Assembly: GCA_049975425.1 (NCBI GenBank)
Contig: JBNGDI010000003.1
Coordinates: 14,162-78,161, forward strand
Reading direction: 5' to 3'
DNA from: Bacteroidales bacterium
GTDB taxonomy: Bacteria; Bacteroidota; Bacteroidia; Bacteroidales; VadinHA17
Length of the DNA: 64,000 nucleotides
Shown here: one piece after another, positions 1 through 64,000 of the stretch
Numbering within the stretch: position 1 is the stretch's first letter
How the letters are laid out: each line of letters begins with the position of its first letter
Notes under the pieces: model-generated
Seen by the model: the letters and a program-made list of their open reading frames with translations, nothing else
Databases searched by the model: none
What the model was told of the DNA's origin: nothing
Made by a program: the position numbers and the translations under genes

Positions 1-2186
1 AACTGTTCCGGGCCCGAAATCCCGTGCCATATACCGAACAGATCATATGCTTCGGTAACGAACAGCTGAGCATATCCGGTAAAATCCATTTCCAGGTAAA
101 ATTCAGCCCGGTTGGTCAGCACTTCCCCCCCCGGAAGAATGGCTTCCCCCAGATCGGACCGGTATGTATCAAAAGCGATCCTGATCAGATCGGTTACCTC
201 GAGCGCTGTGGCAAATTCGATCCGGACATGAAAAAAGGAGCGGGAAACAGCCGCTTCCACCCGGGTAATTTCACACCCTCCGGTTACCTCAGGCCACAGT
301 TCGAAATCGGGTGGCTCGGGATCAAAGCCCAGGAGCCCGAAATTTTGCTCCGGCCCGGTAATATTCTGCCAGAAAGGCCTTCGCCAGGGATCGGAATCAA
401 AAGGTTCGGTGATCCAGGTGTTTTTAAACCACTCATCAGTCCATGAAAAAAGAATGGCCCCGGCTCCCCCGGCCGAATAGATATTATTGAGCTGACGTAC
501 AAAATACTGTCCCTGGGCTTCCTCATCATGGTGGCCATGATCCATCCCGCTGTGGGAAAAATGTGCGTTTCCCCAGCTTGAAGGGACTCCGTATTCGGCA
601 ATGACCAGAGGAAGCCCGTTATAATGCTCCCGCAGGTCGTTCAGATAACCCACGTAGCTGTTGGGCCCTGAAGCATCTGAAAAGGTCTGGTATTCGGGAT
701 CTTCACTGATAAAATCGGGATAGTACGGGTAGGCATGGTAACTCACAAACAGGCCGGCCGGAGCTTCAACGGGCACAACACGGGTCATATCGAATGAAGC
801 GACATCTTCCTGTGTTTCAGCGGGCAGCTCGGTAGGATGATCCAGGGGATCCATGGTGGGCCAGCTTGAAAAACTTACCGGCCTTTGCGTAAAATAGGTA
901 TTCCTTTCATAAACTACCACCTGGTTCAGCCGGGCGGTGATCCAGGCCTCGACAGGGCTTCCGGAGGGAAGGCTGAAAGCTTCTCCGGAAAACGAAGCCG
1001 GATTGCCATGACCAGTATCGGTAGTCAGTACTTCATCGGGATGTATCTCTCTTCCAATGATGTATGCCAGCACCCATTCCGAAATATCTGCCGTGAATTC
1101 CCCGTAAGCTTTTCCATACCTTACAGGAATATCCCCGTTTCCGTGAACACAATCAATCACTTCGCCGATCTCCTGATCGAACTCGCCTGTGAGATTATAA
1201 AAATCCAGCCCGGGCACCTCTTCATTGAGCCACACTCCCTGGATCAGATAGAGCGGATTATCCGGATGAGCCAGGTTATAGGCAAGAAACTCTTCGTAAA
1301 ACCGCGGATAATGGAGGGTGTATACCCTGACGGCATTGAATCCGGCCTGTGCCATCCTTTCCAGCCAGTTGCGGTACTGTTCGCGGGTAATGGCCAACTC
1401 GCCGGGGAAAGTCCCCGGTACCGTTGCTCCCAGGTTCACACCCCTGAGAAAAACCGGATGGTATCCTGTCCCGTTCCAGACTCCGATTTCTTCACCCACG
1501 GCAGCAAAGGGTACCGAAATGATCCGGTGCACGGTAAAATCACAGGAAGCCTGTTCATCGAAACGGACCGAATCAGCCCGGAAGTCCCGGATATCTTCAC
1601 CGGTGATCTCCACGCGGTAATATACCGGATTTCTTCCGGCGGGCCTGTTGAGGAAGCAGCCGGCAGGATAACCTGTTGATGCCGAGGGATGATAAACCAC
1701 CCGGTTTGTTTGGAAAAGGCTGCCGGCAACAGTCTGAATAAAATAGACACCCGGCGCCATAGGGCTGCCCCGATCATTCCTTCCGTCCCAGGAAATTTCA
1801 TACAATCCGGGCGGAACATCGCCCTGCAGAAGGATTCTGACGGTTTTCCCCGCAGGGGATATGACCCTTGCCTGCACATGGGTCGGGGCCGGCAGGTGCA
1901 TCCAGCCTGAAACAGAAACCGAGAAAGGATTGGGATAAAAATCAAACAGTTCAGGGCCTTCCTGTGATCCGGAGGTCAGTACGGGCAAATCCACACTGTA
2001 ATAACCATCCTGGTCACTGTATACCACATAGACTTCTGTGGCATCATTCCCGGCCGTAAACTCCAGACGGGCATGGGCCACTCCCTGCCCGTACTGGTCA
2101 ACCACCCTTCCACCCACACACATACCCTGCCTGGGAAAAGGCAGGGTAAACCAGAGGCAAAAAAAAACGCGGAGCCACTTTTTCAT
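1..2186 (-). CDS. Secreted TIM-barrel glycoside-hydrolase-like protein with N-terminal CarboxypepD_reg-like and Ig-like (FlgD-Ig / T9SS-CTD-like) modules; C-terminus lies beyond the left window edge
   Basis: Absent from the ORF track because it has no stop inside the window. Manual minus-strand translation from the ATG at 2186-2184 gives MKKWLRVFFCLWFTLPFPRQG (signal-like). It continues with GRVVDQYGQGVAHARLEFTAGND..YSDQDGYYSVDL (CarboxypepD_reg-like), FYPNPFSVSVSG..GLYEISWDGRNDRGSPMAPGVYFIQ (Ig-like) and VFLRGVNLG..ITREQYRNWLERMAQAGFNAVRVYTLH (TIM-barrel hydrolase-like). The frame was checked open at both ends (bases 59-1 read VTEAYDLFGIWHGISGPEQ). The GH family is not assignable by eye. Confidence 0.65.
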   Translation of the reverse strand, partial: MKKWLRVFFCLWFTLPFPRQGMCVGGRVVDQYGQGVAHARLEFTAGNDATEVYVVYSDQDGYYSVDLPVLTSGSQEGPELFDFYPNPFSVSVSGWMHLPAPTHVQARVISPAGKTVRILLQGDVPPGLYEISWDGRNDRGSPMAPGVYFIQTVAGSLFQTNRVVYHPSASTGYPAGCFLNRPAGRNPVYYRVEITGEDIRDFRADSVRFDEQASCDFTVHRIISVPFAAVGEEIGVWNGTGYHPVFLRGVNLGATVPGTFPGELAITREQYRNWLERMAQAGFNAVRVYTLHYPRFYEEFLAYNLAHPDNPLYLIQGVWLNEEVPGLDFYNLTGEFDQEIGEVIDCVHGNGDIPVRYGKAYGEFTADISEWVLAYIIGREIHPDEVLTTDTGHGNPASFSGEAFSLPSGSPVEAWITARLNQVVVYERNTYFTQRPVSFSSWPTMDPLDHPTELPAETQEDVASFDMTRVVPVEAPAGLFVSYHAYPYYPDFISEDPEYQTFSDASGPNSYVGYLNDLREHYNGLPLVIAEYGVPSSWGNAHFSHSGMDHGHHDEEAQGQYFVRQLNNIYSAGGAGAILFSWTDEWFKNTWITEPFDSDPWRRPFWQNITGPEQNFGLLGFDPEPPDFELWPEVTGGCEITRVEAAVSRSFFHVRIEFATALEVTDLIRIAFDTYRSDLGEAILPGGEVLTNRAEFYLEMDFTGYAQLFVTEAYDLFGIWHGISGPEQ

Positions 2187-2281
2187 TCTGTTGAACCGAT
2201 CAGCCCATGTCTCAGGACTGTATCCGCTCAAAAATAATCATTATTGTCGAACCGGCGAAGCGCTCGGGTCGAATAACCCCG

Positions 2282-2773
2282 TCAGCCACCGGAAGCGGAC
2301 TTTCTTGCCTGAGAAGCAAGTTCTCCTATCTGAGAAGGGTGGAAATTGCCCTGGATTCTTACCATCACATTTTCTTCTCCGCTGACCACAATCAGCATTT
2401 CATTGATAATGTCTCCTGTTTCTTTTATCAGGATACATACGTTTTCATTCTTTTCATTCACCCTCATGATTTCTTCATACTCACCCGACCGGATCCATCC
2501 TGCCGATTCATCGATAAAATTAATCCTGCTGTTGAGAACCGGGTCTTCCACTACCAGTATCCACATCCGGTCCATATTCCTGATCAACTCCCTTTCAGGC
2601 TCCTCCATATCTCCCGCCAGCAGAGCTATTCTTAACACAATACGGGGGATCCTGAAGGAGGTGATCCCCTCTACCCCTGCATATTTTCTGTACAGCTTTG
2701 AAAATCCATCGCCTCCGGCAATAACCGGTAGTGTGGCGGCAAAGAGAAACAGGGCAATTATGCGTGTTTTCAT
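2282..2773 (-). CDS. DUF4252-like exported protein
   Basis: ORF 2282..2800, with the start moved to MKTRIIALFLFAATLPVIAG (signal peptide). The layout FSKLYRKYAGVEGITSF..LIRNMDRMWILVVED..SGEYEEIMRVNE..EMLIVVSGEENVMVRIQGNF matches the DUF4252 pattern as I remember it. Confidence 0.6.
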   Translation of the reverse strand: MKTRIIALFLFAATLPVIAGGDGFSKLYRKYAGVEGITSFRIPRIVLRIALLAGDMEEPERELIRNMDRMWILVVEDPVLNSRINFIDESAGWIRSGEYEEIMRVNEKNENVCILIKETGDIINEMLIVVSGEENVMVRIQGNFHPSQIGELASQARKSASGG

Positions 2774-2883
2774 GGCCTTCCAGTAATTGTTACCAACCAT
2801 AAGACGGATGAGGAAGTAAAAGATTACAGCCTGAATGAAAAAAGATCTTTGAACTCAAGGACAGGCGGCAATCCATTCTTCCC

Positions 2884-3630
2884 TTATTTCCCCATAATCC
2901 CGAACCTGTGAAAAAGGGATATTCTCGCCTCGTGTATTACAGGATCGTTACCGCCTGTGAAAAACGGTGTCAGCATATAGGTAAAACTCACTCCTATGCC
3001 GCTGGGAGTGTGGGCTATCATGGCATTCACTCCCCATTTTGTTTTCTGCAGATTGTATTCCCTCCAGTCTTTGTTCCGTATCACTTCTTTCACCTTCTCC
3101 CCGTCTTCCAGGTATTTCATTTTGTATTTACCGCTCAGGTACTGGTCAACAAAAGCCCCGCCTGAAATCATCATGGGACCCACTCTGAAAGTCATATCCA
3201 GTGGAAAATAAAATGATCCGTAAACCAGCTTGCTTTTTCCGTACCCGAAAAAAGTATTGACATAATCTCGGTTGGGAACCGGATCTTCCATTACCAATAT
3301 ATTTCCGAGAACTCTGGTAAATACGAGATTTTCCCTGAAACGGTATTTGTTGATGGCCACGCCTGCCCCCAGGCTGATGTGGGCATGTTCAAAACCAACA
3401 GAAATCAGGTCAAAGGAATATCTGCCCGTAAAGGCATCGAACATAAATCCCGAACCAAACCCGTCAATGGTTGTGGCAAACCTTTCGGCATCCTCCCCCA
3501 GGAAGAAGTTGTAAGCCAGTCCGGCATCATTCCTCGAAAATTCCAGGAATTTCACATCGAAATCATTCTGTGCCCGGGTATGTGAAATACCCAGAGCAAC
3601 GATCATAAAACAGAAAGTAATTTTTTTCAT
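2884..3630 (-). CDS. Outer-membrane beta-barrel-like protein (family unassigned)
   Basis: ORF 2884..3723, with the start moved to MKKITFCFMIVALGISHTRAQ (signal peptide). Gly/aromatic-rich alternating strand pattern throughout (GFGSGFMFDAFTGRYSFDL, GAGVAINKYRF, KLVYGSFYFPLDMTF). Confidence 0.5.
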   Translation of the reverse strand: MKKITFCFMIVALGISHTRAQNDFDVKFLEFSRNDAGLAYNFFLGEDAERFATTIDGFGSGFMFDAFTGRYSFDLISVGFEHAHISLGAGVAINKYRFRENLVFTRVLGNILVMEDPVPNRDYVNTFFGYGKSKLVYGSFYFPLDMTFRVGPMMISGGAFVDQYLSGKYKMKYLEDGEKVKEVIRNKDWREYNLQKTKWGVNAMIAHTPSGIGVSFTYMLTPFFTGGNDPVIHEARISLFHRFGIMGK

Positions 3631-3736
3631 CTCGGTATCCATTCTGGTTTCAATAACAAAATAAGAAAAAAATGCCTTAAAATGAGAAAAGGGCCATAAA
3701 CCATGTTTTTTTTCTATTTTCATGTTTTGAACTCAT

Positions 3737-6133
3737 ATGTGTTCTATGTACGGCAAAACCCTCAACCGGAGATGTTTCATCAGGCTCAGTGCCCTGTCAG
3801 GCAGTTCGTTGCTGGCCGCCGGAGGATTTCTGAGCTGCCTGGGAGGGAAGAAAGGAGAACCGGCCGAAGCCGTTTCGTTTGACGACGGTGTAAAAATGAT
3901 CAGGGCAGGCTGTCCGGCCCACAATTGCGGTGGACGTTGCCTGCTCAGCGTTTATGTTAAAGACAACAAAATCATTCGCATAGAAACAGATGAGCGGCCT
4001 GATACTCCCGAAGATCCGCAATTGAGGGCCTGTATCAGGGGAAGAGCATACCGCAAAAGGCAGGATCACCCCGGCCGATTGTTATACCCGATGAAAAGAA
4101 CCGGCCGGCGCGGGGAGGGAAGGTTCGAACGCATCGGCTGGGAGGAGGCCCTGGATATGCTGGCCGCAGAGATCAGAAGGGTGAAAGGTGCCTACGGTAA
4201 TGAATCCATCCTGATTCCATACGGGACCGGAAGTTACAATCAGATTAACGGACGGCAAACAGCCGTAAGGCTGATGAACCTGGTTGGGGGCAGCCTGGGG
4301 TATTACAACAGCTATTCCTGGGCCTGTATCAGCCAGGCCACACCCTATATCTATGGCACAAACATTACGGGAAACCAGCGGCAGGACTGGCTTCATTCGA
4401 AATACATCCTGATGTGGGGATGGAACCCGGCCGAGATGCGTGACGGCACCAACAGCGAATATTTTATCAGGAAAGCCCGTGAAAACGGGGCCAGGGTGGT
4501 ATGTATCGATCCGCGCATGACCATGAGCGCAGTATCCCTTGCCGACGAATGGATCCCCATCAGGCCGGGAACCGATGTGGCCATGATGAGCGCTATGGCG
4601 TGGGTTATGATCAGGGAAAGGCTGATCGACCGTTCATTCATTAATGCTTACTGTGTGGGCTTTGACAGGGATCATATGCCTCCGGGTTGTGAAAATGAAG
4701 AAAGTTATGAGGATTATATCCTGGGAACGCGGGACGGGACAGAAAAAAAACCCGAATGGGCCTCGGCGCTAACCGGTATTCCGGCCAACACCATTGTGCG
4801 GATAGCCAGGGAGTATGCCACCGTAAAGCCGGCCATGCTGTATCAGGGGTATGGCATGCAGAGAAGGGCTTACGGAGAGCAACCGGTACTGGCCGGCTGT
4901 GTGCTCGCAGCCATTACAGGTAATTTCGGTATACAGGGCGGATGGGCCAGCGGCATGGGGTTGCAGGCTCCAGACGGAGGACCTTTCTGGAACCTGTTTC
5001 CCACCGGAACGAACCCGGTGAAAGCGACCATACCCGTTTTTCTCTGGACGGAGGCCATTCTCCGCGGTAAAGATATGGGTCCGGAAGACGGTGTTCGGGG
5101 GGCTGAAAAACTGCATACCAACATCAAACTGATCTGGGCAGTTGCATCGAATATTCTTATTAATCAGCACAGCCATGTGAACAGGTCGGCCCGGATCCTG
5201 CGCGATCCCTCCCTGGTGGAATTTATTGCGGTACAGGACCAGTTCCTTACACCCTCGGCCCGTTTTGCCGACCTGGTTTTGCCTGTAAGCACCCAGTTTG
5301 AGACCTGGGGAGTGGAAGACGGCTGGAAATACGGGGACGAAGCGATAATCATGCCCAAAATCCTGGATCCTCCGGGAGAATGCAAATCCGATTATGAAAT
5401 ATGTACCGGAGTGGCAGAAAAACTGGGAGTTAAAGACCTGTATACCGAAGGAAGAACGGAACGCGACTGGATCGAATGGTGCATTGAACAGTACAGAAAC
5501 ACCCGTTTCCCCGACATCCCCGGACTGGACACCCTTCTGAAGGATAACAGAGGGGTATTCTCAAAACCCGTAACCGAACCCGCTGTTGCTTTTAAAGATT
5601 TCCGCAAAGATCCCGTAAATCATCCGCTGAACACTCCTACCGGAAAGATTGAAATTTTTTCCAAAAGACTTTTCAGCATGAACAATCCGGCGGAAATCCC
5701 GGCCGTGCCCAAGTACATCCAGGAATGGGAGAGTCCGTTCGGACCCGAAAGCAGGAAATTCCCGCTGCAAGCCATGGGTCATCATTACATGCCGCGGGTA
5801 CATTCCACACATGCCAACAATGAATGGACCTGTGAAGCCTTCCCCCAGAGGGTATTTATGAACCCCCTGGACGCCGAAGCCAGGGGTATACGCAACGGCG
5901 ACCGGGTAAAAGTTTACAACGAGCGGGGTGCGCTGGTGCTGCCATGCCGTATTACCCGGCGTATCATGCCCGGGGTGGTTGACATTCCGCAGGGTGCCTG
6001 GTGGAACCCTGATGAGAACGGGCTGGACCATGGTGGATGTATCAACGTGCTGACCAGTGAAAGATGGACACCCCTGGCTTTCGGAAACGCACAGCATACC
6101 ATCATGGTGGAAATGGAAAAATATACAGCATGA
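3737..6133 (+). CDS. dmsA: Tat-exported molybdopterin oxidoreductase catalytic subunit, DmsA/YnfE-like (S-/N-oxide reductase family; substrate unknown)
   Basis: 798-aa ORF with twin-arginine leader LNRRCFIRLSALSGSSLLAAGG and an N-terminal Cys group CPAHNCGGRC. Its size and order (followed by DmsB- and DmsC-like genes) fit DMSO-reductase-family type II enzymes. Confidence 0.8.
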   Translation: MCSMYGKTLNRRCFIRLSALSGSSLLAAGGFLSCLGGKKGEPAEAVSFDDGVKMIRAGCPAHNCGGRCLLSVYVKDNKIIRIETDERPDTPEDPQLRACIRGRAYRKRQDHPGRLLYPMKRTGRRGEGRFERIGWEEALDMLAAEIRRVKGAYGNESILIPYGTGSYNQINGRQTAVRLMNLVGGSLGYYNSYSWACISQATPYIYGTNITGNQRQDWLHSKYILMWGWNPAEMRDGTNSEYFIRKARENGARVVCIDPRMTMSAVSLADEWIPIRPGTDVAMMSAMAWVMIRERLIDRSFINAYCVGFDRDHMPPGCENEESYEDYILGTRDGTEKKPEWASALTGIPANTIVRIAREYATVKPAMLYQGYGMQRRAYGEQPVLAGCVLAAITGNFGIQGGWASGMGLQAPDGGPFWNLFPTGTNPVKATIPVFLWTEAILRGKDMGPEDGVRGAEKLHTNIKLIWAVASNILINQHSHVNRSARILRDPSLVEFIAVQDQFLTPSARFADLVLPVSTQFETWGVEDGWKYGDEAIIMPKILDPPGECKSDYEICTGVAEKLGVKDLYTEGRTERDWIEWCIEQYRNTRFPDIPGLDTLLKDNRGVFSKPVTEPAVAFKDFRKDPVNHPLNTPTGKIEIFSKRLFSMNNPAEIPAVPKYIQEWESPFGPESRKFPLQAMGHHYMPRVHSTHANNEWTCEAFPQRVFMNPLDAEARGIRNGDRVKVYNERGALVLPCRITRRIMPGVVDIPQGAWWNPDENGLDHGGCINVLTSERWTPLAFGNAQHTIMVEMEKYTA

Positions 6134-6753
6134 AGCAACTGGCATTTTATTTCGATTCACAATACTGTTCAGGCTGCAAAACCTGCCAGGTAGCCTGCAA
6201 AGACAAGAACGATCTGGGGCCGGGTATCCTGTGGAGGAGGGTTTACGAAATCGGTGGAGGAACCTGGAAAAAAGAGGGAGAAGCCTGGGTTCATGATATT
6301 TTTACCTACAATCTGTCTATGTCGTGCAACCACTGCGACGACCCCATCTGTCTTCGTGTATGTCCCACCGGGGCCGTTGAAAAAAGGGAAGACGGCATAG
6401 TACGGATCGATCAGAATAAATGCATGGGCTGCCGGTACTGCGAGTGGGCCTGTCCATACGGTTCACCCCGTTTCGATGAAGGAAAGGGGCTGATGGGCAA
6501 ATGTGACATGTGCTGTGACTATATTGATCAGGGAAAGATGCCGGTATGTGTCAGTTCCTGCCCCATGAGAGCACTTGACTTTGGCCGGTACGAAGACCTT
6601 CTGGAAAAATACGGGAACCAGGAGAATATTTATCCCCTGCCCGATCCGGAAATTACAAGGCCCCGCATGATAGTGCACCCGCACCCGGCTCATGCTCAGG
6701 GCACGAACAGAAACCCACACATCATCAACAGGGAGGAGGTGGGAATTGGATAA
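6130..6753 (+). CDS. dmsB: 4x[4Fe-4S] electron-transfer subunit, DmsB-like
   Basis: ORF 6064..6753, with the start set to ATG 6130 (MKQLAFYFDSQYCSGCKTCQVACKD), which overlaps the dmsA stop as ATGA. Four Cys clusters are present: CSGCKTCQVAC, CNHCDDPICLRVCP, CMGCRYCEWACP and CDMCCD..PVCVSSCP. Confidence 0.85.
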   Translation: MKQLAFYFDSQYCSGCKTCQVACKDKNDLGPGILWRRVYEIGGGTWKKEGEAWVHDIFTYNLSMSCNHCDDPICLRVCPTGAVEKREDGIVRIDQNKCMGCRYCEWACPYGSPRFDEGKGLMGKCDMCCDYIDQGKMPVCVSSCPMRALDFGRYEDLLEKYGNQENIYPLPDPEITRPRMIVHPHPAHAQGTNRNPHIINREEVGIG

Positions 6754-7570
6754 GCACATCTGGAGCCTGGTGGTATTCGGGCTGCTCGCCCAGTCGGGAG
6801 CAGGAATCTGGATGACAACTGAGCTGATCCTGCTGACCCCCTCTTTTGCTGTGACTCAGGAAACAGAGCAGCTGGTCAGGAAAATCTACCTTACCGTATT
6901 CATCCTCCTGATTGTTTCCCTGATCATTTCTTTTTTCCATCTGGGTTATCCGAGGCATTTTTTTCATGCCCTGAACAATCTGGGAAGTTCCTGGCTCAGC
7001 CGGGAAATTCTGGCTCTCTCGCTTTTCCTTTTCTTTCTTGCTTTGGTTAACCTCACGGGATATTTTACGCACAAAATACCACCGGCAAATATTCTACTCA
7101 GGACCGGATGCACCCTGTCGGCCATATTTCTTCTCGTCTCCATGTCAAAACTGTACATGCTGGAAACCGTCCCCTCATGGAATACCTTTCACACTCCCCG
7201 GGCATTCGTACTCACATCCCTGCTGGCCGGAGCGGGTTTCGTTCTGTTTACCGGCCTGATTCCCGTGCCGCAAACTACATGGGGAAGGGTTTTTTCATCG
7301 GCAGCGTTTGTCCTGATCCTTCTGAGCCTGATAAACCAAATTACCTGGCCGGGCATGGAAGGATTCAGTAACCCCGTTTTTATGATCGGGGCACTGACGG
7401 GAGCCATGGCAGGGATCATTTACCTGTACCTCACTTTTTCCCAATCACCGCCCGGGATACAGGTACACGGAATCATTCTTCTGCCGGCACTGGCCTTTAT
7501 CCTGGCGGCTGTATCGGAGATCCTGGCACGTATCCGGTTCTTCAGCGCTTTCTTACGTACAGGAGTATAA
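6746..7570 (+). CDS. dmsC: Polytopic membrane anchor subunit, DmsC-like
   Basis: ORF 6692..7570. The probable TTG start at 6746 is preceded by GGAGGAGG and overlaps the dmsB end. The protein is very hydrophobic with multiple helices (WSLVVFGLLAQSGAGIWMTT, IYLTVFILLIVSLIISFF and others) and no cofactor Cys motifs. Its position and size fit a quinol-oxidising anchor. The start is uncertain (6692 or 6746). Confidence 0.65.
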   Translation: MDKHIWSLVVFGLLAQSGAGIWMTTELILLTPSFAVTQETEQLVRKIYLTVFILLIVSLIISFFHLGYPRHFFHALNNLGSSWLSREILALSLFLFFLALVNLTGYFTHKIPPANILLRTGCTLSAIFLLVSMSKLYMLETVPSWNTFHTPRAFVLTSLLAGAGFVLFTGLIPVPQTTWGRVFSSAAFVLILLSLINQITWPGMEGFSNPVFMIGALTGAMAGIIYLYLTFSQSPPGIQVHGIILLPALAFILAAVSEILARIRFFSAFLRTGV

Positions 7571-7588
7571 TTCAGGGACGTTTTCTGG

Positions 7589-9595
7589 TCAGTATCTGGG
7601 AAGAATAAACCTGATATCTTCGGGTTCCCAGTCCAGCTTCCGGACAGTCAGTTCAGGAGTATACTGCAGGAGCCAGAATTTCCTGTTTTCAAAGCCATCG
7701 GAAAGATTCTGGCGGGTAAAATGGTATTCAGTATGCAGGAGGTCCTCCTGATGGGTAGGCAGGCAATAATAGCAGTCTTCTCCGTATTTCAGGAAGGAAG
7801 AAAGGAAATAACTCATGATATCGTATCCATCCCAGGCAAAACTGAAAGGCGGAGGTTCGGTATTGTACCTTTCGCGGAATGCGGCCAGGAATTCAAGTAC
7901 ATCAGGCTCATTCAGGCCGATAAAATTACTGCTGAATAGCCTCAGCTGAAGTTCAAAGAAAGCATCCAGGTCGATATTCTCGAACCGCTGCCATGCAGAC
8001 ATTCCCAACAGCTTGATGTCATACTCCTTCGACAGGTTGTGAAGATTACCTACTACACGGGTAACAAAGGGCTCATCCTCTGAAAGAACCAGCACCACAT
8101 TTTCCAGCTGCGATGACAGGGCATGTTCTAATGTATTTACCGTATCGAGGGCAGGGTGCCGGCGCTCGTACTGTACTTCCTTAAAAGGGATTTCGTGGGC
8201 AAAGGACTGGAAAGAAAGCCGGTTGAACAGGTTTCGCTTGAAATATTCCACCTGGTATATCCTGAGGCTGTCACCTCCGTGCACCAGTACCAGGTTGGTA
8301 TTCCTGAATTCCGCCATATACCTTGCCAGCATGTCCAGCTCACTTATGAGGGTAGTTTGCACCTGAAACACATAAGGATTCCCCTGTAGCACCTGGTTAT
8401 TGGATGAAAGGGGCGAGACTACAGGGATCCGGTGATCTTCGGCGAAACGTGCCACCGTCTGTAAATTGGATGGATAGGAGGTGAAAACCGGTCCGATGAT
8501 CAGGTCCATATTCCTCATATCCCGCCGGTCAAGTACGGCCCTAACCGTAGCGCTGTCACGCTCCGTATCGTAGACATACAGATTCACTGAAAGACCCTGT
8601 TCCACCAGCCGGTTCACTGCCAGCAGGGCACCCTCGTAAAACTCAATGTAATTATAGGAGCGAGGATAAATCCAGTCGGGATCGCGTTCAATGGTCCTGT
8701 ATATTTTTTCCCCGTGCTGGTTCACCTCAGAAGAATCAATGTAGGAACGCTCATCATTGGCTTCAAGATAAAATGGCAGAAAAAGGGCAACATTCACTCT
8801 TTTTCTTACTGGTGCCGTGCTCAGCGACTGGCATTCCCTGATCAGCATCAATTCTTCGTAATCACTTCTCAGGCCCGGTTCGGTAAAAACAGAATCCACC
8901 GCTGCCGAGTCTACCCCGGTAACCCCTATTATGGATCCTGTAACCGGTTCCTCCCGGGGAATCCGTATAACCATACCGGTGCGTAATCCACCGGGCAATC
9001 CATTGTTTGCCTGCCTGATCAGCCTTACCGGCACATGATATTTCCGGCTGAGCGAAGAAAGGGTTTCCCTGGGCTCAACCCGGTGATAGAGGTATTCAGG
9101 AAACTGCCTGCTGAAATCCTCCACCGGCGACTGAAAAGTTTTCCGGGGAATGCGAATGACCTGCCCCACCGGTATATCATCAATCGACAAATTGGGATTG
9201 TAATGAATAATATCGTCAACAGTTACCTGGTATTCCCTTGACAGAGAAAATACTGTCTGGCCGGGTTCCATCCGGTGGTATATAAAATTTGCCAGGCTGT
9301 CCTGATATTCCTGCCTGGGATCTGGCTCGGAATGTATCAGAGGGATCTTCAAAACCATGTCGGCTTTCAGGCCCATCATGATCATAGGGTTTTCCCTTGA
9401 TATCTCCACCTGGGAAACCTCATACGCCCTGCTGATGGAATACAGGGTTTCTCCGGGCTTGACGATATGAATATAATAAGGCTTTCCGTCGATCATCACC
9501 CTGTTCACCGATTTTTCCACCCGAACAGGCTCCACCTGGGACATGGCAGGAAGTAACAGGAACGCCAGCATCAGCAAAGACAATACTAGCCTCAT
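7589..9595 (-). CDS. Exported protein with three LysM repeats fused to a type-1 periplasmic-binding-protein-like domain
   Basis: ORF 7589..9631, with the start moved to MRLVLSLLMLAFLLLPAMSQ (signal peptide). Three LysM-like units are present: YYIHIVKPGETLYSISRAYEVS..VLKIP, YHRMEPGQTVFSLSREYQVT..VIRIP and YHRVEPRETLSSLSRKYHVP..VIRIP. The C-terminal ~400 aa (VNVALFLPFYLE..DLIIGPVF..) resembles Leu/Ile/Val-binding-type PBP folds. Confidence 0.7.
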   Translation of the reverse strand: MRLVLSLLMLAFLLLPAMSQVEPVRVEKSVNRVMIDGKPYYIHIVKPGETLYSISRAYEVSQVEISRENPMIMMGLKADMVLKIPLIHSEPDPRQEYQDSLANFIYHRMEPGQTVFSLSREYQVTVDDIIHYNPNLSIDDIPVGQVIRIPRKTFQSPVEDFSRQFPEYLYHRVEPRETLSSLSRKYHVPVRLIRQANNGLPGGLRTGMVIRIPREEPVTGSIIGVTGVDSAAVDSVFTEPGLRSDYEELMLIRECQSLSTAPVRKRVNVALFLPFYLEANDERSYIDSSEVNQHGEKIYRTIERDPDWIYPRSYNYIEFYEGALLAVNRLVEQGLSVNLYVYDTERDSATVRAVLDRRDMRNMDLIIGPVFTSYPSNLQTVARFAEDHRIPVVSPLSSNNQVLQGNPYVFQVQTTLISELDMLARYMAEFRNTNLVLVHGGDSLRIYQVEYFKRNLFNRLSFQSFAHEIPFKEVQYERRHPALDTVNTLEHALSSQLENVVLVLSEDEPFVTRVVGNLHNLSKEYDIKLLGMSAWQRFENIDLDAFFELQLRLFSSNFIGLNEPDVLEFLAAFRERYNTEPPPFSFAWDGYDIMSYFLSSFLKYGEDCYYCLPTHQEDLLHTEYHFTRQNLSDGFENRKFWLLQYTPELTVRKLDWEPEDIRFILPRY

Positions 9596-9763
9596 ATTTT
9601 TCGGTCCTTTCTCGCGCAGGTGTAAGTTCATGCAGAATACCCTTGTTAGGCCCGCAAATTAGTAAAATTTTCCGGCACCCGTGGTATCTGTCTTCAACAA
9701 TTCCGTGTTACACCGGGAATTGTTCCGGCCGGGGATGGGAAAACATTCAGCCCCGTGCAAACT

Positions 9764-10219
9764 TCAGTTCTCTTTCAACACATAATCATCGTACTCCTGC
9801 TCAAACCTGAGTTTATGTTTTGATTCCTCTCTGGCAAGGTCGAGGAATACCTTTTTCATATCCCCGTCAGGAGCAAGTTCTGACAGGTCTGTATACAGCT
9901 TCTGGGCGGCCTGTTCTTTTTTCATAGCCAGTACCAGGGCATCCCGGTAACCCATGTCAGGTGAGGGTTCCACATCCACCAGGTAATCGCCTAGTTTCAA
10001 ATCGGCAACCTGACCCTGGTCAAACGTGAAGCTTCCTTCCTCTTTGATTCGTTTCAGGCGAGCTTTATGGCCCACCTCCTCCCTGGCAAACTGTTCAAAG
10101 ATTTTTTTCATATCCTCCGTCCTGGCTTCTTTTGCCAGAGAGGTATAAAAATCCACCGCCTTTTGCTCCTCGTTCATGGCAAACTGAAGCACCTCGTCAA
10201 TATCCTGGAAATTTTTCAT
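9764..10219 (-). CDS. Ferritin-like diiron protein (rubrerythrin-type four-helix bundle without rubredoxin domain)
   Basis: 151 aa with two E...ExxH halves: EEQKAVDFY..FAREEVGHK and KKEQAAQKLY..LAREESKHK. It starts 12 nt after the stop of the upstream 1232-aa gene on the same strand. Confidence 0.75.
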   Translation of the reverse strand: MKNFQDIDEVLQFAMNEEQKAVDFYTSLAKEARTEDMKKIFEQFAREEVGHKARLKRIKEEGSFTFDQGQVADLKLGDYLVDVEPSPDMGYRDALVLAMKKEQAAQKLYTDLSELAPDGDMKKVFLDLAREESKHKLRFEQEYDDYVLKEN

Positions 10220-10230
10220 TTTTTTTCGGG

Positions 10231-13200
10231 TTAAAATACATGGTTTTTATCCAGAAGATGAAAGCGGTCATCAAAATTCTTTGTTACCGCATCCACTCCG
10301 AAATGGAAATCCTTTACGGTATCTTCAGGGGTAAAGATCAGACGGATCTTTTGTTCGCCCTGTTCGGGAAGCAGAGACATCCATTCGCTTTTTACCTCCT
10401 CGGCATCGCGGAGGCCGCCGAGTCCGAATTCCCTCATCAGTTCCAGAAGCTGGGCAACATTATCCATTCCGAAAACCGGATCCCTGTACCGGGAAAATTC
10501 CTGAATTAGGTGTCCGGCACTGGTGTATGACCCACCCGTTTCAAACGGCAGGGAAGCCGGCAGCACCAGGTGGGCCATTCGGGCGGTTTCCGTGAGGGTA
10601 TAATCCTGCACCACCAGAAAAGCCAGCTGGTCGAGCTGCTTCTTTATCTTTCCCGGATCCATGGCGCACCCAACCGGGTCTTCCCCGAATACCAGCATAT
10701 TTTTAAAACCACCTCGCATGAATACCTCACGGGTATCTGTCCCGATCCCTGTGGGAACATCCTTCACATCCCACTTTTTCAGAATACGTTTCAGATGGCC
10801 GGTGTCGCTTCCCGGGACATTCCCTGGCAGTATTCCCGGGTGGAGGCCCATATCGAACAATCCCCGGCTGTTATTCTTTTCATTCAGCAGGATCAGGCCG
10901 CTACCCGTTTTTCCGAATTTTCCCGTGAGCAGGGTCAGGTTTTTCAATTCCATACAGGCAGCCGGAGATAATTCATTTTCTGAACCAATGACCACCGCAC
11001 ACGGTTCTTTGATGTATTCATCGGCAAATGCTTCCAGATCTTTCTGTTTCCGGAAACCCGACTTTTCCAGCAAGGCATTAAAATCCTGCCTGAGCAGTTC
11101 TTTCCGGTAGGTTTCCAGTCCGTCGCATCGATCGTTCAGGAAAAGCCGGTTTTCCCATCCTTTATCAAGAATCAAACGGTTCAGCGCTCTAAGAAAATGC
11201 AGAAAGGAGGGGATACGGTACTGCCTGAGCACTTTGTGCGTCATACTGCTGTGCTCCCGCTGGGTACACTGTATCACGGGTTTATTGTGCAGCACCTTTT
11301 CCTGATTGACCAGGAAACCTACCACGGGGTGATCGCGGTTCAGTTCGCTTCCGATGAGATATATTTTCCCGGCATTCTTCAGTTCTTCAAACGGGGCGCT
11401 CCCCCGTACAAGCCTCATGGTTTCAGGCGGAGCACCCAGGTAATGGAAACTGCCGTTATGCGGGGTTCCCACGCCTGCCCTTCCAAGTTTCTGGATGAGG
11501 TATTGTTCTTCGTTCGATAACCGGGCCCCGCCCATAAGAGCCGTTTTCTCCGGGGCATGTTCCTTCACTTTCTCAGCGATAAGGCGGAATGCCTCGGAAA
11601 AACCAATGGGTTTCCATTCGTTACCCCGGCGGAGCAGCGGAGTGGTAATTCGTTCCGGATCGTTCATGTACGTATATCCAAACCGGCCATAACGGCAAAT
11701 ATTCCCGTCGGGGTTGGCCTGTCCTTCACCTCCTTCCACCCCCATTACAAACCCTCCGCGATGATGCACATTCAGGGTACATCCTACCGAACAGTAAGGG
11801 CATATGATGGTATATGTTTCGGTTTTTACCGGCCCGGGCTTGAAGGGTTTATTTTCTGTAATGGCACCCGTGGGACAGGAGGAAACACACAGACCGCAAC
11901 TCTCGCATAAGGTATTGTTCAACGATTCTCCCATGCTGGGAACCACCAGGGTGTCAAATCCCCTGTTTATCAGACCCAGCGCATCAGCTCCCGCCACTTC
12001 GTGGCATATCCTTACACAACGCGCACACAGAATGCATTTGTTGTTATCTATTTCAATAAAGGGATGTGAAAAATCCACCTCATATTCACGGAACTCTCCC
12101 CCGTATGTTTTCTGTGTGGCACCATATTCGGTGGCATATTTTTTCAGATCGCATGAAAAATAGGCCGTACAGCCACATTCCAGGCAGCGGGATGCTTCAT
12201 CGGCAGCCACCTTTTCATCGGGATATCCCAGCTCCACTTCGTTAAAATTCATCCTCCGGTCAGGGCTGAGGGTAGGCATTTCATTCCGCTTATGCTTCAC
12301 ATATTTTCCTGCCAGGTCTTCCGGAACCAGGGCACGAAAATTCTCCTTCCGGCTGATGAATTCTTCCCTGGGCGGTTCGACCGGTTCGCCAGTCAGGAGC
12401 TGGTGGCACGACCGGCTGGCTTTTCCCGCCTGGGCGATGGCTTCAATAATGGTAGCCGGGCCGGTAACCCCGTCTCCTGCAGCAAAAACCGAAGGGATAT
12501 TCGTTTGCAGGGTTCGGGGGTCGGCTTCGATGTTACCCCAGCGATCGATTTTCAGGGGAGAAGGAGCCACCCGGTTGACTTCATCGATAAAAGCCACATC
12601 GGTTTTCTGCCCGATGGCTGCCAGAATATAATCCACCGGTATATCAAATTCCGATCCTTCAATGGGCAAGGGCCGGCGGCGTCCCGATGCATCGGGCTCA
12701 CCCAGTTTCATTTTCAGGCAGGTTACTGATTGCACCTCGCCTTTCTCATTCTTATTGATCTTTTTGGGATTTGTCAGGAAAAGGTATTCCACCCCTTCGA
12801 GTTTCGATTCATGCACTTCGATCGGGTTGGCAGGCATTTCCTTTTCGGTGCGCCGGTATATCACATACACCTTATCGGCCCCGCACCTGACCGAGGTACG
12901 GCAGCAATCCATGGCAGTATTTCCCCCACCCACAACGGCAACGGTTTTCCCGTGCAAATCCACCCGCTGCCCGGTCATTTCCATATTTCTGAGAAACTCA
13001 ATACCCGAAAACACATTCAAAGCATCTTCGCCTTCGCATCCCACCAGGGTTCCTTTCTGGGAACCGATGGTCAGGATCACGGCATCGTATTCTTTCTGCA
13101 GGGTTTCATAGGCCAGGTTCTTTCCCAGTTTCCGGTTGCAGAATATCTGAACGCCCAGTTCGGTGATGGTACTGATTTCATGGTCCAGGACGTCGTTCGG

Positions 13201-13929
13201 AAGCCGGTATTCTGGAATTCCATAGCGAAGCCAGCCGCCCGGTTTGGGGGCTGCCTCATAAATATCACACTGATGGCCTTTTTGCTGCAGGAAATACGCA
13301 CACGAAAGGCCACCTGGACCAGCCCCGATCACAGCCACTTTCTTCCCGGTTGACGGGGCCACAGGTGGTCTGTAATGGTTGGAGCTTTCCAGATCGCGGT
13401 CGGCGGCAAACCGTTTCAGGTAATCGATTCCCACAGGGGCTCCCTCACCGAGCAGGTTTCGCCGGCAGGCCAGTTCACATGGCCTCACACAAACACGTCC
13501 GCAGATTGCCGGCAGGGGATTCACTTCCTTGATCAGGGCAATGGCTTCCGAGTACAGGCCTTTTTCAATCAGGGAAATGTACCCCTGCACATCAACGCCT
13601 GCGGGGCAGTTCTGCCTGCAGGGAGCTATACAATCGGCAAAATGATTGCTGAGCATCAGCTCAAGCACTGTCCGGCGGGCCTTCCGGATCTTTTCATTAT
13701 CGGTAACCACCACCATCCCTTCCTTCACCCGGGTTGAGCAGGATGGCTGAAGTCCTTTCATCCCTTCAATTTCCACCACGCAAAGAAAACAGGATGAGAA
13801 CGGTTCCAGGCGGGGATCGTGACAGAGTGTGGGAATAGTATATCCGTTTTCGCGGGCCAGTTCCAGTACCGACATCCCCTCCCTGGCTTTTACGGGTTTG
13901 TTGTTCAGTATGACATTGATTTCTTCCAT
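10231..13929 (-). CDS. Multidomain flavin/FeS oxidoreductase: [2Fe-2S] ferredoxin + GltD/NfnB-like FAD/NAD(P)H module + NuoG-type FeS domains + molybdopterin-fold domain lacking the Cys/Sec ligand (BfuC/StnC-like)
   Basis: 1232-aa ORF. Residues 1-80 read ..TIPTLCHDPRLEPFSSCFLCVVE..QPSC (plant-type 2Fe-2S as in NuoG/HydA N-termini). Residues 90-510 read DCIAPCRQNCPAGVDV..AICGRVCVRPCELAC, then VAVIGAGPGGLSCAYFL and AVVGGGNTAMDC (GltD-like). Residues 580-700 read CLECGC, HPFIEIDNNKCILCARCVRIC and CESCGLCVSSCPTGAI. Residues 705-760 read YTIICPYCSVGCTLNV (Mo-bisPGD-type 4Fe-4S). The rest is molybdopterin-oxidoreductase-like. Confidence 0.8.
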   Translation of the reverse strand: MEEINVILNNKPVKAREGMSVLELARENGYTIPTLCHDPRLEPFSSCFLCVVEIEGMKGLQPSCSTRVKEGMVVVTDNEKIRKARRTVLELMLSNHFADCIAPCRQNCPAGVDVQGYISLIEKGLYSEAIALIKEVNPLPAICGRVCVRPCELACRRNLLGEGAPVGIDYLKRFAADRDLESSNHYRPPVAPSTGKKVAVIGAGPGGLSCAYFLQQKGHQCDIYEAAPKPGGWLRYGIPEYRLPNDVLDHEISTITELGVQIFCNRKLGKNLAYETLQKEYDAVILTIGSQKGTLVGCEGEDALNVFSGIEFLRNMEMTGQRVDLHGKTVAVVGGGNTAMDCCRTSVRCGADKVYVIYRRTEKEMPANPIEVHESKLEGVEYLFLTNPKKINKNEKGEVQSVTCLKMKLGEPDASGRRRPLPIEGSEFDIPVDYILAAIGQKTDVAFIDEVNRVAPSPLKIDRWGNIEADPRTLQTNIPSVFAAGDGVTGPATIIEAIAQAGKASRSCHQLLTGEPVEPPREEFISRKENFRALVPEDLAGKYVKHKRNEMPTLSPDRRMNFNEVELGYPDEKVAADEASRCLECGCTAYFSCDLKKYATEYGATQKTYGGEFREYEVDFSHPFIEIDNNKCILCARCVRICHEVAGADALGLINRGFDTLVVPSMGESLNNTLCESCGLCVSSCPTGAITENKPFKPGPVKTETYTIICPYCSVGCTLNVHHRGGFVMGVEGGEGQANPDGNICRYGRFGYTYMNDPERITTPLLRRGNEWKPIGFSEAFRLIAEKVKEHAPEKTALMGGARLSNEEQYLIQKLGRAGVGTPHNGSFHYLGAPPETMRLVRGSAPFEELKNAGKIYLIGSELNRDHPVVGFLVNQEKVLHNKPVIQCTQREHSSMTHKVLRQYRIPSFLHFLRALNRLILDKGWENRLFLNDRCDGLETYRKELLRQDFNALLEKSGFRKQKDLEAFADEYIKEPCAVVIGSENELSPAACMELKNLTLLTGKFGKTGSGLILLNEKNNSRGLFDMGLHPGILPGNVPGSDTGHLKRILKKWDVKDVPTGIGTDTREVFMRGGFKNMLVFGEDPVGCAMDPGKIKKQLDQLAFLVVQDYTLTETARMAHLVLPASLPFETGGSYTSAGHLIQEFSRYRDPVFGMDNVAQLLELMREFGLGGLRDAEEVKSEWMSLLPEQGEQKIRLIFTPEDTVKDFHFGVDAVTKNFDDRFHLLDKNHVF

Positions 13930-13969
13930 GAATTCAGTCCGTTTTCAGTCACCGTAATGAGAAGATTTA

Positions 13970-15754
13970 TCAATCGAGCAGAATGGCATCGAACTTACAT
14001 TTGGTATAACATACTCCGCACTTTATGCACAGTTCCTGATCGATAAAGTGGGGTTGTTTTCGTTCTCCGCTTATGGCATTCACCGGACAATGTTTGGCAC
14101 ACACCGTGCATCCCGTGCATTTCTCCGGATCGACCGTATAGGTAAGAAGTGCCTTGCAGCTTTTGGCAGGGCATTTCTTTTCCCGGATGTGGGCCTCGTA
14201 TTCATCACGGAAATACCGGATGGTAGTCAGTACGGGATTCGGTGCGGTTTGTCCCAGTCCGCACAGAGAACCTTCCTTCACCAGATGGGCCAGTTCTTCG
14301 AGCTTTTCTATATCTCCTTCCTCTCCTTTTCCCTGTGTAATCCGTTCCAGTATCTCCAGCATGCGTTTGGTCCCGAGGCGACACATGGTGCATTTACCAC
14401 ACGACTCTTTCCGGGTAAAATCAAGAAAAAACCTTGCCATATCTACCATACAGGTAGTTTCGTCCATCACCACCATGCCACCCGAGCCCATAATGGCTCC
14501 GGTGGCATTGACCGATTCATAATCCACCGGGGTATCACTCAGGTAGGCAGGGATGCAGCCTCCGGAAGGTCCGCCCAGCTGAACCGCCTTGAATTTTTTC
14601 CCTTCCTGTATCCCTCCGCCCAGCTTGTAGATAATGTCATTGATAGTGATGCCCATGGGCACTTCCACGAGTCCGCCCCGGTTGATCTTCCCGGTGAGGG
14701 CAAATACCTTGGTACCCTTGCTTTTTTCCGTACCGTAGGCAGCATATTCAGCCGCCCCGTGGTTGATGATCCAGGGCACATTGGCCCATGTTTCCACATT
14801 GTTGATATTGGTAGGGCTTTTCCACAAACCCGATTCGGCCGGGAAAGGAGGACGTTTGCGCGGCATGCCCCTTTTCCCTTCTACGGAAGCGATCAAAGCG
14901 GTTTCCTCCCCGCACACGAAAGCGCCTGCACCTTCCTTAACCATGATATCGAAATCGAAACCGTCTATCCCCGCAATTTTTTCCCCAAGATATCCTTTCT
15001 CCCTTGCCCGGGCCAGGGCAATATTCAAACGCTTGATAGCCAGAGGGTACTCTGCCCGGCAATATATCACCCCTTCACAGGCACCAATGGCGTATGCCCC
15101 GATAATCATTCCTTCCAGCACGGAATGCGGATCTCCTTCAAGCAGGGAACGATCCATGAAAGCACCCGGGTCGCCCTCATCGGCATTGCAAATAATGTAT
15201 TTCACATCCCCCGGATTATTTCTGGCAAACCTCCATTTGAGGCCGGTTGGGAATCCTCCTCCCCCCCTGCCCCGCAAACCTGAATCCATGATCTCACCGA
15301 TCACCTTCTCAGGGGAAATTCTGTCGCGGGCAATCTTTGCAATGGCCTGGTAACCACCCCGGTTTTCATACTGTTTAATATCTTCCGGGTCGATCATGCC
15401 GCAGTTCCGCAGGGCAATTTTCACCTGTCCTTCCAGGAAATCCAGATCGACGGTACGAAACAGATCGGTCCTGACCATGTATTCCCTTACCGGATCATGA
15501 CGCACGATGTGTCGTTCGATCACTTCCATGGCCCGGTCTTCGTCGATGTTGCCGTAAAGGTAAGAACCCGTTTCGTCAATGATCTCGACCAGGGGTTCCC
15601 GGTAACACATGCCCACACAGCTGGTTTTTTCCAGGCTGAAGGAAAGATGTTCCGCATCCCTGAAATTCCGTATTTTCTCATAAACCCGGGCAGCCCCTGC
15701 TGCAATCCCGCAGCTGCCCAGTCCAACGATTACCCTTGGCTGATCTGTGGTCAT
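13970..15754 (-). CDS. NuoF/HydB-like FMN- and NADH-binding subunit with N-terminal thioredoxin-like [2Fe-2S] and C-terminal 2x[4Fe-4S] ferredoxin domains (BfuB-like)
   Basis: 594 aa. The N-terminus reads GLGSCGIAAGA..CVGMC. The core reads GRGGGGFPTGLKW..ICNADEGDPGAF..ESCGKCTMCR (NuoF signatures). The C-terminus reads CTGCTVCAKHCP..CIKCGVCYTKC. Confidence 0.85.
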   Translation of the reverse strand: MTTDQPRVIVGLGSCGIAAGAARVYEKIRNFRDAEHLSFSLEKTSCVGMCYREPLVEIIDETGSYLYGNIDEDRAMEVIERHIVRHDPVREYMVRTDLFRTVDLDFLEGQVKIALRNCGMIDPEDIKQYENRGGYQAIAKIARDRISPEKVIGEIMDSGLRGRGGGGFPTGLKWRFARNNPGDVKYIICNADEGDPGAFMDRSLLEGDPHSVLEGMIIGAYAIGACEGVIYCRAEYPLAIKRLNIALARAREKGYLGEKIAGIDGFDFDIMVKEGAGAFVCGEETALIASVEGKRGMPRKRPPFPAESGLWKSPTNINNVETWANVPWIINHGAAEYAAYGTEKSKGTKVFALTGKINRGGLVEVPMGITINDIIYKLGGGIQEGKKFKAVQLGGPSGGCIPAYLSDTPVDYESVNATGAIMGSGGMVVMDETTCMVDMARFFLDFTRKESCGKCTMCRLGTKRMLEILERITQGKGEEGDIEKLEELAHLVKEGSLCGLGQTAPNPVLTTIRYFRDEYEAHIREKKCPAKSCKALLTYTVDPEKCTGCTVCAKHCPVNAISGERKQPHFIDQELCIKCGVCYTKCKFDAILLD

Positions 15755-16296
15755 GGCTGCTTGCTTTTATCGGTTTCCCTGCTTTCCCTGATCCGGATCT
15801 CCCTGATCACTTTCACCGCGTCGCGGCCGGTGAGTTTGCCGTAGGTCTCTTCTCCGATCATCATTACCGGAGCAAGAGAACAGCACCCCAGGCAGGCAAC
15901 GGATTCCAGGGTAAACATTCCGTCGGCAGTGGTTTCTCCGTCGCTCACTTCCAGGGCTTCCTTCAGGGCATCGGTAATAGAACCCGCATTTTGCACATGG
16001 CAGGCAGTACCGTGACAAACCCGGATGATGTATTTGCCCACCGGCTGAAGCCTGAACTGAGCGTAAAAGGTGGCCACGCCGTACATTTCACTCAGCAGCA
16101 GACCGGTTTCCCGGGCAATTTTGAGAAAGGCCCCCCGGGGGATATAACCGTATATAGCCTGCGCACCCTGCAAAAGCGGGATCATGTTCCCCTTTTGGTT
16201 CCGGTATTTACTGATCAGGGGATCAAGCAGGCTCAGGTCTGCTTCCGGTTCTTGTATTTTTTCTGCAGGGGGAGATGGTATACGCTGAACCCTCAT
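15751..16296 (-). CDS. NuoE/HydC-like [2Fe-2S] subunit (BfuA-like)
   Basis: 181 aa with YGVATFYAQF..IRVCHGTACHV..LGCCSLAPVM (NuoE-type thioredoxin-like 2Fe-2S). Its stop overlaps the start of the NuoF-like gene by 4 nt. Confidence 0.85.
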   Translation of the reverse strand: MRVQRIPSPPAEKIQEPEADLSLLDPLISKYRNQKGNMIPLLQGAQAIYGYIPRGAFLKIARETGLLLSEMYGVATFYAQFRLQPVGKYIIRVCHGTACHVQNAGSITDALKEALEVSDGETTADGMFTLESVACLGCCSLAPVMMIGEETYGKLTGRDAVKVIREIRIRESRETDKSKQP

Positions 16297-16588
16297 ATCA
16301 GGCTGTTTAATGTTTCAAAAGGTCTGATTGTCCAGAAATCCATTGATTTTGGTGGTTAAAAATATATAAATTACCAAACCATTGACTCCTTCCGGTGATT
16401 TTATACAACATACCTTGCTTTCAACAGGGCATGACTCTGAGTGGAAAAGGCTGAAAAAACAGGATTCTCCGGTTAATGTAAAAAGAATATAGATTATTTT
16501 ACCTGTCAAACACTTCTCTTTAAACCAACTTATTGCAGGAACACTATTTTTTACTAAATTGCCTCAGGTGATCCAACAAAACCTGGCG

Positions 16589-17635
16589 ATGATCTCCTTC
16601 TTAAGAAAATTCTTCAGGAAAAGATCCGGAAAAGGATCCCGCTCGCAGGGCATGCTGGATCTGGGAATCCGTCATCCTGACAGGGACATGACCAACCTTC
16701 CCGACACCGATGTCCATCAGCTGATGATCGAGGCCACCAGGATCAGGAAGAAACTGGGATACGCAGCAGCCGTTGGTTTTCTGAAGAATCTCGCCGGGGA
16801 ATACCTGGAAGCCGGTAATACGGCCCTGGTGACCTGCATGAACAAACTGATCCCCTACATGCGGAGAGAGCCAGGTATATCATGGGAAGAAACCCATAAC
16901 TATCTGCATGGCATTATCAAACAGGCTCCCCTGCATGATGACTATTTCAGGAACCTGCATCTGACCATGGCCGATCTGCTGGAAGAACGTGACCGGGAAA
17001 CCGCCCTGAAATATATTACGGATCATTTGAACCATGAACATCCCGACATGGTGGATTTCGACCTGCTGATCAAGGCAGCAGAAATACACATTGACCGCAG
17101 GGACGAGACCGAAGCCATGCACGTACTTGACCGGGCAGCCAGACTGCTGCATCCCAGCATGGAACGGTTCCAGCACATCAGGAAACTGAGGAAGTGGCAC
17201 CGCACCAGGGCCCTGCTGGCCCGGCTCAGTGATACCAGGCCGGGAGCCTCAGAATACCTTTTTCACCGTCTCATGGAATTCACCCTGGATATGGCCCGGG
17301 TACTCGATCCCATGCTGATCCATCAGTTCCACGAGCGAAAAGACCTGTACTTCAAAAAGGAAAGGGGGTTCGAACATACCGAGGCATTCCGCGAGGCCAT
17401 GAAGATCCTCGAACTGGAGGATCAGCAGGAAAAACTACTCAGGGAAATATACGGTTTTGTATTTGAAGAAATGCCGCTGCTCCTGAAAGTAACCCGAAAG
17501 CAGCTGCACTATAAACCCGGTGACGAGGAAACCCTGGCGGAGGTACAGGAGAAAAAAAGTTTCTCACAGCGGCCATTCACCGAAATGCCGGTGCTGCACG
17601 ACCACCTGCGTCACATTGTTGACAAGTACTGTTAA
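16589..17635 (+). CDS. Hypothetical all-alpha protein, no recognisable family
   Basis: ORF 16559..17635 begins with TTG; the first ATG is at 16589 (MISFLRKFFRKRSGK). The protein is charged, helix-rich and His/Arg-rich, with no TM segment, signal peptide or HTH that I can recognise. It is divergent from the nuoE-like operon across a 292-bp AT-rich spacer. Confidence 0.5.
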   Translation: MISFLRKFFRKRSGKGSRSQGMLDLGIRHPDRDMTNLPDTDVHQLMIEATRIRKKLGYAAAVGFLKNLAGEYLEAGNTALVTCMNKLIPYMRREPGISWEETHNYLHGIIKQAPLHDDYFRNLHLTMADLLEERDRETALKYITDHLNHEHPDMVDFDLLIKAAEIHIDRRDETEAMHVLDRAARLLHPSMERFQHIRKLRKWHRTRALLARLSDTRPGASEYLFHRLMEFTLDMARVLDPMLIHQFHERKDLYFKKERGFEHTEAFREAMKILELEDQQEKLLREIYGFVFEEMPLLLKVTRKQLHYKPGDEETLAEVQEKKSFSQRPFTEMPVLHDHLRHIVDKYC

Positions 17636-17660
17636 ACCGGCCGTACCGGTTCAGGATGTA

Positions 17661-18611
17661 TCACAACTGCTCGCGCAGAAAATCCAGAATACGATTTTCT
17701 ATTCTTTTCTCAATGTGGGTGGTATCTTCCCTGATGAACGATTCGCCGGTGAGATTTTCGTAAAGTTCGATGTATCGATCAGAAACCTGCCTAACGAACG
17801 CATCAGACATTTCGGGTACGGTCTGTCCTTCTTTGCCCTGAAATCCGTTTTCCATAAGCCATTCCCTCACGAACTCCTTGGAAAGCTGACGCTGGGGTTC
17901 CCCCTTATCCTGCCGTTCCCGGTATCCCTCGGCATAAATAAACCTCGATGAATCAGGGGTGTGGATTTCGTCAATCAGATAGATCAATCCGTCTTTTTTC
18001 CCGAATTCATATTTCGTATCTACCAGTATAAGTCCCCGTTCGGCAGCTATTTCGCTTCCCCGCTCAAACAGCTGGCGAGTATACACTTCCAGCAGGTCAT
18101 ATTCCTCCTCGCTGACGAGTCCATGCTGCAGGATTTCTTCCTTTGAAATATCCAGATCGTGTCCGAATTCCGCCTTGGTGGTGGGGGTAATGATGGGTTC
18201 CGGAAAAGGATCGTTTTCTCTCAGGCCTTCCGGTAAAGTCACTCCGGATATTTCCCGTTTGCCTGCCCGGTATTCCCTCCATGCGTGTCCCGACAGATAG
18301 CCTCTGATTACCATTTCCACCTTAAATGGCTGGACGAAATGGCCTATGGTTACATTGGGGTCAGGCACCGCGATTTTCCAGTTTGGTACAATATCGGCGG
18401 TGGCATCAAGATATTTATCGGCTATCTGATTCAGCACCTGTCCCTTATACGGTATCCCTCGGGGCAGCACCACATCGAAAGCAGAAATCCTGTCGGTAAC
18501 CACCATCACCAGATAGCGGTCGTCCACATTGTAAACATCCCGCACCTTGCCTTTGTAAAAACTTTTTTGACCGGGTAGTTTGAATTCCGTTGTTACCAGG
18601 GCTTTTTCCAT
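17661..18611 (-). CDS. purC: Phosphoribosylaminoimidazole-succinocarboxamide (SAICAR) synthase
   Basis: ORF 17661..18689, with the start moved to [27 protein letters not shown] so that it no longer overlaps phoH. Motifs [17 protein letters not shown] and [11 protein letters not shown] are typical of long-form PurC. Confidence 0.85.
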
Positions 18612-18621
18612 AATTTTCTGT

Positions 18622-19614
18622 TTAAAGGGGGATTCCGTTCTTTCCGGGTCTGGATTTTTCACCGTTTTCTTTTTTATCCAGATCGTCATAGGCTCTGACG
18701 ATGTGCCGTACCAGGGGATGCCGCACGATATCCTCCTGCCCGAACTCCACCGTGGTGATCCCGGGAATGTTCATCAGTATCTTCCTTGCCTGCAGCAAAC
18801 CCGATCGCTGTTTGTCGGGTAGGTCTATCTGGGTAACATCCCCCGTAATTATGAACTTGGAGTGCTGTCCCATGCGTGTCAGGAACATCTTGACCTGTTT
18901 CACGGTGGCATTCTGCCCTTCATCGAGAATAACGAACGCATTTTCCAGGGTCCTACCCCTCATAAAAGCCAGGGGTGCGATCTGAATGGTTGAATCTTCC
19001 AGGTATCCGGCCAGTTTACGGAAAGGGATCATATCATTCAGGGCATCATACAGAGGCTGAAGGTATGGATCCAGCTTTTCTTTCATATCACCCGGCAGGA
19101 ATCCCAGATGTTCACCGGTTTCCACTGCCGGGCGGGTAAGAATGATTCGTTTTATCTCCCGGTTCTTCAGGGCTCTCACCGCCAGAGCAATGGAAGTATA
19201 GGTTTTCCCGGTACCTGCCGGACCCACGGCCAGAATCAGATCGTTTTCCGGATAGGCCCTGATCAGGGCCTCCTGGTTGGGAGTACGTGCTCTGATCGGT
19301 TTGCCTGCAGTATTGTACAACAGCACATCATCTGCGGCTTTTCCGGCCCGGGTACGTGGAATATTTTCGAGCATCAGCATATCGATTTCCTCCGCTGTCA
19401 ACTGATTATGTTGGTGCAAATAATCGGTCAGTTCCTGTATCTTTTCTTCAAAACGGTCAAGTTCCTCCTGCTCCCCCACGGCTTTGATCTCGCTTCCCCG
19501 TGCAATAATGCGTATCCGGGGAAAATAATCCGTGATCTTTCCCAGCAGGGTATTATTCACCCCGAACACCTGCACCGGATCCACCCCCTCAAGATATATG
19601 ATTCTCTCCATCAT
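18622..19614 (-). CDS. phoH: PhoH-family ATPase
   Basis: 330 aa with Walker [10 protein letters not shown], then ILDEGQN and [13 protein letters not shown], as in PhoH/YbeZ. Confidence 0.85.
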
Positions 19615-19709
19615 AAAAGAATTCGATATAATTCATTAATTTTGGCTTCTGCAAAATAAGATCATTTTTCCGAACCATTTAAAACAAAAACCAATATTTT
19701 TCCATCTGA

Positions 19710-20501
19710 ATGCCTGTCCTCACCCTCACAACCGACTGGAACCAGCAAGATTATTATACAGGAGCGGTAAAAGGCAAAATTCTGACATCCTGCCCGGATG
19801 CTACAGTAGTGGATATCTCCCATCAGATCCAGCCTTTCAACCTGTCGCAGGCAGCCTTTGTTCTGAGGAATTCCTGTTTTCACTTCCCTCCGGGAACGGT
19901 GCATCTGATTGGGGTTCAGGCCTTGCCCGAACCGGGAAAAGGCTTTCTCATCGTCGGTGCAGGAGGACATTTCTTTCTTTCGGCCGACAACGGAATCTTC
20001 GGACTGCTGCTCCATAATGAGCCGGAAAAGGTGATCATGATACCGGTAAACGATCCTCCCGATAAATCGCCCCTGGAACAGGTACTTGAACTGACCGGTT
20101 ATGCCTGTGAGCTGATGAAAGGGACTGATCCCGCCATATTGGGAGAAGTGGTGGAAAGCTTCGAAAAACGCACCCCCATGCGGGCCACCATTGACGAATC
20201 GGTAATCAACGGAAGTGTGATCTATGTTGATTCTTACCGGAATGCCATTACCAATATATCGGAAGAACTGTTCAGACGGGTAAGCCGGGAGCGCCCCTAT
20301 GAAATACTCGTTCAAAGCAATTATTTCAAGATCAAAACGGTCAGTAAAACCTATTCCGATGCCCCGGAAGGGGAAATGCTCGCCCTGTTCAACAGCCTGG
20401 GGTTACTGGAAATTGCCATTCACAACGGAAATGCCAGTGAATTGCTGAACCTTAAGGTCGGCTCTACGGTGCGTGTCAGGTTTTCTGACAGGAAAATGTG
20501 A
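19710..20501 (+). CDS. SAM hydroxide adenosyltransferase / SAM hydrolase family protein (DUF62, chlorinase/fluorinase-related)
   Basis: 263 aa. The N-terminus LTLTTDWNQQDYYTGAVKGKILTSCPDATVVDISHQIQPFN..GTVHLIGV and the C-terminal beta-barrel segment LGLLEIAIHNGNASELL match the DUF62 layout. Confidence 0.75.
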   Translation: MPVLTLTTDWNQQDYYTGAVKGKILTSCPDATVVDISHQIQPFNLSQAAFVLRNSCFHFPPGTVHLIGVQALPEPGKGFLIVGAGGHFFLSADNGIFGLLLHNEPEKVIMIPVNDPPDKSPLEQVLELTGYACELMKGTDPAILGEVVESFEKRTPMRATIDESVINGSVIYVDSYRNAITNISEELFRRVSRERPYEILVQSNYFKIKTVSKTYSDAPEGEMLALFNSLGLLEIAIHNGNASELLNLKVGSTVRVRFSDRKM

Positions 20502-20507
20502 AAAATC

Positions 20508-21329
20508 ATGAAGAAGAGAGAAAAGCTGAAAGCCCTGGAGGAATTGCTGGATATTATGGACGAACTCAGGGTAAAATGCCCATGGGACAGGGAACAAACA
20601 ATGGAAACCCTGCGTACGCTGACCATTGAGGAAACTTATGAACTGGCCGATGCCATCCTGGATAATAATTACGAAGAGGTAAAAAGGGAACTTGGCGACC
20701 TGCTGCTGCATATTGTATTCTACGCCAAAATCGGCGAGGAAAAAAATCTTTTCGATATCGGTGATGTGGCCCGTTCCATCAATAAAAAGCTGATATACCG
20801 TCATCCTCATGTATTTGGAGATACCCGGGTGAACGGATCGGATGAAGTGAAGGAAAACTGGGAACATCTGAAGATCAGCGAAGATAAAAACGGAAACAGG
20901 AAAGTGCTGGGCGGTGTACCCGGAAACCTTCCGGCCATGATCAAGGCTTTCCGTATCCAGGACAAGGTAAGGGGAGTGGGTTTCGACTGGAAAGAACGGG
21001 AAAATGTATGGGAAAAAGTTATTGAGGAAATATCCGAAGTCAGGTCAGAAATCGGCTCGGGAGACCATGAGAGGCTGGAAGAAGAATTCGGAGACCTGTT
21101 TTTCTCACTGATCAATGCTGCCAGGCTATATGGTATCAATCCGGAAAACGCCCTGGAACGAACCAACCTGAAATTCATACAGCGTTTTACCATGCTGGAG
21201 GAAAAAGCAAGGGAACGGGGGAAATCCCTGAAAGATATGACACTGGAAGATATGGATTTTCTGTGGGAAGAGGCAAAAAAAACCCCGCACCCGAAGAACA
21301 ATCAGACAGGAAGCTCAGAGATAGAGTGA
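20508..21329 (+). CDS. mazG: Nucleoside triphosphate pyrophosphohydrolase MazG
   Basis: 273 aa with tandem MazG domains: LRVKCPWDREQT..EETYELADAI..ELGDLLLHIVF and EEFGDLFFSLINAARLYGINPE. Confidence 0.85.
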   Translation: MKKREKLKALEELLDIMDELRVKCPWDREQTMETLRTLTIEETYELADAILDNNYEEVKRELGDLLLHIVFYAKIGEEKNLFDIGDVARSINKKLIYRHPHVFGDTRVNGSDEVKENWEHLKISEDKNGNRKVLGGVPGNLPAMIKAFRIQDKVRGVGFDWKERENVWEKVIEEISEVRSEIGSGDHERLEEEFGDLFFSLINAARLYGINPENALERTNLKFIQRFTMLEEKARERGKSLKDMTLEDMDFLWEEAKKTPHPKNNQTGSSEIE

Positions 21330-23033
21330 TTGCAGTTCCTTCCAAACAAATTCAAGCAGAGTGCGGATATACTCTGGCGAAAAATCGAACCGTATCCCTG
21401 CCGTGGCATAAATCTCAGGAATGGTTGCAGTGTACCCCAGGCGCAGGGCCGATTCGAAACAATCCAGGGTGTTTTCCGGGTCGTTTTTATAATGCTTCCA
21501 AAGGGCAATGGCTCCCAGTTGTGCCATGCCGTATTCAATATAGTAAAAAGGCAATTCAAAAATATGCAGCTGACGTTGCCAGCTGTATACAAAGTTCTCT
21601 TCCATTCCGCTCCAGTTGATCCTGTCGGAACTGAAACGGCGGTATATCCTGTTCCAGGCCGCCAGTCTTTCCTTTTCCTGATGCTCCGGATTCAGGTACA
21701 CCCAGTGCTGAAAATGATCCACCGCAGCAATCCACGGCAGCACCTGCACTATTCCCTCGAGCTGATGTATCCTGGCCCTGCGGAGGTCACTCTCGTCGGG
21801 GAAAAACACATCCCAGTGTTCCATGCTGATGAGTTCCATCGACATGGAAGCCAGCTCGGCCACTTCGGCAGGCAATTCCTTAAAATCGATCAGTTCGAGA
21901 CCGGAAGTCATGATTGAATGAATGGCATGCCCGCCTTCATGCACCAGGGTTTCAAGATCACGCAGATTCCCGGCGGCATTCATGAAGATGAAGGGAACAT
22001 TCGACTCATACAGCGGGTAATTGAATCCTCCGGGGGCTTTCCCCTTTCTCGAATCCAGGTCGAGAAACCCTCTTCCGGCCAGTTGCTTAAGCATCGAACC
22101 GTATTTTTCACGAACCTGTGAAAAACACAGGATGGTTTTCTGCAACAGCTCCTCCGATCCGGAAGCGGGAACCAGGGGCGGTTTCCCGTCAACGTCCACA
22201 TCCAGATCCCAGGGCCTGAGTTCGTTCAGTCGAAGCTGTTCTTTCCTCCGGTCTAACATCCGGTCCACCAGAGGCATCACTTCGTGCTGCACCGATTCAT
22301 GGAACTGCATGCAATCTTCCGGACGGTAATCAAACCTGCCCAGATTGTCGAACTGATAATCCCGGAAATTACGGTAACCTGCATTCAGTGCAATCTTGTA
22401 TCTTTTCCGGACCAGCCGGGTAAACAGATCCTGCAGGGAAAATGCCTTCGAAATTCTCTGTTCCTGTATCAGCCTGTATACCGTCTCCCTGACCTCACGG
22501 TCGGGATTCCGTAAAAAATTCGCCGCCTGCTGAAGGGTATATTCCCGGTCACGGTATAACACGGTAAGCTCACTGATTATCTTCCCGTACTCCTGCTCCT
22601 CCACCTGCAGTTCGGCCAACAGGGGGATATTCTCTTCCCTGAAAAGCTCTATTCTTTTTCTGGCAGCCCTGATCAGAACAGCGTATTTTTTTTGACCGAG
22701 CCGGGACAGATGGGGGCTGTTGACCAGTTTTTTATCGAACAGATGGGTATACCGGTGAATATGCGGCTCGATTCCCGTGACGAACTGCTCATAATGACGG
22801 GCCAGTTCCTTACGGGTAGTATCACAGTTCGTGCGGATATACCTCCATGCAAGCTCCTCTTCCATCCAGGAAAGCAGGGCACTGCGGTCGACCAGCCACC
22901 TTTCCAGTTGAACGGGTGAGGTTATTTTCCGGTTCGCCAGTTCGTCGAAAAAAGGCCTGACCGACTCCCACGACTCCACCTTCCTGTCAGGTGGAAGAAA
23001 AGCACGCTGACCCGGGGAATACCTGTTATCCAT
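21315..23033 (-). CDS. pepF: M3-family oligoendopeptidase (PepF-like)
   Basis: 572 aa with the zinc motif HEGGHAIH and a downstream E (LAELASMSMELI). The length and layout fit M3B oligoendopeptidase F. It converges on mazG with a 15-nt overlap. Confidence 0.8.
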   Translation of the reverse strand: MDNRYSPGQRAFLPPDRKVESWESVRPFFDELANRKITSPVQLERWLVDRSALLSWMEEELAWRYIRTNCDTTRKELARHYEQFVTGIEPHIHRYTHLFDKKLVNSPHLSRLGQKKYAVLIRAARKRIELFREENIPLLAELQVEEQEYGKIISELTVLYRDREYTLQQAANFLRNPDREVRETVYRLIQEQRISKAFSLQDLFTRLVRKRYKIALNAGYRNFRDYQFDNLGRFDYRPEDCMQFHESVQHEVMPLVDRMLDRRKEQLRLNELRPWDLDVDVDGKPPLVPASGSEELLQKTILCFSQVREKYGSMLKQLAGRGFLDLDSRKGKAPGGFNYPLYESNVPFIFMNAAGNLRDLETLVHEGGHAIHSIMTSGLELIDFKELPAEVAELASMSMELISMEHWDVFFPDESDLRRARIHQLEGIVQVLPWIAAVDHFQHWVYLNPEHQEKERLAAWNRIYRRFSSDRINWSGMEENFVYSWQRQLHIFELPFYYIEYGMAQLGAIALWKHYKNDPENTLDCFESALRLGYTATIPEIYATAGIRFDFSPEYIRTLLEFVWKELQSLYL

Positions 23034-23043
23034 GCATCCTCCT

Positions 23044-23610
23044 TTACTTGTTCTTGGTGGAAACAGGCATCCGTTTCTGTCCGCCGCCTGCAGAAGCGAT
23101 TTTCTGACCCTGGGAGGTGGTCTTTTTCGGGGTGGATTTTTTTGCTGCAGAACCTGCAGGTTTGGAAGGCCTGGGCTGAGCCTTGTCCTTCTCAGTCGCT
23201 TCTTTCTTCTGTTCCTCCTCCTGTTCTTCGAGGTTCAGCAGGTTATGCTTCAGAAGAATATTGTACCATTGCATGATCTTTCTGATGTCGGACTGGTACA
23301 CCCTGGAACGGTCAAATTCCGGCAATACCTTCTCAAAATAGGCAAACAGGGTGTCTTTGTCTGATTTCGGATCCGGAGCCTCGCCTCCGTTCTCCAGTTC
23401 GGATATCTTACGGAAGATTTCAATCAGCCGGGCTTCCCCTTCATGCGTAAAAACCGCGATATCATCCATGGAACTAACCTTAAGATGAGCCCCTGCATGC
23501 ATTCGTTTGCCGGTATCAAACGATTCGACAATAATCCCGTTTTTTGCCTGAGCAACAAACCTGTATAATCCCGGATATCCCGATATAGCCAATATGTCCT
23601 TGAATTCCAT
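23044..23610 (-). CDS. DUF5606-like protein with Lys/Glu-rich basic tail
   Basis: 188 aa. The N-terminus MEFKDILAISGYPGLYRFVAQAKNGIIVESFDTGKR matches the Bacteroidota DUF5606 family as I remember it. The C-terminal ~60 aa are low-complexity (EEQEEEQKKEATEKDKAQPRPSKPAGSAAKKSTPKK). Confidence 0.6.
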   Translation of the reverse strand: MEFKDILAISGYPGLYRFVAQAKNGIIVESFDTGKRMHAGAHLKVSSMDDIAVFTHEGEARLIEIFRKISELENGGEAPDPKSDKDTLFAYFEKVLPEFDRSRVYQSDIRKIMQWYNILLKHNLLNLEEQEEEQKKEATEKDKAQPRPSKPAGSAAKKSTPKKTTSQGQKIASAGGGQKRMPVSTKNK

Positions 23611-23676
23611 GGTTGAACTGTTTATGAAAAGACAAAAATAATACTAAATGACAGATTGCAAAAGTCATCTCCCGGA

Positions 23677-24396
23677 TTAAACCATATTCCTCTCTTTTTT
23701 AATCTGTTCATAGGCTTCATTCACCTTCCGGAACTTTTCATGTGCAATCTTCTGAAAATCTTCTCCCAGATAACTCACCTTATCGGGATGGTATTTCATA
23801 GCCATTTTCCGGAAGGCTTTCTTCACCTCCTCATCACCCGCTGACCGGTCGATTTCAAGCACCTTATATGCCCAGTCGGTATCGGCCACATACACGGCCA
23901 TAATGGAATCCATATCTTTCTGGCTGATCCCCATATACTGTGCCACCAGCCTGATGACCCGGATCTCTTCCGTGTGTACCTGCCCGTCGGCCGCAGATAT
24001 TCCGTGCAACATCTGCAGAAGCTGCAACCGGGAGGAATAATCCATGTTTTGCCTGATCTGCATGCTCACCTGGCGAAGGGGTATATTCTGGTGCAGCAGG
24101 TCGCGCAGCATGGCCAGAGCTTCACGGGCTGCTTCCGTACCAAAAGCCGTTACCAGGTATTTCTTCACGTAATCCAGTTCCGAGCGCAGCACCTTACCGT
24201 CGGCTTTCATCATAGCCGCCACCAGCACCAGAAAACTCACCACAAAATCACCCCGGGTAGTCTGCCCCTCCTTCTGAAGAGATTGCACGTCGGCATTGTC
24301 AAAGATAGCCCCCAGGGCAAATCCCGCCAGCCCCCCCAGGGGACCAAATAGCACCCATCCCAGACCTCCACCTATCCATTTGCCAAATTTCCCCAT
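23677..24396 (-). CDS. TerB-like domain + C-terminal J-domain membrane-associated co-chaperone (DjlA-like)
   Basis: 239 aa with an N-terminal Gly-rich hydrophobic segment (GKWIGGGLGWVLFGPLGGLAGFALG), a central TerB-like region, and a C-terminal J domain AYKVLEIDRSAGDEEVKKAFRKMAMKYHPDKV containing HPD. Confidence 0.75.
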   Translation of the reverse strand: MGKFGKWIGGGLGWVLFGPLGGLAGFALGAIFDNADVQSLQKEGQTTRGDFVVSFLVLVAAMMKADGKVLRSELDYVKKYLVTAFGTEAAREALAMLRDLLHQNIPLRQVSMQIRQNMDYSSRLQLLQMLHGISAADGQVHTEEIRVIRLVAQYMGISQKDMDSIMAVYVADTDWAYKVLEIDRSAGDEEVKKAFRKMAMKYHPDKVSYLGEDFQKIAHEKFRKVNEAYEQIKKERNMV

Positions 24397-24399
24397 GAT

Positions 24400-24999
24400 T
24401 CACTGTGTATTTTGGTTTTCATTAAGAAGCAACCGGTGCAGTTCAATAATCGCGGGTATCAGGAGCTTCTTTTCATCGTTTACCAGCAAATAATCGGCAT
24501 GTTTTCTTCGTTCCTCATCCGTCCATTGCCTTTCCATCCGGCTTCTGACCTCTCCGGCCGATGTTCCGTCACGCTCCATTACCCGCCTGATACGAAGCTG
24601 TTCCGGTGCTTCAACGGCAATCACCCTGTCGAACAGAGAAGCCCATCCGCTTTCCAGGAGAATGGCAGCCTCATGGATCACATAGGGAGCTTCTGCATGA
24701 CAGCCCACCCACTCAGAAAAAGCATCACGCACTTTTGGATGCACCAGACTGTTCAGTAATCTGAGTTTGCCCTCATCGGAAAAAACCATTTCCGCCAGTT
24801 TTTTACGCCGGAGCATTCCGTTCAGGTATACATCCTCACCAAAGGCATCTTCCAAATGAGCCTTCAGAACAGGGTCTGATTCCATCAGGGTTCTTGCTTC
24901 TGTATCGGCATCGAATACGGGGATCCCGAGAACAGTAAAAATCCCGGCAACTATCGACTTGCCACTGCCAATTCCTCCGGTCAGACCTACTTTCAGCAT
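24400..24999 (-). CDS. coaE: Dephospho-CoA kinase
   Basis: 199 aa with MLKVGLTGGIGSGKS (P-loop) and IPVFDAD, typical of CoaE. Confidence 0.85.
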   Translation of the reverse strand: MLKVGLTGGIGSGKSIVAGIFTVLGIPVFDADTEARTLMESDPVLKAHLEDAFGEDVYLNGMLRRKKLAEMVFSDEGKLRLLNSLVHPKVRDAFSEWVGCHAEAPYVIHEAAILLESGWASLFDRVIAVEAPEQLRIRRVMERDGTSAGEVRSRMERQWTDEERRKHADYLLVNDEKKLLIPAIIELHRLLLNENQNTQ

Positions 25000-25997
25000 C
25001 AGTTTTTCTCAATAATATATTCCACCTGCTCGGGGGAGAATTTCACTGAACGTATGTAATCGGGATATCTCAGCAGTTGCACCCTGAGCTTCTCAACAGG
25101 CTCTTCGGGAAAAAACACGGCCGCCCTGAACAGAGCAGGCTGCACCTTGCTGAAATTGCTGAGAGCCACCATGAAGGTAATGTTCACACGGGAAGGAAAA
25201 ACCTTCAGGGTTAAACTGTCGGGAACCCCTTCCGTATGGACAGGCACCTGAACAGTGCTCTCGGTAAACTGTTCCACCGGAATTCGTACGTTCACCCTGC
25301 GGTGTGAGAACCTTACATTCGGAACTTCCTCGAGGGGCAGGGTTTTATCCACTGTTTGATCAACGTCGGCCATTATTACAGGCCGGGTCCGGGCCATACG
25401 GAAGGTATCGATCACTGCCCCGGGACCTGAAACTGTCACACTATCAGGTGTACATGATATTTCCCCGCTGAGTTGGAATTGCCGTGCATACCTGATATCG
25501 AGCACAGGTAAAACAGGCACTCTTTTGTGCACAATATCGTCGAAAGTAAAGAACAGCGTATCGGGGGCCACGTTCAGGATATTCCCCTCCCGGAGCATTT
25601 GCCTGGAAAGACTTTCTCTGATGGTTCTTGAAAGAAGATAATACCTGGGCGGTTCAGTTCCTGGCAGGTACCTGAAATTGTAGCTGTCTAGATTGATGGT
25701 AATGGGTACCTGGCGCTTGCTCAGTTTATACCTCAGCAGGGTATACCCCGGAGCCTGCACCTGTAAAAGGAGTTCGTGGGGAAGATCGTTAACCAGCACC
25801 CTGTCGCGGGGCATATTGATGTACTTCACCGGAAAACTGAGCTCAGTCACCGCCACCTGGTTCAATTCATTAAGAAACCAGAACACCGTGCTTAATACCA
25901 GGAAAAAACCAAAGATCAATACCTTCTGATTGATTTTCCGTTGCCTGACTTTCAGGAAACACCTGAATGTTTTCTTAAGCACTGAAGGTTCCGACAT
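24999..25997 (-). CDS. YbbR-like domain-containing protein
   Basis: 332 aa with an N-terminal TM segment (VLIFGFFLVLSTVFWFL) followed by repeated beta-rich YbbR-type units. It sits in the nusB / DUF1573 / yajC / ybbR / coaE order that I recall as conserved in Bacteroidota. Confidence 0.6.
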   Translation of the reverse strand: MSEPSVLKKTFRCFLKVRQRKINQKVLIFGFFLVLSTVFWFLNELNQVAVTELSFPVKYINMPRDRVLVNDLPHELLLQVQAPGYTLLRYKLSKRQVPITINLDSYNFRYLPGTEPPRYYLLSRTIRESLSRQMLREGNILNVAPDTLFFTFDDIVHKRVPVLPVLDIRYARQFQLSGEISCTPDSVTVSGPGAVIDTFRMARTRPVIMADVDQTVDKTLPLEEVPNVRFSHRRVNVRIPVEQFTESTVQVPVHTEGVPDSLTLKVFPSRVNITFMVALSNFSKVQPALFRAAVFFPEEPVEKLRVQLLRYPDYIRSVKFSPEQVEYIIEKN

Positions 25998-26030
25998 AAC
26001 CGATGCTGACTTTCCGGTAACCGGAAGGAA

Positions 26031-26357
26031 TTATTTCTGGACTCCGATATCCGAGGGGTCTTTCAGGATGGCGCTCTTATCAATCTTGATCTTCACCTTA
26101 TCGGCCACCTCTACCAGTATCTCATTTCCGTTGATATCGGCAATTTTCCCGTATATACCCCCGGTTGTAATGATACGGTCTCCCTTCTTCAGTGATTCAC
26201 GGTAACTGCGCAGCTCCTTCTGCCTTTTTACCTGAGGGCGTATCATGAAAAAATAGAACACCAGGATAATCAGCAACAACGGCAAAAATGTCATGAAAGG
26301 GTTCTGCTCTTCGGTAGTCGGAGCAAATAACAACATGCTAAAAACTTGATGGATCAT
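26031..26357 (-). CDS. yajC: Preprotein translocase subunit YajC
   Basis: LLIILVFYFFMIRPQVKRQKELRSYRESLKKGDRIITTGGIYGKI is the YajC signature. The start may instead be the internal Met at 26336. Confidence 0.85.
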   Translation of the reverse strand: MIHQVFSMLLFAPTTEEQNPFMTFLPLLLIILVFYFFMIRPQVKRQKELRSYRESLKKGDRIITTGGIYGKIADINGNEILVEVADKVKIKIDKSAILKDPSDIGVQK

Positions 26358-26394
26358 TTCTTTTTATTATTTGGTGAATATTTGATTTATCTGT

Positions 26395-26823
26395 TTACTT
26401 CAGAACCACATTGGCATGAATGGTCAGAACCACCGGGTTATTCGAAGCATTACTTCTTACATAAATGGTTTTCACCTGCTTCCCCGACCTTCCGGCAGTA
26501 TCGAATACCACTTCCATTGATTCTTCCCCACCCGGTGGCAGAGGCTCCCTGCTGAAGGAAGGGACAGTGCAACCGCAGCTGGCAACGGCGCTGTGTATCA
26601 CCAGATCGTTCCCGCCTGCATTCCGGTAAGTAAACCGGCATGCTACCTTTTCCCCCTGACTCACATCTCCGAAATTGTGGGTAAGCCTGGTAAATTCAAG
26701 CAATGGCGGTTTTGTTTCACCTTTTGCATTTTCTCCGCCTTTTCCATCTTCTGCCCGAAAGCAGGAGCAGCACAAAATGATCAAAAGGAAAAAGACAGTG
26801 GATCGCATGGTTCTGAGCTTCAT
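26395..26823 (-). CDS. DUF1573 domain-containing exported protein
   Basis: ORF 26395..26847, with the start moved to MKLRTMRSTVFFLLIILCC. HNFGDVSQGEKVACRFTYRNAGGNDLVIHSAVASCGCTVP is the DUF1573 core (ASCGCT). Confidence 0.8.
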   Translation of the reverse strand: MKLRTMRSTVFFLLIILCCSCFRAEDGKGGENAKGETKPPLLEFTRLTHNFGDVSQGEKVACRFTYRNAGGNDLVIHSAVASCGCTVPSFSREPLPPGGEESMEVVFDTAGRSGKQVKTIYVRSNASNNPVVLTIHANVVLK

Positions 26824-26875
26824 TGAATCTCTGCAAAGTAAATACATTTTTCATATCCTGGCAACCCGGATTTTA

Positions 26876-27826
26876 TCATGCTTCGCCTATCAGGCCCCGG
26901 CCTTTCTTGATAATTTTCTTTTCCTCACGGAGATGATGAATGATCTTATCAAGCACCCCGTTGACAAAATGGCTGCTGCGCTCCGTACTGTAATATTTGG
27001 CCATTTCAATGTATTCATCAAAGGTCACCCTTACCGGTATTTCGGGAAATTCTGTCATCTCAGTTATGGCCATTACCATCAGCAGGTTGTCCATAAAAGC
27101 GATCCTCTCTACATCCCAGTTATGGGAATAAGCTTCAATCAGTTTGAGGTATTCATCATAATGCACCAGGCATTTTCTGAATAACCGTTTTGTAAACTCC
27201 GCATCTTCTGAACTTTTATACATGGGCATCAGCCGGATGTTTTCACCCTGTGCCGCTCTGAATTTATGGATGGTTTTTATGATCATCCCCACCACAAATT
27301 CCAGTTCATCATTCCAGTAAATGCTTTGCTCTTCCAGGTCGCCTGTCAATTCGTCGGAACCAAGTACCAGGTCGTGAAAAAAATGAACAACCAGTTCCCG
27401 GTCTTTAGCATAATCCGGTTCGTCGCCCTCCATATATTTCCGGTACCAGTCTTTATGCAGCATATCCCGGTAAAGTTTCCTGATCAGTTCGGGATACTGC
27501 ACCCAGCTCATTCCGGTATGCCCGGTATACTTCCTTAATTCACTGCTTTCTTCGAGCTGGCGGATAATCCGGTTATCAACAAAACGGGTATTGGGATGAA
27601 GATCCTGGTGGGTGGGTCTTTTCTTGTTTCTGGCCAGTGCAATACGTTCCAGTGCGTAATTTTTTACTTCAATGACCAGCAGCAAAAGGTAATGATACAG
27701 GTCATAACTTTTCTTAATGCTGTGCAACAATTCTTGCTCGGAGTGAGAAAGCGAGGGCGATTCGGTTTTCAGATAGGCATAAAGCACCTGCATCACCTTG
27801 ATCCTTAATAACCTTCTGCTATACAT
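26876..27826 (-). CDS. nusB: Transcription antitermination factor NusB (long Bacteroidota form)
   Basis: 316 aa. The N-terminus reads SRRLLRIKVMQVLYAY. The C-terminal NusB fold reads DRIAFMDNLLMVMAITEM..EIPVRVTFDEYIEMAKYYSTERSSHFVNGVLDKI. Confidence 0.8.
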   Translation of the reverse strand: MYSRRLLRIKVMQVLYAYLKTESPSLSHSEQELLHSIKKSYDLYHYLLLLVIEVKNYALERIALARNKKRPTHQDLHPNTRFVDNRIIRQLEESSELRKYTGHTGMSWVQYPELIRKLYRDMLHKDWYRKYMEGDEPDYAKDRELVVHFFHDLVLGSDELTGDLEEQSIYWNDELEFVVGMIIKTIHKFRAAQGENIRLMPMYKSSEDAEFTKRLFRKCLVHYDEYLKLIEAYSHNWDVERIAFMDNLLMVMAITEMTEFPEIPVRVTFDEYIEMAKYYSTERSSHFVNGVLDKIIHHLREEKKIIKKGRGLIGEA

Positions 27827-28017
27827 GAAAAGAACGGTTTTTCTCGGTCAGAGGGCAAAGATAGCTTAAAATTAACTGAATTAAAACCCGCATACCCCAA
27901 TTTGTTGAATATGGTGATAAGCCGAAATAATTTATATGCATTCTAAAAAAAAACCTGTTACGTAAAATTTATCCCAATTTTACCGGGAGAGAGACAATCA
28001 TATCAAAAATATTTTTA

Positions 28018-28025
28018 TACATTTG
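28018..28025 (+). promoter_or_regulatory. Bacteroidota-type -7 promoter motif candidate (TAnnTTTG)
   Basis: TACATTTG lies 38 nt upstream of the ATG at 28063 in an AT-rich 236-bp spacer. No clear -33 TTTG partner was seen. The motif is short and expected by chance many times in 64 kb. Confidence 0.25.
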
Positions 28026-28062
28026 GTTTCAACTTAAAGTATTAGGACCACAAAATATTTCA

Positions 28063-28467
28063 ATGATGGAAGAAGGAACTGAGAAAAAAGAAGGATTTGA
28101 AAACCACCACCAGCAGGAGGAGATCTATTCGAAAGTTGTGCGTGCCGGAAAGAGAACGTATTTCTTTGATGTGAAGGCCACCCGAAATGATGATTACTAC
28201 CTTACCATCACAGAGAGTAAAAAGAGATTCAACCGGGACGGAAAATCATTTTATGAAAAACACAAGGTATTCCTGTACAAGGAGGACTTCGACAAGTTTG
28301 CCGATGCTCTGACGGAAACGGTGGAGTACATCAAGGAAAACCGACCCGAACCTGTGGAACGGGAACCGAGAAAACCGGCAGAAAGGCAGGATGAGGAAGA
28401 AGAAACTGCCCTGACCGAAAACTACACCAACGTTGAATTCGACGACCTGGAGGACCGGAAGGAATAG
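28063..28467 (+). CDS. Bacterial PUR-alpha-like (DUF3276) nucleic-acid-binding protein
   Basis: 134 aa. IYSKVVRAGKRTYFFDVKATRNDDYYLTITESKKRF..KHKVFLYKEDFDKFADAL is the PUR repeat pattern, followed by an acidic tail. Confidence 0.7.
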   Translation: MMEEGTEKKEGFENHHQQEEIYSKVVRAGKRTYFFDVKATRNDDYYLTITESKKRFNRDGKSFYEKHKVFLYKEDFDKFADALTETVEYIKENRPEPVEREPRKPAERQDEEEETALTENYTNVEFDDLEDRKE

Positions 28468-28587
28468 GGCCCCTAAAACATTTCGTCCGAATCTCAATAC
28501 ACTATATTCCTGAAGGCAGGTCTTCCGGTAAATGTGTGTTATGTCCTGTTTTCAAGTATTCCCGGAATTGAAAACCTGCGGAATAAT

Positions 28588-28911
28588 TTACCCTGCATCA
28601 TAAGCGGCCATCTTTTCTTCGATGGTCACCCTCCCCTGCTTTCGCGACTGGATCTTCACAAAGCTCAGCACATCTTCCACCCCTTCAGAATACAACACCT
28701 CCAGTATTTCAGGTACCAGTTGCAATACCTTATCCAGGGGTCCTTCCACCACGGTTTCAAACGGGCACACACGATAGCGCATTCCCGAGGTGATGATCAC
28801 CGAAATGGCCCTGTCGATCAGCCGGTACATATCCAGGTTCCCGGGCCCGGGAATAATCTGAAAAGCGGCATTCACCTGATCTTTCATATGCGCGGATATT
28901 TGGTTCAGCAT
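28588..28911 (-). CDS. MTH1187/YkoF-family (DUF77) small thiamine-binding-like protein
   Basis: 107 aa with VNAAFQIIPGP.., ITSGMRYRVCPFETVVEGPLDKVLQLV. It was preferred over the antisense ORF 28534..28920, which has no family resemblance. Confidence 0.65.
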   Translation of the reverse strand: MLNQISAHMKDQVNAAFQIIPGPGNLDMYRLIDRAISVIITSGMRYRVCPFETVVEGPLDKVLQLVPEILEVLYSEGVEDVLSFVKIQSRKQGRVTIEEKMAAYDAG

Positions 28912-28984
28912 CCAATGTAGTTAATTTTTTCATCAAAATACAGACCCGGCCCCGGCTGAAATTCCTTCTTCCCTTCCGGCAGAA

Positions 28985-29006
28985 CCTGATTAAAATCATT
29001 ATAAAT
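28985..29006. promoter_or_regulatory. Fur-box-like AT-rich dyad upstream of feoAB
   Basis: CCTGATTAAAATCATTATAAAT contains the exact AATCATTAT core of the classical Fur consensus GATAATGATAATCATTATC (about 13 of 19 positions by my alignment) and the inverted pair TGATT/AATCA. It sits about 30 bp upstream of a TAnnTTTG motif and 68-89 nt upstream of the feoAB ATG. Confidence 0.3.
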
Positions 29007-29034
29007 AGGTATTGGGGAAAATAAACAGAATCTG

Positions 29035-29042
29035 TACGTTTG
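29035..29042 (+). promoter_or_regulatory. Bacteroidota-type -7 promoter motif candidate for feoAB
   Basis: TACGTTTG matches TAnnTTTG and lies 32 nt upstream of the ATG at 29074. Confidence 0.35.
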
Positions 29043-29073
29043 CACTTTCGATGAAAGGGTAACCCGGTCAATC

Positions 29074-31533
29074 ATGAAGCTGTCGGATCTTAAGGTAGAA
29101 GAAGAAGGGATTATTGTCAAGGTGAAAGGACGGGGAACTTTTCGCAAAAGGATCATTGAGATGGGGTTTGTCAGGGGAAAGAAGGTGAAAGTAGTACGGA
29201 ACGCACCCCTGAATGATCCGGTGGAATACCGGATCATGGACTATGAAGTATCCCTGCGCAGAAGTGAAGCCTCCCTGATCGAGGTAATTACAGAAAAAGA
29301 AGCCCGTGAAGAACACCTCACTCCCTTTAACGGGGTGTTTACCGAAGAGCACCTCAGAAGTTCGGCACGCGAAAAAGGAAAAAACATACAGGTAGCCCTG
29401 GTGGGCAACCCAAACTCGGGGAAAACCACCCTGTTCAACTATGCCTCCAGCTCAAGGGAAAGGGTGGGAAACTACGGGGGAGTTACGGTAGATTCCAAAA
29501 CCGCTGTTTTTCGTCACAGGGGATATACTTTTCATATCACCGACCTGCCGGGAACCTATTCCCTTTCGGCCTATTCTCCCGAAGAACTGTTTGTGCGGAA
29601 GCATATTCTGCATGAAATGCCTGATATCGTGATCAACGTGGTGGATGCTTCAAACCTGGAAAGAAACCTGTATCTCACCACCCAGCTCATCGACATGGAT
29701 GTACGGACCATCATGGCCCTGAACATGTATGATGACATGGCCCGAAGAGGGGCCAGGCTGGATCACGAAGCCCTGGGGAAACTGCTGGGGATCCCCATTG
29801 TTCCTACTGTAGCTTCACGCGGAAGGGGGATACGGAATCTCTTCGATAAGATTATTGAAGTATATTCCGACGAAGACCCGGTGGTAAGGCACGTTCATAT
29901 CAATTATGGTCAGGAAGTGGAAGCATCCCTGGAAAAGATCCAGGATAAAATCTGGGAAAACAAGAACCTGACCGACCGGGTTTCCTCCCGGTTCTATGCC
30001 ATCAAGCTGCTTGAAAACGACCGGTCGGTATTCGTCACCCTTACTCCCTTTCCGAATTATCAGGAAATCAGAAAAACTGCCGTTGAAGAAATGGAACGGC
30101 TCAGGAAGGTTTTCAGGGAAGATACGGAAACCATCATTGCCGATGCCCGCTACGGATTCATTGCCGGAGCCCTGAGGGAAACCCTGCGCCAGCCTCTGCT
30201 GAGCCATAACAGGATCACCGAAGGAATAGACCGTATCCTCACCCACCGGATCCTTGGATTCCCGTTTTTTCTGTTGTTCATGTTCATCACCTTTTTCAGC
30301 ACTTTCAGGCTGGGGGAGTATCCTATGCAATGGATCGACAGCCTGGTCTCTTTCATTGGCAACCTCATTGACGGGAACATGGCTGCAGGTCCCCTGCACG
30401 ACCTGCTGATCGACGGAATCATCGGCGGGGTGGGAAGCGTGATCGTGTTCCTGCCCAATATCCTGATCCTTTTTTTCTTCATCTCCTTGATGGAAGACAC
30501 CGGCTACATGGCCCGGGCAGCTTTTATCATGGATAAGATCATGCACCGCATCGGTCTGCACGGCAAATCGTTCATCCCCCTCATCATGGGCTTTGGATGC
30601 AACGTGCCTGCAATTATGGCTACCCGAACCATTGAAGACCCAAAGAACCGCCTGCTGACTATTCTGATCAACCCGTTTATGTCATGCAGTGCGCGCCTGC
30701 CGGTGTATATCCTGCTGATCGGAGCCTTTTTCCCTCAGTTTCCCGGCCTGATGCTCTTTGCTGTATACCTTACCGGGATAATCATGGCTGCAGGTACAGC
30801 CGTGCTGTTCAACAAAACCCTCTTCCGGAGCCGGGAAGCCCCATTTGTCATGGAACTTCCACCCTACCGGGTCCCGACCATCCGCAGCCTGCTGAAACAT
30901 ATGTGGCACAAGGGAGAACAATACCTGAAAAAAATGGGAGGTGTGATCCTGGTGGCATCCATACTGATCTGGGCCCTGGGATATTATCCACGCCCCCCGG
31001 AACCAGCAGAAACAACCGGCAAAGGGACCACCCAAACGGCCTTGAACATGACACAGGAAACAAAAACCGGCGAAACGGAATATAATCCCGGAAGTACAGA
31101 AAAAAATGCGGAATCTTATATTGTCAGAATCGGGCACTTCATTGAACCCGCGCTGCGCCCTCTGGGATTCAACTGGAAAATGGGCGTCAGCCTGCTAACC
31201 GGCATTGCCGCCAAGGAGGTGGTGGTCAGTACACTGGGCGTGCTGCACCAGACTGAAACCCAGGAAGGATCCGATTATGAAACCCTCATCAGCAAATTGC
31301 AGGAAGAAAAATATGAATCCGGTCCCCAGAAAGGAGAAAAGGTGTACAATCCATTATCCGCCCTGTCGTTCCTTTTGTTCATCCTGATCTATTTCCCCTG
31401 TGTGGCCGTGGTGGCGGCAGTGAAAAAAGAAACCGGCAAATGGCAGTGGGCTTTGTTCATGATCGTATACACCACAAGCCTGGCCTGGCTGGTTTCGTTT
31501 GCTGTGTATCAAATTGGTAATTGGATCTTCTGA
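29074..31533 (+). CDS. feoB: Ferrous iron transporter, FeoA-FeoB fusion
   Basis: 819 aa. The N-terminal FeoA/SH3-like region reads LKVEEEGIIVKVKGRG..GFVRGKKVKVVRNAPLNDPVEY. The G domain reads IQVALVGNPNSGKTTLFN..DLPGTYSL, followed by a polytopic gate domain. Confidence 0.9.
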   Translation: MKLSDLKVEEEGIIVKVKGRGTFRKRIIEMGFVRGKKVKVVRNAPLNDPVEYRIMDYEVSLRRSEASLIEVITEKEAREEHLTPFNGVFTEEHLRSSAREKGKNIQVALVGNPNSGKTTLFNYASSSRERVGNYGGVTVDSKTAVFRHRGYTFHITDLPGTYSLSAYSPEELFVRKHILHEMPDIVINVVDASNLERNLYLTTQLIDMDVRTIMALNMYDDMARRGARLDHEALGKLLGIPIVPTVASRGRGIRNLFDKIIEVYSDEDPVVRHVHINYGQEVEASLEKIQDKIWENKNLTDRVSSRFYAIKLLENDRSVFVTLTPFPNYQEIRKTAVEEMERLRKVFREDTETIIADARYGFIAGALRETLRQPLLSHNRITEGIDRILTHRILGFPFFLLFMFITFFSTFRLGEYPMQWIDSLVSFIGNLIDGNMAAGPLHDLLIDGIIGGVGSVIVFLPNILILFFFISLMEDTGYMARAAFIMDKIMHRIGLHGKSFIPLIMGFGCNVPAIMATRTIEDPKNRLLTILINPFMSCSARLPVYILLIGAFFPQFPGLMLFAVYLTGIIMAAGTAVLFNKTLFRSREAPFVMELPPYRVPTIRSLLKHMWHKGEQYLKKMGGVILVASILIWALGYYPRPPEPAETTGKGTTQTALNMTQETKTGETEYNPGSTEKNAESYIVRIGHFIEPALRPLGFNWKMGVSLLTGIAAKEVVVSTLGVLHQTETQEGSDYETLISKLQEEKYESGPQKGEKVYNPLSALSFLLFILIYFPCVAVVAAVKKETGKWQWALFMIVYTTSLAWLVSFAVYQIGNWIF

Positions 31534-31548
31534 ACGGAGAAAGAAAAC

Positions 31549-31812
31549 ATGTGCATTTCAGAAATAATTTTTATTCATACCGTTCCTTTTCAGGAAGGAA
31601 TAACCCTGGTGCTTGTCGCCGCAGCCGCAATATACAGCCTGTATAAACTGATTATGCTGTTTGTGCCCGGAAAAACAACTGTTCAGGGACGGGAGCTGTG
31701 CGGAACCTGCTCGCACTGCCGGCATTTACTGCCTGATAAAAGAAAATACAAAAGACATTCTTTTTTCAGGAACATTCCTGAATGGCCGCCCCAACATAAT
31801 GACGGATTTTAA
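31549..31812 (+). CDS. FeoB-associated Cys-rich small membrane protein (candidate)
   Basis: It starts 16 nt after feoAB. One TM segment (ITLVLVAAAAIYSLYKLIMLFV) is followed by CGTCSHC, the architecture of the FeoB-associated Cys-rich family. The true start and length are uncertain. Confidence 0.5.
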   Translation: MCISEIIFIHTVPFQEGITLVLVAAAAIYSLYKLIMLFVPGKTTVQGRELCGTCSHCRHLLPDKRKYKRHSFFRNIPEWPPQHNDGF

Positions 31813-31820
31813 TTTTTTTA

Positions 31821-31828
31821 TATTTTTG
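31821..31828 (+). promoter_or_regulatory. TAnnTTTG promoter-like motif immediately upstream of the Cys-rich/TonB-receptor gene set
   Basis: TATTTTTG lies 12 nt upstream of the ATG at 31840, which would imply a very short leader. The evidence is weak. Confidence 0.25.
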
Positions 31829-31839
31829 TCATCTGAATC

Positions 31840-32304
31840 ATGAAAAAAGTCCGGCATATCCTGTCTCTGGTCATTGCACTGTTCCTGACAGCCGCTACCA
31901 CAGGAAGTTTTTTTTATGCCCACCACTGCCGGAACCTGCAGCAAACATCCATTTTATGGGAATACCCGGAAGAAAACTGCTGCAATCACCACAAATCATG
32001 CTGTACGGAAAAACCGGCCACCGGACCCACCGATGATCAAACGGTTTTCAGTCCCGTTCCATGCTGCTCTACCTACCCGGTATACCTGGTTCTGGATACC
32101 GATTATGATACGACCCGGTCAGACCAGACTGTACATCCCATCTCACAGGGAATGATCCTTCGGATAGCGTGTTTCCCGCAGGACAACCATACCGGCCACT
32201 CATTTCAAACCCTTTTCATTAGCAAATCTCCGCCCAGGCTGAGCGGGCGGAAGCTCGTTCTCTTCATGCATCAGCAAAAGATCCCTTCCCCTTCAGCAGC
32301 ATAA
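31840..32304 (+). CDS. Small exported/anchored Cys/His-rich protein (HYC_CC_PP-family-like)
   Basis: 154 aa with an N-terminal hydrophobic segment (ILSLVIALFLTAATTGSFF) and then AHHC, ENCCNHHKSCC, PVPCC and KSPP. Eight Cys and many His are present. The motif order resembles the Bacteroidota HYC_CC_PP family as I remember it. It lies directly upstream of a TonB-dependent receptor. Confidence 0.55.
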   Translation: MKKVRHILSLVIALFLTAATTGSFFYAHHCRNLQQTSILWEYPEENCCNHHKSCCTEKPATGPTDDQTVFSPVPCCSTYPVYLVLDTDYDTTRSDQTVHPISQGMILRIACFPQDNHTGHSFQTLFISKSPPRLSGRKLVLFMHQQKIPSPSAA

Positions 32305-32376
32305 GCATTCCTGCTTCGCCGGAACTCCGGTTTTGTTGTTTGTTTCAAGTATTCATTACTGAAGGAAAAAATCACA

Positions 32377-34593
32377 ATGAATTTCAGAATACTGATGTCC
32401 CTCCTTCTGTTAGGGGCCAACACACTCAGTAACGGACAATCCGTTACAGGATATATCTTTGAAAAAACGGAAAATGAACAGCCCGTTCCCCTGCCCGGGG
32501 TTAACGTTTACTGGATGAATACCACCCGGGGAACCGTAACCGATAAAAACGGATATTTTCAGATACTGAAGGAAGGCTCTCACGACCATATGCTGGTTTT
32601 CAGCTATGTGGGCCATATCAGCGACACGGTGCATGTTCACGAACCATTCGAACCCATCGAAATATACCTTCTCAATGAGCTTTCCCTCGATGAAGTCACC
32701 ATCCATGGAAAACAGAAAGGAAGCCATCTGGACAGAATGAATCCCATTCACACCCAGGTGATCAGCGGAGCTGGTCTGCAACAGGCAGCATGCTGCAACC
32801 TTTCCGAAAGCTTTGAAAACAGTGCCACCGTTGATGTAAACTTTACCGATGCTCTCACCGGGGCGAAACAAATCGAACTGCTGGGCCTGGCCGGTGTGTA
32901 TTCGCAGATGATGACCGAAAACATCCCGAATCTGAGAGGACTGAGCAGTACCTTCGGACTGGCCTATGTGCCCGGAAGCTGGATGGAATCCATCCAGGTG
33001 TCAAAAGGGACCTCTTCTGTGGTAAACGGCTTCGAATCGGTTACCGGGCAGATCAATATCGAGTATAAGAAACCTGAAGACAGCGAAAAACTCTTCCTGA
33101 ATTTCTACGCCAACCATTTCAGGAAAGCCGAAGCCAATGTGAACTCCTCTGTAAAGCTGTCGGAAAAATGGAGTACCATGGTCCTTGCCCACGGGGAATG
33201 GAAGGACCACTCCTCCGACATCAACGGTGACGGATTCATCGATATGCCCCTGATGAAGCAGTACAACCTGATGAACCGCTGGAAATACCAGGGAACCCGA
33301 GGGCTGGAAAGCCGGTTTGGTTTTTCCGTGCTCGGTGAAGAAAGAACCGGCGGTGAACTCCGTTACAACTCAGAACTGCCTTCCACACCGGCCAACGGAT
33401 ACGGAATCAGTCTGAATACCCTGCGGGTGGAAGGCTACAATAAAACCGGATTTGTATTTCAGAACAAACCGGCCACCAGCCTGGGCTTTATTACCCATTA
33501 CAGCCACCACCGCCAGTTATCCCTGTATGGATTCAACACATACGAAGGCAGGCAAAACAGCCTGTATATGAACATGATCTATCAGTCGTTTATAGGCGAT
33601 ACCCGGCATGAATACCGTACCGGCATCAGCCTGACGAACGACCGGTTCGACGAAAAAGTGAACCAATATCCGTATCAACGCACGGAGACCATTCCCGGGA
33701 TATTTTTTCAGTACACCTGGAAGCCACGGGAAGACTTTACCCTCATGACCGGTATCCGGGCCGACTGGCATAATCGATGGGGAGTGTTTTATACTCCCAG
33801 ATTACATCTCCGAACAGAAATTACTCCTTCCACCACCCTCAGGGTGTCGGCAGGCCGTGGGTTTCGCACAGCCAGTGTGTTTGCTGAGCATTCATTCCTG
33901 CTGGCCAGCTCCAGGGAAGTGGAGGTACTGGAAGAACCCGGACAGGAAAAAGCCTGGAACTACGGACTTACCCTCAGCCAGCATTTCTCTTTACTGGGTA
34001 CCGAATGGACCTTCAGTGCGGAATACCACCGAACCAGCTTCCAGAACCAGGTAGTGGTTGATGTTTACAGGGATCCGGCTGCCATCTCCATATATAATCT
34101 GCAGGGCCCCTCCTGGTCCAACAGCCTGCAGCTTAACCTCAATGCCACCCCGCTTACCCGTTTCGATGTGGTACTGGGATACCGGCTGAACGATGTAAAA
34201 ACCACAATCAATGAGGAACTGGTGGAGAAACCCCTGGTAAACAGGCACAAAGGACTGGTGAACCTGAGCTATGCCACCCGCCTGAGTAAATGGCAGTTTG
34301 ACTTCACCTGGCAGTACAACGGGGGAGGCAGACTGACACCCACCGGCGGGTTTCCACCCGAATACCGTCGCCCCGACCGGTTCAATCCCTATTCCGTTAT
34401 CAACACACAAATCACCCGCCGTTTCCGTTACTGGAACATTTACCTCGGAACGGAAAACCTGGGAAATTTCCGCCAGACAAATCCCATACTGGCATGGGAT
34501 GATCCATTCGGTCCTTATTTCGATGCCTCCATGGTATGGGGACCCATCGAAGGCAGAAAAATATATGCGGGTATCCGGATCAATATTGACTAA
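32377..34593 (+). CDS. TonB-dependent outer-membrane receptor with N-terminal CarboxypepD_reg-like domain
   Basis: 738 aa with signal peptide MNFRILMSLLLLGANTLSNGQ. The CarboxypepD_reg region reads VTGYIFEK..LPGVNVYW..GTVTDKNGYF. The plug reads LDEVTIHG..AACCNLSESFENSATVDV..ELLGLAGVYSQ, followed by a long beta-barrel ending ..KIYAGIRINID. Confidence 0.85.
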   Translation: MNFRILMSLLLLGANTLSNGQSVTGYIFEKTENEQPVPLPGVNVYWMNTTRGTVTDKNGYFQILKEGSHDHMLVFSYVGHISDTVHVHEPFEPIEIYLLNELSLDEVTIHGKQKGSHLDRMNPIHTQVISGAGLQQAACCNLSESFENSATVDVNFTDALTGAKQIELLGLAGVYSQMMTENIPNLRGLSSTFGLAYVPGSWMESIQVSKGTSSVVNGFESVTGQINIEYKKPEDSEKLFLNFYANHFRKAEANVNSSVKLSEKWSTMVLAHGEWKDHSSDINGDGFIDMPLMKQYNLMNRWKYQGTRGLESRFGFSVLGEERTGGELRYNSELPSTPANGYGISLNTLRVEGYNKTGFVFQNKPATSLGFITHYSHHRQLSLYGFNTYEGRQNSLYMNMIYQSFIGDTRHEYRTGISLTNDRFDEKVNQYPYQRTETIPGIFFQYTWKPREDFTLMTGIRADWHNRWGVFYTPRLHLRTEITPSTTLRVSAGRGFRTASVFAEHSFLLASSREVEVLEEPGQEKAWNYGLTLSQHFSLLGTEWTFSAEYHRTSFQNQVVVDVYRDPAAISIYNLQGPSWSNSLQLNLNATPLTRFDVVLGYRLNDVKTTINEELVEKPLVNRHKGLVNLSYATRLSKWQFDFTWQYNGGGRLTPTGGFPPEYRRPDRFNPYSVINTQITRRFRYWNIYLGTENLGNFRQTNPILAWDDPFGPYFDASMVWGPIEGRKIYAGIRINID

Positions 34594-34641
34594 CCATCCA
34601 GCGGAAAACGTTTCATAATGTCAACCAAAAAACCACTCAAC

Positions 34642-35025
34642 ATGAAAAAAGAATTCATTACAAGGTTCTTACTGGCAGCAACCCTTCTTTTGCTCTCTCT
34701 GCCCGGATATACACAGAAACCCCTGAAGGAAAAGCTTACCGTTACCTTTCACTCCAGTATGCATTGCGAAGATTGCGTGCAAACCCTTACCAAAAGCCTG
34801 GCTTTCGAAAAGGGAGTAACCGACCTGAAATTTGACCTGGAAAAAAACCTCATTACCATTGAGTACAAAAACTGGAAAACCGATCCCGGCAAGCTCCGTA
34901 AAGTGATCCTGGAAACGGGTTTCAAGGCAGAAGAAGTGAAGGAAAAGGAAAAGGAAAAGGAAAAGGAAAAGGAAAACAAAAAGGAAAAAGATCCGGGCAA
35001 CCAGGATGCTCCGGAAAAAACCTGA
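34642..35025 (+). CDS. Exported heavy-metal-associated (HMA) domain protein with C-terminal (KE)n tail
   Basis: ORF 34618..35025, with the start moved to MKKEFITRFLLAATLLLLSLPGYTQ (signal peptide). The HMA fold carries the metal motif SMHCEDC (MxCxxC). The tail reads EVKEKEKEKEKEKENKKEKD. Confidence 0.75.
   Translation: MKKEFITRFLLAATLLLLSLPGYTQKPLKEKLTVTFHSSMHCEDCVQTLTKSLAFEKGVTDLKFDLEKNLITIEYKNWKTDPGKLRKVILETGFKAEEVKEKEKEKEKEKENKKEKDPGNQDAPEKT
34941..34976. repeat. Perfect hexanucleotide tandem repeat (GGAAAA)x6 inside the HMA gene
   Basis: Read directly from the sequence: ggaaaa repeated six times at 34941-34976, in frame, encoding the KEKEKE... tail. Confidence 0.95.
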
Positions 35026-35072
35026 ATATTGAATATATTTGTTTATCCATTCAAACCACAAAATCTGAAGCC

Positions 35073-35666
35073 ATGAAAAAAATAGTTGCATTCGCTCTGC
35101 TCAGCCTGGTTATCGGCGCCGCCTGCCAGAACAGGGAAAAGAATCATGAATCCGCCAGTCAGCAGGTTACGGAAATAAGTATCCCCGATCTTCTGGCTCA
35201 GGCCGACCAGTATGTGGGCAATACGGTGAAGATCACCGGAATGGTCCAGCATGTATGCAAGGAAACAGGCAAAAGAATGTTCCTCATCGACCGGAAACCC
35301 GAAAACCGGATCCGCATAGATGTGAGCGGCGATATGGGGACTTTCCCTGTGGAACTGGAAGGAAGCACTGTAGAAGTAATTGGAGAAATGAAAGTATTAC
35401 GGATTGACGAAACCTACCTGCGGCAATGGGAAGAAGAGATACAATCGGGCGAGAAGCTGGCCGAGGATAAAAAAATCCACACCGGAGGCGATTCGGCCGG
35501 CTCGCATGACGAGAGCAGCCAGCTGGGAGAAGCCGCCGACCAGGGAACCCATACCGCAACAAAGGAGCAGATCGCCCGTTACCGGGAACAACTGGCTCAG
35601 AGCGACAGCGATCATCTGTCATTTTATTCGATTACCTGTCAGGAATACAGGGAAATTGAAGAATAA
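35073..35666 (+). CDS. Lipoprotein of unknown function
   Basis: 197 aa with the lipobox-like LLSLVIGAAC. The core VGNTVKITGMVQHVCKETGKRMFLIDRKPENRIRIDV..VEVIGEM suggests a small beta domain, followed by an acidic/Gln-rich tail. No family was assigned. Confidence 0.55.
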   Translation: MKKIVAFALLSLVIGAACQNREKNHESASQQVTEISIPDLLAQADQYVGNTVKITGMVQHVCKETGKRMFLIDRKPENRIRIDVSGDMGTFPVELEGSTVEVIGEMKVLRIDETYLRQWEEEIQSGEKLAEDKKIHTGGDSAGSHDESSQLGEAADQGTHTATKEQIARYREQLAQSDSDHLSFYSITCQEYREIEE

Positions 35667-35675
35667 ACCACCGGT

Positions 35676-36233
35676 ATGAAATTCAACTGGAGAAAATGGA
35701 TCCGGGTCATCCACCGTGATTTCGGTTATCTTTTTTTCGGGGCCACCATTGTCTATGGATTATCGGGCATTGCTCTGAATCACCTGGATGAATGGAACCC
35801 AAACTATATCATCGAGAACCGGGCTGTCCAGGTGAAATTCCCGGAAAATGTGTACGGGCTGTCGCGCGATGACGTACGGGAAATCATGGCACAGATCGGG
35901 GAAGAAAGGAATTTCAAGAATTTCTATTTCCCCGATGATCAGTCGATGAAAGTCTTTATACGGGGCGGATCGGTCCTGTTCAACCTGGAAACCGGCCAGG
36001 GTCTTCTGGAAAGCATCAGGAGAAGGCCCGTATTTCACGAAGTGAATTTTCTTCACTACAATCCGGTCAGGTTGTGGACCTGGTTTTCCGATCTGTTCGC
36101 AGGGGCCCTGATCGTTCTGGCCATGACCGGACTTTTCATGATCAAAGGGAAAAAAGGAATTACCGGCAGGGGGGCCTGGCTTACCGCCGTGGGAATACTT
36201 ATACCTCTTGCATTTTTACTGATCTATCTTTAG
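35676..36233 (+). CDS. PepSY-associated TM-helix protein
   Basis: 185 aa. WRKWIRVIHRDFGYLFFGATIVYGLSGIALNH is the PepSY_TM signature, and a second TM pair lies at the C-terminus (WFSDLFAGALIVLAMTGLFMI, AWLTAVGILIPLAFLLIYL). Confidence 0.7.
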   Translation: MKFNWRKWIRVIHRDFGYLFFGATIVYGLSGIALNHLDEWNPNYIIENRAVQVKFPENVYGLSRDDVREIMAQIGEERNFKNFYFPDDQSMKVFIRGGSVLFNLETGQGLLESIRRRPVFHEVNFLHYNPVRLWTWFSDLFAGALIVLAMTGLFMIKGKKGITGRGAWLTAVGILIPLAFLLIYL

Positions 36234-36285
36234 GGGGGAACATCCGGAGAAAATTTCTATCTTTCCCTTTCAAATATATTCATCC

Positions 36286-36762
36286 ATGGACTATGTTCTT
36301 CTGGCCCTGGCCATCGCACTGATGATCGTGGGATTGCTCGGTTGTGTGCTGCCAGTCCTTCCCGGCCCTCCCCTCAGTTACATTGGTTTGCTCCTGGTCC
36401 ACTTCACCCGCTGGGTCGATTTCAGCCCCCGCTTTCTGGTGATCATGGCCATGATAGCCGTTGTGGTAACAGTACTCGATTACATCGTTCCTATATGGGG
36501 TACCAAACGTTTCGGAGGTACCAAAGCGGGAATGTGGGGAGCCACCATCGGTATGGTGGTGGGAATATTCTTTTTCCCTCCTGTCGGCCTGATCCTCGGG
36601 CCTTTGATCGGAGCTATTGTCGGTGAAGCCATACGCGGAGCCGATGGCCGTCAATCCATTGTGGCGGGTATGGGATCACTGATGGGGTTCTTTCTGGGGA
36701 TCGGCCTGAAGCTTGCCGCTTCCCTTGCCATGACCTACTATTTCATTAAGTCCCTGCTCTGA
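36286..36762 (+). CDS. DUF456-like small polytopic membrane protein
   Basis: 158 aa. The LLGCVLPVLPGPPLSYIGLLLVHF motif and four hydrophobic helices fit DUF456 as I remember it. Confidence 0.6.
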   Translation: MDYVLLALAIALMIVGLLGCVLPVLPGPPLSYIGLLLVHFTRWVDFSPRFLVIMAMIAVVVTVLDYIVPIWGTKRFGGTKAGMWGATIGMVVGIFFFPPVGLILGPLIGAIVGEAIRGADGRQSIVAGMGSLMGFFLGIGLKLAASLAMTYYFIKSLL

Positions 36763-36833
36763 GAAAGGCCTCTTATCCTGTTTTGTCCCGGTTTTTACCG
36801 GAAACGAATCTTTTATTAAACAGATGAATATCT

Positions 36834-37280
36834 TCAGATCAAAATTCTTTTCATAGCCATCCATATCCATCCGAAAGGGGTGGTAGAGTAAAAAGGATGT
36901 GAACCGGGCCGGTATCCTTCCCTGATCAGGGAACGGATCTGCGGATGTTTTCTGTATACCGAAGCTTTTGACCGGACACCTGCCAGCCGGTAAAGAATGT
37001 GCATCAGCAGGACTCCTGCCAGTATAATCAGGAAGAAAGCCACAATCCCACGCTCAGTTTTATCAGCCAGAAGGTCCATGATCAGTCGGAAAACGGCGAT
37101 GCATAAAAAAGCCACCCTGAGGATGGTTCCGGTTTTATGCACACGCGAGGCAAAGCAGCTGCGGGGAATCAAAACCTGTTTTGAACGGGCCTTGATGCTG
37201 CCCGCAGGACCGGTTCCGCCGGCAATCCCGGTAGCCTGATGCAAATATATTTCCAGTGGATCTTCATCACGCCGGTCCAC
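36834..37280 (-). CDS. Hypothetical small membrane protein (start uncertain)
   Basis: The ORF has a GTG start at 37280; alternative starts are GTG 37142 or ATG 37079. Two hydrophobic segments are present (ILRVAFLCIAVFRLIM, GIVAFFLIILAGVLLMHILY). It lies 97 nt downstream of the LytTR regulator on the same strand. There is no family resemblance. Confidence 0.3.
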   Translation of the reverse strand: MDRRDEDPLEIYLHQATGIAGGTGPAGSIKARSKQVLIPRSCFASRVHKTGTILRVAFLCIAVFRLIMDLLADKTERGIVAFFLIILAGVLLMHILYRLAGVRSKASVYRKHPQIRSLIREGYRPGSHPFYSTTPFGWIWMAMKRILI

Positions 37281-37377
37281 ATGGGAGAACCAGCAGGATT
37301 CAGGTGATTAGGCATCTTTCATGAAGCACTTTTGAAAAGTCAGTTAGCAAACAAATATTCACCGCCTGCGCCGGCTA

Positions 37378-38133
37378 TTACATCATGGCCTCCTTCAGCC
37401 TTTCCATTCCCCCCTGGCTCATGCTGAGCTTCTCTCCTCCGTGCAACAGGGCCAGATAGCTCTCCCTGCCGTACTTTTCAATGCTCCGGATTTCTCTTAC
37501 AGCCACAATATACGACCGGTGTATGCGGATGAATTCCTTCCCGTCCAGGCGATCTTCCAGGTATTTCATGGTCATTTTTTTCATGTACCGCTCCTTCAGG
37601 GTATGTATCTTCACATAATCATCCACCGCTTCAAAATACCGGATATCGTCCAGTGAAAGTATATGGATGCGCGATCCTGCCTTCACCACCAGCCGTTCTA
37701 TATTCTTTACCTGTTCCCTGGCCGCATTCATCAAGCCCTGCACCCCATCGCCGGCATTCCGGCCGCCGGTACGCTGCACGGCTTTATCCACCGCTTCCTT
37801 CAGGCGTTCCTCCGAAAAAGGCTTCAGCAGGTAATCCACCGCGCTCAGTTCAAAAGCCCGGATAGCATACCGGTCGTAGGCTGTTACAAAAATCACGGCC
37901 GGCCATTCATCAAGCAGCTCCAGCATTTCCAGTCCGGTAAGCCTGGGCATCTGAATATCCAGGATCACCATATCGGGCCTGATTTCCTGAATGGCCTTTA
38001 ATCCGGTAAAACCGTCGTCATACTCCCCAATTATTTCCACAGAAGGATGATTGCGCAGGTAATACCTGATGATATCCCTGGCAGGCGCTTCATCGTCTAT
38101 GATCAGGGTTGTGAGTTTTCTTTCCTTTTTCAT
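37378..38133 (-). CDS. LytTR-family response regulator
   Basis: 251 aa. The receiver domain reads LIIDDEAPARD..PDMVILDIQMPRLTGLEM. The C-terminal LytTR DNA-binding domain reads IRYFEAVDDYVKIHT..FIRIHRSYIV. Confidence 0.9.
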   Translation of the reverse strand: MKKERKLTTLIIDDEAPARDIIRYYLRNHPSVEIIGEYDDGFTGLKAIQEIRPDMVILDIQMPRLTGLEMLELLDEWPAVIFVTAYDRYAIRAFELSAVDYLLKPFSEERLKEAVDKAVQRTGGRNAGDGVQGLMNAAREQVKNIERLVVKAGSRIHILSLDDIRYFEAVDDYVKIHTLKERYMKKMTMKYLEDRLDGKEFIRIHRSYIVAVREIRSIEKYGRESYLALLHGGEKLSMSQGGMERLKEAMM

Positions 38134-39191
38134 GAAGATTGGGGTATCAGCAATGTGACTGTAAATATCCGTTCATCTTTCTCAATGCCCATCAGCCCTT
38201 CCTGACCGTATTTCAGTTCCAGTCGCTGGGCGATATTATTCAGCCCGATACCCCGGCGTCCGGCTGCAGGCACATCAGGGTCATAATGGTTGCTGAGCGT
38301 AAGCCTGAGCCGGTTTTCATCACACCAGGCCGTTAATTTGATCTCCACCTGTTCCGTACTCTGGTACACCCCGTGCTTGACAGCATTTTCAAACAGGGGC
38401 TGCAGGATCAGGTTGGGCAATTTCATTTTTATACACCTTTCGGGAATATCCCTGTTGAACAGCAAACGTTCCCCAAACCTCACCTGTTCCATGGCAAGGT
38501 AGTTTTCAATGTGATGCAGTTCTTCCTCCAGGGTAGACTCATCTTCCAGTTTATGGTCGAGGGAATACCTGAAAAACTCCGACAGCCTGACCACCATATC
38601 CCTTGCTTTAGCAGGATCAGTCAGTGTAAGGGCGCTGATACTGTTCAGGCTGTTGAATAAGAAATGAGGATTTATCTGTGAACGCAGCATTTTCAGCTCC
38701 GATTCCTTGATCAGGGTCTCCAGCCTGGCTTCCTGCCTGTCTTTTTCCCGCAGGCGGTGCCATGTCATGGTAAGGTAATAAACCAGCAGAATAATGAGAT
38801 ATACCAGTGCCCCGCCAACCACCTTCCAGCCCACTGATTCATTCAAATACACATGATAACCCTGTATGCTGGGGAAAAAATTTCGCAGGAATAAATGCGT
38901 AAGTGTGAGCCAGAGAAGAAGGATCACTGCACCCGACATGCCATACCCTGCCAGAATAAAGAGCAGATTGTTTTTGCCTGTATCCATAAACCTGACAGGA
39001 TACCACAGGGCCAGACCCAGCAGGGCGAGAAAGAAAGTGGAGATCAGGGCCTCATTGACAGACACATACAGGGGAAAGTCCTCGCGCCACAACAGCAGCA
39101 TTACGTGGACCCCCGCCAGGAGGATCCACGTGGATGCATACAGAATAATGTTCTTTCTGCTAACCAGAAAAGGATGCCGGCTGTTGTCCAT
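38130..39191 (-). CDS. Membrane sensor histidine kinase, LytS/YehU type (His_kinase PF06580-like)
   Basis: 353 aa with about five N-terminal TM helices, then LRSQINPHFLFNSLNSISAL (phospho-acceptor region) and HATPase motifs (LQPLFENAVKHG, GIGLNNI). Its stop overlaps the regulator start by 4 nt. Confidence 0.85.
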   Translation of the reverse strand: MDNSRHPFLVSRKNIILYASTWILLAGVHVMLLLWREDFPLYVSVNEALISTFFLALLGLALWYPVRFMDTGKNNLLFILAGYGMSGAVILLLWLTLTHLFLRNFFPSIQGYHVYLNESVGWKVVGGALVYLIILLVYYLTMTWHRLREKDRQEARLETLIKESELKMLRSQINPHFLFNSLNSISALTLTDPAKARDMVVRLSEFFRYSLDHKLEDESTLEEELHHIENYLAMEQVRFGERLLFNRDIPERCIKMKLPNLILQPLFENAVKHGVYQSTEQVEIKLTAWCDENRLRLTLSNHYDPDVPAAGRRGIGLNNIAQRLELKYGQEGLMGIEKDERIFTVTLLIPQSS

Positions 39192-39195
39192 GGGC

Positions 39196-39903
39196 TCAGA
39201 AATCTACCAGGTCTCCTCCCCCAAAGATAGCCACTCCTTTTATAATAAGCTGCTTGGAAGGATCTCTAACGATCCTGGGATCGGCAGCACGCTTATCGGA
39301 AAATCCACCGAAAATAGAGCTCACCTCCACCTTCACATCCCAGTCGCCGGGCACAAAAAGCTTGGTCCCGCCAAACATGGCGAAATAATCAATATAGACC
39401 TTTCCCTTGGCCATTTTTGCCTGCCTCAGATCGATCTCCGATCCTCCGAAAATGGCTGTGATCTTACCCCCCTGAAAATTATTGGAGGTGAACATTTTCT
39501 TTCCTCCGCCGAAAATAGCCACATCATCCAGGAAATCTTCGTCATTGACCTCAGCACGATGGATCATCTTCCCGTTATGACCTGCAAAACGAAAGATCAT
39601 CACCAATCCCAGCCCAATGAGCAGCACCGGCCAGAAGAAAAGGTGAAACTCAAAATGCACACCCGGAAATATCCGGGGAACCAGGAAAAACCCTCCAATG
39701 ATCAGCAATATCCAACCGGTAAGCGATCCTTCCCGGCTGGCAAGAAAAATCACCCCCAGTGCTACCAGCAGCATAGGCCACGAAAACAGAATATGCCTGA
39801 GAGGGTAGTGGATAAGATTCATATTGCCGGCAATCAGAAACAAACCGGCGAAAATAAAGATCAGTCCGACAACGGCACTGCGGTGAAAACGACTGCGTTC
39901 CAT
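39196..39903 (-). CDS. LiaF-like / cell-wall-active-antibiotic-response (DUF2154) membrane protein
   Basis: ORF 39196..39948, with the start moved to MERSRFHRSAVVGLIFIFAGLFLIAGN. Four TM helices are followed by a beta-rich C-terminal domain with repeated (I/M)FGG motifs (AIFGGGKK, AIFGGSEIDL, AMFGGTKLFVP, SIFGGFSDK, AIFGGGDL). It ends 4 nt before the kinase start. Confidence 0.7.
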   Translation of the reverse strand: MERSRFHRSAVVGLIFIFAGLFLIAGNMNLIHYPLRHILFSWPMLLVALGVIFLASREGSLTGWILLIIGGFFLVPRIFPGVHFEFHLFFWPVLLIGLGLVMIFRFAGHNGKMIHRAEVNDEDFLDDVAIFGGGKKMFTSNNFQGGKITAIFGGSEIDLRQAKMAKGKVYIDYFAMFGGTKLFVPGDWDVKVEVSSIFGGFSDKRAADPRIVRDPSKQLIIKGVAIFGGGDLVDF

Positions 39904-40023
39904 TTTTTTTGTTTTTTTGTGAATAATAACGCGTGACAAACAACCCAAAAATAGGAACGCCCTTCAGCAGTTCAAACAGTTTTTCGGTAAACGCGGGGAA
40001 AAAATCGGTAAACAGGGAAAACC

Positions 40024-41175
40024 TCAATCCCACACTCCGGGGATAGGCTGCCCGCAGGAAGCACATTTGCCGTTTTTCAGCAACGGCATGGTTACCTGGT
40101 ATCCTTTTCTCACCACCAGGGTTTTTCCGCAGTTCGGACAGAGGGTGTCCTGGGCCGGATGCCCCGGCACATTCCCCACATAAACAAAATGCATTCCTTC
40201 ATTTAGCGCTGTTTTCCTGGCCTGATCCAGCGTGCTCACCGGAGTGGGAGCCAGCCGGTTCAGCTTGTACATAGGTTGAAACCGGCTGAAATGGAGGGGG
40301 GTATCGGAAAAACCGTTCTTCACCAGCCAGCGGCACATTTCCCCGATCATTTTCATATCATCGGTCCAGGTAGGAACTATCAGGTTGGTGATCTCCAGCC
40401 ATACCCCTTCTTCCTTCAGGGTAAGCAGGGTATCCAGTACCGGTTGTAATTTTCCGGCGTTCAGCATGGCATAGATATCATCACTGAAACTCTTCAGGTC
40501 AATGTTGGCCGCATCGATCACACGGCACCAGTCTTTCAGCGGCCGGGGACTGATAAATCCTGCCGAAACGATCACATTGCTCAGGCCTGCCTGCCGGGCC
40601 AGTGTGGAAGTATCCAGTGTGTATTCATAAAACGCCACCGGATCGGAATAGGTATAGGCAATGGAAGGGCAGTTTTCCTGAATGGCCAGTTCCACTACTT
40701 TCGGTGGCATCAGGTCATAATTCCGCGTCTCCCTGGGACTCCGCTGGGATATCTCCCAGTTCTGGCAGTTCAGGCAGGCCAGGTTGCACCCTGCGGTTGC
40801 AATGGATAACACCCGGGTGCCTGGATGAAAATGATGGAGAGGCTTCTTCTCCATGGGGTCTATGTTCACCGAACAGGGATTGCCGTAGGCAATGGTGTAC
40901 AATTTGCCGTCCACTACTTCTTTTGTACGGCAATCGCCCGCCTCACCCTCTTTGATATCACATTCGTTGGGGCAGGTACGGCATTTGATCCCCCGGGGAG
41001 TGGAAATATAGTGCATGGCTTCCCGGCTCCATTTCCAGGGTTTTCCAGCCCGGATATTAATATTCTGCCCGGAATTCTCCCCGAGCAGAAAGGGGCAACA
41101 ATACATTCCTCCCACACCCAGCAGGCTTTTTCTGATAAACTCGCGTTTCGACAGTTTTTCTTCTTCCGGACTCAT
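40024..41175 (-). CDS. amrS: AmmeMemoRadiSam-system radical SAM enzyme with N-terminal Tat-like leader
   Basis: 383 aa. The leader reads LSKREFIRKSLLGVGGMYCCPFLLG. The auxiliary Cys region reads IKCRTCPNECDIKEGEAGDCR. The radical SAM motif reads IATAGCNLACLNCQNWEISQ (CX3CX2C). The C-terminal Cys pair reads CPNCGKT..CASCG. It lies on the same strand as the Memo-AMMECR1 gene. Confidence 0.8.
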   Translation of the reverse strand: MSPEEEKLSKREFIRKSLLGVGGMYCCPFLLGENSGQNINIRAGKPWKWSREAMHYISTPRGIKCRTCPNECDIKEGEAGDCRTKEVVDGKLYTIAYGNPCSVNIDPMEKKPLHHFHPGTRVLSIATAGCNLACLNCQNWEISQRSPRETRNYDLMPPKVVELAIQENCPSIAYTYSDPVAFYEYTLDTSTLARQAGLSNVIVSAGFISPRPLKDWCRVIDAANIDLKSFSDDIYAMLNAGKLQPVLDTLLTLKEEGVWLEITNLIVPTWTDDMKMIGEMCRWLVKNGFSDTPLHFSRFQPMYKLNRLAPTPVSTLDQARKTALNEGMHFVYVGNVPGHPAQDTLCPNCGKTLVVRKGYQVTMPLLKNGKCASCGQPIPGVWD

Positions 41176-41251
41176 TCGGTAAAATTAAACATTTCCGTTA
41201 TGCTTTGCCAAATAATAAACAGAATGAAGGGTAACAGGACCTTTTGTGTAC

Positions 41252-43405
41252 TCACACAGGAATACCCGGAGCAGAATACCGGTACCATGCCATACCGGCC
41301 AGGGCCACACCCGCTGTCAGAAAACAGGTCACAATAATTCCCGCCAGAGGGATGAGCACGGCGCTCACCAGCATAGCGCCCAGTGCCGAACCCATCAGGT
41401 CGGCTGAGTACAAACGGCCCGACGACCGGAAAATATCCGTCTGCAACAGGCGGGTACCCCGGGCAAAAAGGGTCCCAACCAGAAAAGCGGTCAGCAGGGT
41501 GACCGATCCGATAAAAACCGGGACCAGGAGGGCAGTGAGAGAGGAATCCTTTAGCAGGAAAATCAAAACCGGCATCATCACCAGGATAGCAGCCAGCCCA
41601 ACCAGCGGTCGGGTAAACGGTTTTTCTTTGCCGCTCTTCCTCTGCTCTGCCGTGCGCGATCCAAGATACAGACCCAGCATAAACACCGTAATCAGCATGC
41701 CGGTAGCCAGGTACAGATATCCGAACAATACCTGGAATGCCAGCAGAAGGATCACTTCCAGGGCTGCCGAGGCAAATCCTCCGGCAAACAGGGCCACCTG
41801 CACGGGGTTCATCCTGATCAGGGTGAGCAGGATAAACAGCATGAAAATGAGGGGCGCCAGGCTGTGCAACCAGTCGAAATGGCTCAGCCACTGCTTCCAG
41901 TGACTGAAAGTAGCCACCGGGTACAATCCGGTATTCGTCCGGATATCCGGAGTCAGGTCTTCGATAATCCGTTCGGCACGCCGGTGGATCAGATCATTGC
42001 TGATATACCAGGGGTTCAGGTAGTCGTTCTTCAGCCCCTTTTCCGTGATCAGTCCGGTAATGTTCCAGTCAAATTCCCTGGCCGAGGCAATAAAATAATC
42101 CTCTTCTCCGGGGACAATAACTACATGGGGAAACACTTCCTTCAGGGTGAAATACAGAATGGAATGGTTCTGTCTGGCCGACTCGCCCAGGTAATTGCCC
42201 GATGCCGGCAGGGAAATGGAAAAAACACCTCCGGGGCTGAGCAATTCCTGGCAACGCAGGAAAAACTCACGGGTAAAGTACCGGTTGGTTTGCAGATTAT
42301 CGGGTGGAGGGGCATTCACCAGAATGGCATCATACCGTTTGTCCTCCGCCCTGTTCACAAAGATCACAGGATCCTGGAAATGCATTGTCAGCCAGTGGGC
42401 CGAAATTTCCGGAAATTCCGATTGCAGCATTTCCACCAGCTCGGGATTGATTTCCACGGCATCCACGGCTGCGGGATCGTATTTGGAAATTTCCTGCAGC
42501 ATACCGTTCCAGCTTCCGAATACCAGCAGCAGGGTATCGGGCCGGGGGTGCTGGCTCAGGGGATAATGCACTTTTTCTTCCTGCAATGCAGGATTACCCG
42601 TTGAGTAAAGCAACTCATTGTTCTCATACAACTGCCACTGCTCGTGCATGCGGGTAAGAGTCAGGCTGCCATAGGGAGATTCCTGCTGCATTACCACATG
42701 CTGCCCCGGAAAAAGCCACCGGTTTTCCAGTTTCCCGGGATCGGTAAAAAACAAAATGAATGCTGTAAGGGCCATGCTGACTACCGACCATCCAAGGATC
42801 TTTCGCCTTCCCGTTTTCCACGTCACCATGGCCAGTACACCCATATTGAGCAACAGGATCAGGAACAGGGCAGCCCAGTGCGGGAAAAGAAACACCAGGA
42901 TAAAGGAAAACAGGGCTCCCCCGGCCAGTGAGCCCGATGCTTCCAGATAATAAATCCTGTTGGTATGATTTGATCCGGCTCGTTCGGATAGTGATCCGGA
43001 AAAAATGGGAAAGGACATACCCGAAACAAAACAGAAGGGAAGCAACACGGCCCATGAAAAGACCAGTACGGGAAGCAGACCTGTCATAACCCCCGGCGTG
43101 AAAAAAGTGTACCGCAGCCACACCAGCAGAAAATGCGTCAGGGGAGGCAGCCAGGCCAGGACCAGAAAGAGCGGGATCAGGTGGCGGTGCAACCGCCTGA
43201 AACGATAGCCTGTCCAGGCACCGAGAGCCGTGATAAACATCCACGAGGCCAGCAGTAGTCCGATGACCAGCTCATTCCCCTGGAACAGTTTCAGGAAATC
43301 GCGCAGCAGGATGAGCTGGGCCGACATGGAAGTAAATCCCATAGCCACAACCAGCCAGTATTCGGGCAATCCGGAAGCTGCTTTCCTTTTCACTCCCATA
43401 AACAA
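41252..43405 (-). CDS. Polytopic membrane protein with central spermidine-synthase-like (class I MTase fold) domain (fused MFS/spermidine-synthase type)
   Basis: 717 aa. The N-terminal ~220 aa and C-terminal ~190 aa are hydrophobic multi-helix bundles. The central soluble region SPYGSLTLTRM..LYENNELLYS..LLLVFGSWNGMLQEISKY..VDAVEINPELVEM..RYDAILVNAPPPDN..NRYFTREFF..LSPGGVFSISL is colinear with SpeE-type aminopropyltransferases. Confidence 0.75.
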   Translation of the reverse strand: MFMGVKRKAASGLPEYWLVVAMGFTSMSAQLILLRDFLKLFQGNELVIGLLLASWMFITALGAWTGYRFRRLHRHLIPLFLVLAWLPPLTHFLLVWLRYTFFTPGVMTGLLPVLVFSWAVLLPFCFVSGMSFPIFSGSLSERAGSNHTNRIYYLEASGSLAGGALFSFILVFLFPHWAALFLILLLNMGVLAMVTWKTGRRKILGWSVVSMALTAFILFFTDPGKLENRWLFPGQHVVMQQESPYGSLTLTRMHEQWQLYENNELLYSTGNPALQEEKVHYPLSQHPRPDTLLLVFGSWNGMLQEISKYDPAAVDAVEINPELVEMLQSEFPEISAHWLTMHFQDPVIFVNRAEDKRYDAILVNAPPPDNLQTNRYFTREFFLRCQELLSPGGVFSISLPASGNYLGESARQNHSILYFTLKEVFPHVVIVPGEEDYFIASAREFDWNITGLITEKGLKNDYLNPWYISNDLIHRRAERIIEDLTPDIRTNTGLYPVATFSHWKQWLSHFDWLHSLAPLIFMLFILLTLIRMNPVQVALFAGGFASAALEVILLLAFQVLFGYLYLATGMLITVFMLGLYLGSRTAEQRKSGKEKPFTRPLVGLAAILVMMPVLIFLLKDSSLTALLVPVFIGSVTLLTAFLVGTLFARGTRLLQTDIFRSSGRLYSADLMGSALGAMLVSAVLIPLAGIIVTCFLTAGVALAGMAWYRYSAPGIPV

Positions 43406-43465
43406 AACGATGTTTCCGTTTATCCCCGGAAGAAAGCAAACACCATGCCGAATTTGTTGCGGGAT

Positions 43466-44971
43466 TTACCGGCCGGAAAGCTCGTGTTCGCTGAATACGG
43501 TAGCCTCAAATACAAAGAGTTCGGCATCTTTCCATCCGTAGTATCCTATGCCGGCCTTGTCTCGAGCACAACGGCCCAGGAATTCTTCCACGGTCCAACC
43601 GTATTTTTCACCTACCTGAGGCAGGAACGTGCCGGTGGCAAACCCTTTCCGCATATAAATCCCGTGTTTGCCCATAACAATTTCATCTTTCGACTGGATG
43701 GGCTGCAGCGAACTGAGCACGGAAATTTCGATCTCCAGTTCATCCAGTTCTTCCCTGGTAACGGGTTTGAACCGTGAATCCTGAGTGGCGGCCGCAACGG
43801 CCATTTTCTGCACGGTAAGGTAAATAGGATCGGTGTCGGCAAAACGGCCGATGCAACCCCTGAGGGCGCCATCTTTTGTTAAGGTGACGAAAGCCCCTCC
43901 TTCCTGCTTCAGGTTGGGAGAAAGCTTGTCGGGATTGAATGCCACCAGGGTCTCGTCGTCAAGGAATCTTTCCAGCGTTCGCCTGGCAATTTCCAGAAGG
44001 TGTTTTTTATCAAGCTCGGTTAGATTCATAAAAGTATTTCCGGTATTATGTTCTTTCTCAATTAGTTCTATGGCCCAGTAACCCACGGCACGGCTTTTAT
44101 CGCCGTTAGGTACCTGGCCTGAACTGGCATACCTGACCAGGGAATATTCCAGGCCGGCATCACCCTGTGTGAGGTTCAGCAGGCAGTACACGGCGGGCCA
44201 CCCGCACATGGCTGTTACCAGCCCTTTGATTCCCGATGCTTCATTCTTTTTTACAACCTGTAAAAATTGCTCCGGATCATTGGATGCCACGGCCTCTGCG
44301 GTGCTCCTGTCAACCTTTTCCGCATCTCCCGAAGAAGGGTAATGCGAGAAATCGGTACTTATCACAAACAGGTTCCCCGGGGTAAAATAAGGCTCCAGGC
44401 ACCGGGCTATGGCGCGGAGACTACTCAGGTCACGGGTGCCGATCAGTACGGGTACAATCTGAAAATCGTGGTTAAGCCGGTGCTGCAGAAAAGGAAGCTC
44501 CACTTCCAGGGAATGTTCCTGCTCATGAGGTGAGGCCTGATCGTGCATTTCGCGGCAATTCCTCACCAGATCTGCGGCAAGGGATGCATTCACCGGTACT
44601 TTCCCCAGGGGGGTAATAAAATGCCCGGAAGTATAAACGGCCGCTCCATGGTACATGGCCGTATGGCTGACACCGATCAGAAACACATTGCGGTATTCCT
44701 TTTCAGGATCCAGCCGGCTGAAGGCTGCCGCAGCCACCGGTCCGGAATAAACATACCCTGCATGCGGAACGATCAGGGCCCTGACCGGGTGTTCAGATAC
44801 CGGCTTGTCGGCAATCCGGAAATATTCCTCCAGGGAAGCACGCAACAAGGCTTTCTGTGCCGGATAAAAGCTGCCGGCCACGGCAGGTTGACGATCTTTC
44901 TGTGCCGAAACCGGAAGTCCTGTACATAAAAGGACCCATGCCACAGGAATAATCCATGCAGTATGTTTCAT
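43466..44971 (-). CDS. Memo-like (AmmeMemoRadiSam protein B) fused to AMMECR1-like (protein A), with Sec-type signal peptide
   Basis: 501 aa with signal peptide MKHTAWIIPVAWVLLCTGLPVSAQ. The Memo half reads AVAGSFYP..ALIVPHAGYVYSG..VISTDFSHY. The AMMECR1 half reads LLEIARRTLERFL..GGAFVTLTKDGALRGCIGRF..ISVLSSLQPI..HGIYMRKG..GTFLPQV. Confidence 0.85.
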   Translation of the reverse strand: MKHTAWIIPVAWVLLCTGLPVSAQKDRQPAVAGSFYPAQKALLRASLEEYFRIADKPVSEHPVRALIVPHAGYVYSGPVAAAAFSRLDPEKEYRNVFLIGVSHTAMYHGAAVYTSGHFITPLGKVPVNASLAADLVRNCREMHDQASPHEQEHSLEVELPFLQHRLNHDFQIVPVLIGTRDLSSLRAIARCLEPYFTPGNLFVISTDFSHYPSSGDAEKVDRSTAEAVASNDPEQFLQVVKKNEASGIKGLVTAMCGWPAVYCLLNLTQGDAGLEYSLVRYASSGQVPNGDKSRAVGYWAIELIEKEHNTGNTFMNLTELDKKHLLEIARRTLERFLDDETLVAFNPDKLSPNLKQEGGAFVTLTKDGALRGCIGRFADTDPIYLTVQKMAVAAATQDSRFKPVTREELDELEIEISVLSSLQPIQSKDEIVMGKHGIYMRKGFATGTFLPQVGEKYGWTVEEFLGRCARDKAGIGYYGWKDAELFVFEATVFSEHELSGR

Positions 44972-45222
44972 GGCCTGAGCTTTTCCCCCCTAAAGATAGA
45001 ACAAAGCCCAAAAGAACACAAACCAGCATCACATTTTATATTTGCCTTCCGGATTAATTAAAAAGGACCTGCCTCGGAGGGTTTTATAAGAAAAACAGGG
45101 CGGGGGAAAATGTGCCATGGCCTGTGCAGCGGTCCTGTCTGAGGTTTATTTTTCTGTAATTGATTGAATAACAAATAATATTACATCTTTTACTAAAGAC
45201 TTGCGAATTTGAGGAAGCATAC

Positions 45223-45258
45223 AACTACGTAGACAACTACGTAGTTGTCTACGTAGTT
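45223..45258. repeat. Perfect 36-bp palindrome containing three CTACGTAG boxes at 12-bp spacing (candidate operator / cruciform)
   Basis: AACTACGTAGACAACTACGTAGTTGTCTACGTAGTT equals its own reverse complement (checked base by base). The flanking bases c45222/a45259 do not extend it. It lies in the 483-bp divergent spacer between 44971 (-) and 45455 (+). Confidence 0.95.
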
Positions 45259-45454
45259 ATCAGCCACGTCAGTCCTGTTGGACAGCTGTAGCATTATTTT
45301 ACTTAATTTGTATTTGTAAAAATATTATTTTCTGGTTTACGGAAATCCACCTGTTTTTCATCTTTTCTATTGAAAAACACCCCTTCTTTTTCCGCGGATT
45401 ATCCCGCTTTCATTAATTTTATATCGCCGGAAACGGTAATTTATCCTTAAACCA

Positions 45455-46948
45455 ATGATCATGACGAAACAGTTATTGACTCTTATTTGTACAGGGCTTT
45501 TTATCTGGACCTCCGCTGGCCTGAACGGGCAGGAACCCGGTCGCGGCCCCCTGATGGAACAGTTCCACGCGATATCCAGCCACGATCTGCTCGACTGGGC
45601 CGCCACCCTTTCATCCCCTGAATTCAACGGAAGGATGACCGGATCGCCCGGATTTCTGAAAGCCTCCGCCTGGGTAGCTGAGAATCTCGAAAAATGGGGG
45701 ATACAGCCGGCCGGCGACGAAGGGACTTACTTTCAGTGGTTCGAACACGGTTACAACGAAGTGCACGACCCGGGAGGTCTCAGTCTGCACATTCCCGTAA
45801 AAGGAGGGGATACCATCATCAAACGGTACAGTTTTCCCGACGGCTATTTTCCAGGCATGAACTCGGGAAGTGGTGAAGTAACTGCCGAAGTGGTATTTGT
45901 GGGTTACGGGGTAACAGCCCCCGAACTGGATTACGACGATTATGCCGGAGTGGATGTGAAGGGAAAGATCGTCATGTTCTGCCGGGATGTTCCGTATAAA
46001 GACACACGCAATCCCGAATACTCCAAATGGGTGAAATACTGCTATCACCACTACAAGCTGGACAATGCGGTGAAGCACGGCGCGGCGGGCATGATCTACA
46101 TCGACGGGCTGCATGCCAACCCCAACATCTCCTACCATCCCGGTTTCGTGTGGTGCGGAATTGGAGACGAAGTATTAAACGACCTGTTTGCCGGGCAAAA
46201 GCATTCCTACCGGGAAGTAATGGACAATATTGATAAAGGTTTTAAGCCCCAGTCCTTTCCCACCGGAAAAATGATGACCATCAGCGCCAGCACTACCTGG
46301 CATGAGGGAAAAGCCTGTAACGTACTGGGCATGATCCCCGGCACCGATCCCGACCTGAAGGACGAATGGGTAGTGGTAGGCGCCCACCTGGATGCCGTGG
46401 GAAATTGCGGGGTGTTGCTGCCGGGTGCCCTTGACAATGCCAGCGGCTGTGTGGATATTATGGGTGCCGCACGGGCCATGGCGGCTGCCGGAATTCCGCT
46501 GAAACGCAGCGTATTGTTCGCCTTTTTCGGGGGCGAGGAAACCGGGCTGGTCGGCAGCGGGCTGCTAGCCCAAAAGCTGAAGCAGGAAGGGAAAAAGGTA
46601 GCGGCTTACATCAACCTCGATATGGTGGGCAACGGAACGGGTTTCCACCTGGCAGGAGGAAGCACCTATCCCGAAGTGTACAAACATTTCGAGGCGGCCA
46701 ATGAAAAATACCTCCACCGTTCCCTGGGGTCCTCGGAAGTACGTCCGCATTACGGACGCCCCCGCAGCGACGCAGCTCATTTTGAAAAGGCAGGAATCCC
46801 CACCATGAGCCTGTATACCACCCGATCGGTGAAACCGGTGCATTATCACCTTCCGGGAGACGATGTGCACTCACTGACCCCTGAAATCATGGAAGATGCC
46901 GCCAAACTGCTCTTTTTATCACTTACGGGAATAGCCAATGAAGAATAG
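45455..46948 (+). CDS. M28-family zinc aminopeptidase with PA domain, exported
   Basis: 497 aa with signal-like MIMTKQLLTLICTGLFIWTSAGLNGQ. The M28 metal-ligand motifs are VVGAHLDAVG, LDNASGC, FFGGEETGLVGS, NLDMVG and a C-terminal HYHLPGDD. Confidence 0.8.
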   Translation: MIMTKQLLTLICTGLFIWTSAGLNGQEPGRGPLMEQFHAISSHDLLDWAATLSSPEFNGRMTGSPGFLKASAWVAENLEKWGIQPAGDEGTYFQWFEHGYNEVHDPGGLSLHIPVKGGDTIIKRYSFPDGYFPGMNSGSGEVTAEVVFVGYGVTAPELDYDDYAGVDVKGKIVMFCRDVPYKDTRNPEYSKWVKYCYHHYKLDNAVKHGAAGMIYIDGLHANPNISYHPGFVWCGIGDEVLNDLFAGQKHSYREVMDNIDKGFKPQSFPTGKMMTISASTTWHEGKACNVLGMIPGTDPDLKDEWVVVGAHLDAVGNCGVLLPGALDNASGCVDIMGAARAMAAAGIPLKRSVLFAFFGGEETGLVGSGLLAQKLKQEGKKVAAYINLDMVGNGTGFHLAGGSTYPEVYKHFEAANEKYLHRSLGSSEVRPHYGRPRSDAAHFEKAGIPTMSLYTTRSVKPVHYHLPGDDVHSLTPEIMEDAAKLLFLSLTGIANEE

Positions 46949-47039
46949 GGCCGATAAGGTACCCGGAACCAAACCCGGCAGGTAGTGATACCCCGGCTGA
47001 AAGACCACGGAACCATTTTCCGGAAAAAACTTAGAACCC

Positions 47040-47999
47040 ATGATGTGGCAGGTCCTTTTACTGGTTGCAGGTTTTACTGGTGTCATTGCCGGCGCCTTCC
47101 TGCTGGTTGACGGAGCCTCATCGCTGGCACGAGGGCTGAATGTTCCGGGAATAGTCATCGGCCTGACTATTGTGGCTTTCGGCACTTCCTCGCCGGAATT
47201 CGTGGTGAATCTGTTCGCTTCCCTGTCGGAGAATTCCGAAATGGTCCTGGGCAATGTGATCGGAAGTAACATCCTCAATATCCTGCTTATCCTGGGCCTG
47301 TCAACCCTGATCTTTCCGCTGGCGGTAAAAACCACCACTACCTGGTTCGAGATTCCCCTCTGCCTCCTGTCAGCCCTGGCCGCCCTGGTGCTCGCAGGCG
47401 ACCTGAAAATTGACGGAAACACCTTGGCCCTCATCTCCCGCAGCGACGGGATGATCCTGCTTCTGTTCTTCACCGTGTTCATTGCCTACAATATCCAGAT
47501 GGCAGTGAAAGGAAACACCGATGAACCTGTCCCCGGCCGCGACCTGTCTGCCGGAAAAAGCATCCTGATGTTTATGGGAGGACTGATCCTGCTGATCGCC
47601 GGTGGAAAGGTCACTGTCAGTTCGGCAACTTCCCTGGCAACGATGGCCGGTATTTCCGAAAGGATCATTGCCCTCACCATCGTTTCGCTGGGCACTTCCC
47701 TCCCCGAACTGGCCACATCGGTTGTGGCCGCAATCAGAAAGCATACCGACATAGCCCTGGGCAATATCCTGGGATCCAATATTTTCAACGTATTCTTTAT
47801 CCTCGGGACCTCTGCCGTGATCAGCCCGGTCACTGTTTCCGGCGGAGCCATGAACGATCTGCTGTTCAATGCTTTTATCAGCCTTCTGATATTTATCTTT
47901 GTATTTACCGGAAAAGGCAGGAAACTCCATCGTACGGAAGGAGGATTGTTTTTACTGCTTTACGCTGGATACCTGGTGTTTATTTTCATAAAACCCTGA
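47040..47999 (+). CDS. Ca2+/Na+ antiporter (CaCA family, YrbG-like)
   Basis: 319 aa and polytopic, with two alpha-repeats: GTSSPEFVVN..GNVIGSNILNILLILG and GTSLPELATS..GNILGSNIFNVFFILG. Confidence 0.85.
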   Translation: MMWQVLLLVAGFTGVIAGAFLLVDGASSLARGLNVPGIVIGLTIVAFGTSSPEFVVNLFASLSENSEMVLGNVIGSNILNILLILGLSTLIFPLAVKTTTTWFEIPLCLLSALAALVLAGDLKIDGNTLALISRSDGMILLLFFTVFIAYNIQMAVKGNTDEPVPGRDLSAGKSILMFMGGLILLIAGGKVTVSSATSLATMAGISERIIALTIVSLGTSLPELATSVVAAIRKHTDIALGNILGSNIFNVFFILGTSAVISPVTVSGGAMNDLLFNAFISLLIFIFVFTGKGRKLHRTEGGLFLLLYAGYLVFIFIKP

Positions 48000-48005
48000 G
48001 CACTC

Positions 48006-48965
48006 ATGCCTGAACCCATTCCCGGATGGTACACACCAGAGGAGATCGGGTGGCTGCGTGCATGTCGCCTGTGCCCCAGAGAATGCGGAGCTGACCGTTT
48101 GGCCGGAGAGGAAGGGGTCTGTGGTACCGATGCCGGCATCCACATATCCTCCATCTGCATTCACCGGGGTGAGGAACCCGCCATCAGCGGGAAACACGGT
48201 ATCTGCAATATTTTCTTCACAGGATGCAACCTGCAGTGTGGTTTTTGTCAGAATTACCAGATCAGCAATCCCCGGGCATCGGCCGAACACCCGGCTCTTT
48301 CCATGGATGTGGTTATGGAATCCATACTCCGAATTCTCGACCGGGGTATCCACGGGGTTGGATTTGTTTCGCCCTCCCATGTGTATCCGCAGGTTGTAGC
48401 CATCCTTCGTGCCCTGGAAAAAACAGGTAAAAAACCCGTTACCGTTTGGAACACCAATGCATACGAACATCCGGGGAATATTACCCGCCTGGAAGGAAAG
48501 ATTTCTGTTTACCTGCCCGACCTGAAATATGTTACCCCGGAGCTGGCGGTAAAGTATTCCGGCGCACGTGATTATCCGGAAGTTGCCTGTGCTGTGGTGA
48601 AAGAGATGTACCGCCAGAAAGGATCCACCCTTCAAACCGACAAGGCGGGCCAGGCCGTATCGGGCCTGATCATCCGGCACCTGGTGCTTCCCGGCCACGC
48701 CGACGAAAGCATCCGGGTGCTCGAATACATTGCCACCCACCTCTCCGCCCGGGTGGCCATTTCCCTCATGTCGCAATATTACCCGCCGGGTTTCCCCACC
48801 GGCCGGCCCGCTCCCGGACGGACCCTCTACCGGGAAGAATATGCCCGGGTGGTGGATGCGTTCTATTCCATGGGTTTCGGAAAAGGATGGGTACAGGACC
48901 TGGAAAGCACCGGTTACTACCGGCCCGATTTCGACCGGGGCCATCCATTCGAAACCGGCTCCTGA
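48006..48965 (+). CDS. Radical SAM protein, PflX-like (pyruvate formate-lyase-activase-related, COG1313-type)
   Basis: 319 aa with LCPRECGADRLAGEEGVCG (N-terminal Cys cluster) and FFTGCNLQCGFCQNYQIS (CX3CX2C). It starts 6 nt after the antiporter stop. It was preferred over the fully overlapping antisense ORF 47952..48995. Confidence 0.75.
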   Translation: MPEPIPGWYTPEEIGWLRACRLCPRECGADRLAGEEGVCGTDAGIHISSICIHRGEEPAISGKHGICNIFFTGCNLQCGFCQNYQISNPRASAEHPALSMDVVMESILRILDRGIHGVGFVSPSHVYPQVVAILRALEKTGKKPVTVWNTNAYEHPGNITRLEGKISVYLPDLKYVTPELAVKYSGARDYPEVACAVVKEMYRQKGSTLQTDKAGQAVSGLIIRHLVLPGHADESIRVLEYIATHLSARVAISLMSQYYPPGFPTGRPAPGRTLYREEYARVVDAFYSMGFGKGWVQDLESTGYYRPDFDRGHPFETGS

Positions 48966-49000
48966 AAATTGTGTATTTTTACCCGGTAAAACCAAGGATC

Positions 49001-49993
49001 ATGAGCCGGGAAAATTTCTGGACATCACTTCCCCGACCTTTTCTGTTACTGGCTCCCATGGAAGATGTGACCGACACCGTTTTCCGTGAAGTGATCATGA
49101 ATATATCGGCCCCGGGAGCCCTGCATGTGGTTTTCTCGGAATTTACCTCCACCGACGGGCTATGCCATGAGAAGGGAAGGGAAAAAGTGGTCGAACGCCT
49201 GCTGGTCAATCCTTCGGAAAGAATGCTGTTGAAGCAGAAAGGCATCAGGCTGGTGGCCCAGATATGGGGAACCGACCCGGAAGCATTTTACCGTTCTTCC
49301 CGGATGATTACCCGTGACATGGAGTTTGACGGGCTGGATATCAACATGGGATGCCCGGTGCGGAAGGTAGTGAAGCAGGGAGCCTGTGCGGCCCTGATCA
49401 AACAGCCTGCCCTGGCACGGGAGATCATTCAGGCCACCCTGGAAGGAACCGATCTGCCGGTGAGTGTCAAAACACGCATCGGTTTCGACCGCATACAAAC
49501 CGAAGAGTGGATGGGAAACCTGCTGGAAACAGGCATATCCGCCCTGAGCGTGCATGGAAGGATACAGAAGGCGGACTCGGAAGGCCCTGTCCACTGGGAA
49601 GAAATTGCCCGGGCCGTTCGCATGAAGAATAAAATCAACCCCCGGGTGGTCATTATGGGTAACGGCGATGTGATGAGCCTGGAAGAGGCACGCGAACGGT
49701 CGGAAGAAACGGGAACAGACGGGATCATGATAGGCAGAGGGGTCTTTCACAACCCCTGGATATTCAACCCCGTACAGAAGGAACACACACCCGGTGAAAG
49801 AACCGGCCTGCTGTTGCAGCACACCCGGCTTTTCTGCGACACCTGGCAGGACAGGAAAAATTTCGATATCCTGAAACGCTTCTTCAAGATCTACGTCAAC
49901 GGGTTCCACGGCGCCGCCAGGTTAAGGGCCGGGCTTATGGAAGCCCGTTCGGCCGACGATGTGGAAAAGATTATTTCCGATATGTTCCGGTAA
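49001..49993 (+). CDS. tRNA-dihydrouridine synthase family protein
   Basis: ORF 48887..49993, with the start moved to ATG 49001 (MSRENFWTSLPRPFLLLAPMEDVTDTVFR). It has Dus signatures LAPMEDVTD, DINMGCP, VSVKTRIG and LSVHGR. Confidence 0.8.
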   Translation: MSRENFWTSLPRPFLLLAPMEDVTDTVFREVIMNISAPGALHVVFSEFTSTDGLCHEKGREKVVERLLVNPSERMLLKQKGIRLVAQIWGTDPEAFYRSSRMITRDMEFDGLDINMGCPVRKVVKQGACAALIKQPALAREIIQATLEGTDLPVSVKTRIGFDRIQTEEWMGNLLETGISALSVHGRIQKADSEGPVHWEEIARAVRMKNKINPRVVIMGNGDVMSLEEARERSEETGTDGIMIGRGVFHNPWIFNPVQKEHTPGERTGLLLQHTRLFCDTWQDRKNFDILKRFFKIYVNGFHGAARLRAGLMEARSADDVEKIISDMFR

Positions 49994-50001
49994 ATTATTT
50001 G

Positions 50002-50961
50002 TCAAAATCCCTGAGGGATAATGATACCCACAGCCAGAAGCAGGTCGGTGCCCAGGACGGTGATCACATTCGTTCCCAGTGCCGGCACCATTTTGTGCAT
50101 ATTATCCCCGTGCCGGATAGCGGTAATGCTCGACCGGATACCCAGGGGCATGGGGATGAGGGCCAGGTAGATCCAGGCAGAGGCCAACCCCACCAGAGGA
50201 AGAATAAGAATGGTGCCAAAGGTAAGGAACATACCGAAAGCATACAGATAGGCCGCCTTTTTCCTTCCCAGTACGATCACCAGGTGCCGCCGGCCGCCGG
50301 CACGGTCGGCCTCCATATCGGGAAATTCATTGATCAGCAGAAGCAATGCCGTAAGGATACCCGGAGGAATGGATACCAGGATCACCTTCAGGGGCAGAAT
50401 CCCCGAAAGAGGCATGCCGGGCACAGCGGTCATGGCAACGTAGGTGCCTATCACCACCAGCGATCCCAGGGCCAGACCTGCAAAAAGCTCCCCCAGCTGG
50501 ATCCTGGCCAGGCCTTCCGTATAGGAAATGATGGTCACCCCCCCGATCAGGGTAAGCACCATAATAAACCAGTGGGATATGAAGGTAAAATACACTCCGA
50601 CAGAAAAAGCCAGCAACAGGGTTGTAACGGCTACTGCCAGTACCTGCCGCGGTGTGGTCAGGCCCTGCTCCATCATACCGCTTCCCCCGCTGAAAGGCGT
50701 CCGTACCGTATGGGCATCGATCCTGGTTTTATGATCGGAATATTCGTTGAACAGGTTTACTGAAATGTGCGCCAAAACCACACCGGCCACCAGCATCAGG
50801 GCATGCCACAGGTTGAATTCTTTTTCTGCGGGTCCCGGAAACTGGTAGGCAAAAGCCAGGCCGATAGCTACCAGCAGCACAGCAAGAATAAGAAAAGGAC
50901 CACGTACCTGTGCCATCCAGGCAGCCAGATAAACGGATTTTTTGTTTTGTTTTTCCATCAT
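50002..50961 (-). CDS. UbiA-family aromatic/polyprenyl prenyltransferase (MenA-like)
   Basis: 319 aa and polytopic, with the first Asp-rich motif NLFNEYSDHKTRID (NxxxDxxxxxD). It is the last gene of the mevalonate block, 32 nt downstream of the kinase gene. The acceptor substrate is not deducible. Confidence 0.7.
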   Translation of the reverse strand: MMEKQNKKSVYLAAWMAQVRGPFLILAVLLVAIGLAFAYQFPGPAEKEFNLWHALMLVAGVVLAHISVNLFNEYSDHKTRIDAHTVRTPFSGGSGMMEQGLTTPRQVLAVAVTTLLLAFSVGVYFTFISHWFIMVLTLIGGVTIISYTEGLARIQLGELFAGLALGSLVVIGTYVAMTAVPGMPLSGILPLKVILVSIPPGILTALLLLINEFPDMEADRAGGRRHLVIVLGRKKAAYLYAFGMFLTFGTILILPLVGLASAWIYLALIPMPLGIRSSITAIRHGDNMHKMVPALGTNVITVLGTDLLLAVGIIIPQGF

Positions 50962-50993
50962 TACATTATTTACTCGTTAAGCAAAAATACGTT

Positions 50994-51968
50994 TTATTTC
51001 TTTACCCCATAAACGGGAACCGTATCCAGGCCCAGTTCCTGCATCCGGATCACCGCCTGGCTGTAATCCCGGGCATAACCCAGCAGGTAACCACCTCCTC
51101 CCGCACCCAGCAGTTTCAGGTAAAAATCTCCGGTATCCAGTCCGTTTTTCCAGTATTCGGAAAAAATCCCCGGTATCATGGGCCTGAAGTGTTCCTGCTG
51201 AAAAGCTGACAGTTTCTCCATTTCACGGCAGAAACCTTCGCTTATTCCATTCATTACGTGAGAAATACAGACATCATTCAGGAAAAGCAGTTCCTTCATG
51301 ATTTTCTGCTTATAGGTTTTATCCCTGCACCTTTCCATGAACAGATCCACCAGAGGGGCAGTTCTTCTGGGAATACCGGTATTCACCAGGAAGAATGCCC
51401 CTTTCGCATTTTTTCCCGGCTGAGGAAGAACCACCGGCATAACCGTTCCGTTATGTTCTGTAAGCAGAGGAACCCCGGTATACCCTATCAGAGGATCGAG
51501 CCCGCTGCTGGTACCGTGAAAGAAGGATTCCATTCCGGCAAACAGGGTCTTCAGTTTGCTGAGCTCCCCGGGCGTCATACGGTGGCCCGGAATTACGGGG
51601 TCGACAGCATACCTGCGGTACAGGGCTGTTACCAGGGCGCCGGAGCTTCCCAGACCATAGCCGGACGGTATGGTCGATTCAAAATACAGGCCGTTGCCCA
51701 GGTCTTTTTGCAGGCGGTGCAGATCGAGAACCGGAGGAAGAGAACCGGTAACTACTGATTGTTTCAGCCAGTTTATATAACCGGCCAGATCATGTTGCGA
51801 ACGCCGCGCAAAATTCAGATCGGTAACCTGTTCACCGGTTGGGAGGACAAGACGGCCGCTGAAATGGGAAAAAGGAATGGTCAGTCCCCTGGCTCCCAGC
51901 AGAACGGTATATTCTCCGAACAGCAAAATTTTGGCATGTATCGTATCTGAAATACTCGTCATCTTCAT
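50994..51968 (-). CDS. GHMP kinase, mevalonate-kinase-like
   Basis: 324 aa. The N-terminus reads AKILLFGEYTVLLGARGLTIPF. GHMP motif II reads PSGYGLGSSGALVTALY, and the C-terminal motif reads KLLGAGGGGYLLG. Its start overlaps the decarboxylase stop by 4 nt. Confidence 0.7.
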   Translation of the reverse strand: MKMTSISDTIHAKILLFGEYTVLLGARGLTIPFSHFSGRLVLPTGEQVTDLNFARRSQHDLAGYINWLKQSVVTGSLPPVLDLHRLQKDLGNGLYFESTIPSGYGLGSSGALVTALYRRYAVDPVIPGHRMTPGELSKLKTLFAGMESFFHGTSSGLDPLIGYTGVPLLTEHNGTVMPVVLPQPGKNAKGAFFLVNTGIPRRTAPLVDLFMERCRDKTYKQKIMKELLFLNDVCISHVMNGISEGFCREMEKLSAFQQEHFRPMIPGIFSEYWKNGLDTGDFYLKLLGAGGGGYLLGYARDYSQAVIRMQELGLDTVPVYGVKK

Positions 51969-53005
51969 GCTAATTTTTCCGGGCCCCTTCCGGTAACATC
52001 ATCGATCCACCGGCCTTCTTCACAGAAACCGGCCAGTTCGTCATGAATAAATGCCTTCACCCGGTCCCGTTCATGTTCCGGGTAAAGCAGGTGCACATTG
52101 GGTCCGGCATCGAGTGTAAAACACATATCCCAGCCATTTTGTTCCCTTTTCCGCCGGATTTTTTCCATGATCATCAGGGTACGCGGATGAAAAAGAAAAA
52201 AACCAGAACGGGAGCTCATCATCAGAGCATGAAGGGTCAGCGCTTCGGATTCGGTTATGGTACGGAACGATTTTCGGTGGTTCTTCTGTAAGGATTTCAG
52301 CAGGTTTCCCAGGTTTTCCCTTGCCTGCCCGATACGGGCATCCCGGAAAGGATGTGTGTTCATGGCCGAATGACCGGCCGAACTGGATATTTTTTTCCGA
52401 CCCGGATCCACGATCAAAACGGCATCGAACAGGGTCCGGTATCGCGGGTGCACCCGGTGGTTCAGCGGAACGGCATATTCATCGGAGCTTTCCTGCACTG
52501 CAGGATCGTAACCCCATTCCACCCACCCGGGATATACCGAGCGGCAGGCGCTTCCAGAGGCAAGACGGGCCAGCCGGCTTGCCCTGGGCAAAAACTCTTC
52601 CCCCGAATTTTCCGGCCGGAACTTCCTGTCCAGATCGGTCAAAGCCAGCGCCAGGGCGCTCATGCTGGAAGCCGAAGAAGCTATCCCGGCCGAATACGGA
52701 AAGGTATTCTCCGTGTCGATCCGGATATCCAGGCCGGGAAGGAAAGGTAGTTCCGCCTCCAGCCGCTTCAGATAATCCCGGATCCTCTGAGCGAATTCCG
52801 GCTTCTCTTCGCCTGCAAACCGGAAGGCAAAAGACGGTTTCTTCTGTGCCGGGCGGTAGTGCAGGTGAAGGCGGGTAACGGAATTCGACAGGGTCATGCT
52901 GATGGAAGGATTCATCGGCAACTGATTGCCGTATTTCCCCCAGTACTTGATCACCGCAATATTTGCAGGGCTTTCCCAGGATATATTTTTCCACGGTATG
53001 ATCAT
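51965..53005 (-). CDS. Diphosphomevalonate decarboxylase
   Basis: 346 aa with SPANIAVIKYWGKYG, FPYSAGIASSASSMSALALAL and TLDAGPNVHLLY, typical of MVD. Confidence 0.85.
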   Translation of the reverse strand: MIIPWKNISWESPANIAVIKYWGKYGNQLPMNPSISMTLSNSVTRLHLHYRPAQKKPSFAFRFAGEEKPEFAQRIRDYLKRLEAELPFLPGLDIRIDTENTFPYSAGIASSASSMSALALALTDLDRKFRPENSGEEFLPRASRLARLASGSACRSVYPGWVEWGYDPAVQESSDEYAVPLNHRVHPRYRTLFDAVLIVDPGRKKISSSAGHSAMNTHPFRDARIGQARENLGNLLKSLQKNHRKSFRTITESEALTLHALMMSSRSGFFLFHPRTLMIMEKIRRKREQNGWDMCFTLDAGPNVHLLYPEHERDRVKAFIHDELAGFCEEGRWIDDVTGRGPEKLA

Positions 53006-53017
53006 GCTGCATGATTT

Positions 53018-53950
53018 TCACGGCCGGGCCATTTCAGGCCTGAGGATCATCTCACGGAAGGGAATGATCGTTTCAAGTCCATGCTCATGGAGAAATTCCT
53101 GCAGTCGCCTGAACGGACCGTTCCAGGTTACCAGAATAAAATCGCCCCCCCAGGCCCCCAGCGACTTTACCCCACCCGGAAAATCGGCCAGCAGGGACTC
53201 CCTCACTGAAGGCACACCGCTCAAACCCGAAAGGATGGACTCGTGTTCGCCAATCAGCCGGTCGAACTCCTCAAGGTCACCGGCCGTATGTATCCTGTGG
53301 GTCAGATCACTGATCTTATTGACTGTTTCTTCCCGGGGAGGATGCTTCCTGAGGAATTCCCGCACGCTGTCCTCCGAATTCTGTTTTTTCCCCAGATAAA
53401 CAAAATAGATACTGTCTTTAAAAGGCGGACAGAAGGATGTGGGAACCACGCGGGGTTTCCCTCCGGCGACAGAGTACAGAAGAGGGGTATTGCTCCGGGC
53501 GCAGGCTATGTCGAAACCCGATCCTCTGGAAACTTTCCGGTGCAGTTCATAGGGATCGACCCCTGCCCACCAGGCAATATTCGAAAGCAGGGAAGAGCTT
53601 GTTCCCAGCCCCCAGAAACGGTTGAACTGAATCTCCGTCTGCACCAGATACCCCCCGTTCCCCGACAGGAAAGAAGGATTCAACTCCCGGGCGCCCAGCA
53701 GGTGATCTCTGAGCCTGGCAGCCACCTCCCCGTCGGTGGCAGATACCACCTCCAGGGTTCGGGTATGGAAGGTAGCCCGGAACCAGGGTTCCCCGTTCTC
53801 ATCCGATTCCCACTCCAGTTCTTCCTCCCCCGGAAAAGCATTCACCTCGAGCGACTGGCCGAAACGAACCGGCATAGCCAGGGCAGTGGCTCCGAACAGC
53901 ACCATGTATTCGGCGGTAAGCAGGATCTTTCCGTTGGAATAATATTTCAT
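53018..53950 (-). CDS. Divergent GHMP kinase (GYDIA-family-like); candidate phosphomevalonate kinase
   Basis: 310 aa with GKILLTAEYMVLFGATALAMPV, WGLGTSSSLLSNIAWW (degenerate motif II), SRGSGFDIACA (a GFDIA variant of the GYDIA motif) and SLGAWGGDFILV. Its start overlaps the HMGR stop by 4 nt. Confidence 0.65.
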   Translation of the reverse strand: MKYYSNGKILLTAEYMVLFGATALAMPVRFGQSLEVNAFPGEEELEWESDENGEPWFRATFHTRTLEVVSATDGEVAARLRDHLLGARELNPSFLSGNGGYLVQTEIQFNRFWGLGTSSSLLSNIAWWAGVDPYELHRKVSRGSGFDIACARSNTPLLYSVAGGKPRVVPTSFCPPFKDSIYFVYLGKKQNSEDSVREFLRKHPPREETVNKISDLTHRIHTAGDLEEFDRLIGEHESILSGLSGVPSVRESLLADFPGGVKSLGAWGGDFILVTWNGPFRRLQEFLHEHGLETIIPFREMILRPEMARP

Positions 53951-55284
53951 GAATGATGTTGTTTTCGCAAAGATAGCAGGAATGTTTCCACAGCACGGTA
54001 ACTTACCTTCCTTTCGCTGAAATAGGCCCGTGCCTTTTCTTTTTCGGTGGGGGTTGCTCCCAGCCTGTTCAGCATATTTGACAGGTGCATTTTCATATGA
54101 CCTGCCTGAATGCCCCGGGTGACCAGTGAACGGATGGCTCCGAAATTGTTTGCCAGGCCCACTGAGGCGGCGATCATCATCAGTTCTCCGGCGCGCGGGT
54201 TGCCCAGCATCTCCAGTGAGCGCTTTGCCAGGGGATGCAGGGAAGTAAGTCCCCCCACTGTACCCAGAGCCAGCGGCAGGGTGAGACTGTACCGGAACAT
54301 ATTATTGCCGAGGTCGATATCGGTGAGCCCCGAATAATTCCCGGAACGGGCGGCCCAGGCATGCCCGCATGCCTCAATCGCCCGGAAATCGTTGCCAGTA
54401 GCCAGGGCCACTGCGTCGATACCGTTAAAAATGCCTTTGTTGTGCGTGGCAGCCCGGTATGTATCCTTCCGGGAAATCATCACCGCCTGTTCGAACTTGC
54501 GGGCAAAATATTCAGCCGTCATTCTTCCCTCCTGCTCACCCAAATCCCCGATTCCGGTTTCCACCCGGCATTCCACCAGGCAATCGGGAGTATAGTTTGA
54601 CAGAATAGCCATGATCACATTCACTTTCTTTTCCTCCCCATGGAAATGACCCGAACCGCCTATGTATTCCACCAGGGCTGAGGCCATTTCTTCCATGCAT
54701 GTATTGATAAAATTGGCTCCCATGGAATCGGCCGTTTCAAATTCGGCCATCAGCTGGTAATAATTTTCCATTGAACGGGTCATGTCAAGCAGCCTGATTT
54801 CGCGGATCCCTCCTCCCCTTTTCACCATATTCCGTGTTACCGGGGACGTTTTTCTCACAAGTTTTTCCTTCAGTTCAGGGAAATGATCCTGCAGCTTACG
54901 GAAATCTCCTTTCCAGGTAAAATGAACCTGCCCCACCTTGGTGGTGCCAAGCACCCGGGCATGAAAGCCACCACGCCCGGACCAGAATCCAGCGCTTTTC
55001 GCTGCTGCCGCCACCACGGAGCTTTCCTCGGTCACCACCGGCACCATATACATTGTGCCGTTCACTATCACATTCGGCACCACCCCGTATGGCAGGGGAT
55101 ACTGGGCAAGGGTGTTTTCACTGAATCCTTCCAGCAATTCCCGGTACTTGGGATGCCGGAATGAGTTTAGCTCTTCCACAAATTTCTGTGGATCTTTGAA
55201 TAACCGGGCCACCTGACCGAGTTTTTCTTCCCGCGGGAGCGAAGAAAAACCTTTCACCGGCTTTCGGGGCATTTTTTTCTTCAT
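53947..55284 (-). CDS. mvaA: Class II (bacterial-type) HMG-CoA reductase
   Basis: ORF 53947..55335, with the start set to ATG 55284, which forms ATGA with the fni stop. PYGVVPNVIVNGTMYMVPVVTEESSVVAAAAKSAGFW resembles the class II ..EEPSVVAA.. region. The protein also has DAMGANFINT-like SMGANFINT and GTVGG. Confidence 0.8.
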   Translation of the reverse strand: MKKKMPRKPVKGFSSLPREEKLGQVARLFKDPQKFVEELNSFRHPKYRELLEGFSENTLAQYPLPYGVVPNVIVNGTMYMVPVVTEESSVVAAAAKSAGFWSGRGGFHARVLGTTKVGQVHFTWKGDFRKLQDHFPELKEKLVRKTSPVTRNMVKRGGGIREIRLLDMTRSMENYYQLMAEFETADSMGANFINTCMEEMASALVEYIGGSGHFHGEEKKVNVIMAILSNYTPDCLVECRVETGIGDLGEQEGRMTAEYFARKFEQAVMISRKDTYRAATHNKGIFNGIDAVALATGNDFRAIEACGHAWAARSGNYSGLTDIDLGNNMFRYSLTLPLALGTVGGLTSLHPLAKRSLEMLGNPRAGELMMIAASVGLANNFGAIRSLVTRGIQAGHMKMHLSNMLNRLGATPTEKEKARAYFSERKVSYRAVETFLLSLRKQHHS

Positions 55285-56276
55285 TTTTTTACTACCAGAA
55301 AATCGCGGGCCAGTTGCAGGCCACGGATCTGCCATTCCACATATTGTTTGAGCTCCTCATAACTTCCCCGGGCATGTTTCAGAAACTCACCGGCCTGCCC
55401 GTAAACAGCCGGCAGGCGGATGCTGCTGATCAGGGCATAACCGTCAAGGTAGCTTTTGATTCCGCCCGAAATGATTACCTGCCGGCAGGCCGGATTGGGG
55501 TCCTCATCGAGCAGCCGGTTCACCAGTTCTACCATCTCCACGGCATCATGCCCCACGGTGGCCAGGGGACCGTATAGTTCTTCCTCCCGCCCACCCGTAC
55601 GCATCAGTTCGAGCCTGGCAAAATTGGTCCCGCCGAAAGCTCCGAATTCAATCGCTTCCAGTGGCAGGCGGAACAAGTTCCTCATGCTTTCCGGACCCAT
55701 TCCCTGACCCACCTCTTTTACGATTACAGGACATCCCAGCATTTCCACAACACCTGCAATTACCTCGATGGGGGGGACCGTTAGCCGGTCGCCTTCGGGC
55801 TGCAGGCTTTCCTGCATGGGGTTTACATGGATGATCAGGCCGTCGGCCTGTAGCTTTTCCACCAGCTTTTTCACCCGGCTGAAATCTTTTTGAAGATAGA
55901 ATTTTTCCATTTGGGCAATACCCAGGTTGGCATACAGGGGAGATGCATCACCCATCACCCTGCGCACATCGAAATCGGGAAATGCTCGATCATCATCCAG
56001 CAATACCCGGCAGGAACCGAGACCCATTCCCATGCCAAACTCGCCGCAGGCCCTGGCCAGATTATGATTGATGGTATGTGCCATCCGGGTTCCCCCCGTC
56101 ATGCTCGATACCCAGATAGGTACCCGGAATGTCTTTCCCAGAAAAGTAAAGGGGGTCCAGGGTCCGGTGGAATGGGCTTTCAACAGAGGTTCATACCAGA
56201 AACGATCGTCGCGTTCCTGTTTTTCCACCCGGGAACGGAAGGCAAGTTCGATATGGTCTTTTTTCCTTTCTTCCAT
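55281..56276 (-). CDS. fni: Type 2 (FMN-dependent) isopentenyl-diphosphate delta-isomerase
   Basis: 331 aa with RKKDHIELA, IWVSSMTGG, PVIVKEVGQGM and IISGGI, typical of IDI-2. Confidence 0.85.
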   Translation of the reverse strand: MEERKKDHIELAFRSRVEKQERDDRFWYEPLLKAHSTGPWTPFTFLGKTFRVPIWVSSMTGGTRMAHTINHNLARACGEFGMGMGLGSCRVLLDDDRAFPDFDVRRVMGDASPLYANLGIAQMEKFYLQKDFSRVKKLVEKLQADGLIIHVNPMQESLQPEGDRLTVPPIEVIAGVVEMLGCPVIVKEVGQGMGPESMRNLFRLPLEAIEFGAFGGTNFARLELMRTGGREEELYGPLATVGHDAVEMVELVNRLLDEDPNPACRQVIISGGIKSYLDGYALISSIRLPAVYGQAGEFLKHARGSYEELKQYVEWQIRGLQLARDFLVVKK

Positions 56277-56288
56277 GTCAGAAATACT

Positions 56289-57434
56289 TTAGCATCCTAT
56301 TTTCCGGGAAATGACCAGTTGAAGGATCTCGCTGGTCCCTTCCCCGATCTCCAGCAACCGCTGGTCACGGTAAAACCGCTCGACGGCGTAATCCTTCATC
56401 AGGCCGTATCCCCCGTGTATCTGAACGGCTTCATCCACCACTTCCCCGGCAATACGGGAACAATACAGCTTCGACATGGCCGCCTCGCCGGTATAATCCA
56501 TACCCTGGTCTTTCATCCAGCAGGCCGTATACAGAGTGTTTCGTGCGTGTTCGATCTTTGTGGCCATATCGGCCAGTTTGAAAGCAATGGCCTGGAATTT
56601 CACAATAGGCTGCCCGAACTGCTTTCTTTCCCTGGCATACTGCAGGGCCATTTCATAGGCTCCACGTGCCAGACCCAGTCCCATAGCCGCAATGGACAAC
56701 CTGCCCCCGTCGAGGGTACTGAGCATAATCCGGGATCCCTGGCCTCTTTCTCCCAGGGTTTGTGAAACAGGTACCCGGCATTCCTCTAAAAACAGCTCGG
56801 CCGTATCCGACCCCCTCCACATCATTTTCCGGTGCATGGTAAGGCGCGTAAATCCGGGGGTGTTCTTCTCCACCAGGATGGTAGTAAATTCCTTTTTCCC
56901 GCCGTTTTCACCAGTCACTGCCTGCACGGTGGCCCCGGCCGAGATCTCCGCCGATCCGTTTGTGATAAATATTTTCGAACCGTTGATTACCCATTCCCCG
57001 TTTTCCAGGCGGGCGGTGGTACGGGTGCCCCGGCTGTCGGAACCGGCATTGGGTTCCGTGAGCCCGAAGGCCCACAAGTGTTCACCGGAGCAGAGCCCTG
57101 GCAGGTATTTCTTTTTTTGCTCTTCCGAACCATAGTTAAAAAGGGGGGCCACTCCCAGGGAATTATGTGCTGCCAGGGTGGCAGCCTGTGACCCGTCGAC
57201 ACGGGCAATTTCTTCCACGGCAATGATATAGGAAAGAGTGTCGAGCGAATGTCCCCCGTATTCGGGGGGAAGGGTCATTCCGAACAGACCGAGCTCTCCC
57301 ATTTTCCGTGTAAGTTCGGGAGAAAACCGTTCCTCTTCATCCAGCCGGGGTGCCAGGGGTTTGATCTCGCGTTCGGCAAAATCACGCACCGTTTTACGGA
57401 TTGTTTCATGGTCTTCTGTAAGCAAGGGATTCAT
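56289..57434 (-). CDS. Acyl-CoA dehydrogenase (short/branched-chain type; isovaleryl-CoA dehydrogenase role inferred from context)
   Basis: 381 aa with ACAD signatures FGLTEPNAGSD, WVINGSKIFITNG, FGQPIVKFQAI and the C-terminal IGEGTSEILQLVISR. It lies 84 nt downstream of the biotin carboxylase gene and 12 nt upstream of fni. Confidence 0.8.
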   Translation of the reverse strand: MNPLLTEDHETIRKTVRDFAEREIKPLAPRLDEEERFSPELTRKMGELGLFGMTLPPEYGGHSLDTLSYIIAVEEIARVDGSQAATLAAHNSLGVAPLFNYGSEEQKKKYLPGLCSGEHLWAFGLTEPNAGSDSRGTRTTARLENGEWVINGSKIFITNGSAEISAGATVQAVTGENGGKKEFTTILVEKNTPGFTRLTMHRKMMWRGSDTAELFLEECRVPVSQTLGERGQGSRIMLSTLDGGRLSIAAMGLGLARGAYEMALQYARERKQFGQPIVKFQAIAFKLADMATKIEHARNTLYTACWMKDQGMDYTGEAAMSKLYCSRIAGEVVDEAVQIHGGYGLMKDYAVERFYRDQRLLEIGEGTSEILQLVISRKIGC

Positions 57435-57518
57435 AGACTAAAATTATATGATGGCAGTAACAAATATCCGATCACTTTGTTGAAGAATAAACCTTCCTGT
57501 CTTCCACAATATACTTTT

Positions 57519-59519
57519 TCATCCTTCCGCAAACCGGATCAATACCCTGTTTCCTTCCACCTGGTCGCCTTCGCTCACAAGGATCTCCTCCACCACTGCA
57601 TCGCCGGGTGCCAGCAGGCTGTTTTCCATTTTCATGGCTTCCATAACAAGCAGGATATGCCCCTTTTTGACAGATTCTCCCTCCCTGACACCGATCCTGA
57701 CCACTTTCCCGTTCATGGGAGCACGCACGGTTTTACCGTTCATTTCAGGTTCTACCGTAAGTCGTTCCACTGGTTCTTCATGCAGGAAATCCAGCCGGCG
57801 GATCTCAAAATCAAAACCCTGAAACGTCACAAAAGCCCTTCTGCTGGTATCTTCCGATATCCAGACCCTGTGCACACACCCATCGACCTCAAGGCTTACC
57901 TGGTAATCATGAACGGATTCCAGCCGCACCGCATGATGCATTTCATCGAATGTCATATCATAACGATCCCCCCGCAGGTTCCGGATACCGACTTCCGCTT
58001 TCTTTCCGTCAATTTCCACCGGAATTTTTATTATGTGCCTCCAGTAGCCAATCCTTTCCCAGATACCGGAATCCGAACCGGCAGAAGGCATATTTTTTCT
58101 GAGGCTGTACATGATACAGGCAAAAACCGGGATATGGAGCAAACAGCCCTTTTTCTTCCGGCGGACCGTGTCGATGATTTCCTCCCGGTACATGTCAAGG
58201 AAACGTGTGGATATGTTGTTTTTCAGAAAGGCAGGATGTTTTATCAGGCCGGACAGAAATGACATGTTATTCCGCACATTATGTATCACATATTTTTCGA
58301 GGGCAATCTCCAGACCCGCAAGGGCCTGTTCCCTGTCTGATCCGTGAACGATCAGTTTGGCGATAAGGGGATCGTAGTAACTATTGATTTCTGTTTTTCC
58401 GTTCATTCCCGTATCAATACGGATCCCATCTCCGGAAGGCTCGTGGTAAAAAGTCATTTTCCCAGGTGAGGGCAGAAAACCCTTCTCAGGATCTTCGGCA
58501 TAGATCCGTACTTCCACGGCATGTCCGTTAATTCTGACATCCTCCTGCCTGAAGCTCAGTATATGACCTTCACTTACCCGTATCTGCTCCTTCACCAGAT
58601 CGACGCCGGTAATCATTTCCGTAACCGGATGCTCCACCTGGATCCGGGTGTTCATTTCCAGGAAATAGAAGTTCCGGCTCTCATCCACCAGAAATTCAAT
58701 GGTACCGGCATTATCATATCCGGCGGCAACCCCTAAACGGATGGCCGCCTCTGCCATTTTTTCCCGCAGGCCGGGAGTCATAAACTGAGAAGGAGCTTCT
58801 TCCAGTACCTTCTGGTACCTTCGCTGAATGGTACACTCCCTTTCATACAGGTGCACCACATGTCCATGCCGGTCGCCCATGATCTGGAACTCGATATGCC
58901 GGGGGTTTTCCATGTATTTTTCAATATACACAGCCGGATTGCCGAAATAATTCATGGCTTCGCGAGCCACAGCTTCCAGGGCATCCGGCAGCTCCGATTT
59001 TTTCCGTACGATCCGCATGCCTTTCCCTCCTCCACCTGCAACCGGTTTCACCAGCAGCGGCAAGCTCATTTTCCGGGCTTCCTTCAGCAACGATCCCTGA
59101 TCTTCACCGGCAAACCCTTCGATTACCGGCACACCCGAACGGGCAGCAAAGCCACGAGCCTTTACCTTGTCGCCCATCAGGGCTATCACTCGGCTATCCG
59201 GACCGATAAACCGGATGCCGGCTTCCTCACAGGCTAAAGCAAATTCCTGATTTTCAGAAAGAAAACCATAGCCGGGATGTATGGCGTCACACTCTGAACA
59301 ACGGGCAATGCGAATGATCTTCTCCGTATTCAGATACGTATCATTTAGTTCTTTATCGCCCAGAAAACACGATTCATCAGCCATCGTTACGTGGAGGGAA
59401 TGTCGGTCGGTTTCCGCGAAAACAGCTACGGTTCGAATACCCAATCCGGCAGCAGCACGAATGATCCTGACGGCAATCTCACCGCGGTTGGCTACCAGTA
59501 TTTTCCGAAAATGGTCCAT
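57519..59519 (-). CDS. Biotin carboxylase + BCCP subunit of an acyl-CoA carboxylase (methylcrotonyl-CoA carboxylase alpha-like)
   Basis: 666 aa with KILVANRGEIAVRIIRA, GGGGKGMRIV, EMNTRIQVEHPVTE and the C-terminal biotinyl motif LLVMEAMKMEN. Confidence 0.85.
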   Translation of the reverse strand: MDHFRKILVANRGEIAVRIIRAAAGLGIRTVAVFAETDRHSLHVTMADESCFLGDKELNDTYLNTEKIIRIARCSECDAIHPGYGFLSENQEFALACEEAGIRFIGPDSRVIALMGDKVKARGFAARSGVPVIEGFAGEDQGSLLKEARKMSLPLLVKPVAGGGGKGMRIVRKKSELPDALEAVAREAMNYFGNPAVYIEKYMENPRHIEFQIMGDRHGHVVHLYERECTIQRRYQKVLEEAPSQFMTPGLREKMAEAAIRLGVAAGYDNAGTIEFLVDESRNFYFLEMNTRIQVEHPVTEMITGVDLVKEQIRVSEGHILSFRQEDVRINGHAVEVRIYAEDPEKGFLPSPGKMTFYHEPSGDGIRIDTGMNGKTEINSYYDPLIAKLIVHGSDREQALAGLEIALEKYVIHNVRNNMSFLSGLIKHPAFLKNNISTRFLDMYREEIIDTVRRKKKGCLLHIPVFACIMYSLRKNMPSAGSDSGIWERIGYWRHIIKIPVEIDGKKAEVGIRNLRGDRYDMTFDEMHHAVRLESVHDYQVSLEVDGCVHRVWISEDTSRRAFVTFQGFDFEIRRLDFLHEEPVERLTVEPEMNGKTVRAPMNGKVVRIGVREGESVKKGHILLVMEAMKMENSLLAPGDAVVEEILVSEGDQVEGNRVLIRFAEG

Positions 59520-59528
59520 AGGTACAGA

Positions 59529-60326
59529 TTATTCCTGGTTTATCCAGGAAGGATCCCTTTTTTCAAGAAAAGCTCTCATCCCTTCCTGCCCTTCCGCCGA
59601 AATCCTGACCGATGCGATCATCCGGGCTGTTTCCGCCAGGGCATCCTTCAGCGACCACTGGTTCGTCACTCCGTTTATCAGGAGCTTGCAACGGGTCAGG
59701 GCCTGCGGACCAGCCGCAAGCAGCAGGGCAATCATCTCCTCAAGGTGTTCTTCCAGTTCCGCTTCAGGAAGAGAACGATTCACCAGCCGGTAATGTTCAG
59801 CTTCCTTTCCGGTGAATCTTCTTCCGGTAAGCATCAGTTCCCTGGCTGTATATTCGCCCGTACGCCGTATCACAAAGGGGGAGATCACGGCAGGGACCAG
59901 TCCCAGTTTCACCTCACTGAGAGAAAACACCGCTTCATCGCAGGCATAGGCCATGTCACAGGCTGCGACCAGACCGTTGGCTCCGCCGATGGAAGCCCCG
60001 TACACCACGGCAATCGAAGGTTTAGGGCAGGAATAAAGGGTATGGAAACATTCCGCTAACCGCAGGCTTTCGCGGTAATTCTGCTCCCACGAATATCCGG
60101 CCACGTTACGCATCCAGTTCACATCGGCGCCGGCACAGAATGCTTTTCCTTCACCCCGCAGCAGGATTACCCGCACCGCCGGGTCGGCAGTCAGGTCTCT
60201 GATGCCCTGCATGATTTCCGTTATCATGCCTTCATGGAAAGCATTCCTTACCTGCGGCCGGTTAAGCCACAGTGTTCCTGTACGGTTTCCCGTTTCCGTA
60301 AAGATAAATTGATAAGTCCCTTTCAT
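59529..60326 (-). CDS. Enoyl-CoA hydratase/crotonase (methylglutaconyl-CoA hydratase position)
   Basis: 265 aa with LNRPQVRNAF..VILLRGEGKAFCAGADV..ASIGGANGLVAACD, a crotonase fold. It sits between the two carboxylase subunits, as liuC does in liu clusters. Confidence 0.8.
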   Translation of the reverse strand: MKGTYQFIFTETGNRTGTLWLNRPQVRNAFHEGMITEIMQGIRDLTADPAVRVILLRGEGKAFCAGADVNWMRNVAGYSWEQNYRESLRLAECFHTLYSCPKPSIAVVYGASIGGANGLVAACDMAYACDEAVFSLSEVKLGLVPAVISPFVIRRTGEYTARELMLTGRRFTGKEAEHYRLVNRSLPEAELEEHLEEMIALLLAAGPQALTRCKLLINGVTNQWSLKDALAETARMIASVRISAEGQEGMRAFLEKRDPSWINQE

Positions 60327-60343
60327 CAGGCAACAGGTTGATA

Positions 60344-61960
60344 TTACATTCTGTAAACCCCTGTACGGGGCTCGTCGATCAGCCGGTTAAGCGACATGGA
60401 AATTCCCAGTGACAGAGCCACACGGGTATTCACCGGATCAAGGATACCGTCGTCCCATAGCCTGGAAGTGGAATAATAGGCCGAGCTCTCCGTTTGATAC
60501 TTCAACAGCAATTCGTTTTTCATCCGCTTTTCTTCCTCCTGTTCCATGGTCTTTCCTGCTGCCGCCAGCTGGTCTTTCTTCACAAGGGTCAGCACCCCGG
60601 CAGCCTGCCCGCCTCCCATTACCGATATGCGGGCATTGGGCCACATGAACAGTAACCTTGGATCAAAAGCCCGGCCGGCCATGGCATAATTCCCCGCCCC
60701 GAAAGAACCTCCGAAAATTACCGTGAATTTGGGTACGGAAACGGTGGCCACGGCATGCACCATCTTCGATCCGTCGCGGGCAATACCCTGGTGTTCATAT
60801 TGTTTTCCCACCATAAAGCCGGTAATATTCTGAAGAAATACAAGGGGTATTTTGCGGAAATTGCATAATTCAATGAAGTGGGCCCCTTTCAGGGCTGTTT
60901 CGGAAAACAGCACCCCGTTACTGGCGACAATACCCACCGGGAACCCCATAATCCGGGCAAAACCGGTAACCAGGGTAGTGGCGTACCTGGCCTTGAACTC
61001 ATGAAACCGGCTGCCATCCACCAGGCGCATGATGATCTCTTTCGCATCCACCGGCATGTGCAGATCAACGGGAGCAATCCCGTACAATTCCCCGGGGTCG
61101 TATGCCGGTTCTTCGGCAGGCTGCACATCCAGCACCTGCCGCCGGCTCACCGGCAGGGTTGAAAAAATATCACGGCATATACCGATGGCGTGTTTGTCGT
61201 TTTCGGCATAATGATCTGAAACTCCCGAAATGCGTGTATGTACATCGGCTCCCCCCAGCTCTTCGGCAGTCACTTCCTCGCCCGTTGCAGCTTTCACCAG
61301 CGGTGGTCCGCCGATAAAAATAGTTCCCTGCCTGCCCACAATAATGGTTTCATCGCTCATGGCCGGCACATAGGCCCCTCCCGCGGTACATGATCCCATC
61401 ACCACGGAAATCTGGGGAATACCCATGGCAGAAAGCCTGGCCTGATTGTAAAAGATCCGGCCGAAATCGAACCGGTCGGGGAACACCCTGGCCTGCTCCG
61501 GAAGAAAAACCCCTCCCGAATCGACCAGATAAACACAGGGAAGGTGGTTCTCCAGGGCAATTTCCTGTGCCCGCAAATGCTTTTTAATGGTTTCCGCCAC
61601 ATAGGTCCCCCCTTTCACCGTGGCATCGTTGGCCACCACCACCGCTTCCCGGCCATGAATCACACCAATGCCCGTAACCAGTCCGGCCGATGGAAACTGA
61701 TCGCGGTACTGCCCCAGGGCCGCCAGGGGGGAAAGTTCTAAAAAGGGAGTATTTGCATCAAGAAGAAGATCAATCCGTTCCCGGGCCAGGAACTTGCCCC
61801 GGGCATGATGTTTTTTCACCGCTTCGGGATGTCCGCCACGGGTATTCTTCTTCAGGACATCCCTGAATTCATCCAGGAGTTTCTGGTAATTCCGTTTTCT
61901 TTCCAGAAATTCTCCCGACCTGACGTCGATTGAAGACACCAATCTTTGCAAAGGAATCAA
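60344..61960 (-). CDS. Carboxyltransferase subunit of acyl-CoA carboxylase (methylcrotonyl-CoA carboxylase beta-like)
   Basis: 538 aa with an N-terminus ..[24 protein letters not shown] as in MCC-beta/PCC-beta proteins, plus [25 protein letters not shown] and [12 protein letters not shown]. No ATG start is available; the candidates are TTG 61960 and GTG 61939. Confidence 0.8.
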
Positions 61961-61982
61961 GTTTTATGTTTAATCAATATAC

Positions 61983-62013
61983 AAAAAAAAACCGTGATTT
62001 CTTATCACCGGTT
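61983..62013 (-). terminator. Intrinsic-terminator-like hairpin + U9 tract 23 nt upstream of the carboxyltransferase start (leader terminator or sRNA terminator)
   Basis: The minus strand reads AACCGGTGAT-AAGAA-ATCACGGTT followed by TTTTTTTTGT. This is a 9-bp stem with one bulged G, then a run of T. Confidence 0.5.
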
Positions 62014-62121
62014 TTCTAAACAGAGAAATATCGCGATTGGTTCACCCACTCCAGAGCCGATTTCCATGCTCTGGAACATATATGGCTGCCCGGGGAAAAG
62101 CTATCTTCTGCTCTTCCCCGC

Positions 62122-62155
62122 AAAAAAAAACAAATCGAAGGAAGTATACCCTTCG
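62122..62155 (-). terminator. Rho-independent terminator of the 62206..62799 gene
   Basis: The minus strand reads TCGAAGG-gtatactt-CCTTCGA followed by TTTGTTTTTTTTT, about 50 nt after the stop codon. Confidence 0.7.
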
Positions 62156-62205
62156 AACGGGAAAATTCCTGTATAGAGTCTGAAGAATTAAGGAAGGTGC
62201 TGCTC

Positions 62206-62799
62206 TTATTTCCTCCAGTTTTTCAGCTCGCCGTTTTCGAAATACAGGGCCACATTGCGGTATGACCATACCTCAACGGTTTTATCCAGCTCGTGATAGC
62301 GGTCAACGTTCAGAGGCTTACCCCAGCTGTCGTATACCATACTTCTGTTCATGCCCCGCCATATAGCCCCCCGGGCAATTTTCTCACCCATTTCGCGTCC
62401 ATAGCGTTTCACCAGGATCTCTTCTCTGGTGCTGTCGACAGAAACCTCCTGATGCGACATTTCTTCAGGATGTTCCCTGGCCCAGGCTTCCTTCACCTTT
62501 TTTTCGGTTTCTTCCGTAAAACGGGTTTGGTCAATCCGGATATATCCACTGACTCCCTTATATTCCGCCAGATAATAATCTTCGAATTCCGAATATATCC
62601 TCACCTTTTCACCGGCCGGAATGATCATCAACACGGAGCTCAGATTTTCCATATCCTCGAAAAGCCTCGTCCCCGAAAGGGTGACCACATAATATGCATC
62701 TTCATCGCCTGTGCTACTGGTATCGGGGGTTTCCTGTGCGGAAACCGTAAACCAGCAGCCTGTTATGATTCCTGTCAGTAATACCAGTATGTTTTTCAT
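62206..62799 (-). CDS. Secreted protein with SH3-like N-terminal and small C-terminal beta domain (unknown function)
   Basis: ORF 62206..62823, with the start moved to MKNILVLLTGIITGCWFTVSAQ (signal peptide). YYVVTLSGTRLFED..GEKVRIYSEFEDYYLAEYKGVSGYI resembles bacterial SH3 domains. The C-terminus GMNRSMVYDSWGKPLNVDRY..VEVWSYRNVALYFENGELKNW resembles SmpA/BamE-like folds. Confidence 0.5.
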   Translation of the reverse strand: MKNILVLLTGIITGCWFTVSAQETPDTSSTGDEDAYYVVTLSGTRLFEDMENLSSVLMIIPAGEKVRIYSEFEDYYLAEYKGVSGYIRIDQTRFTEETEKKVKEAWAREHPEEMSHQEVSVDSTREEILVKRYGREMGEKIARGAIWRGMNRSMVYDSWGKPLNVDRYHELDKTVEVWSYRNVALYFENGELKNWRK

Positions 62800-62942
62800 G
62801 ATCGGATGAACCAGGTGTACCACAGATACCTATCAAAAACCATACCATACCTGATTACACTATTAGTCTGAATATCATATTTTTAACAGGGTTATGCAAC
62901 CCTGTCGCGCTGCCTGAAATTGGGAAAAACCCGGAATTTTAA

Positions 62943-62950
62943 TATCTTTG
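62943..62950 (+). promoter_or_regulatory. TAnnTTTG promoter-like motif upstream of the KamA-family gene
   Basis: TATCTTTG lies 123 nt upstream of the ATG at 63073. The evidence is weak. Confidence 0.25.
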
Positions 62951-63072
62951 CATATCAATGATCTTTCCGGAAGGATGCACCGGTTCAGCTTGAGTCCCTT
63001 CCGAACCAACTGGCCCTGAACCTTTCCAGGCATCTTCCAGAATATTATTAATGAAAATCAGGGAATCTTTCT

Positions 63073-64000
63073 ATGAGATATAAAGGTGATACCCATTCTG
63101 TAGCTATCAGTTTAAAATCAAAAAAAATACTCAGGCAGATCCTGAAGGAAAATCCCGGGCTGGAGAAGATACTCAGAGAATCGGAAAGCCCGTCTGAAGT
63201 GAATACAAGGATCAGGGAATGGGTCATGAACTGGATGGAAAATCACCCGGCAGCGATGAAATTTTATGGCGGAAGGGAAAATCCACGAAGTATATTCGAA
63301 GAACTGCAATGGGATGAGATTGCCGCCATCAGGATACTGGATTATATTGATCATGCAGGAACGGTCATTCCCGACCTGAACCAGCATGGAAAGGAGATTG
63401 AAAATGACCCCTTCCGTCTGATGATGCTGGCCTACCGGAAAGGAACAGGAGGAGCGAAACCGGCCTTTTTCCTTGACATGCTCCATCTGTTCAGACAGTT
63501 CAACGGGGAAAAGGCAAGGGAAATACCCCACAGGGAAAAAGTAAAGGAATGGATGGAACGTTATCCCTCGGGACTTGATCCTGAGATCATCAAACTTCGT
63601 GAACAGAACAGGGACCGTATTCTGAACATCATCATCGACCGGATGGAAAAAGGACTGGTATCAGACCATAAGTATGTTTTCCCTCCGAATATCAACAGGC
63701 GCGAGAAGCTGAACATTGCCAGGAAGTGGTGGAACGAACGACTTTTCCATCTTAGATTTGCCGTACGTTCTCCCCGGTTGCTGCAGGAAATGCTCGGCGG
63801 GATCCTGGACCCCGAAACCATGGAAATACTTGAAAAAGCACGCGAGGCAGGTATTCCCACCTTTGTGAATCCCTATTACCTTTCCCTGTTGCTGGTGAAC
63901 GAGCCTTTCAAATACCAGGGCATTGACCAGGCGATCCGCGATTATGTGATATACAGCCGGGAACTGGTGGATGAATTTGGTGAAATCGTGGCATGGGAAA
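63073..64000 (+). CDS. KamA-family (lysine/glutamate 2,3-aminomutase-like) radical SAM protein, long N-terminal form; 3' end beyond the right window edge
   Basis: Not in the ORF track because it has no stop in the window. Manual translation from ATG 63073 gives MRYKGDTHSVAISLKSKKILRQILKENPGLEKIL.. and continues open to base 64000. Near the end it reads AREAGIPTFVNPYYLSLLLVNEP..IRDYVIYSRELVDEFGEIVAWE, which matches the conserved pre-radical-SAM region of KamA homologues (..TPYYLSLI..). The antisense ORFs 63118..63531 and 63561..63860 were rejected. Confidence 0.65.
   Translation, partial: MRYKGDTHSVAISLKSKKILRQILKENPGLEKILRESESPSEVNTRIREWVMNWMENHPAAMKFYGGRENPRSIFEELQWDEIAAIRILDYIDHAGTVIPDLNQHGKEIENDPFRLMMLAYRKGTGGAKPAFFLDMLHLFRQFNGEKAREIPHREKVKEWMERYPSGLDPEIIKLREQNRDRILNIIIDRMEKGLVSDHKYVFPPNINRREKLNIARKWWNERLFHLRFAVRSPRLLQEMLGGILDPETMEILEKAREAGIPTFVNPYYLSLLLVNEPFKYQGIDQAIRDYVIYSRELVDEFGEIVAWE

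Follow-up and report, generated by a model that had tools for sequence, protein, structure and literature searches.

This locus raises the question of whether four consecutive genes in a 64-kb stretch of DNA from an uncultured member of the Bacteroidota (hereafter the window) encode a flavin-based electron-bifurcating transhydrogenase, and whether a large molybdopterin-fold domain and a ferritin-like gene set it apart from the characterised enzymes of this kind. A sequence-only reading had described four minus-strand genes with a particular domain order, the last of them ferritin-like, and ORF coordinates and Pfam matches (PF02915 for the last gene) bear this out:

15751..16296, minus strand: ORF1, 181 aa, BfuC-type small subunit (NfnC = StnA; NuoE-like) with a predicted thioredoxin-like [2Fe-2S] "C1" gating cluster (Pfam, PDB)
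13970..15754, minus strand: ORF2, 594 aa, BfuB-type B subunit (NfnB = StnB; NuoF-like) (Pfam, PDB bit scores, motifs)
10231..13929, minus strand: ORF3, 1232 aa, large subunit (NfnA = StnC)
9764..10219, minus strand: ORF4, 151 aa, rubrerythrin-type diiron four-helix-bundle protein ("erythrin", without rubredoxin domain) (PF02915, E 4e-17)

The start of ORF2 overlaps the stop of ORF1 by 4 nt, and gaps of 40 nt and 11 nt separate ORF2 from ORF3 and ORF3 from ORF4, respectively. By ORF and Pfam analysis, the three adjacent, co-oriented genes ORF1 to ORF3 correspond to BfuC (NuoE-like), BfuB (NuoF-like) and the large BfuA, an order kept in nearly all of 80 related genomic loci, including Terrisporobacter, one of the genera given as Stn carriers (Kremp 2020).

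Judged from its sequence, the locus very probably encodes a Type 1 Bfu transhydrogenase, NfnABC (= Sporomusa-type Nfn, StnABC). For all three subunits the top PDB matches were the characterised Nfn-Bfu enzymes of Caldicellulosiruptor saccharolyticus (Csac; NfnABC, 9bov), Sporomusa ovata (StnABC, 8oh5) and Thermococcus sibiricus (NfnABC, 9n5u), with E-values of 2e-238, 1.9e-219 and 7.6e-191 for the large subunit, and 4e-55 (9bov_C), 1.6e-49 (8oh5_A) and 2e-49 (9n5u_C) for the small one; E-values against solved structures as low as 2e-238 rule out chance. The large subunit aligns to 9bov_A over nearly its full length (residues 4-1030 and 1072-1202). The closeness of all three subunits to Nfn-Bfu over hydrogenase, formate dehydrogenase and complex I homologues is a bit-score ranking and not a full phylogeny. 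Against the B subunit, Nfn-Bfu B subunits scored 876-892 bits, NiFe-HydB 784, FeFe-HydB 603-720, and the non-bifurcating FdsB 400 and NuoF/Nqo1 350-384. The proposal of an Stn-type Bfu NADH/NADPH/ferredoxin transhydrogenase with a GltD/NfnB-like module in a NuoG-like subunit held at every sequence-level test of membership. What speaks against this identity is that the locus belongs to a distinct subclade, with an Fdh-like domain only moderately similar to those of the characterised enzymes.

The B subunit consists of Complex1_51K, SLBB and NADH_4Fe-4S domains and two C-terminal Fer4 motifs, preceded by an N-terminal region with a weak thioredoxin-like match in Pfam. Its predicted sites comprise FMN/NAD(H) (FMN loop GRGGGGFPTG, residues 162-171), the B1 [4Fe-4S] cluster (C452/C455/C458/C498), the B2 Zn site (C435/H522/C528/C533, with the His within H-x5-C-x4-C) and, on the ferredoxin side, the B3 and B4 [4Fe-4S] clusters (C546-C556 and C576-C586). 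Schut et al. (PMC9304861) report the His of the B2 site from almost every bifurcating BfuB sequence and its absence from non-bifurcating relatives, and H522 was kept in 73/73 B-subunit homologues. At the N-terminus, the B5 motif (GSCG...CVGMC..EP) is common to the Csac, T. sibiricus and S. ovata chains. It had been taken for a thioredoxin-like [2Fe-2S] site, an assignment that should be revised: only three Cys and a Glu (C15, C46, C50, E53) are available, and the high-resolution Csac and T. sibiricus homologues hold Zn at this position (PMC11829005, PMC12018979). The N-terminal StnB site of S. ovata, solved at lower resolution, was modelled as [2Fe-2S]; the window site may hold either. The small subunit was assigned to 2Fe-2S_thioredx (PF01257, E 1.1e-49), with C94, C99, C135 and C139 as C1 ligands. 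The FMN/NADH, B1, B3 and B4 motifs of BfuB and the C1 motif of BfuC are all present and 99-100% conserved.

The large subunit is divided as follows:

13645..13929, minus strand: residues 1-95, N-terminal [2Fe-2S] ferredoxin domain (Pfam Fer2_4, residues 2-78)
12370..13644, minus strand: residues 96-520, inserted NfnL/GltD-like module (Fer4_20, residues 100-181; Pyr_redox_2, residues 196-501)
11830..12369, minus strand: residues 521-700, linker and NuoG-type clusters (Fer4_Nqo3, residues 623-691; conserved Cys)
10231..11829, minus strand: residues 701-1232 (plus stop), FdhF-like molybdopterin-fold domain (Molybdop_Fe4S4, residues 709-757; Molybdopterin, residues 760-1153)

Conservation was assessed in 77 large-subunit homologues, in which the ferredoxin-domain cysteines C36, C47, C50 and C64 are 100% conserved. 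The GltD-like module, homologous to canonical NfnB/NfnL (E 7e-99 and 3e-88, PDB), is predicted to bind FAD, NADPH and two [4Fe-4S] clusters (A6, A7). The FAD motif GAGPGG (residues 202-207), the NADPH motif GGGNTAMD, R242 (= StnC R239, aligned to StnC and to Csac and T. sibiricus NfnA) and the A7 ligands next to FAD (C108, C147, C151 and K172, the latter equivalent to K170) are likewise 100% conserved; in Csac, A7 is bound by C108, C147, C151 and K170, and this Lys is invariant among StnC homologues. Both the FMN and the NAD(P) sites, whose absence would have spoken against the assignment, are intact. Two further Cys-rich motifs, HxxxCxxxCxxxCP (H96-C100-C104-C108-P109) and CxxCxCx5C (C582/C585/C587/C593), both 100% conserved, mark the junctions that were described for StnC (Kremp 2020) and that arose where GltD was inserted into NuoG. 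Together with the 2x[4Fe-4S] ferredoxin-like domain (C632/C635/C638/C642 and C675/C678/C681/C685, all 100% conserved) and one [4Fe-4S] motif in the Fdh-like domain (C710/C713/C717/C745), the cysteine inventory amounts to one [2Fe-2S] and six [4Fe-4S] clusters, the same count as in StnC and NfnA.

The C-terminal FdhF-like domain is predicted from its sequence to be inactive. Sec140, His141 and Arg333 of E. coli FdhH align to G832, A833 and N1016, the 1232-aa protein gave no Pfam match to the pterin-dinucleotide-binding domain PF01568 (Molydop_binding), and its C-terminus lies some 230 residues before that of FdhH. The domain scored 180 bits against FdhF of the T. kivui HDCR, above the 110-114 bits against its equivalents in StnC and NfnA. 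The sequence-only reading saw in this large Mo-fold domain a difference from Stn; this was mistaken, since both StnC, with 1172 aa, and the 1178-aa NfnA of Csac end likewise. Residues 683-1172 of StnC are FdhF-like, catalytically inactive and mediate tetramerisation (PMC10482914), and the "Fdh/NuoG-like" domain of Csac NfnA has an incomplete pterin site and no pterin density (PMC11829005). As StnC and NfnA carry such an inactive domain, the window protein represents the standard bacterial architecture and not a variant. Elsewhere in the window, a genuine molybdoenzyme with PF01568 is encoded at 3737-6133.

These data bear on three other readings of the operon. A formate dehydrogenase, either NAD(P)+-dependent or bifurcating (Fdh-Bfu or FdsABG-like), would agree with the automatic names of many homologues ("formate dehydrogenase major subunit", "molybdopterin-dependent oxidoreductase") and the score against the T. 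kivui protein, but is very improbable given the replaced catalytic residues and the truncated C-terminus, and neither formate activity of S. ovata Stn (Kremp 2020) nor pterin in Csac NfnA was observed; membership in the Mo/W formate dehydrogenases (FdhF/FdsA) was rejected on the same residues and the lack of PF01568. That the genes encode NuoEFG, the N module through which NADH feeds respiratory complex I, has a negligible probability. NCBIfam does name the first two proteins NuoE and NuoF, yet NuoE passes its cut-off only just (154 vs 141 bits) and the NuoF equivalog models score below theirs. NuoF lacks the N- and C-terminal domains of the B subunit, and the large subunit contains a GltD module, which to our knowledge NuoG never carries. 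A full nuo context, which would have argued against the bifurcating enzyme, was not found: the window yielded no nuoA-D, nuoH-N or any other nuo genes and no genes for hydrogenase or the glutamate synthase large subunit, and complex I membership was rejected on this and the extra domains. Improbable as well is a non-bifurcating NAD(P)H oxidoreductase, with a large subunit that works in the manner of Geobacter SfrAB or of an NADPH:acceptor reductase of the sulfide-dehydrogenase type, NuoE/F-like subunits that just add NADH input, and ferredoxin uncoupled. Such a reading could draw on two relatives (L045, L073) without adjacent BfuB/C genes and on the oxidation of NADPH by StnC alone with artificial acceptors (Kremp 2020); against it, the B subunit retains every bifurcation-linked feature and scores much higher against bifurcating than against non-bifurcating homologues.

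For the preferred NfnABC, the mechanism is read from homology to three purified, structurally solved enzymes, and what we infer is the activity, its in-vivo direction, which metal occupies each site and how the complex oligomerises; gene order, domain order, ligand and nucleotide motifs and the nearest similarity to characterised enzymes are observed directly. The soluble complex would reversibly catalyse 2 NADPH + NAD+ + 2 oxidised ferredoxin -> 2 NADP+ + NADH + 2 reduced ferredoxin. NADPH would pass a hydride to the FAD of the large subunit's GltD/NfnL-like module, from where single electrons would pass via the Lys-ligated [4Fe-4S] cluster and further large-subunit clusters to the B1 cluster and FMN of the NuoF-like subunit. 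At the B1-FMN-C1 "flavobicluster" they would be split, one branch reducing NAD+ at FMN and the other leading via the mobile [2Fe-2S] of the NuoE-like subunit and the two C-terminal [4Fe-4S] clusters to ferredoxin. The FdhF-like domain would serve as a scaffold without catalytic role, and its cluster branch would be a dead end. For an anaerobe living by fermentation, the reverse direction would be expected in vivo, with NADH and reduced ferredoxin yielding NADPH for biosynthesis.

Csac NfnABC (PDB 9BOV/9BP5; PMC11829005), the best PDB match for the large and small subunits, comes from a thermophilic Firmicute and likewise consists of three subunits encoded in this order, its NfnA likewise composed of NTD, NfnL-like and NuoG-Fdh-like parts. 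Shared are the 3Cys+Lys ligation of A7, the 3Cys+Glu B5 and 3Cys+His B2 sites of NfnB, and the incomplete pterin site. The large subunit encoded in the window exceeds Csac NfnA by 54 aa, its Fdh-like domain is nearer to true FdhF than to the Csac domain, and a downstream erythrin gene was not described for Csac. The architecture of S. ovata StnABC (PDB 8OH5/8OH9; PMC7483475, PMC10482914) also matches, with [2Fe-2S] at StnC residues 1-101, the GltD-like part at 102-565 and FdhF-like 683-1172; the domain-order comparison with StnC that the sequence-only reading proposed shows identity to the published StnC and NfnA architecture. StnC shares K170, R239 and the junction Cys motifs, and contains six [4Fe-4S] and one [2Fe-2S] cluster. 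Activity was demonstrated in both directions for StnABC, whose genes adjoin metVF in an acetogen (Wood-Ljungdahl context), whereas the neighbours in the window are unrelated. T. sibiricus Nfn-BfuABC (PDB 9N5U/9N5V; PMC9304861, PMC12018979), which gave the highest PDB score for the B subunit (892 bits), has the B5 motif as well, with Zn bound in the solved structure, and the electron path FAD-A7-A6-A3-A2-A1-B1-FMN, but forms a single heterotrimer. Its archaeal NfnA (963 aa) is about 270 aa shorter, lacking the A4 cluster and some of the Fdh-like domain; the window protein belongs to the long bacterial type. As a subclade signature, the large subunit keeps an NfnL-type Cys at position 143, where Csac has Ile, and has Val at position 114, as in T. 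sibiricus, where StnC (C114) and Csac have Cys.

Canonical NfnAB/NfnSL (for example T. maritima 4YLF and P. furiosus 5JCA) catalyses the same overall reaction as NfnABC, but bifurcates at the FAD of NfnB/NfnL and binds NAD(H) on a small FNR-like subunit, whereas homology would place bifurcation in the window enzyme at the FMN of the NuoF-like subunit. Membership in this family was rejected: the FNR-like subunit (NfnA/NfnS; a-FAD and [2Fe-2S]) was not found in the operon or the window. "Rub-Bfu", an uncharacterised Type 4 Bfu predicted by Schut et al. (2022, PMC9304861), resembles the window in having a rubrerythrin-family gene beside the Bfu core, but there it directly follows BfuB and BfuA is absent; this candidate was rejected on account of the complete NfnA gene between BfuB and the diiron gene.

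The diiron gene is the only clade-specific extra of the locus and is probably co-transcribed with the NfnABC genes. Its product has two E...ExxH half-sites whose six ligands (E18, E48, H51, E102, E132, H135) show a conservation of 95% or more across 40 orthologues; its nearest solved relatives (2fzf, TM1526 and an encapsulated ferritin) are uncharacterised, and a search for matches outside the rubrerythrin/ferritin-like diiron families gave none. In the Bacteroidota-type clade, the erythrin gene is the next gene downstream, in the same orientation, in 37/52 evaluable loci, mostly at gaps of -16 to +40 nt, against 1/19 in the distant clade.

Conceivably, the erythrin is a functional fourth partner, its diiron site supplied by the complex or by the large subunit alone with electrons from NAD(P)H or ferredoxin to reduce H2O2 or O2, which we consider unlikely. 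It could then be a built-in peroxidase/oxidase or a sink with a protective role, perhaps drawing on the otherwise dead-end branch of the Fdh-like domain. The adjacency and ligand conservation favour such a role, as do the prediction of a rubrerythrin-linked Bfu in another clade (PMC9304861), the pairing of large-subunit and erythrin genes in L045 and L073, and the match of both the GltD module and the erythrin to NCBIfam PRK12775, a fused FNR-like/GltD/ferritin-domain protein. Against it stand at least six losses of the gene within the clade, its absence from all characterised enzymes, and the one in three sampled orthologues placed elsewhere in its genome. A downstream LysM gene, which is unrelated, is equally syntenic, so that the adjacency may reflect mere conserved gene order. 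The apparent association between loss of the Molybdop_Fe4S4 Cys and loss of the erythrin (Fisher p = 0.007) comes down, once mapped on the tree, to one or two events, and rubrerythrin-like genes are frequent passengers beside oxygen-sensitive enzymes. Slightly more doubtful still is the wider proposal that the Bacteroidota-type NfnABC gained a rubredoxin-less diiron partner taking large-subunit electrons, either for self-protection or as an outlet through which NAD(P)H or ferredoxin would drive the reduction of peroxide or oxygen. If true, the Fdh-like cluster branch, deemed a dead-end remnant in StnC/NfnA, would gain a function, and the L045 and L073 pairs would be stand-alone NADPH-dependent versions.

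Under the NfnABC assignment, the operon would be a largely ordinary Bacteroidota copy of a characterised electron-bifurcating enzyme balancing NADH, NADPH and ferredoxin; the conserved diiron gene hints that physiology in this clade may differ somewhat from that of the characterised enzymes. The claim that such an enzyme has not been characterised in Bacteroidota is true biochemically as far as the literature consulted goes, which reports no purified Bacteroidota NfnABC, but Nfn-Bfu (Nfn-type BfuB sequences) had already been noted in Bacteroidetes in 2022 (PMC9304861). Near-full-length homologues number in the hundreds in Bacteroidales genomes.

The minus strand of the window carries four consecutive ORFs at 9764-16296, encoding proteins of 181, 594, 1232 and 151 residues; the genes for the 181- and 594-residue proteins overlap by 4 nt, followed by a gap of 40 nt and then one of 11 nt. 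Domains were assigned with Pfam and NCBIfam, which bore out the sequence-only reading of all four proteins, the N-terminal thioredoxin-like match of the 594-residue protein being weak in Pfam. The motifs and the domain order given here were observed directly in the encoded proteins.

Genes of the operon (9764-16296) and their domain content
Gene 1, minus strand, 181 aa: NuoE-like, thioredoxin-type [2Fe-2S] (Pfam, NCBIfam)
Gene 2, minus strand, 594 aa: NuoF-like, with FMN domain, SLBB, NADH_4Fe-4S and two C-terminal ferredoxin-type motifs (Pfam, NCBIfam)
Gene 3, minus strand, 1232 aa: Fer2_4 2-78, Fer4_20 and Pyr_redox_2 100-501, Fer4_Nqo3 623-691, Molybdop_Fe4S4 709-757, Molybdopterin 760-1153 (Pfam)
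Gene 4, minus strand, 151 aa: rubrerythrin/ferritin-like (Pfam, NCBIfam)

A scan of the operon for sigma-70 promoters and terminators yielded no more sites than shuffled sequence, and no Bacteroidota-type promoter was recognised with confidence when the upstream regions were read.

The best solved-structure matches of all three redox subunits were the NfnABC complexes of Caldicellulosiruptor saccharolyticus (Csac) and Thermococcus sibiricus (Tsib) and the StnABC complex of Sporomusa ovata (Sov), and the NuoF-like subunit scored highest against B subunits of this Nfn-Bfu type. The assignment of the locus as an orthologue of the characterised electron-bifurcating transhydrogenase NfnABC/StnABC is well supported. 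Not one of the approximately 45 annotated ORFs of the 64-kb window is a nuo, Rnf, ferredoxin or NfnSL gene, and therefore none of the findings that had been named beforehand as speaking against this identity, a nuo context among them, was made.

Matches of the large subunit and the NuoF-like subunit
Large subunit against C. saccharolyticus NfnABC (9BOV/9BP5): E-value 2e-238
Large subunit against S. ovata StnABC (8OH5/8OH9): E-value 1.9e-219
Large subunit against T. sibiricus NfnABC (9N5U/9N5V): E-value 7.6e-191
NuoF-like subunit against Nfn-Bfu B subunits: 876-892 bits
NuoF-like subunit against NiFe-hydrogenase HydB: 784 bits
NuoF-like subunit against FeFe-hydrogenase HydB: 603-720 bits
NuoF-like subunit against FdsB: 400 bits
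NuoF-like subunit against complex I NuoF/Nqo1: 350-384 bits

The large Mo-fold domain had been taken to set the locus apart from Stn, a distinction that does not hold, because the published StnC and NfnA architectures include the same Fdh-like domain. StnC comprises 1172 residues, with a [2Fe-2S] domain (1-101), a GltD-like FAD/NADPH module (102-565) and an FdhF-like domain (683-1172) that has no catalytic activity and serves in tetramerisation (PMC10482914). The 130-kDa Csac NfnA consists of N-terminal, NfnL-like and Fdh/NuoG-like domains, its pterin site is incomplete, and pterin density was absent from the map (PMC11829005). The large Mo-fold domain is thus a standard part of bacterial NfnABC/StnABC.

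In the large subunit, the ligands of A7, the [4Fe-4S] cluster beside FAD in the GltD module, align as C108, C147, C151 and K172, the last being equivalent to K170 in both StnC and Csac NfnA; R242 corresponds to StnC R239, and the glycine motifs for FAD and NADPH are present. All of these are invariant in 77 homologues. The conserved cysteines account for one [2Fe-2S] and six [4Fe-4S] sites, the same count as reported for StnC and NfnA. Formate dehydrogenase function of the large subunit is excluded at the level of sequence, because Sec140, His141 and Arg333 of E. coli FdhH align to Gly832, Ala833 and Asn1016, and because the pterin-dinucleotide-binding domain PF01568 has no Pfam match in the 1232-residue protein. 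The genuine molybdoenzyme of the window (3737-7570), in which PF01568 is present, was our positive control for a pterin-binding architecture that is complete. The exclusion agrees with S. ovata Stn, which shows no activity with formate. A cysteine occupies the Sec140 column in 7 of 20 distant-clade sequences (<49% identity), which may be an alignment artefact, the alignment being weak there (median 24% identity).

An exact-sequence look-up found no identical large subunit elsewhere. Database entries name the protein 'formate dehydrogenase major subunit', 'molybdopterin-dependent oxidoreductase' or 'FAD-dependent oxidoreductase', and for the first 646 residues NCBIfam ranks 'putative NADPH-dependent glutamate synthase small subunit' as the best model. 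These automatic names miss the characterised NfnA/StnC function, and the first two mislead by implying a molybdoenzyme, which the large subunit is not.

The B subunit contains the FMN loop, the B1 cluster and two C-terminal [4Fe-4S] motifs, and the small subunit the four cysteines of its [2Fe-2S] cluster. The B2 site is formed by H522, C528 and C533 in an H-x5-C-x4-C motif together with C435, the histidine being found in 73 of 73 homologues; according to Schut et al., it is lacking in just 8 of 1558 BfuB sequences, and non-bifurcating homologues do not have it. The N-terminal site of the B subunit had been read as a [2Fe-2S] cluster. The site itself is present, but its ligands are three cysteines and one glutamate (C15, C46, C50, E53), a motif shared by the Csac, Tsib and Sov B subunits, and in two high-resolution structures this site holds zinc and lies outside the electron transfer path (PMC11829005, PMC12018979). 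By homology, zinc is more likely than [2Fe-2S] in the window protein as well.

For the window complex we infer activity, in vivo direction, metals and oligomeric state. By homology, NADPH would reduce the FAD of the large subunit, from which single electrons would pass via the Lys-ligated cluster and the subsequent cluster chain to B1 and the B-subunit FMN. The 'flavobicluster' of B1, FMN and C1, the small-subunit [2Fe-2S] cluster, would then give one pair to NAD+, and the remaining electrons would travel via the mobile C1 and B3/B4 to ferredoxin. The physiological direction expected in a fermenter is from NADH and reduced ferredoxin to NADPH.

The nearest relatives at 91-92% identity are in two uncultured Bacteroidetes MAGs, HyVt-105 and SpSt-1193. 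Full-length homologues with 50-60% identity and the same gene order occur in dozens of Bacteroidales, Marinilabiliales-type, Ignavibacteria and Delongbacteria genomes, and a second, more distant group with 36-39% identity contains Terrisporobacter, which had been listed before among the genera that carry Stn. That the enzyme is uncharacterised in Bacteroidota, as had been supposed, stands insofar as a search of a literature collection for Nfn-Bfu/Stn together with Bacteroidota, which brought up generic Bacteroidota papers only, yielded no purified Bacteroidota Nfn-Bfu enzyme, but not as regards its presence, Nfn-associated BfuB sequences in Bacteroidetes having been noted by Schut et al. (2022). 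For Bacteroidaceae and Prevotellaceae, canonical NfnAB or a fused form has been described. The locus is a further member of a known enzyme family, not a variant. It adds sequence-level support for a Bfu-type (FMN-based) transhydrogenase in many anaerobic Bacteroidales and related MAGs, which affects the modelling of NADPH supply and ferredoxin balance in Bacteroidales fermenters.

Two positions of the large subunit, Val114 (window 13588-13590) and Cys143 (13501-13503), show no variation among 57 Bacteroidota-type sequences. In the Firmicutes-type clade, position 114 is Cys or Ala and position 143 is mostly Ile; StnC and Csac carry Cys at the former, and StnC, Csac and Tsib Ile or Leu at the latter. 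As Cys143 is the canonical cluster cysteine of NfnL/GltD, ligation of A6/A7 may differ between the two clades. The Bacteroidota-type Fdh-like domain scores 180 bits to true FdhF versus 110-114 bits to the StnC/NfnA domains, which suggests a less decayed remnant. All four Molybdop_Fe4S4 cysteines (residues 710-745, window 11695-11802) are replaced in about 16% of the Bacteroidota-type clade (L022, L030, L033, L035, L039, L040, L043, L048 and L049, loci that fall almost entirely in one subclade of the NJ tree), with the variants SGED, SGEG, NGEG, DGVG, DTAG and DGGS; this cluster, at the tip of a dead-end branch, is therefore dispensable.

The fourth gene, encoding a rubrerythrin-like diiron protein (erythrin), is the most distinctive feature of the Bacteroidota-type clade. 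It comes immediately after the large-subunit gene, in the same orientation, in 37 of the 52 Bacteroidota-type loci that could be evaluated, versus 1 of 19 distant-clade loci. The protein has no Pfam match beyond the rubrerythrin/ferritin-like diiron families, and its six metal ligands are ≥95% conserved; identical (100%) copies were found on short contigs only, without usable context. A review of Nfn distribution mentions neither ferritin nor rubrerythrin.

A functional role of the diiron protein as electron acceptor or protective partner of NfnABC would be compatible with this adjacency, with two loci (L045, L073) in which the large subunit and erythrin are paired without adjacent BfuB/C genes, and with NCBIfam PRK12775, a fused FNR-like/GltD/ferritin-domain protein that matches both the GltD module and erythrin. 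We nevertheless consider a partnership improbable, as substantial evidence speaks against it. The gene was lost repeatedly within the Bacteroidota-type clade, one of three sampled orthologues lies elsewhere in its genome (L083), and an unrelated LysM gene further downstream is equally syntenic, so that gene order is conserved beyond the functional unit and inference from adjacency is limited. Co-variation of erythrin with the Molybdop_Fe4S4 cysteines (raw Fisher p = 0.007) was rejected as evidence, as the NJ tree places the losses essentially in one subclade and the correlation reduces to one or two tree events; in lineages that keep the cluster, the erythrin gene disappeared at least five further times. 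Of the features described, only the conserved diiron neighbour merits experimental work. The importance of the locus is modest, with no new principle expected unless the diiron protein proves a real partner; the Cys143/Val114 signature or the linked diiron gene could guide first biochemistry on a Nfn-Bfu enzyme from a Gram-negative non-acetogen.

At L045 (6001-9949) and L073 (6001-9981), which represent two Bacteroidales lineages, an NfnA-type large subunit with the full domain set (1155 and 1122 aa) precedes the rubrerythrin-like gene; no NuoE/NuoF-like genes lie within 6 kb upstream, where both loci have an SDR (FabG-like) gene and L073 also a DUF4270 gene. At L083 (3567-7456), the erythrin orthologue follows a glutamate dehydrogenase gene away from nfnABC; an Nramp metal transporter and another gene of the rubrerythrin family are close by, and this context may point to a role, independent of Nfn, in iron or oxidative stress. 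The gene with LysM and periplasmic-binding-protein-like domains that follows the operon is found at 7589-9631 (minus strand) in the window and, in distant relatives, at 7608-9575 (L084) and 7659-9650 (L085).

Other genes of the window
3737-7570, plus strand: DMSO-reductase-family molybdoenzyme, three genes, separate from the operon, with a 798-aa catalytic subunit (Molybdop_Fe4S4, Molybdopterin, Molydop_binding), a four-cluster FeS subunit (Fer4_11) and a DmsC-type membrane anchor
29074-31533, plus strand: fused FeoA-FeoB ferrous iron transporter
40024-44971, minus strand: radical SAM protein (40024-41175), spermidine-synthase-domain protein (41252-43405) and Memo-AMMECR1 fusion (43466-44971)
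51965-55335, minus strand: mevalonate-pathway genes, diphosphomevalonate decarboxylase-like (51965-53005) and HMG-CoA reductase (53947-55335)

The arrangement of the Memo-AMMECR1 and radical SAM genes resembles the known AmmeMemoRadiSam gene association. NADPH is a substrate of some HMG-CoA reductases.

Follow-up and report, generated by a model that had tools for sequence, protein, structure and literature searches.

Because they need SAM and a low-potential reductant, radical SAM enzymes are generally assumed to work in the cytoplasm. AmrS is the radical SAM enzyme of the AmmeMemoRadiSam system, which also comprises AmrA (AMMECR1) and AmrB (Memo). Conservation of AMMECR1 and MEMO1 extends from archaea to humans, and both are linked to disease. 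To our knowledge no biochemical function has been assigned to them, and RNA base modification is the only prediction published for the bacterial triad.

In the window, by which is meant the whole analysed stretch of 64,000 nucleotides from a Bacteroidales bacterium, all three components score above the curated cut-offs for the canonical cytoplasmic system. The amrS gene (40024..41175, minus strand) encodes a protein of 383 amino acids including a leader. It is matched by TIGR04337 over residues 63-383 (363 bits, cut-off 220) and by Pfam Radical_SAM over residues 126-274, and its profile-based assignment as the AmmeMemoRadiSam radical SAM enzyme is firm. Two genes upstream on the same strand lies amrB-amrA (43466..44971), a Memo-AMMECR1 fusion of 501 amino acids (TIGR04336, 240 bits, residues 27-301; TIGR04335, 166 bits, residues 324-493); this gene order is kept in loci L001 and L002 and across phyla. 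AmrS, AmrA and AmrB are thus encoded together, as in canonical systems, which have neighbouring genes and often an AmrB-AmrA fusion. The CxxxCxxC motif is intact, as are the Cys motifs on either side of it. In contrast to canonical systems, AmrS of the window carries a Tat-type leader and AmrB-AmrA a Sec signal, and a fourth component, a SpeE-like 14-helix protein, is encoded between amrS and amrB-amrA.

The conserved domain of AmrS begins at about residue 47-51 (WKWSREA). The radical SAM cluster motif C130-x3-C134-x2-C137 (CNLACLNC; 40765..40788, minus strand) is invariant in two alignments of homologues (A1 and A3). In the N-terminal motif C65-x2-C68-P-x2-C72 ... C82 (40930..40983, minus strand), C65, C72 and C82 are shared by all AmrS homologues of alignment A1 and C68 by nearly all; from this conservation it is probably an auxiliary metal site of the mature enzyme. 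The C-terminal motif C346-x2-C349 ... C371-x2-C374 (40054..40140, minus strand) is also invariant. The closest solved structure by sequence is pyruvate formate-lyase activating enzyme (PDB 3c8f, 3cb8), with which the radical SAM core is shared (residues 118-275, E = 1.2e-5). This enzyme differs from AmrS in being a small activase of the cytoplasm that has no leader, no N- or C-terminal Cys motif and no Memo or AMMECR1 partner.

Tat-exported Fe-S proteins are a further described counterpart. A natural Lys-Arg (KR) Tat signal is present in Salmonella TtrB and R-to-K substitutions are tolerated (PMC1182353); in E. coli, changing the first Arg to Lys reduces Tat transport (PMC7317946). AmrS shares with these proteins a tripartite leader with S-[KR]-R-x-F-[LIV]-[KR], a Gly-rich h-region of weak hydrophobicity and a passenger that carries a cofactor (PMC1182353, PMC7317946), and differs from the exported Fe-S proteins in that the passenger is a radical SAM enzyme. 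In the literature on AmmeMemoRadiSam, AMMECR1, radical SAM export and flavinylation, no description was found of an exported radical SAM enzyme or of one as a Tat substrate. In the paper on the HXS system, a Tat signal occurs only in engineered constructs, where a Sec or Tat peptide is placed before the effector HxsA and not before the enzyme.

The N-terminal leader of AmrS

The N-terminus of the ORF at 40024..41175 (minus strand) reads MSPEEEKLSKREFIRKSLLGVGGMYCCPFLLGENSGQNINIRAGKPWKWSREA, with residues 1-35 encoded by 41071-41175. An in-frame TAA lies four codons 5′ of the ATG and makes a longer ORF impossible. An earlier note on this DNA had described an added leader with an n-region, the motif S-K-R-E-F-I-R-K, an h-region and a polar c-region, and such a leader is indeed present in residues 1-46, outside the conserved domain. 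Its parts, all on the minus strand, are an n-region read from the sequence (residues 1-8, MSPEEEKL; 41152..41175), the Tat-type motif (residues 9-16; 41128..41151), an h-region of 16 uncharged residues that is Gly-rich and contains two Cys (residues 17-32, SLLGVGGMYCCPFLLG; 41080..41127), and a polar c-region and variable linker with the basic residues R42 and K45 (residues 33-46, ENSGQNINIRAGKP; 41038..41079). With four K/R in residues 1-16 and no charge in residues 17-32, the leader is tripartite. The motif, assigned from homologue conservation, is the twin-arginine consensus S-R-R-x-F-L-K with the first Arg replaced by Lys, just as the note had read it; the two consecutive Arg of a Tat signal are therefore lacking. 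The note had placed about 50 residues before the first conserved Cys, a figure to be corrected to 64 as this Cys is C65.

A clear A-x-A cleavage site is absent from the leader, and I-R-A in the c-region is a possible predicted signal peptidase site, with cleavage before the following G. A lipoprotein reading of the leader Cys was rejected, since the preceding residues are unlike a lipobox and the hydrophobic stretch runs on past the Cys. In the AlphaFold2 model of AmrS, residues 10-31 form a lone helix, residues 30-42 have pLDDT below 50 (disordered), and the confident core starts at about residue 50.

Selection on the leader was assessed with the closest available relative of the window protein, which is 93% identical. 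Codons 1-31 differ by four synonymous and one non-synonymous changes, and linker codons 32-46 by no synonymous and nine non-synonymous changes. At the codon level, the leader is under purifying selection. Among the nearest AmrS homologues, [SDT]-K-R-x-F-[LIVM]-[KR] is found at the same position in 117 of 120, and as a sequence pattern the KR motif is kept far beyond chance. Among complete genomes, the KR form occurs in that of the cultured Mangrovibacterium marinum DSM 28823 (locus L009) and in that of Tenuifilum thalassicum. KR is thus the rule in this clade, unlike in known natural KR Tat signals, from which the unusually Cys-rich h-regions also set the AmrS leaders apart. R11 and F13 are invariant across several phyla (alignment A1); F is present at +2 in 141/148 leaders and K or R at +4 in 131/148. 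Two Arg (RR) occupy the homologous column in AmrS of Desulfobacterota, Omnitrophota, Aminicenantes, WOR-3 and some Bacteroidales. The RR-leader proteins are bona fide AmrS (356-379 bits with TIGR04337, cut-off 220). An RR form and a KR form can be each other's nearest neighbour, with 70-77% identity, as in the pairs L016 (RR) and L015 (KR), 71%, and L059 (RR) and L060 (KR), 77%. Sequence comparison thus shows RR and KR to be interchangeable in AmrS leaders. Given the lowered Tat transport in E. coli, the near-invariant KR in Bacteroidota is odd. As a background count with few cases, the other ORFs of the compared loci include three RR leaders and no KR leader.

Hydrophobicity was expressed as the best 10-residue Kyte-Doolittle mean. 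The h-region of the window protein has a value of 1.62, and the means for KR and RR leaders are 1.84 and 1.89 (p = 0.83); the Sec signals of the partner proteins, at 2.75, are far above the AmrS leaders (p = 3e-32). KR h-regions are weakly hydrophobic and rich in Gly (17.9%) and Ala. AmrS h-regions are thus less hydrophobic than Sec signals, Gly-rich and Leu-poor, and the weak hydrophobicity of both forms agrees with the published difference by which Tat signals are less hydrophobic than Sec signals (PMC7317946). Fe-S proteins located outside the cytoplasm must gain their cofactor inside it (PMC7317946); AmrS, with its [4Fe-4S] motif and eight further conserved Cys, is a cofactor-bearing passenger of the kind that Tat carries. 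The Tat-signal profiles PF10518 and TIGR01409, run on 60-residue N-termini, did not match the window AmrS, and this test is insensitive, as two RR sequences, a control leader from the window and a mutant of the AmrS leader, were likewise unmatched; AmrS homologues reached 14-16 bits with such profiles (cut-off 22.7). The reading of the segment as a twin-arginine-type leader with KR draws support from the RR homologues, the hydrophobicity of the h-region and the RR/KR neighbours.

The presence of Tat had been argued from a DmsA-like gene, and the ORF in question (3737-6133) does encode Mo-bisPGD domains behind a classic RR leader. An RR-leader molybdopterin oxidoreductase in the window indirectly indicates that the organism uses Tat and that KR is not its general habit. 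No tatA or tatC gene was found within the 64-kb window (tatA was sought by motif search). At locus L035, tatA (PF02416, E = 1.7e-15) and tatC (PF00902, E = 7e-58) adjoin the AmrS/SpeE-like pair.

Partner proteins and their co-variation with the leader

AmrB-AmrA starts with a Sec-type signal peptide (residues 1-23, MKHTAWIIPVAWVLLCTGLPVSA, followed by QK; 44903..44971, minus strand) with a hydrophobicity of 2.68. A Sec or lipoprotein signal precedes DRQPAVAG in nearly all of 120 AmrB-AmrA homologues.

The gene between amrS and amrB-amrA (41252..43405, minus strand) encodes a membrane protein of 717 amino acids, assigned from Pfam and AlphaFold2 as seven transmembrane helices, a spermidine-synthase-like domain and seven further helices (7 + 7 helices in the model, pLDDT 90.3). 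Pfam Spermine_synth covers residues 275-397, and Foldseek and motif alignment delimit a SpeE-fold domain at residues 222-511 (41873..42742, minus strand). With aminopropyltransferases, Foldseek gave E-values of 3.5e-11 to 1e-8 and TM-scores (target) of 0.66-0.72, consistent with a SpeE fold; only SpeE domains were matched with the 717-residue protein, and nothing for the 14-helix part. Aligned to 6qmm, the protein has FGSWNG in place of GGGDGG and VN..PPP (VNAPPP) in place of VD..SDP; VEID is kept as VEIN, and the dcSAM-specifying Asp is likewise replaced. The family consensus at the catalytic D..DP motif is LPxP. The GGGDGG loop and the two Asp of SpeE catalysis are thus lacking, and judged by its residues the domain is catalytically dead. 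With the profiles of membrane-bound aminopropyltransferase (PRK03612) and fused MFS/spermidine synthase (NF037959), the protein scored below the cut-offs (101.5 against 472 and 21.4 against 40). It shares with these proteins N-terminal helices followed by a SpeE fold and differs from them in its second seven-helix half, in the replaced Asp residues and in the predicted outward domain. About 25 K and R residues lie on the N-terminal membrane side and about four on the domain side; because of this charge bias and the helix count, the SpeE-like domain is predicted to face the periplasm.

Co-occurrence was surveyed in 80 species-level AmrS loci, of which 53 contain the SpeE-like membrane gene. In leader-bearing loci with a complete Memo gene, Memo carried a Sec or lipoprotein signal in 37/37 (35 by script and two by eye). 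At the leaderless loci L044, L045, L051 and L073, Memo is without a signal and the SpeE-like gene is absent; by these sequences, leaderless AmrS systems usually go without both the Memo signal and the membrane gene. Co-variation of the AmrS leader with the partner signals is thus shown at the sequence level. Memo-AMMECR1 and the SpeE-like membrane protein are the only neighbours of AmrS that recur across phyla. NapH, FMN_bind and ApbE genes are not recurrent near window-type AmrS in the 80 loci, and the amrS operon of the window has no obvious gene for an electron carrier. Around the operon, a search for riboswitches and RNA elements gave nothing credible (sole match a viral family, E = 0.5), and a sigma-70 promoter scan remained at chance level.

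Domain architecture gives independent support for an exported AmrS, since in some relatives AmrS is fused to redox modules. It is joined to FMN_bind after a single N-terminal helix in P0261 and P0266, with no helix between the two domains, and it stands behind the final helix of NapH/NosR-like or DsbD_2 modules in P0255, P0257, P0260, P0249 and L058. In L058, RR precedes the final helix of a NapH-like (Fer4_5) fusion. FMN_bind and NapH-like modules serve in electron transfer on the extracytosolic side (PMC8238504), and for the order of NapH module, RR-preceded helix and cofactor domain a dual Sec/Tat architecture has been proven by experiment (PMC5449189). These AmrS relatives, fused via the final helix behind FMN_bind and NapH-like (Fer4_5) modules, thus resemble the NapH-NapG polyferredoxins (PMC5449189) and the flavinylated NapH/NosR modules (PMC8238504). 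They differ in that the radical SAM domain takes the place of the NapG ferredoxin or respiratory reductase; AmrS of the window differs in being a separate protein with an N-terminal leader.

Proposed translocation of AmrS and its alternatives

The data are best explained if residues 1-46 of AmrS are a working Tat-type signal of the KR form and the window encodes an exported AmmeMemoRadiSam subtype; we infer translocation and consider this reading likely. AmrS would take up its [4Fe-4S] cluster in the cytoplasm, probably along with metals at further sites, and fold there. The Tat translocase would then carry the folded enzyme through the inner membrane to the periplasmic side, where it would meet the Sec-exported AmrB-AmrA. 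It would also meet the 14-helix protein, whose dead, outward SpeE-like domain probably still binds adenosyl compounds. More speculatively, this membrane partner might supply SAM or clear its products, and electrons might come via NapH/NosR, FMN-binding or DsbD membrane modules, as fused in other lineages. The earlier note had left two options, a membrane-targeting or anchoring leader and extracytoplasmic radical chemistry. These can be narrowed: an extracytoplasmic system is favoured, because both partner proteins also appear destined for the outer side of the membrane, and in such a system the leader might be either cleaved or retained as an anchor.

A leader that no longer directs translocation is an unlikely reading. 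It would be vestigial or re-purposed, as in the cytoplasm-facing NarG, for chaperone binding or as a tether at the cytoplasmic face, and the chemistry would stay inside. The cytoplasmic location of SAM and low-potential reductants is established knowledge and fits this reading. So do the weakened KR motif (PMC7317946), an h-region of just 16 residues and the unmatched Tat-signal profiles, in so far as that insensitive test bears on it. However, the whole tripartite signal, beyond the motif, is kept in several phyla, and from the basic n-region the N-terminus is predicted to stay inside and the C-terminus to lie outside. AmrB-AmrA moreover carries a Sec or lipoprotein signal whenever AmrS has its leader, so that under this reading the membrane would separate the partners. 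In the fusions AmrS lies on the same side as the extracytosolic FMN_bind domain, with no helix in between.

It is still less probable that the KR leader acts as a Sec (or SRP/YidC) signal or anchor, with AmrS crossing unfolded and either gaining its clusters outside or being inactive there. Lys-Arg n-regions suit Sec, and the properties of Tat and Sec signals overlap (PMC7317946). L063, L068 and P0250 start with strongly hydrophobic sequences of the Sec/SRP type or carry a Sec-type signal on a Memo-AMMECR1-AmrS fusion; these three are at odds with the argument that Tat is obligatory for an Fe-S protein. Yet no periplasmic machinery for Fe-S assembly is known (PMC7317946), and the KR leaders match the RR leaders in low hydrophobicity and Gly/Ala-rich composition, far removed from the Sec signals encoded in their own operons. 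The retention of the Tat-consensus F at +2 and K/R at +4, in the proportions given above, and the RR-KR swaps between close relatives also speak for Tat. The leader as a gene-calling artefact, with the true start at the in-frame M24 or M54, can practically be set aside: two homologues are called short (P0003, P0004), but the P0003 start falls within the h-region and looks like a truncated call, protein-level conservation of residues 9-23 extends to over 100 homologues and to several phyla, and codons 1-31 show four synonymous changes and one non-synonymous change against the closest relative.

With the Tat-type reading, the AmrS system probably operates outside the cytoplasm, as its signals indicate. 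We know of neither SAM nor a low-potential reductant outside the cytoplasm. A complete extracytoplasmic radical SAM system can be proposed tentatively, at somewhat less than even confidence. The substrate of Tat-exported AmrS and Sec-exported Memo-AMMECR1 would lie in the periplasm or envelope; the 14-helix partner would export SAM, or remove 5′-deoxyadenosine and methionine, and present it via its outward, dead SpeE-like domain; and electrons would arrive via the NapH/NosR, FMN-binding or DsbD modules that are fused to AmrS or its partner elsewhere.

A proposed exported subtype and the function of the triad

The AmrS leader appears to mark a distinct subtype of AmmeMemoRadiSam, for which we infer export from its sequence features. 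The predicted RNA base modification (PMC2034487) does not fit an exported system. An exported version argues instead that the substrate is a small molecule, a lipid or an envelope component, at least for the leader-bearing subtype, and, if true, it would rule out that the AMMECR1/Memo/AmrS triad acts on RNA universally. It would also be the first case of extracytoplasmic radical SAM chemistry. A widespread subtype found in several phyla, with all components directed to the outer face, challenges the cytoplasm-only view of radical SAM enzymes, and its dedicated membrane protein is where to look for the delivery of SAM or electrons. The clade-wide natural Lys-Arg motif is a useful case for studies of Tat signal recognition, and the exported AmmeMemoRadiSam may offer a tractable bacterial system for the function of AMMECR1 and MEMO1.

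The amrS gene and its leader

The amrS open reading frame (40024..41175, minus strand) encodes a protein of 383 aa with the N-terminus MSPEEEKLSKREFIRKSLLGVGGMYCCPFLLGENSGQNINIRAGKPWKWSREA. An in-frame stop is located four codons 5′ of the ATG and hence the ORF cannot be longer. The protein scored 363 bits against TIGR04337 (AmmeMemoRadiSam system radical SAM enzyme, NCBIfam; cut-off 220 bits), the profile match beginning only at residue 63. In the AlphaFold2 model (mean pLDDT 84), a lone helix at residues 10–31 is followed by disorder (30–42) and a confident core from about residue 50. When compared with a 93%-identical relative, codons 1–31 showed four synonymous and one non-synonymous differences, the next 15 codons none and nine, and the mature part 44 and 16, respectively. 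Such a pattern of codon changes is that of a signal under constraint, with an unconstrained linker after it. The profile match, the modelled core and the constrained first 31 codons bear out the earlier note, in which the leader was taken as an addition before the catalytic core. Its estimate of about 50 residues ahead of the first conserved Cys did not stand; since that Cys is C65, 64 residues precede it, and it is the conserved domain that starts at about residue 47–51.

KR and RR leaders among AmrS homologues

The alignment proposed in the earlier note to see whether RR/KR leaders are conserved in Bacteroidota was carried out, and they are. The motif [SDT]-K-R-x-F-[LIVM]-[KR] occupies the same site in 117 of the 120 closest AmrS homologues (59–100% identity, all from Bacteroidota-like MAGs), and RK is found in one. 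Of the two others, P0003 begins inside the h-region and looks like a truncated gene call, and P0004 begins at M54, without a leader. A deeper search covered 1.84 billion cluster representatives. Among the best 150, which were classified, at least 26 bear a classic RR leader spaced identically from the CxxCPxxC motif (examples are MSTTRRRFLAAAAG, SRRDFIKKLL and NRRQFLTCSLG); a further 57 lack a leader, and the architecture of 46 is longer. At 80 species-level loci, AmrS carries KR in 37 cases, mostly in Bacteroidota and Ignavibacteriota (L068, counted here, is a chance motif match), RR in 28 (Desulfobacterota, Omnitrophota, Aminicenantes, WOR-3, Stahlbacteria and also four Bacteroidales) and RK in one; nine are leaderless. 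The RR-leader proteins, scoring 356–379 bits against TIGR04337, are true members of the AmrS family. The two types are interleaved: the RR form at locus L016 is closest to KR forms (70–71% identity), and the neighbours of the RR form at L059, those of L060 and L056, are both KR (75–77% identity). R11 and F13 are unchanged throughout an alignment spanning both types.

By the strict twin-arginine definition the leader in the window deviates, having KR for RR. A natural KR Tat signal exists in Salmonella TtrB, and cases in which Arg-to-Lys at the first position is tolerated are on record (PMC1182353). In E. coli this substitution lowers Tat transport (PMC7317946). KR, a handicap there, is nearly fixed in AmrS of Bacteroidota. 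The best 10-residue Kyte-Doolittle mean of the h-region was 1.84 for KR and 1.89 for RR leaders (p = 0.83), far lower than the 2.75 of the Sec-type signals that the partner proteins carry in operons of the same kind (p = 3e-32). Gly and Ala are abundant in the h-regions of both leader types, and a Gly/Ala-rich h-region of low hydrophobicity is a published distinction of Tat from Sec signals (PMC7317946). Judged from these features, the AmrS leader seems to work like a Tat signal. The h-regions are also unusually rich in Cys. In the leaders of AmrS homologues P0001–P0120 and P0241–P0390 and of loci L003–L082, at least one Cys is present in the h-region of 87% of 146 KR and 59% of 54 RR leaders, Cys accounting for 6.6% and 4.8% of h-region residues, respectively; none of these Cys is at a lipobox position.

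The DmsA-like gene of the window had been put forward as an argument for the presence of Tat, and this argument holds. The encoded molybdopterin oxidoreductase (3737–6133, plus strand; Molybdop_Fe4S4, Molybdopterin and Molydop_binding domains) has the classic RR leader LNRRCFIRLSALSGSSLLAAGGFLSC; the organism would therefore use Tat, and KR would be specific to the AmrS family. As a possible lipobox Cys follows the RR leader, the enzyme may be a Tat-exported lipoprotein.

Partner proteins and neighbouring genes

amrS is the last of three genes on the same strand, separated by gaps of 60 and 76 bp. The first (43466–44971, minus strand) encodes, by profile matches, a fusion of Memo (AmrB) and AMMECR1 (AmrA) with a Sec-type signal, MKHTAWIIPVAWVLLCTGLPVSA|QK, ahead of the first profile position. 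In nearly all of the 120 closest AmrB-AmrA homologues, the conserved DRQPAVAG is preceded by a Sec or lipoprotein signal. Across the 80 loci, wherever a leader-bearing AmrS has a complete Memo gene nearby, Memo carries a signal (35 scored by script and two more, L048 and L075, read by eye). At four leaderless loci, L044, L045, L051 and L073, Memo-AMMECR1 has no signal and the SpeE-like gene is absent. When all neighbouring ORFs at the 80 loci were clustered, only two families proved to accompany AmrS repeatedly across phyla: the SpeE-like membrane protein, at 53 loci, and Memo-AMMECR1, at 45. Since the leader tracks a signal-bearing Memo and the recurring SpeE-like partner, leader-bearing loci seem to form a separate subtype of the AmmeMemoRadiSam system, one that is exported and comprises four domains. 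Genes for NapH, FMN_bind and DsbD are all absent from the amrS operon of the window.

The product of the middle gene (41252–43405, minus strand) is, as indicated by profile matches, a membrane protein of 717 aa that contains a spermidine-synthase-like domain. In its AlphaFold2 model (pLDDT 90.3, pTM 0.90) a 290-residue domain is flanked on either side by seven helices. About 25 Lys and Arg are on the N-terminus side and about 4 on the domain side, and the same bias is seen on average among 47 homologues; by the positive-inside rule, the domain is thus predicted to face the periplasm. It has an aminopropyltransferase fold (Foldseek E = 3.5e-11, TM-score 0.66–0.72 on target). Relative to Synechococcus SpeE, it has FGSWNG for GGGDGG and both catalytic Asp are replaced (VD..SDP to VN..PPP), but the Glu that binds ribose is retained (VEIN in place of VEID), as is the Asp after it. 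The SpeE fold is therefore present and the SpeE catalytic residues are not. We infer that the domain still binds an adenosyl compound and is not a spermidine synthase; as a hypothesis only, it could supply SAM to AmrS or clear AmrS products.

Helices 1 and 2 carry the conserved residues Q30, R35, G43-N44-E45 and W55 at their outward ends, on the side of the domain; these residues may make up a site for binding or transport. Many Bacteroidales SpeE-like genes (807–855 aa; P0394, P0398, P0415; L006, L009, L013, L017, L019) have an N-terminal extension of about 110–130 aa, lacking in the window protein, with two or three helices and a conserved H-R-K-x-W-N. The extension matches DUF4405 weakly (E = 4e-4) and may serve as a heme-binding element in electron transfer. 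Among the SpeE-like partners, P0407 and P0419 end in a Fer4_5 module, and others are extended at the N-terminus by a weakly DUF4405-like segment.

Directly downstream of amrS, also on the minus strand (37378–39948), are genes for a LiaF-like membrane protein (39196–39948), a histidine kinase (38130–39191) and a LytTR response regulator (37378–38133), a module that could be for envelope-stress sensing; the Pfam labels come from homologues in the close relatives L001/L002, which have the same arrangement. An iron/metal cluster lies at 29074–36233, with FeoAB (29074–31533), a TonB-dependent receptor (32377–34593) and a PepSY_TM-like protein (35676–36233), all named by size and position relative to annotated L001/L002 genes. 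The L001/L002 cluster also contains an HMA-domain protein. A run of FLFLFL codons in ORF 34669–35091 reflects a simple DNA repeat.

A proposed model for export of AmrS

Folding of AmrS and insertion of its clusters would take place in the cytoplasm. The KR leader would then be recognised by the Tat machinery, which would place the folded enzyme on the periplasmic face, to act there together with the membrane partner and with AmrB-AmrA exported through Sec. We consider this model probable; the evidence is bioinformatic and comes from several independent directions.

Fusions of AmrS lend independent support to its proposed export. P0261 and P0266 have one N-terminal helix, FMN_bind and then AmrS, with no helix between the two; in P0255 and P0257, FMN_bind and a Fer4_5 membrane module of the NapH-like type are joined to AmrS through a final helix; and P0249, P0256 and P0260 combine DsbD_2, either alone or together with FMN_bind and Fer4_5, with AmrS. 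Modules of the FMN_bind and NapH-like kinds serve in extracytosolic electron transfer (PMC8238504). At locus L058, a NapH/NosR-like ORF (428–3000) ends in an RR-preceded helix followed by ...HEARYWRETP, the N-terminus of AmrS, and overlaps a seemingly leaderless AmrS ORF; this indicates a real or frameshifted fusion. It resembles the experimentally proven dual Sec/Tat architecture in which a NapH module is followed by a fifth helix with RR before it and then by a cofactor domain (PMC5449189). Triple fusions of Memo, AMMECR1 and AmrS also occur in the family. At L035, from a MAG labelled Aenigmatarchaeota (JADHYO010000016.1), tatA and tatC (11250–12151) adjoin an RR-leader AmrS (7864–9033) and the SpeE-like partner.

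The ORF just upstream of AmrS at L035 is 95 aa long, has two helices and shows weak similarity of the cytochrome b561 type (E = 2e-4). In Thermodesulfobacteriota L059 (2415–3470, minus strand) and L060 (5270–6322, minus strand), loci without Memo and SpeE-like genes, the AmrS gene is adjoined by another radical-SAM-like ORF, about 350 aa in length; this ORF has its own RR leader MEITRREFIKRSLIMGG..., C-x-L-C-P-R-x-C and only a partial TIGR04337 match (30 bits).

The leader could instead be a cytoplasmic tether or a vestigial motif, which is unlikely given the partners' own signals and the FMN_bind domain fused to AmrS on the same side. Routing of AmrS through Sec would find precedent in relatives with Sec-type N-termini: L063 (3786–4976) and L068 (9785–10978), strongly hydrophobic and of Sec/SRP type like that of P0262, and P0250, a single chain of Sec-type signal, Memo, AMMECR1 and AmrS. 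It is difficult to square such N-termini with loading of Fe-S clusters in the cytoplasm. The low h-region hydrophobicity, the motif conservation, the RR/KR interchange between forms and the Fe-S passenger make a Sec route improbable. A gene-call artefact is excluded by the conservation pattern of the leader and has a negligible chance of being correct. Tat-dependent placement of AmrS on the periplasmic face is the most probable reading.

The system in the window is a member of the AmmeMemoRadiSam kind, and its AmrS of TIGR04337. This kind is known only from comparative genomics, RNA base modification being the only published functional prediction (PMC2034487), and no description of a Tat-leader radical SAM enzyme or an exported AmmeMemoRadiSam system was found in the open-access literature. 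Export, if real, raises the question of whether radical SAM chemistry takes place beyond the cytoplasm, and narrows the possible function of AMMECR1 and Memo.

Follow-up and report, generated by a model that had tools for sequence, protein, structure and literature searches.

The window, i.e. the whole 64-kb stretch of DNA analysed here, belongs to the MAG of an uncultured Bacteroidales bacterium and contains a minus-strand block in which liu-type genes of leucine catabolism run directly into genes of the mevalonate pathway. This raises the question whether HMG-CoA derived from leucine feeds isoprenoid synthesis, or whether the two sets of genes are neighbors for another reason.

Organization of the gene block

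The block (50002-61960) comprises ten co-directional genes, ordered from 61960 towards 50002 and all present as open reading frames at the following coordinates; the list also gives the region upstream of the block and the BC/ACAD spacer:

61961..62160, minus strand: structured region upstream of the block (hairpins, fold z = -3.58), read as marking the start of the transcription unit
60344..61960, minus strand: 3-methylcrotonyl-CoA carboxylase (MCC) beta-like carboxyltransferase (CT), TTG start; Pfam Carboxyl_trans, 496 bits
59529..60326, minus strand: crotonase (ECH), methylglutaconyl-CoA hydratase-like (LiuC/AtuE type); ECH_1, 176 bits
57519..59519, minus strand: MCC alpha-like biotin carboxylase with BCCP (BC); Biotin_carb_N, CPSase_L_D2, Biotin_carb_C, Biotin_lipoyl
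57435..57518, minus strand: BC/ACAD spacer, 84 nt; site of an HMG-CoA-lyase-family gene in the related lineage L002, by comparison with the latter
56289..57434, minus strand: acyl-CoA dehydrogenase (ACAD) of the lineage's liu cluster ('EIGEGTSE' type), probable isovaleryl-CoA dehydrogenase (IVD) analogue; four ACAD domains
55281..56276, minus strand: type-2 isopentenyl-diphosphate isomerase (fni); TIGR02151, 198 bits, below the cut-off of 281
53947..55284, minus strand: class II HMG-CoA reductase (HMGR); Pfam HMG-CoA_red, 267 bits
53018..53950, minus strand: GYDIA-family GHMP kinase, probably phosphomevalonate kinase; NF040656, 328 bits, above the cut-off of 225
51965..53005, minus strand: diphosphomevalonate decarboxylase (MVD); MVD-like_N and MDD_C; TIGR01240, 158 bits, just below the cut-off of 171
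50994..51968, minus strand: mevalonate-kinase-like GHMP kinase (MVK); GHMP_kinases_N; TIGR00549, 60 bits (weak), below the cut-off of 163
50002..50961, minus strand: UbiA-family prenyltransferase, MenA-like; Pfam UbiA, 96 bits

The recomputed junctions agree with the tight packing and the 4-nt ATGA overlaps described in an earlier note on this DNA. Gaps in the liu-type part are 17 nt (CT/ECH), 9 nt (ECH/BC), 84 nt (BC/ACAD) and 12 nt (ACAD/fni). The corresponding values in the mevalonate part are -4 (fni/HMGR), -4 (HMGR/GYDIA kinase), 12 (GYDIA kinase/MVD), -4 (MVD/MVK) and 32 nt (MVK/UbiA), with ATGA at each of the three overlaps. The fni/HMGR overlap exists only if HMGR begins at 55284 (445 aa); the longest open reading frame begins at 55335. 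Position 55284 is also the start used for a 100% identical database protein from a Bacteroidales MAG (P0001). No terminator-like site was found at the BC/ACAD or ACAD/fni junction, and the ten genes are likely to be co-transcribed.

Upstream of CT, a terminator-like hairpin (62156-62135) closes the preceding open reading frame. Two further hairpins are located in 61961..62160, the last with a U9 run approximately 30 nt before the CT start. Neither an Rfam match for this structured region nor its conservation in L002 was found.

Mevalonate genes

The gene identities given in the earlier note hold at the level of families, as judged by Pfam and NCBIfam profile matches. This includes the GYDIA-type kinase, which exceeds the NF040656 cut-off though the literal GYDIA string is absent. 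The kinase always follows HMGR in Bacteroidota loci and is, by analogy, probably the phosphomevalonate kinase, since F. johnsoniae reportedly has a divergent MVK/PMVK (Hayakawa et al. 2017, cited in PMC6107057). Similarly, many Bacteroidota loci have fni immediately before HMGR, and MVK follows MVD in most. HMGR scores 440 bits with PDB 7n7s and 193 bits with the P. mevalonii enzyme. For the prenyltransferase, the top NCBIfam match is DHNA polyprenyltransferase (118 bits, below the cut-off of 277); a homologue with 61% identity follows ACAD in the relative L164.

Carboxylase, hydratase and acyl-CoA dehydrogenase

Judged by its sequence, the carboxylase is MCC-type, not GCC or PCC. In phmmer searches against PDB, CT scores 695 bits with M. 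tuberculosis AccD1, 673 with P. aeruginosa MCC-beta and 664 with human MCCB, compared to 438 with GCC-beta and approximately 270 with PCC-beta. BC, with the motif EAMKME at residues 626-631, matches P. aeruginosa MCC-alpha with 508 bits. CT and the hydratase are 62% and 43% identical, respectively, to their counterparts in a Massilia liu cluster of the order IVD-CT-ECH-BC-lyase.

The earlier note had considered geranyl-CoA or propionyl-CoA as substrate of the carboxylase, which the CT scores and the 62% identity to a liu-cluster CT make unlikely. More broadly, it is very improbable that the CT/ECH/BC/ACAD module has nothing to do with HMG-CoA and serves another substrate such as geranyl-CoA (atu-like), propionyl-CoA or crotonyl-CoA. 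The top NCBIfam match of the crotonase, gamma-carboxygeranoyl-CoA hydratase (PRK05674, 264 bits, below the cut-off of 426), would fit such a role, as would the lack of IVD orthology of ACAD, but the carboxylase comparisons contradict it and HMG-CoA-lyase-family genes habitually adjoin the module.

ACAD had been regarded as the equivalent of liuA. Orthology to IVD is ruled out by the alignment, in which the catalytic Glu occupies the MCAD position: the window protein has LDGGR and EIGEGTSE, genuine IVD has LDFER and EIGAGTSE. Among solved structures, Bcd/SCAD come closest (391 bits); IVDs score 241-261 bits. The residue before the catalytic Glu is Gly, as in IVD, and Tyr in other ACADs; the human IVD structure paper is said to link this Gly to branched-chain specificity. 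In approximately 50 of 80 ACAD-anchored metagenome loci this type of ACAD is encoded directly downstream of CT-ECH-BC, which argues that it belongs to the liu pathway, as the dedicated dehydrogenase of the lineage's liu cluster, with isovaleryl-CoA as its probable substrate. The enzymes that the protein most resembles, those of Bcd, AcrC and CarC type, are reductive in anaerobes, and the window contains anaerobe-type redox genes. Isovaleryl-CoA oxidation by ACAD may therefore be thermodynamically awkward, a point against a leucine shunt.

HMG-CoA lyase and HMG-CoA synthase

As previously noted, the window encodes neither HMG-CoA lyase nor HMG-CoA synthase (HMGS): tblastn over all 64 kb detected no homologue of either. 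Both genes may lie elsewhere in the genome. HMGR had been proposed to sit where the lyase is expected; the lyase slot is instead the BC/ACAD gap, and HMGR is located two genes further on. In L002, a 300-aa HMGL-like gene lies between BC and ACAD, and its start overlaps the BC stop in an ATGA. The 84-nt spacer of the window aligns, over its 3' part, to the last codons of this lyase gene, its stop and the following spacer with a score of 24, which was reached by 6 of 1000 shuffled sequences (14.6 +/- 2.3). A 16-codon mini-ORF in the spacer was rejected as a gene, as it is frameshifted in the near-twin L129.

Of the 24 unfused liu clusters that could be evaluated, 17 include an HMGL-family lyase, compared with one of five lineages with the mevalonate fusion, L002 being the sole carrier (Fisher p = 0.054, for a small sample and uncorrected for kinship of the lineages). 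The local absence of the lyase is considered meaningful because L002, the nearest lyase-bearing relative, has it at the position of the 84-nt gap and because unfused relatives usually carry it.

Conservation of the fusion

The order (fni)-HMGR-GYDIA-MVD-MVK is found in approximately 80 Bacteroidota loci, with liu-type genes upstream in only a handful of lineages. The fusion occurs in five lineages (the window with L129 and L083; L002; L047; L061; L074), and ACAD-fni-HMGR are also joined in two Ancylomarina isolates. In the ACAD tree these five lineages belong to two deep clades, and their flanking genes differ. Since the arrangement recurs in this way, it is more than chance, and the view that the two halves are merely adjacent becomes unlikely. 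In most Bacteroidota the liu and mevalonate modules lie apart, which counts against dedicated channelling.

Direction of flux

The reading that best fits gene content and order, favored somewhat above even, is a leucine shunt into mevalonate that would be hard-wired at the gene-order level. The block would be an operon-like fusion of two modules, each separate in most environmental Bacteroidota. The lineage's standard liu-type set (MCC-beta, methylglutaconyl-CoA hydratase, MCC-alpha and the dedicated non-IVD ACAD) would convert isovaleryl-CoA via 3-methylcrotonyl-CoA and 3-methylglutaconyl-CoA to HMG-CoA. As the cluster lacks HMG-CoA lyase, HMG-CoA derived from leucine or isovalerate would then be reduced to mevalonate by co-expressed HMGR. 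The remainder of the standard Bacteroidota mevalonate cluster (type-2 IDI, GYDIA kinase, MVD, MVK and a MenA-like prenyltransferase) would lead to IPP/DMAPP. We infer this direction of flux, and the use of liu-derived HMG-CoA by HMGR. If true, leucine carbon is channelled into isoprenoids. Against it counts that no etfAB, BCAA aminotransferase or keto-acid dehydrogenase was found near the block.

A catabolic liu module with its lyase elsewhere is a less likely but serious alternative. The mevalonate genes would then be supplied mainly by an archaeal-type thiolase/HMGS/DUF35 set encoded elsewhere, and the linkage would reflect shared HMG-CoA or a shared regulator. Archaeal-type HMGS occurs widely, and with high conservation, across Bacteroidales MAGs; some relatives have it within the liu module itself, and 8 of 10 Flavobacteriaceae genomes are reported to encode HMGS. 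The earlier proposal that leucine replaces acetyl-CoA as the source of isoprenoid carbon is thus unsupported; leucine is probably one source of HMG-CoA alongside an acetyl-CoA route. The lyase, moreover, is often stand-alone and far from liu genes in other Bacteroidota, a nearby copy is also missing in 7 of 24 unfused clusters, and L002 combines lyase and HMGR in one block. What speaks for the shunt instead is that the fusion is conserved in two deep clades whose flanks differ, that the genes overlap or nearly abut, and that the lyase is depleted in fused clusters. In addition, the protein database that holds the MAG's HMGR contains no orthologue of the L002 lyase closer than 54%.

It is improbable that the liu-type genes run in reverse. 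In that case HMG-CoA from acetyl-CoA would be a branch point, drawn off by HMGR towards isoprenoids and taken to isovaleryl-CoA by the hydratase, an MCC running backwards with ATP yield and a Bcd-like ACAD serving as reductase; the isovaleryl-CoA would supply iso-branched lipids or leucine. A precedent exists in M. xanthus, where a shunt from HMG-CoA to isovaleryl-CoA is clustered with mvaS (PMC5389471). In L164/L160 and L168/L169, the order CT-ECH-BC-HMGS-thiolase-DUF35-ACAD forms one linear path from acetyl-CoA to isovaleryl-CoA without a lyase, and the nearest characterized relatives of ACAD are reductive enzymes of anaerobes. However, the ATP-grasp BC domain of the carboxylase is complete, and we know of no biotin carboxylase that runs backwards physiologically. 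Myxococcus uses AibA/B instead of a reversed carboxylase, no AibA/B-family gene was found in the window, and the CoA-transferases adjoining HMGS in L170 are ordinary SCOT. ACAD orthologues also adjoin HMG-CoA lyase in most unfused clusters, i.e. they point in the catabolic direction.

Comparison with known systems

The CT-ECH-BC order is common to the window and proteobacterial liu clusters (Massilia putida plasmid NZ_CP019037, IVD-CT-ECH-BC-HMG-CoA lyase; Pseudomonas liuABCDE). The MCC-type CT and LiuC-like hydratase resemble those of Massilia, and L002 has the lyase directly after BC. In contrast, the ACAD of the window belongs to another subfamily, with its catalytic Glu at the MCAD position, and follows the carboxylase instead of preceding it; the cluster lacks a lyase and runs on into mevalonate genes. 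These match the classical Bacteroidota mevalonate cluster, (fni)-HMGR-GYDIA-MVD-MVK with HMGS outside, of the F. johnsoniae type with its divergent MVK/PMVK (Hayakawa et al. 2017, cited in PMC6107057).

The trio of the archaeal thiolase/HMGS/DUF35 complex (PDB 6esq family) is carried by the relatives L160/L164, L168/L169, L170 and L172, whose HMGS passes archaeal equivalog models. It is absent from the window and, in some relatives, interleaved with MCC genes. The AIB pathway of Myxococcus xanthus (aibR-aibA-aibB-aibC-mvaS plus liuC; PMC5389471) likewise has HMG-CoA as the node between isoprenoid and isovaleryl-CoA metabolism, and in L164 and L168 HMGS is clustered with isovaleryl-CoA-pathway genes. 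The window, in contrast, lacks the AibA/B decarboxylase and AibC, and its full biotin carboxylase argues for the opposite direction. Among the systems compared, we know of no description of the trio interleaved with MCC genes.

The same chemistry as proposed here, from leucine via isovaleryl-CoA and HMG-CoA to mevalonate, bypassing acetyl-CoA, is known from Halobacterium salinarum and Leishmania mexicana (PMC8791446, section 3.1.2) and has been proposed for Calditenuis (PMC12979851). The chemistry itself is not new, while a bacterial operon for it seems not to have been described before. In those organisms the shunt was recognized by labelling or by metabolic reconstruction with dispersed genes, whereas here it is proposed from gene order only, in a bacterium.

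Organization of the gene block

The block consists of ten minus-strand open reading frames, which lie at the coordinates assigned to them in the earlier note, and recomputing the junctions recovered all three ATGA start/stop overlaps that had been claimed there. From the first to the last gene the junction gaps are 17, 9, 84, 12, -4, -4, 12, -4 and 32 nt. Pfam and NCBIfam models identify, in this order, a carboxyltransferase (CT), a crotonase (ECH), a biotin carboxylase with BCCP domain (BC), an acyl-CoA dehydrogenase (ACAD), a type-2 IDI (fni), a class II HMG-CoA reductase (HMGR), a GYDIA-family kinase, MVD, an MVK-like kinase and a UbiA prenyltransferase. At the fni/HMGR overlap, HMGR starts with the ATG at 55284, the same start as in the database protein P0001 (445 aa; 'MAG: hypothetical protein ACP5D1_02020 [Bacteroidales bacterium]'), to which the window HMGR is 100% identical. 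The block and its surroundings comprise the following features:

62156-62135, terminator-like hairpin that ends the gene upstream of the block
61961-62160, minus strand, three hairpins between the upstream open reading frame and CT; a U9 run comes after the third one, about 30 nt ahead of the CT start codon
50002-61960, minus strand, the ten-gene block
53018-53950, minus strand, kinase of the block scoring above the cut-off of the NCBIfam 'GYDIA family GHMP kinase' model, although no literal GYDIA motif occurs in its sequence
40024-49993, downstream genes in conserved order
10231-15754, minus strand, and 3737-7570, plus strand, redox genes of anaerobe type

A terminator-like site was not found at the BC/ACAD and ACAD/fni junctions, the overall number of such sites in the scan being that of chance. 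Matches in a sigma-70 scan and in a search for the Bacteroidota element TAnnTTTG were at or below chance level, so that these scans are uninformative on internal promoters. An Rfam search for a riboswitch or leader family gave no match. The hairpin region ahead of CT has a fold z-score of -3.58 and likewise matches no Rfam family, and it lacks conservation in L002, the locus of a relative; the three hairpins may act as terminators stacked in a row or as a leader/attenuator.

Downstream synteny is common to the window, L001:5934-11749 (a further relative) and L002:15304-21335. The conserved order is Dus, a radical SAM gene, (a Na/Ca exchanger), an M28 peptidase, a Memo/AMMECR1 fusion and a 717-aa spermine-synthase-like protein, and in the window another radical-SAM gene follows. 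The redox genes encode a 1232-aa protein with 2Fe-2S, pyridine-nucleotide-disulphide oxidoreductase, 4Fe-4S and molybdopterin domains, with a NuoF-like subunit next to it; at a separate site, a DmsC-type anchor accompanies a molybdopterin oxidoreductase. Such genes suggest that the organism lives anaerobically, which bears on the possible direction of the ACAD reaction.

Assignment of the encoded enzymes

The carboxyltransferase is of the MCC-beta clade, reaching 695 bits against M. tuberculosis AccD1, 673 against P. aeruginosa MCC-beta and 664 against human MCCB, compared to 438 bits for the geranyl-CoA carboxylase beta subunit and about 270 for PCC-beta. On these scores, the reading as a geranyl- or propionyl-CoA carboxylase was rejected. 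The MCC-alpha-like subunit, a biotin carboxylase fused to BCCP with the biotinylation site EAMKME, scores alike for MCC and PCC and alone is no discriminator between them. The crotonase fold of the putative 3-methylglutaconyl-CoA hydratase (LiuC) is certain; its best match is to PRK05674, at 264 bits and short of the 426-bit cut-off. That the carboxylase module works on a substrate other than 3-methylcrotonyl-CoA is considered extremely improbable.

An annotated canonical leucine/isovalerate utilisation (liu) cluster on the Massilia putida plasmid NZ_CP019037 was used as reference. It has the order IVD-CT-ECH-BC-HMG-CoA lyase-ETF-QO, IVD being isovaleryl-CoA dehydrogenase, and its proteins are 62% (CT), 43% (ECH), 40% (BC) and 38.5% (ACAD versus IVD) identical to those of the window.

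In the IVD subfamily, the catalytic Glu is located on helix G, and the conserved motif reads EIGAGTSE. The Massilia IVD carries LDFER and EIGAGTSE, whereas the window ACAD and all its syntenic orthologues carry LDGGR and EIGEGTSE, the latter motif placing the catalytic Glu at the MCAD/SCAD position. The residue before this Glu is Gly, as in IVD, versus Tyr in other ACADs. An orthologue of IVD is excluded by these motifs and by bit scores of 391 for Bcd/SCAD versus 241-261 for IVD; the nearest solved structures are butyryl-CoA/short-chain dehydrogenases. In a metagenome scan anchored on this ACAD type, about 50 of 80 loci had it directly 3' of CT-ECH-BC, and it is the dedicated dehydrogenase of the liu-type cluster in this lineage. 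The synteny suggests that IVD was exchanged for a non-orthologous ACAD, which is most simply a non-orthologous isovaleryl-CoA dehydrogenase, isovaleryl-CoA being its presumptive substrate.

The mevalonate (MVA) half encodes class II HMGR, MVK, PMVK, MVD and IDI together. HMGR and MVD are clear matches; those of MVK and IDI-2 fall under the curated cut-offs, yet both genes are syntenic in about 80 loci. We infer which of the two kinases is MVK and which is PMVK.

Recurrence of the liu-MVA linkage

An HMGR-anchored scan of species-representative genomes yielded 80 loci, about 50 of them with 7 kb or more of sequence ahead of HMGR. Nearly all 80 loci comprise just (fni)-HMGR-GYDIA-MVD-MVK. The full fusion without a lyase gene was found in three of the roughly 50 loci with sufficient upstream sequence (L047, L061 and L074), and ACAD-fni-HMGR was found in two Ancylomarina isolates. 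Adding L002 and the window group (the window, L129 and L083) gives five fused lineages. The flanks of the fused blocks vary and include a sialate esterase, a 6-phosphogluconate dehydrogenase and DUF362/DUF6599 genes.

In neighbor-joining trees rooted with the Massilia proteins and built without bootstrap support values, the fused lineages form two deep groups, both below the crown of unfused clusters. Clade I comprises Ancylomarina, L047, L061 and L074, and Clade II L168, L164, L002 and window/L129/L083. The linkage of the two halves has thus persisted while these lineages diverged widely, which speaks against adjacency by chance.

Both Ancylomarina loci, L019:7694-14376 (Ancylomarina sp. 16SWW S1-10-2) and L025 (A. 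euxinus M1P), stem from cultured strains. Here, the liu-type ACAD alone stands ahead of fni-HMGR-GYDIA-MVD-MVK and is preceded by a MutS-like gene, and a carboxylase was not found within 7 kb. At L047:2949-5159, carboxyltransferase and crotonase share one 736-aa open reading frame, which is due to a true gene fusion or to a frameshift in the assembly.

The HMG-CoA lyase gene and the 84-nt spacer

A homologue of the HMG-CoA-lyase (HMGL) family was not found within the 64-kb window. The nearest comparable relative is L002 (assembly GCA_975958035.1; HMGR 63%, CT 83% and ACAD 82% identical), with the order CT-ECH-BC-HMGL-ACAD-fni-HMGR-GYDIA-MVD-MVK-UbiA. Its HMGL gene (300 aa) begins in an ATGA overlap with the BC stop codon, at the site of the 84-nt spacer of the window. 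The encoded protein belongs to a family annotated as HMG-CoA lyase across Bacteroidota, and the sole NCBIfam model matched is HMG-CoA lyase, with a score under the cut-off.

In the 3' part of the spacer, the window sequence can be aligned to the final codons, the stop and the downstream spacer of the L002 lyase gene with a score exceeding 994 of 1000 shuffles; for the 5' part, no alignment with this gene above shuffles was obtained. The near-twin L129 (93.4% nucleotide identity) has the same gap without a lyase gene, and a 16-codon mini-ORF of the window spacer carries a frameshift in L129. Because of the unaligned 5' part and this frameshift, it is plausible, not proven, that the window lineage lost the lyase, and the spacer is no more than suggestive of an in-frame lyase deletion. 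The gene trees equally allow a lyase insertion in L002.

Across loci, an HMGL-family gene is present in 17 of 24 evaluable unfused clusters versus one of five MVA-fused lineages (Fisher p = 0.054), and in one of seven when clusters linked to HMG-CoA synthase (HMGS) are added to the latter (p = 0.012); these counts are small and the Fisher tests ignore phylogeny. In many unfused liu clusters, two differing HMGL-family paralogues adjoin each other. They are found between BC and ACAD in L149, L150, L151, L152, L155 and L165, and paired paralogues also occur in L095, L102, L112 and L126. Both match the HMG-CoA-lyase model alone, each below the cut-off.

HMG-CoA synthase and the acetyl-CoA route

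Neither the window nor any of the HMGR-anchored loci encodes acetoacetyl-CoA thiolase or HMGS, an absence that is local only. The query, S. aureus MvaS (identical to PDB 1xpk), picks up HMGS down to 32% identity elsewhere. On plasmids, no Bacteroidota HMGS was found. An archaeal-type HMGS query from the related locus L164 retrieved more than 120 clusters at 77-98% identity, none assignable to the MAG of the window; this family is highly conserved and widespread among Bacteroidales MAGs. Most Flavobacteriaceae have HMGS (PMC4026382, Table S6). The genome of the window may well carry HMGS at another site, and the claim of the earlier note that isoprenoid carbon is drawn from leucine "rather than from acetyl-CoA" is therefore unsupported.

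L160 and L164 are a sister lineage of the window clade. Here, three genes split the liu module between BC and ACAD; they encode an archaeal-type HMGS (passing NF003274 and TIGR00748), the thiolase that matches it and a DUF35 protein. In L164 (2424-12199), ACAD is followed by a UbiA gene whose product is 61% identical to that of the window. The same order, CT-ECH-BC-HMGS-thiolase-DUF35-ACAD, is found in L168 (2719-13863) and L169, and a lyase was not found in the L164 or L168 locus. The trio also occurs amid related genes in L170 and L172. Liu-type genes in this lineage are thus repeatedly tied to HMG-CoA-anabolic genes. Clusters of the L164/L168 type would provide either two routes to HMG-CoA or one linear route from acetyl-CoA to isovaleryl-CoA.

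In L170 (10001-14299) and L171, both subunits of succinyl-CoA:3-ketoacid CoA-transferase (SCOT) are encoded directly after the trio, which suggests that acetoacetate is activated and then passed to HMGS or thiolase. An identity of the L170 CoA-transferases as AibA/B was rejected, the genes being SCOT.

Fate of HMG-CoA

The gene complement of the block is consistent with intact leucine carbon entering isoprenoids via HMG-CoA. We lean towards the reading that HMG-CoA from the liu module would be reduced to mevalonate by the presumably co-expressed HMGR. The main alternative, which we regard as less likely, is a neighborhood of genes sharing an intermediate, with lyase and HMGS encoded elsewhere.

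The pathway might also run in reverse, analogous to the myxobacterial AIB pathway (PMC5389471). The L164/L168 genes can be joined to one linear path from acetyl-CoA to isovaleryl-CoA and the ACAD is similar to the reductive Bcd/AcrC enzymes, but a complete ATP-grasp carboxylase is present, an AibA/B homologue was not found, and the same ACAD orthologues usually adjoin a lyase gene, so that a reverse direction appears unlikely. About as improbable is an 'HMG-CoA hub' operon of anaerobic Bacteroidales with a liu-type module running backwards. The hydratase would dehydrate HMG-CoA, the biotin carboxylase would decarboxylate the product, yielding ATP, and the Bcd-like ACAD would reduce 3-methylcrotonyl-CoA. 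If true, one operon would supply isoprenoid units as well as isovaleryl-CoA to prime iso-branched lipids, both from acetyl-CoA, as a second, non-homologous counterpart of myxobacterial AIB and a physiological reversal of MCC.

Were the favored leucine-to-mevalonate reading true, a group of widespread environmental Bacteroidales would derive part of the carbon in quinones and carrier lipids from amino acids, and leucine/isovalerate carbon would skip the thermodynamically unfavourable thiolase/HMGS steps. This would change the reading of compound-specific isotope data on isoprenoid versus acyl lipids in anoxic sediments and digesters, affect the scoring of the 'upper mevalonate pathway' in metabolic reconstructions of MAGs and offer compact natural gene sets for engineering a leucine shunt, which according to a 2021 review had not yet been built in E. 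coli (PMC8791446). A clean evolutionary hypothesis follows, in which the liu module is combined with a lyase (catabolic), with HMGR/MVA genes or with thiolase/HMGS/DUF35.

Comparison with known systems

Myxobacterial AIB employs AibA/AibB, a decarboxylase of the CoA-transferase family, the reductase AibC and MvaS; in contrast, neither CoA_trans-family nor HMGS homologues were found within the window. A description of a Bacteroidota liu-MVA operon, of lyase depletion or of MCC-HMGS interleaving was not found in the open-access literature, which, being the only literature searched, provides weak evidence of novelty. Labelling experiments have documented the leucine shunt in H. salinarum and L. 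mexicana (PMC8791446), and it was proposed for Calditenuis (PMC12979851). Its chemistry is already known, and each module is ordinary in isolation. Apparently new are the recurrent operon-level fusion of liu and MVA genes in Bacteroidales with the accompanying lyase depletion, and, in relatives, the placement of an archaeal-type thiolase/HMGS/DUF35 set among MCC genes.
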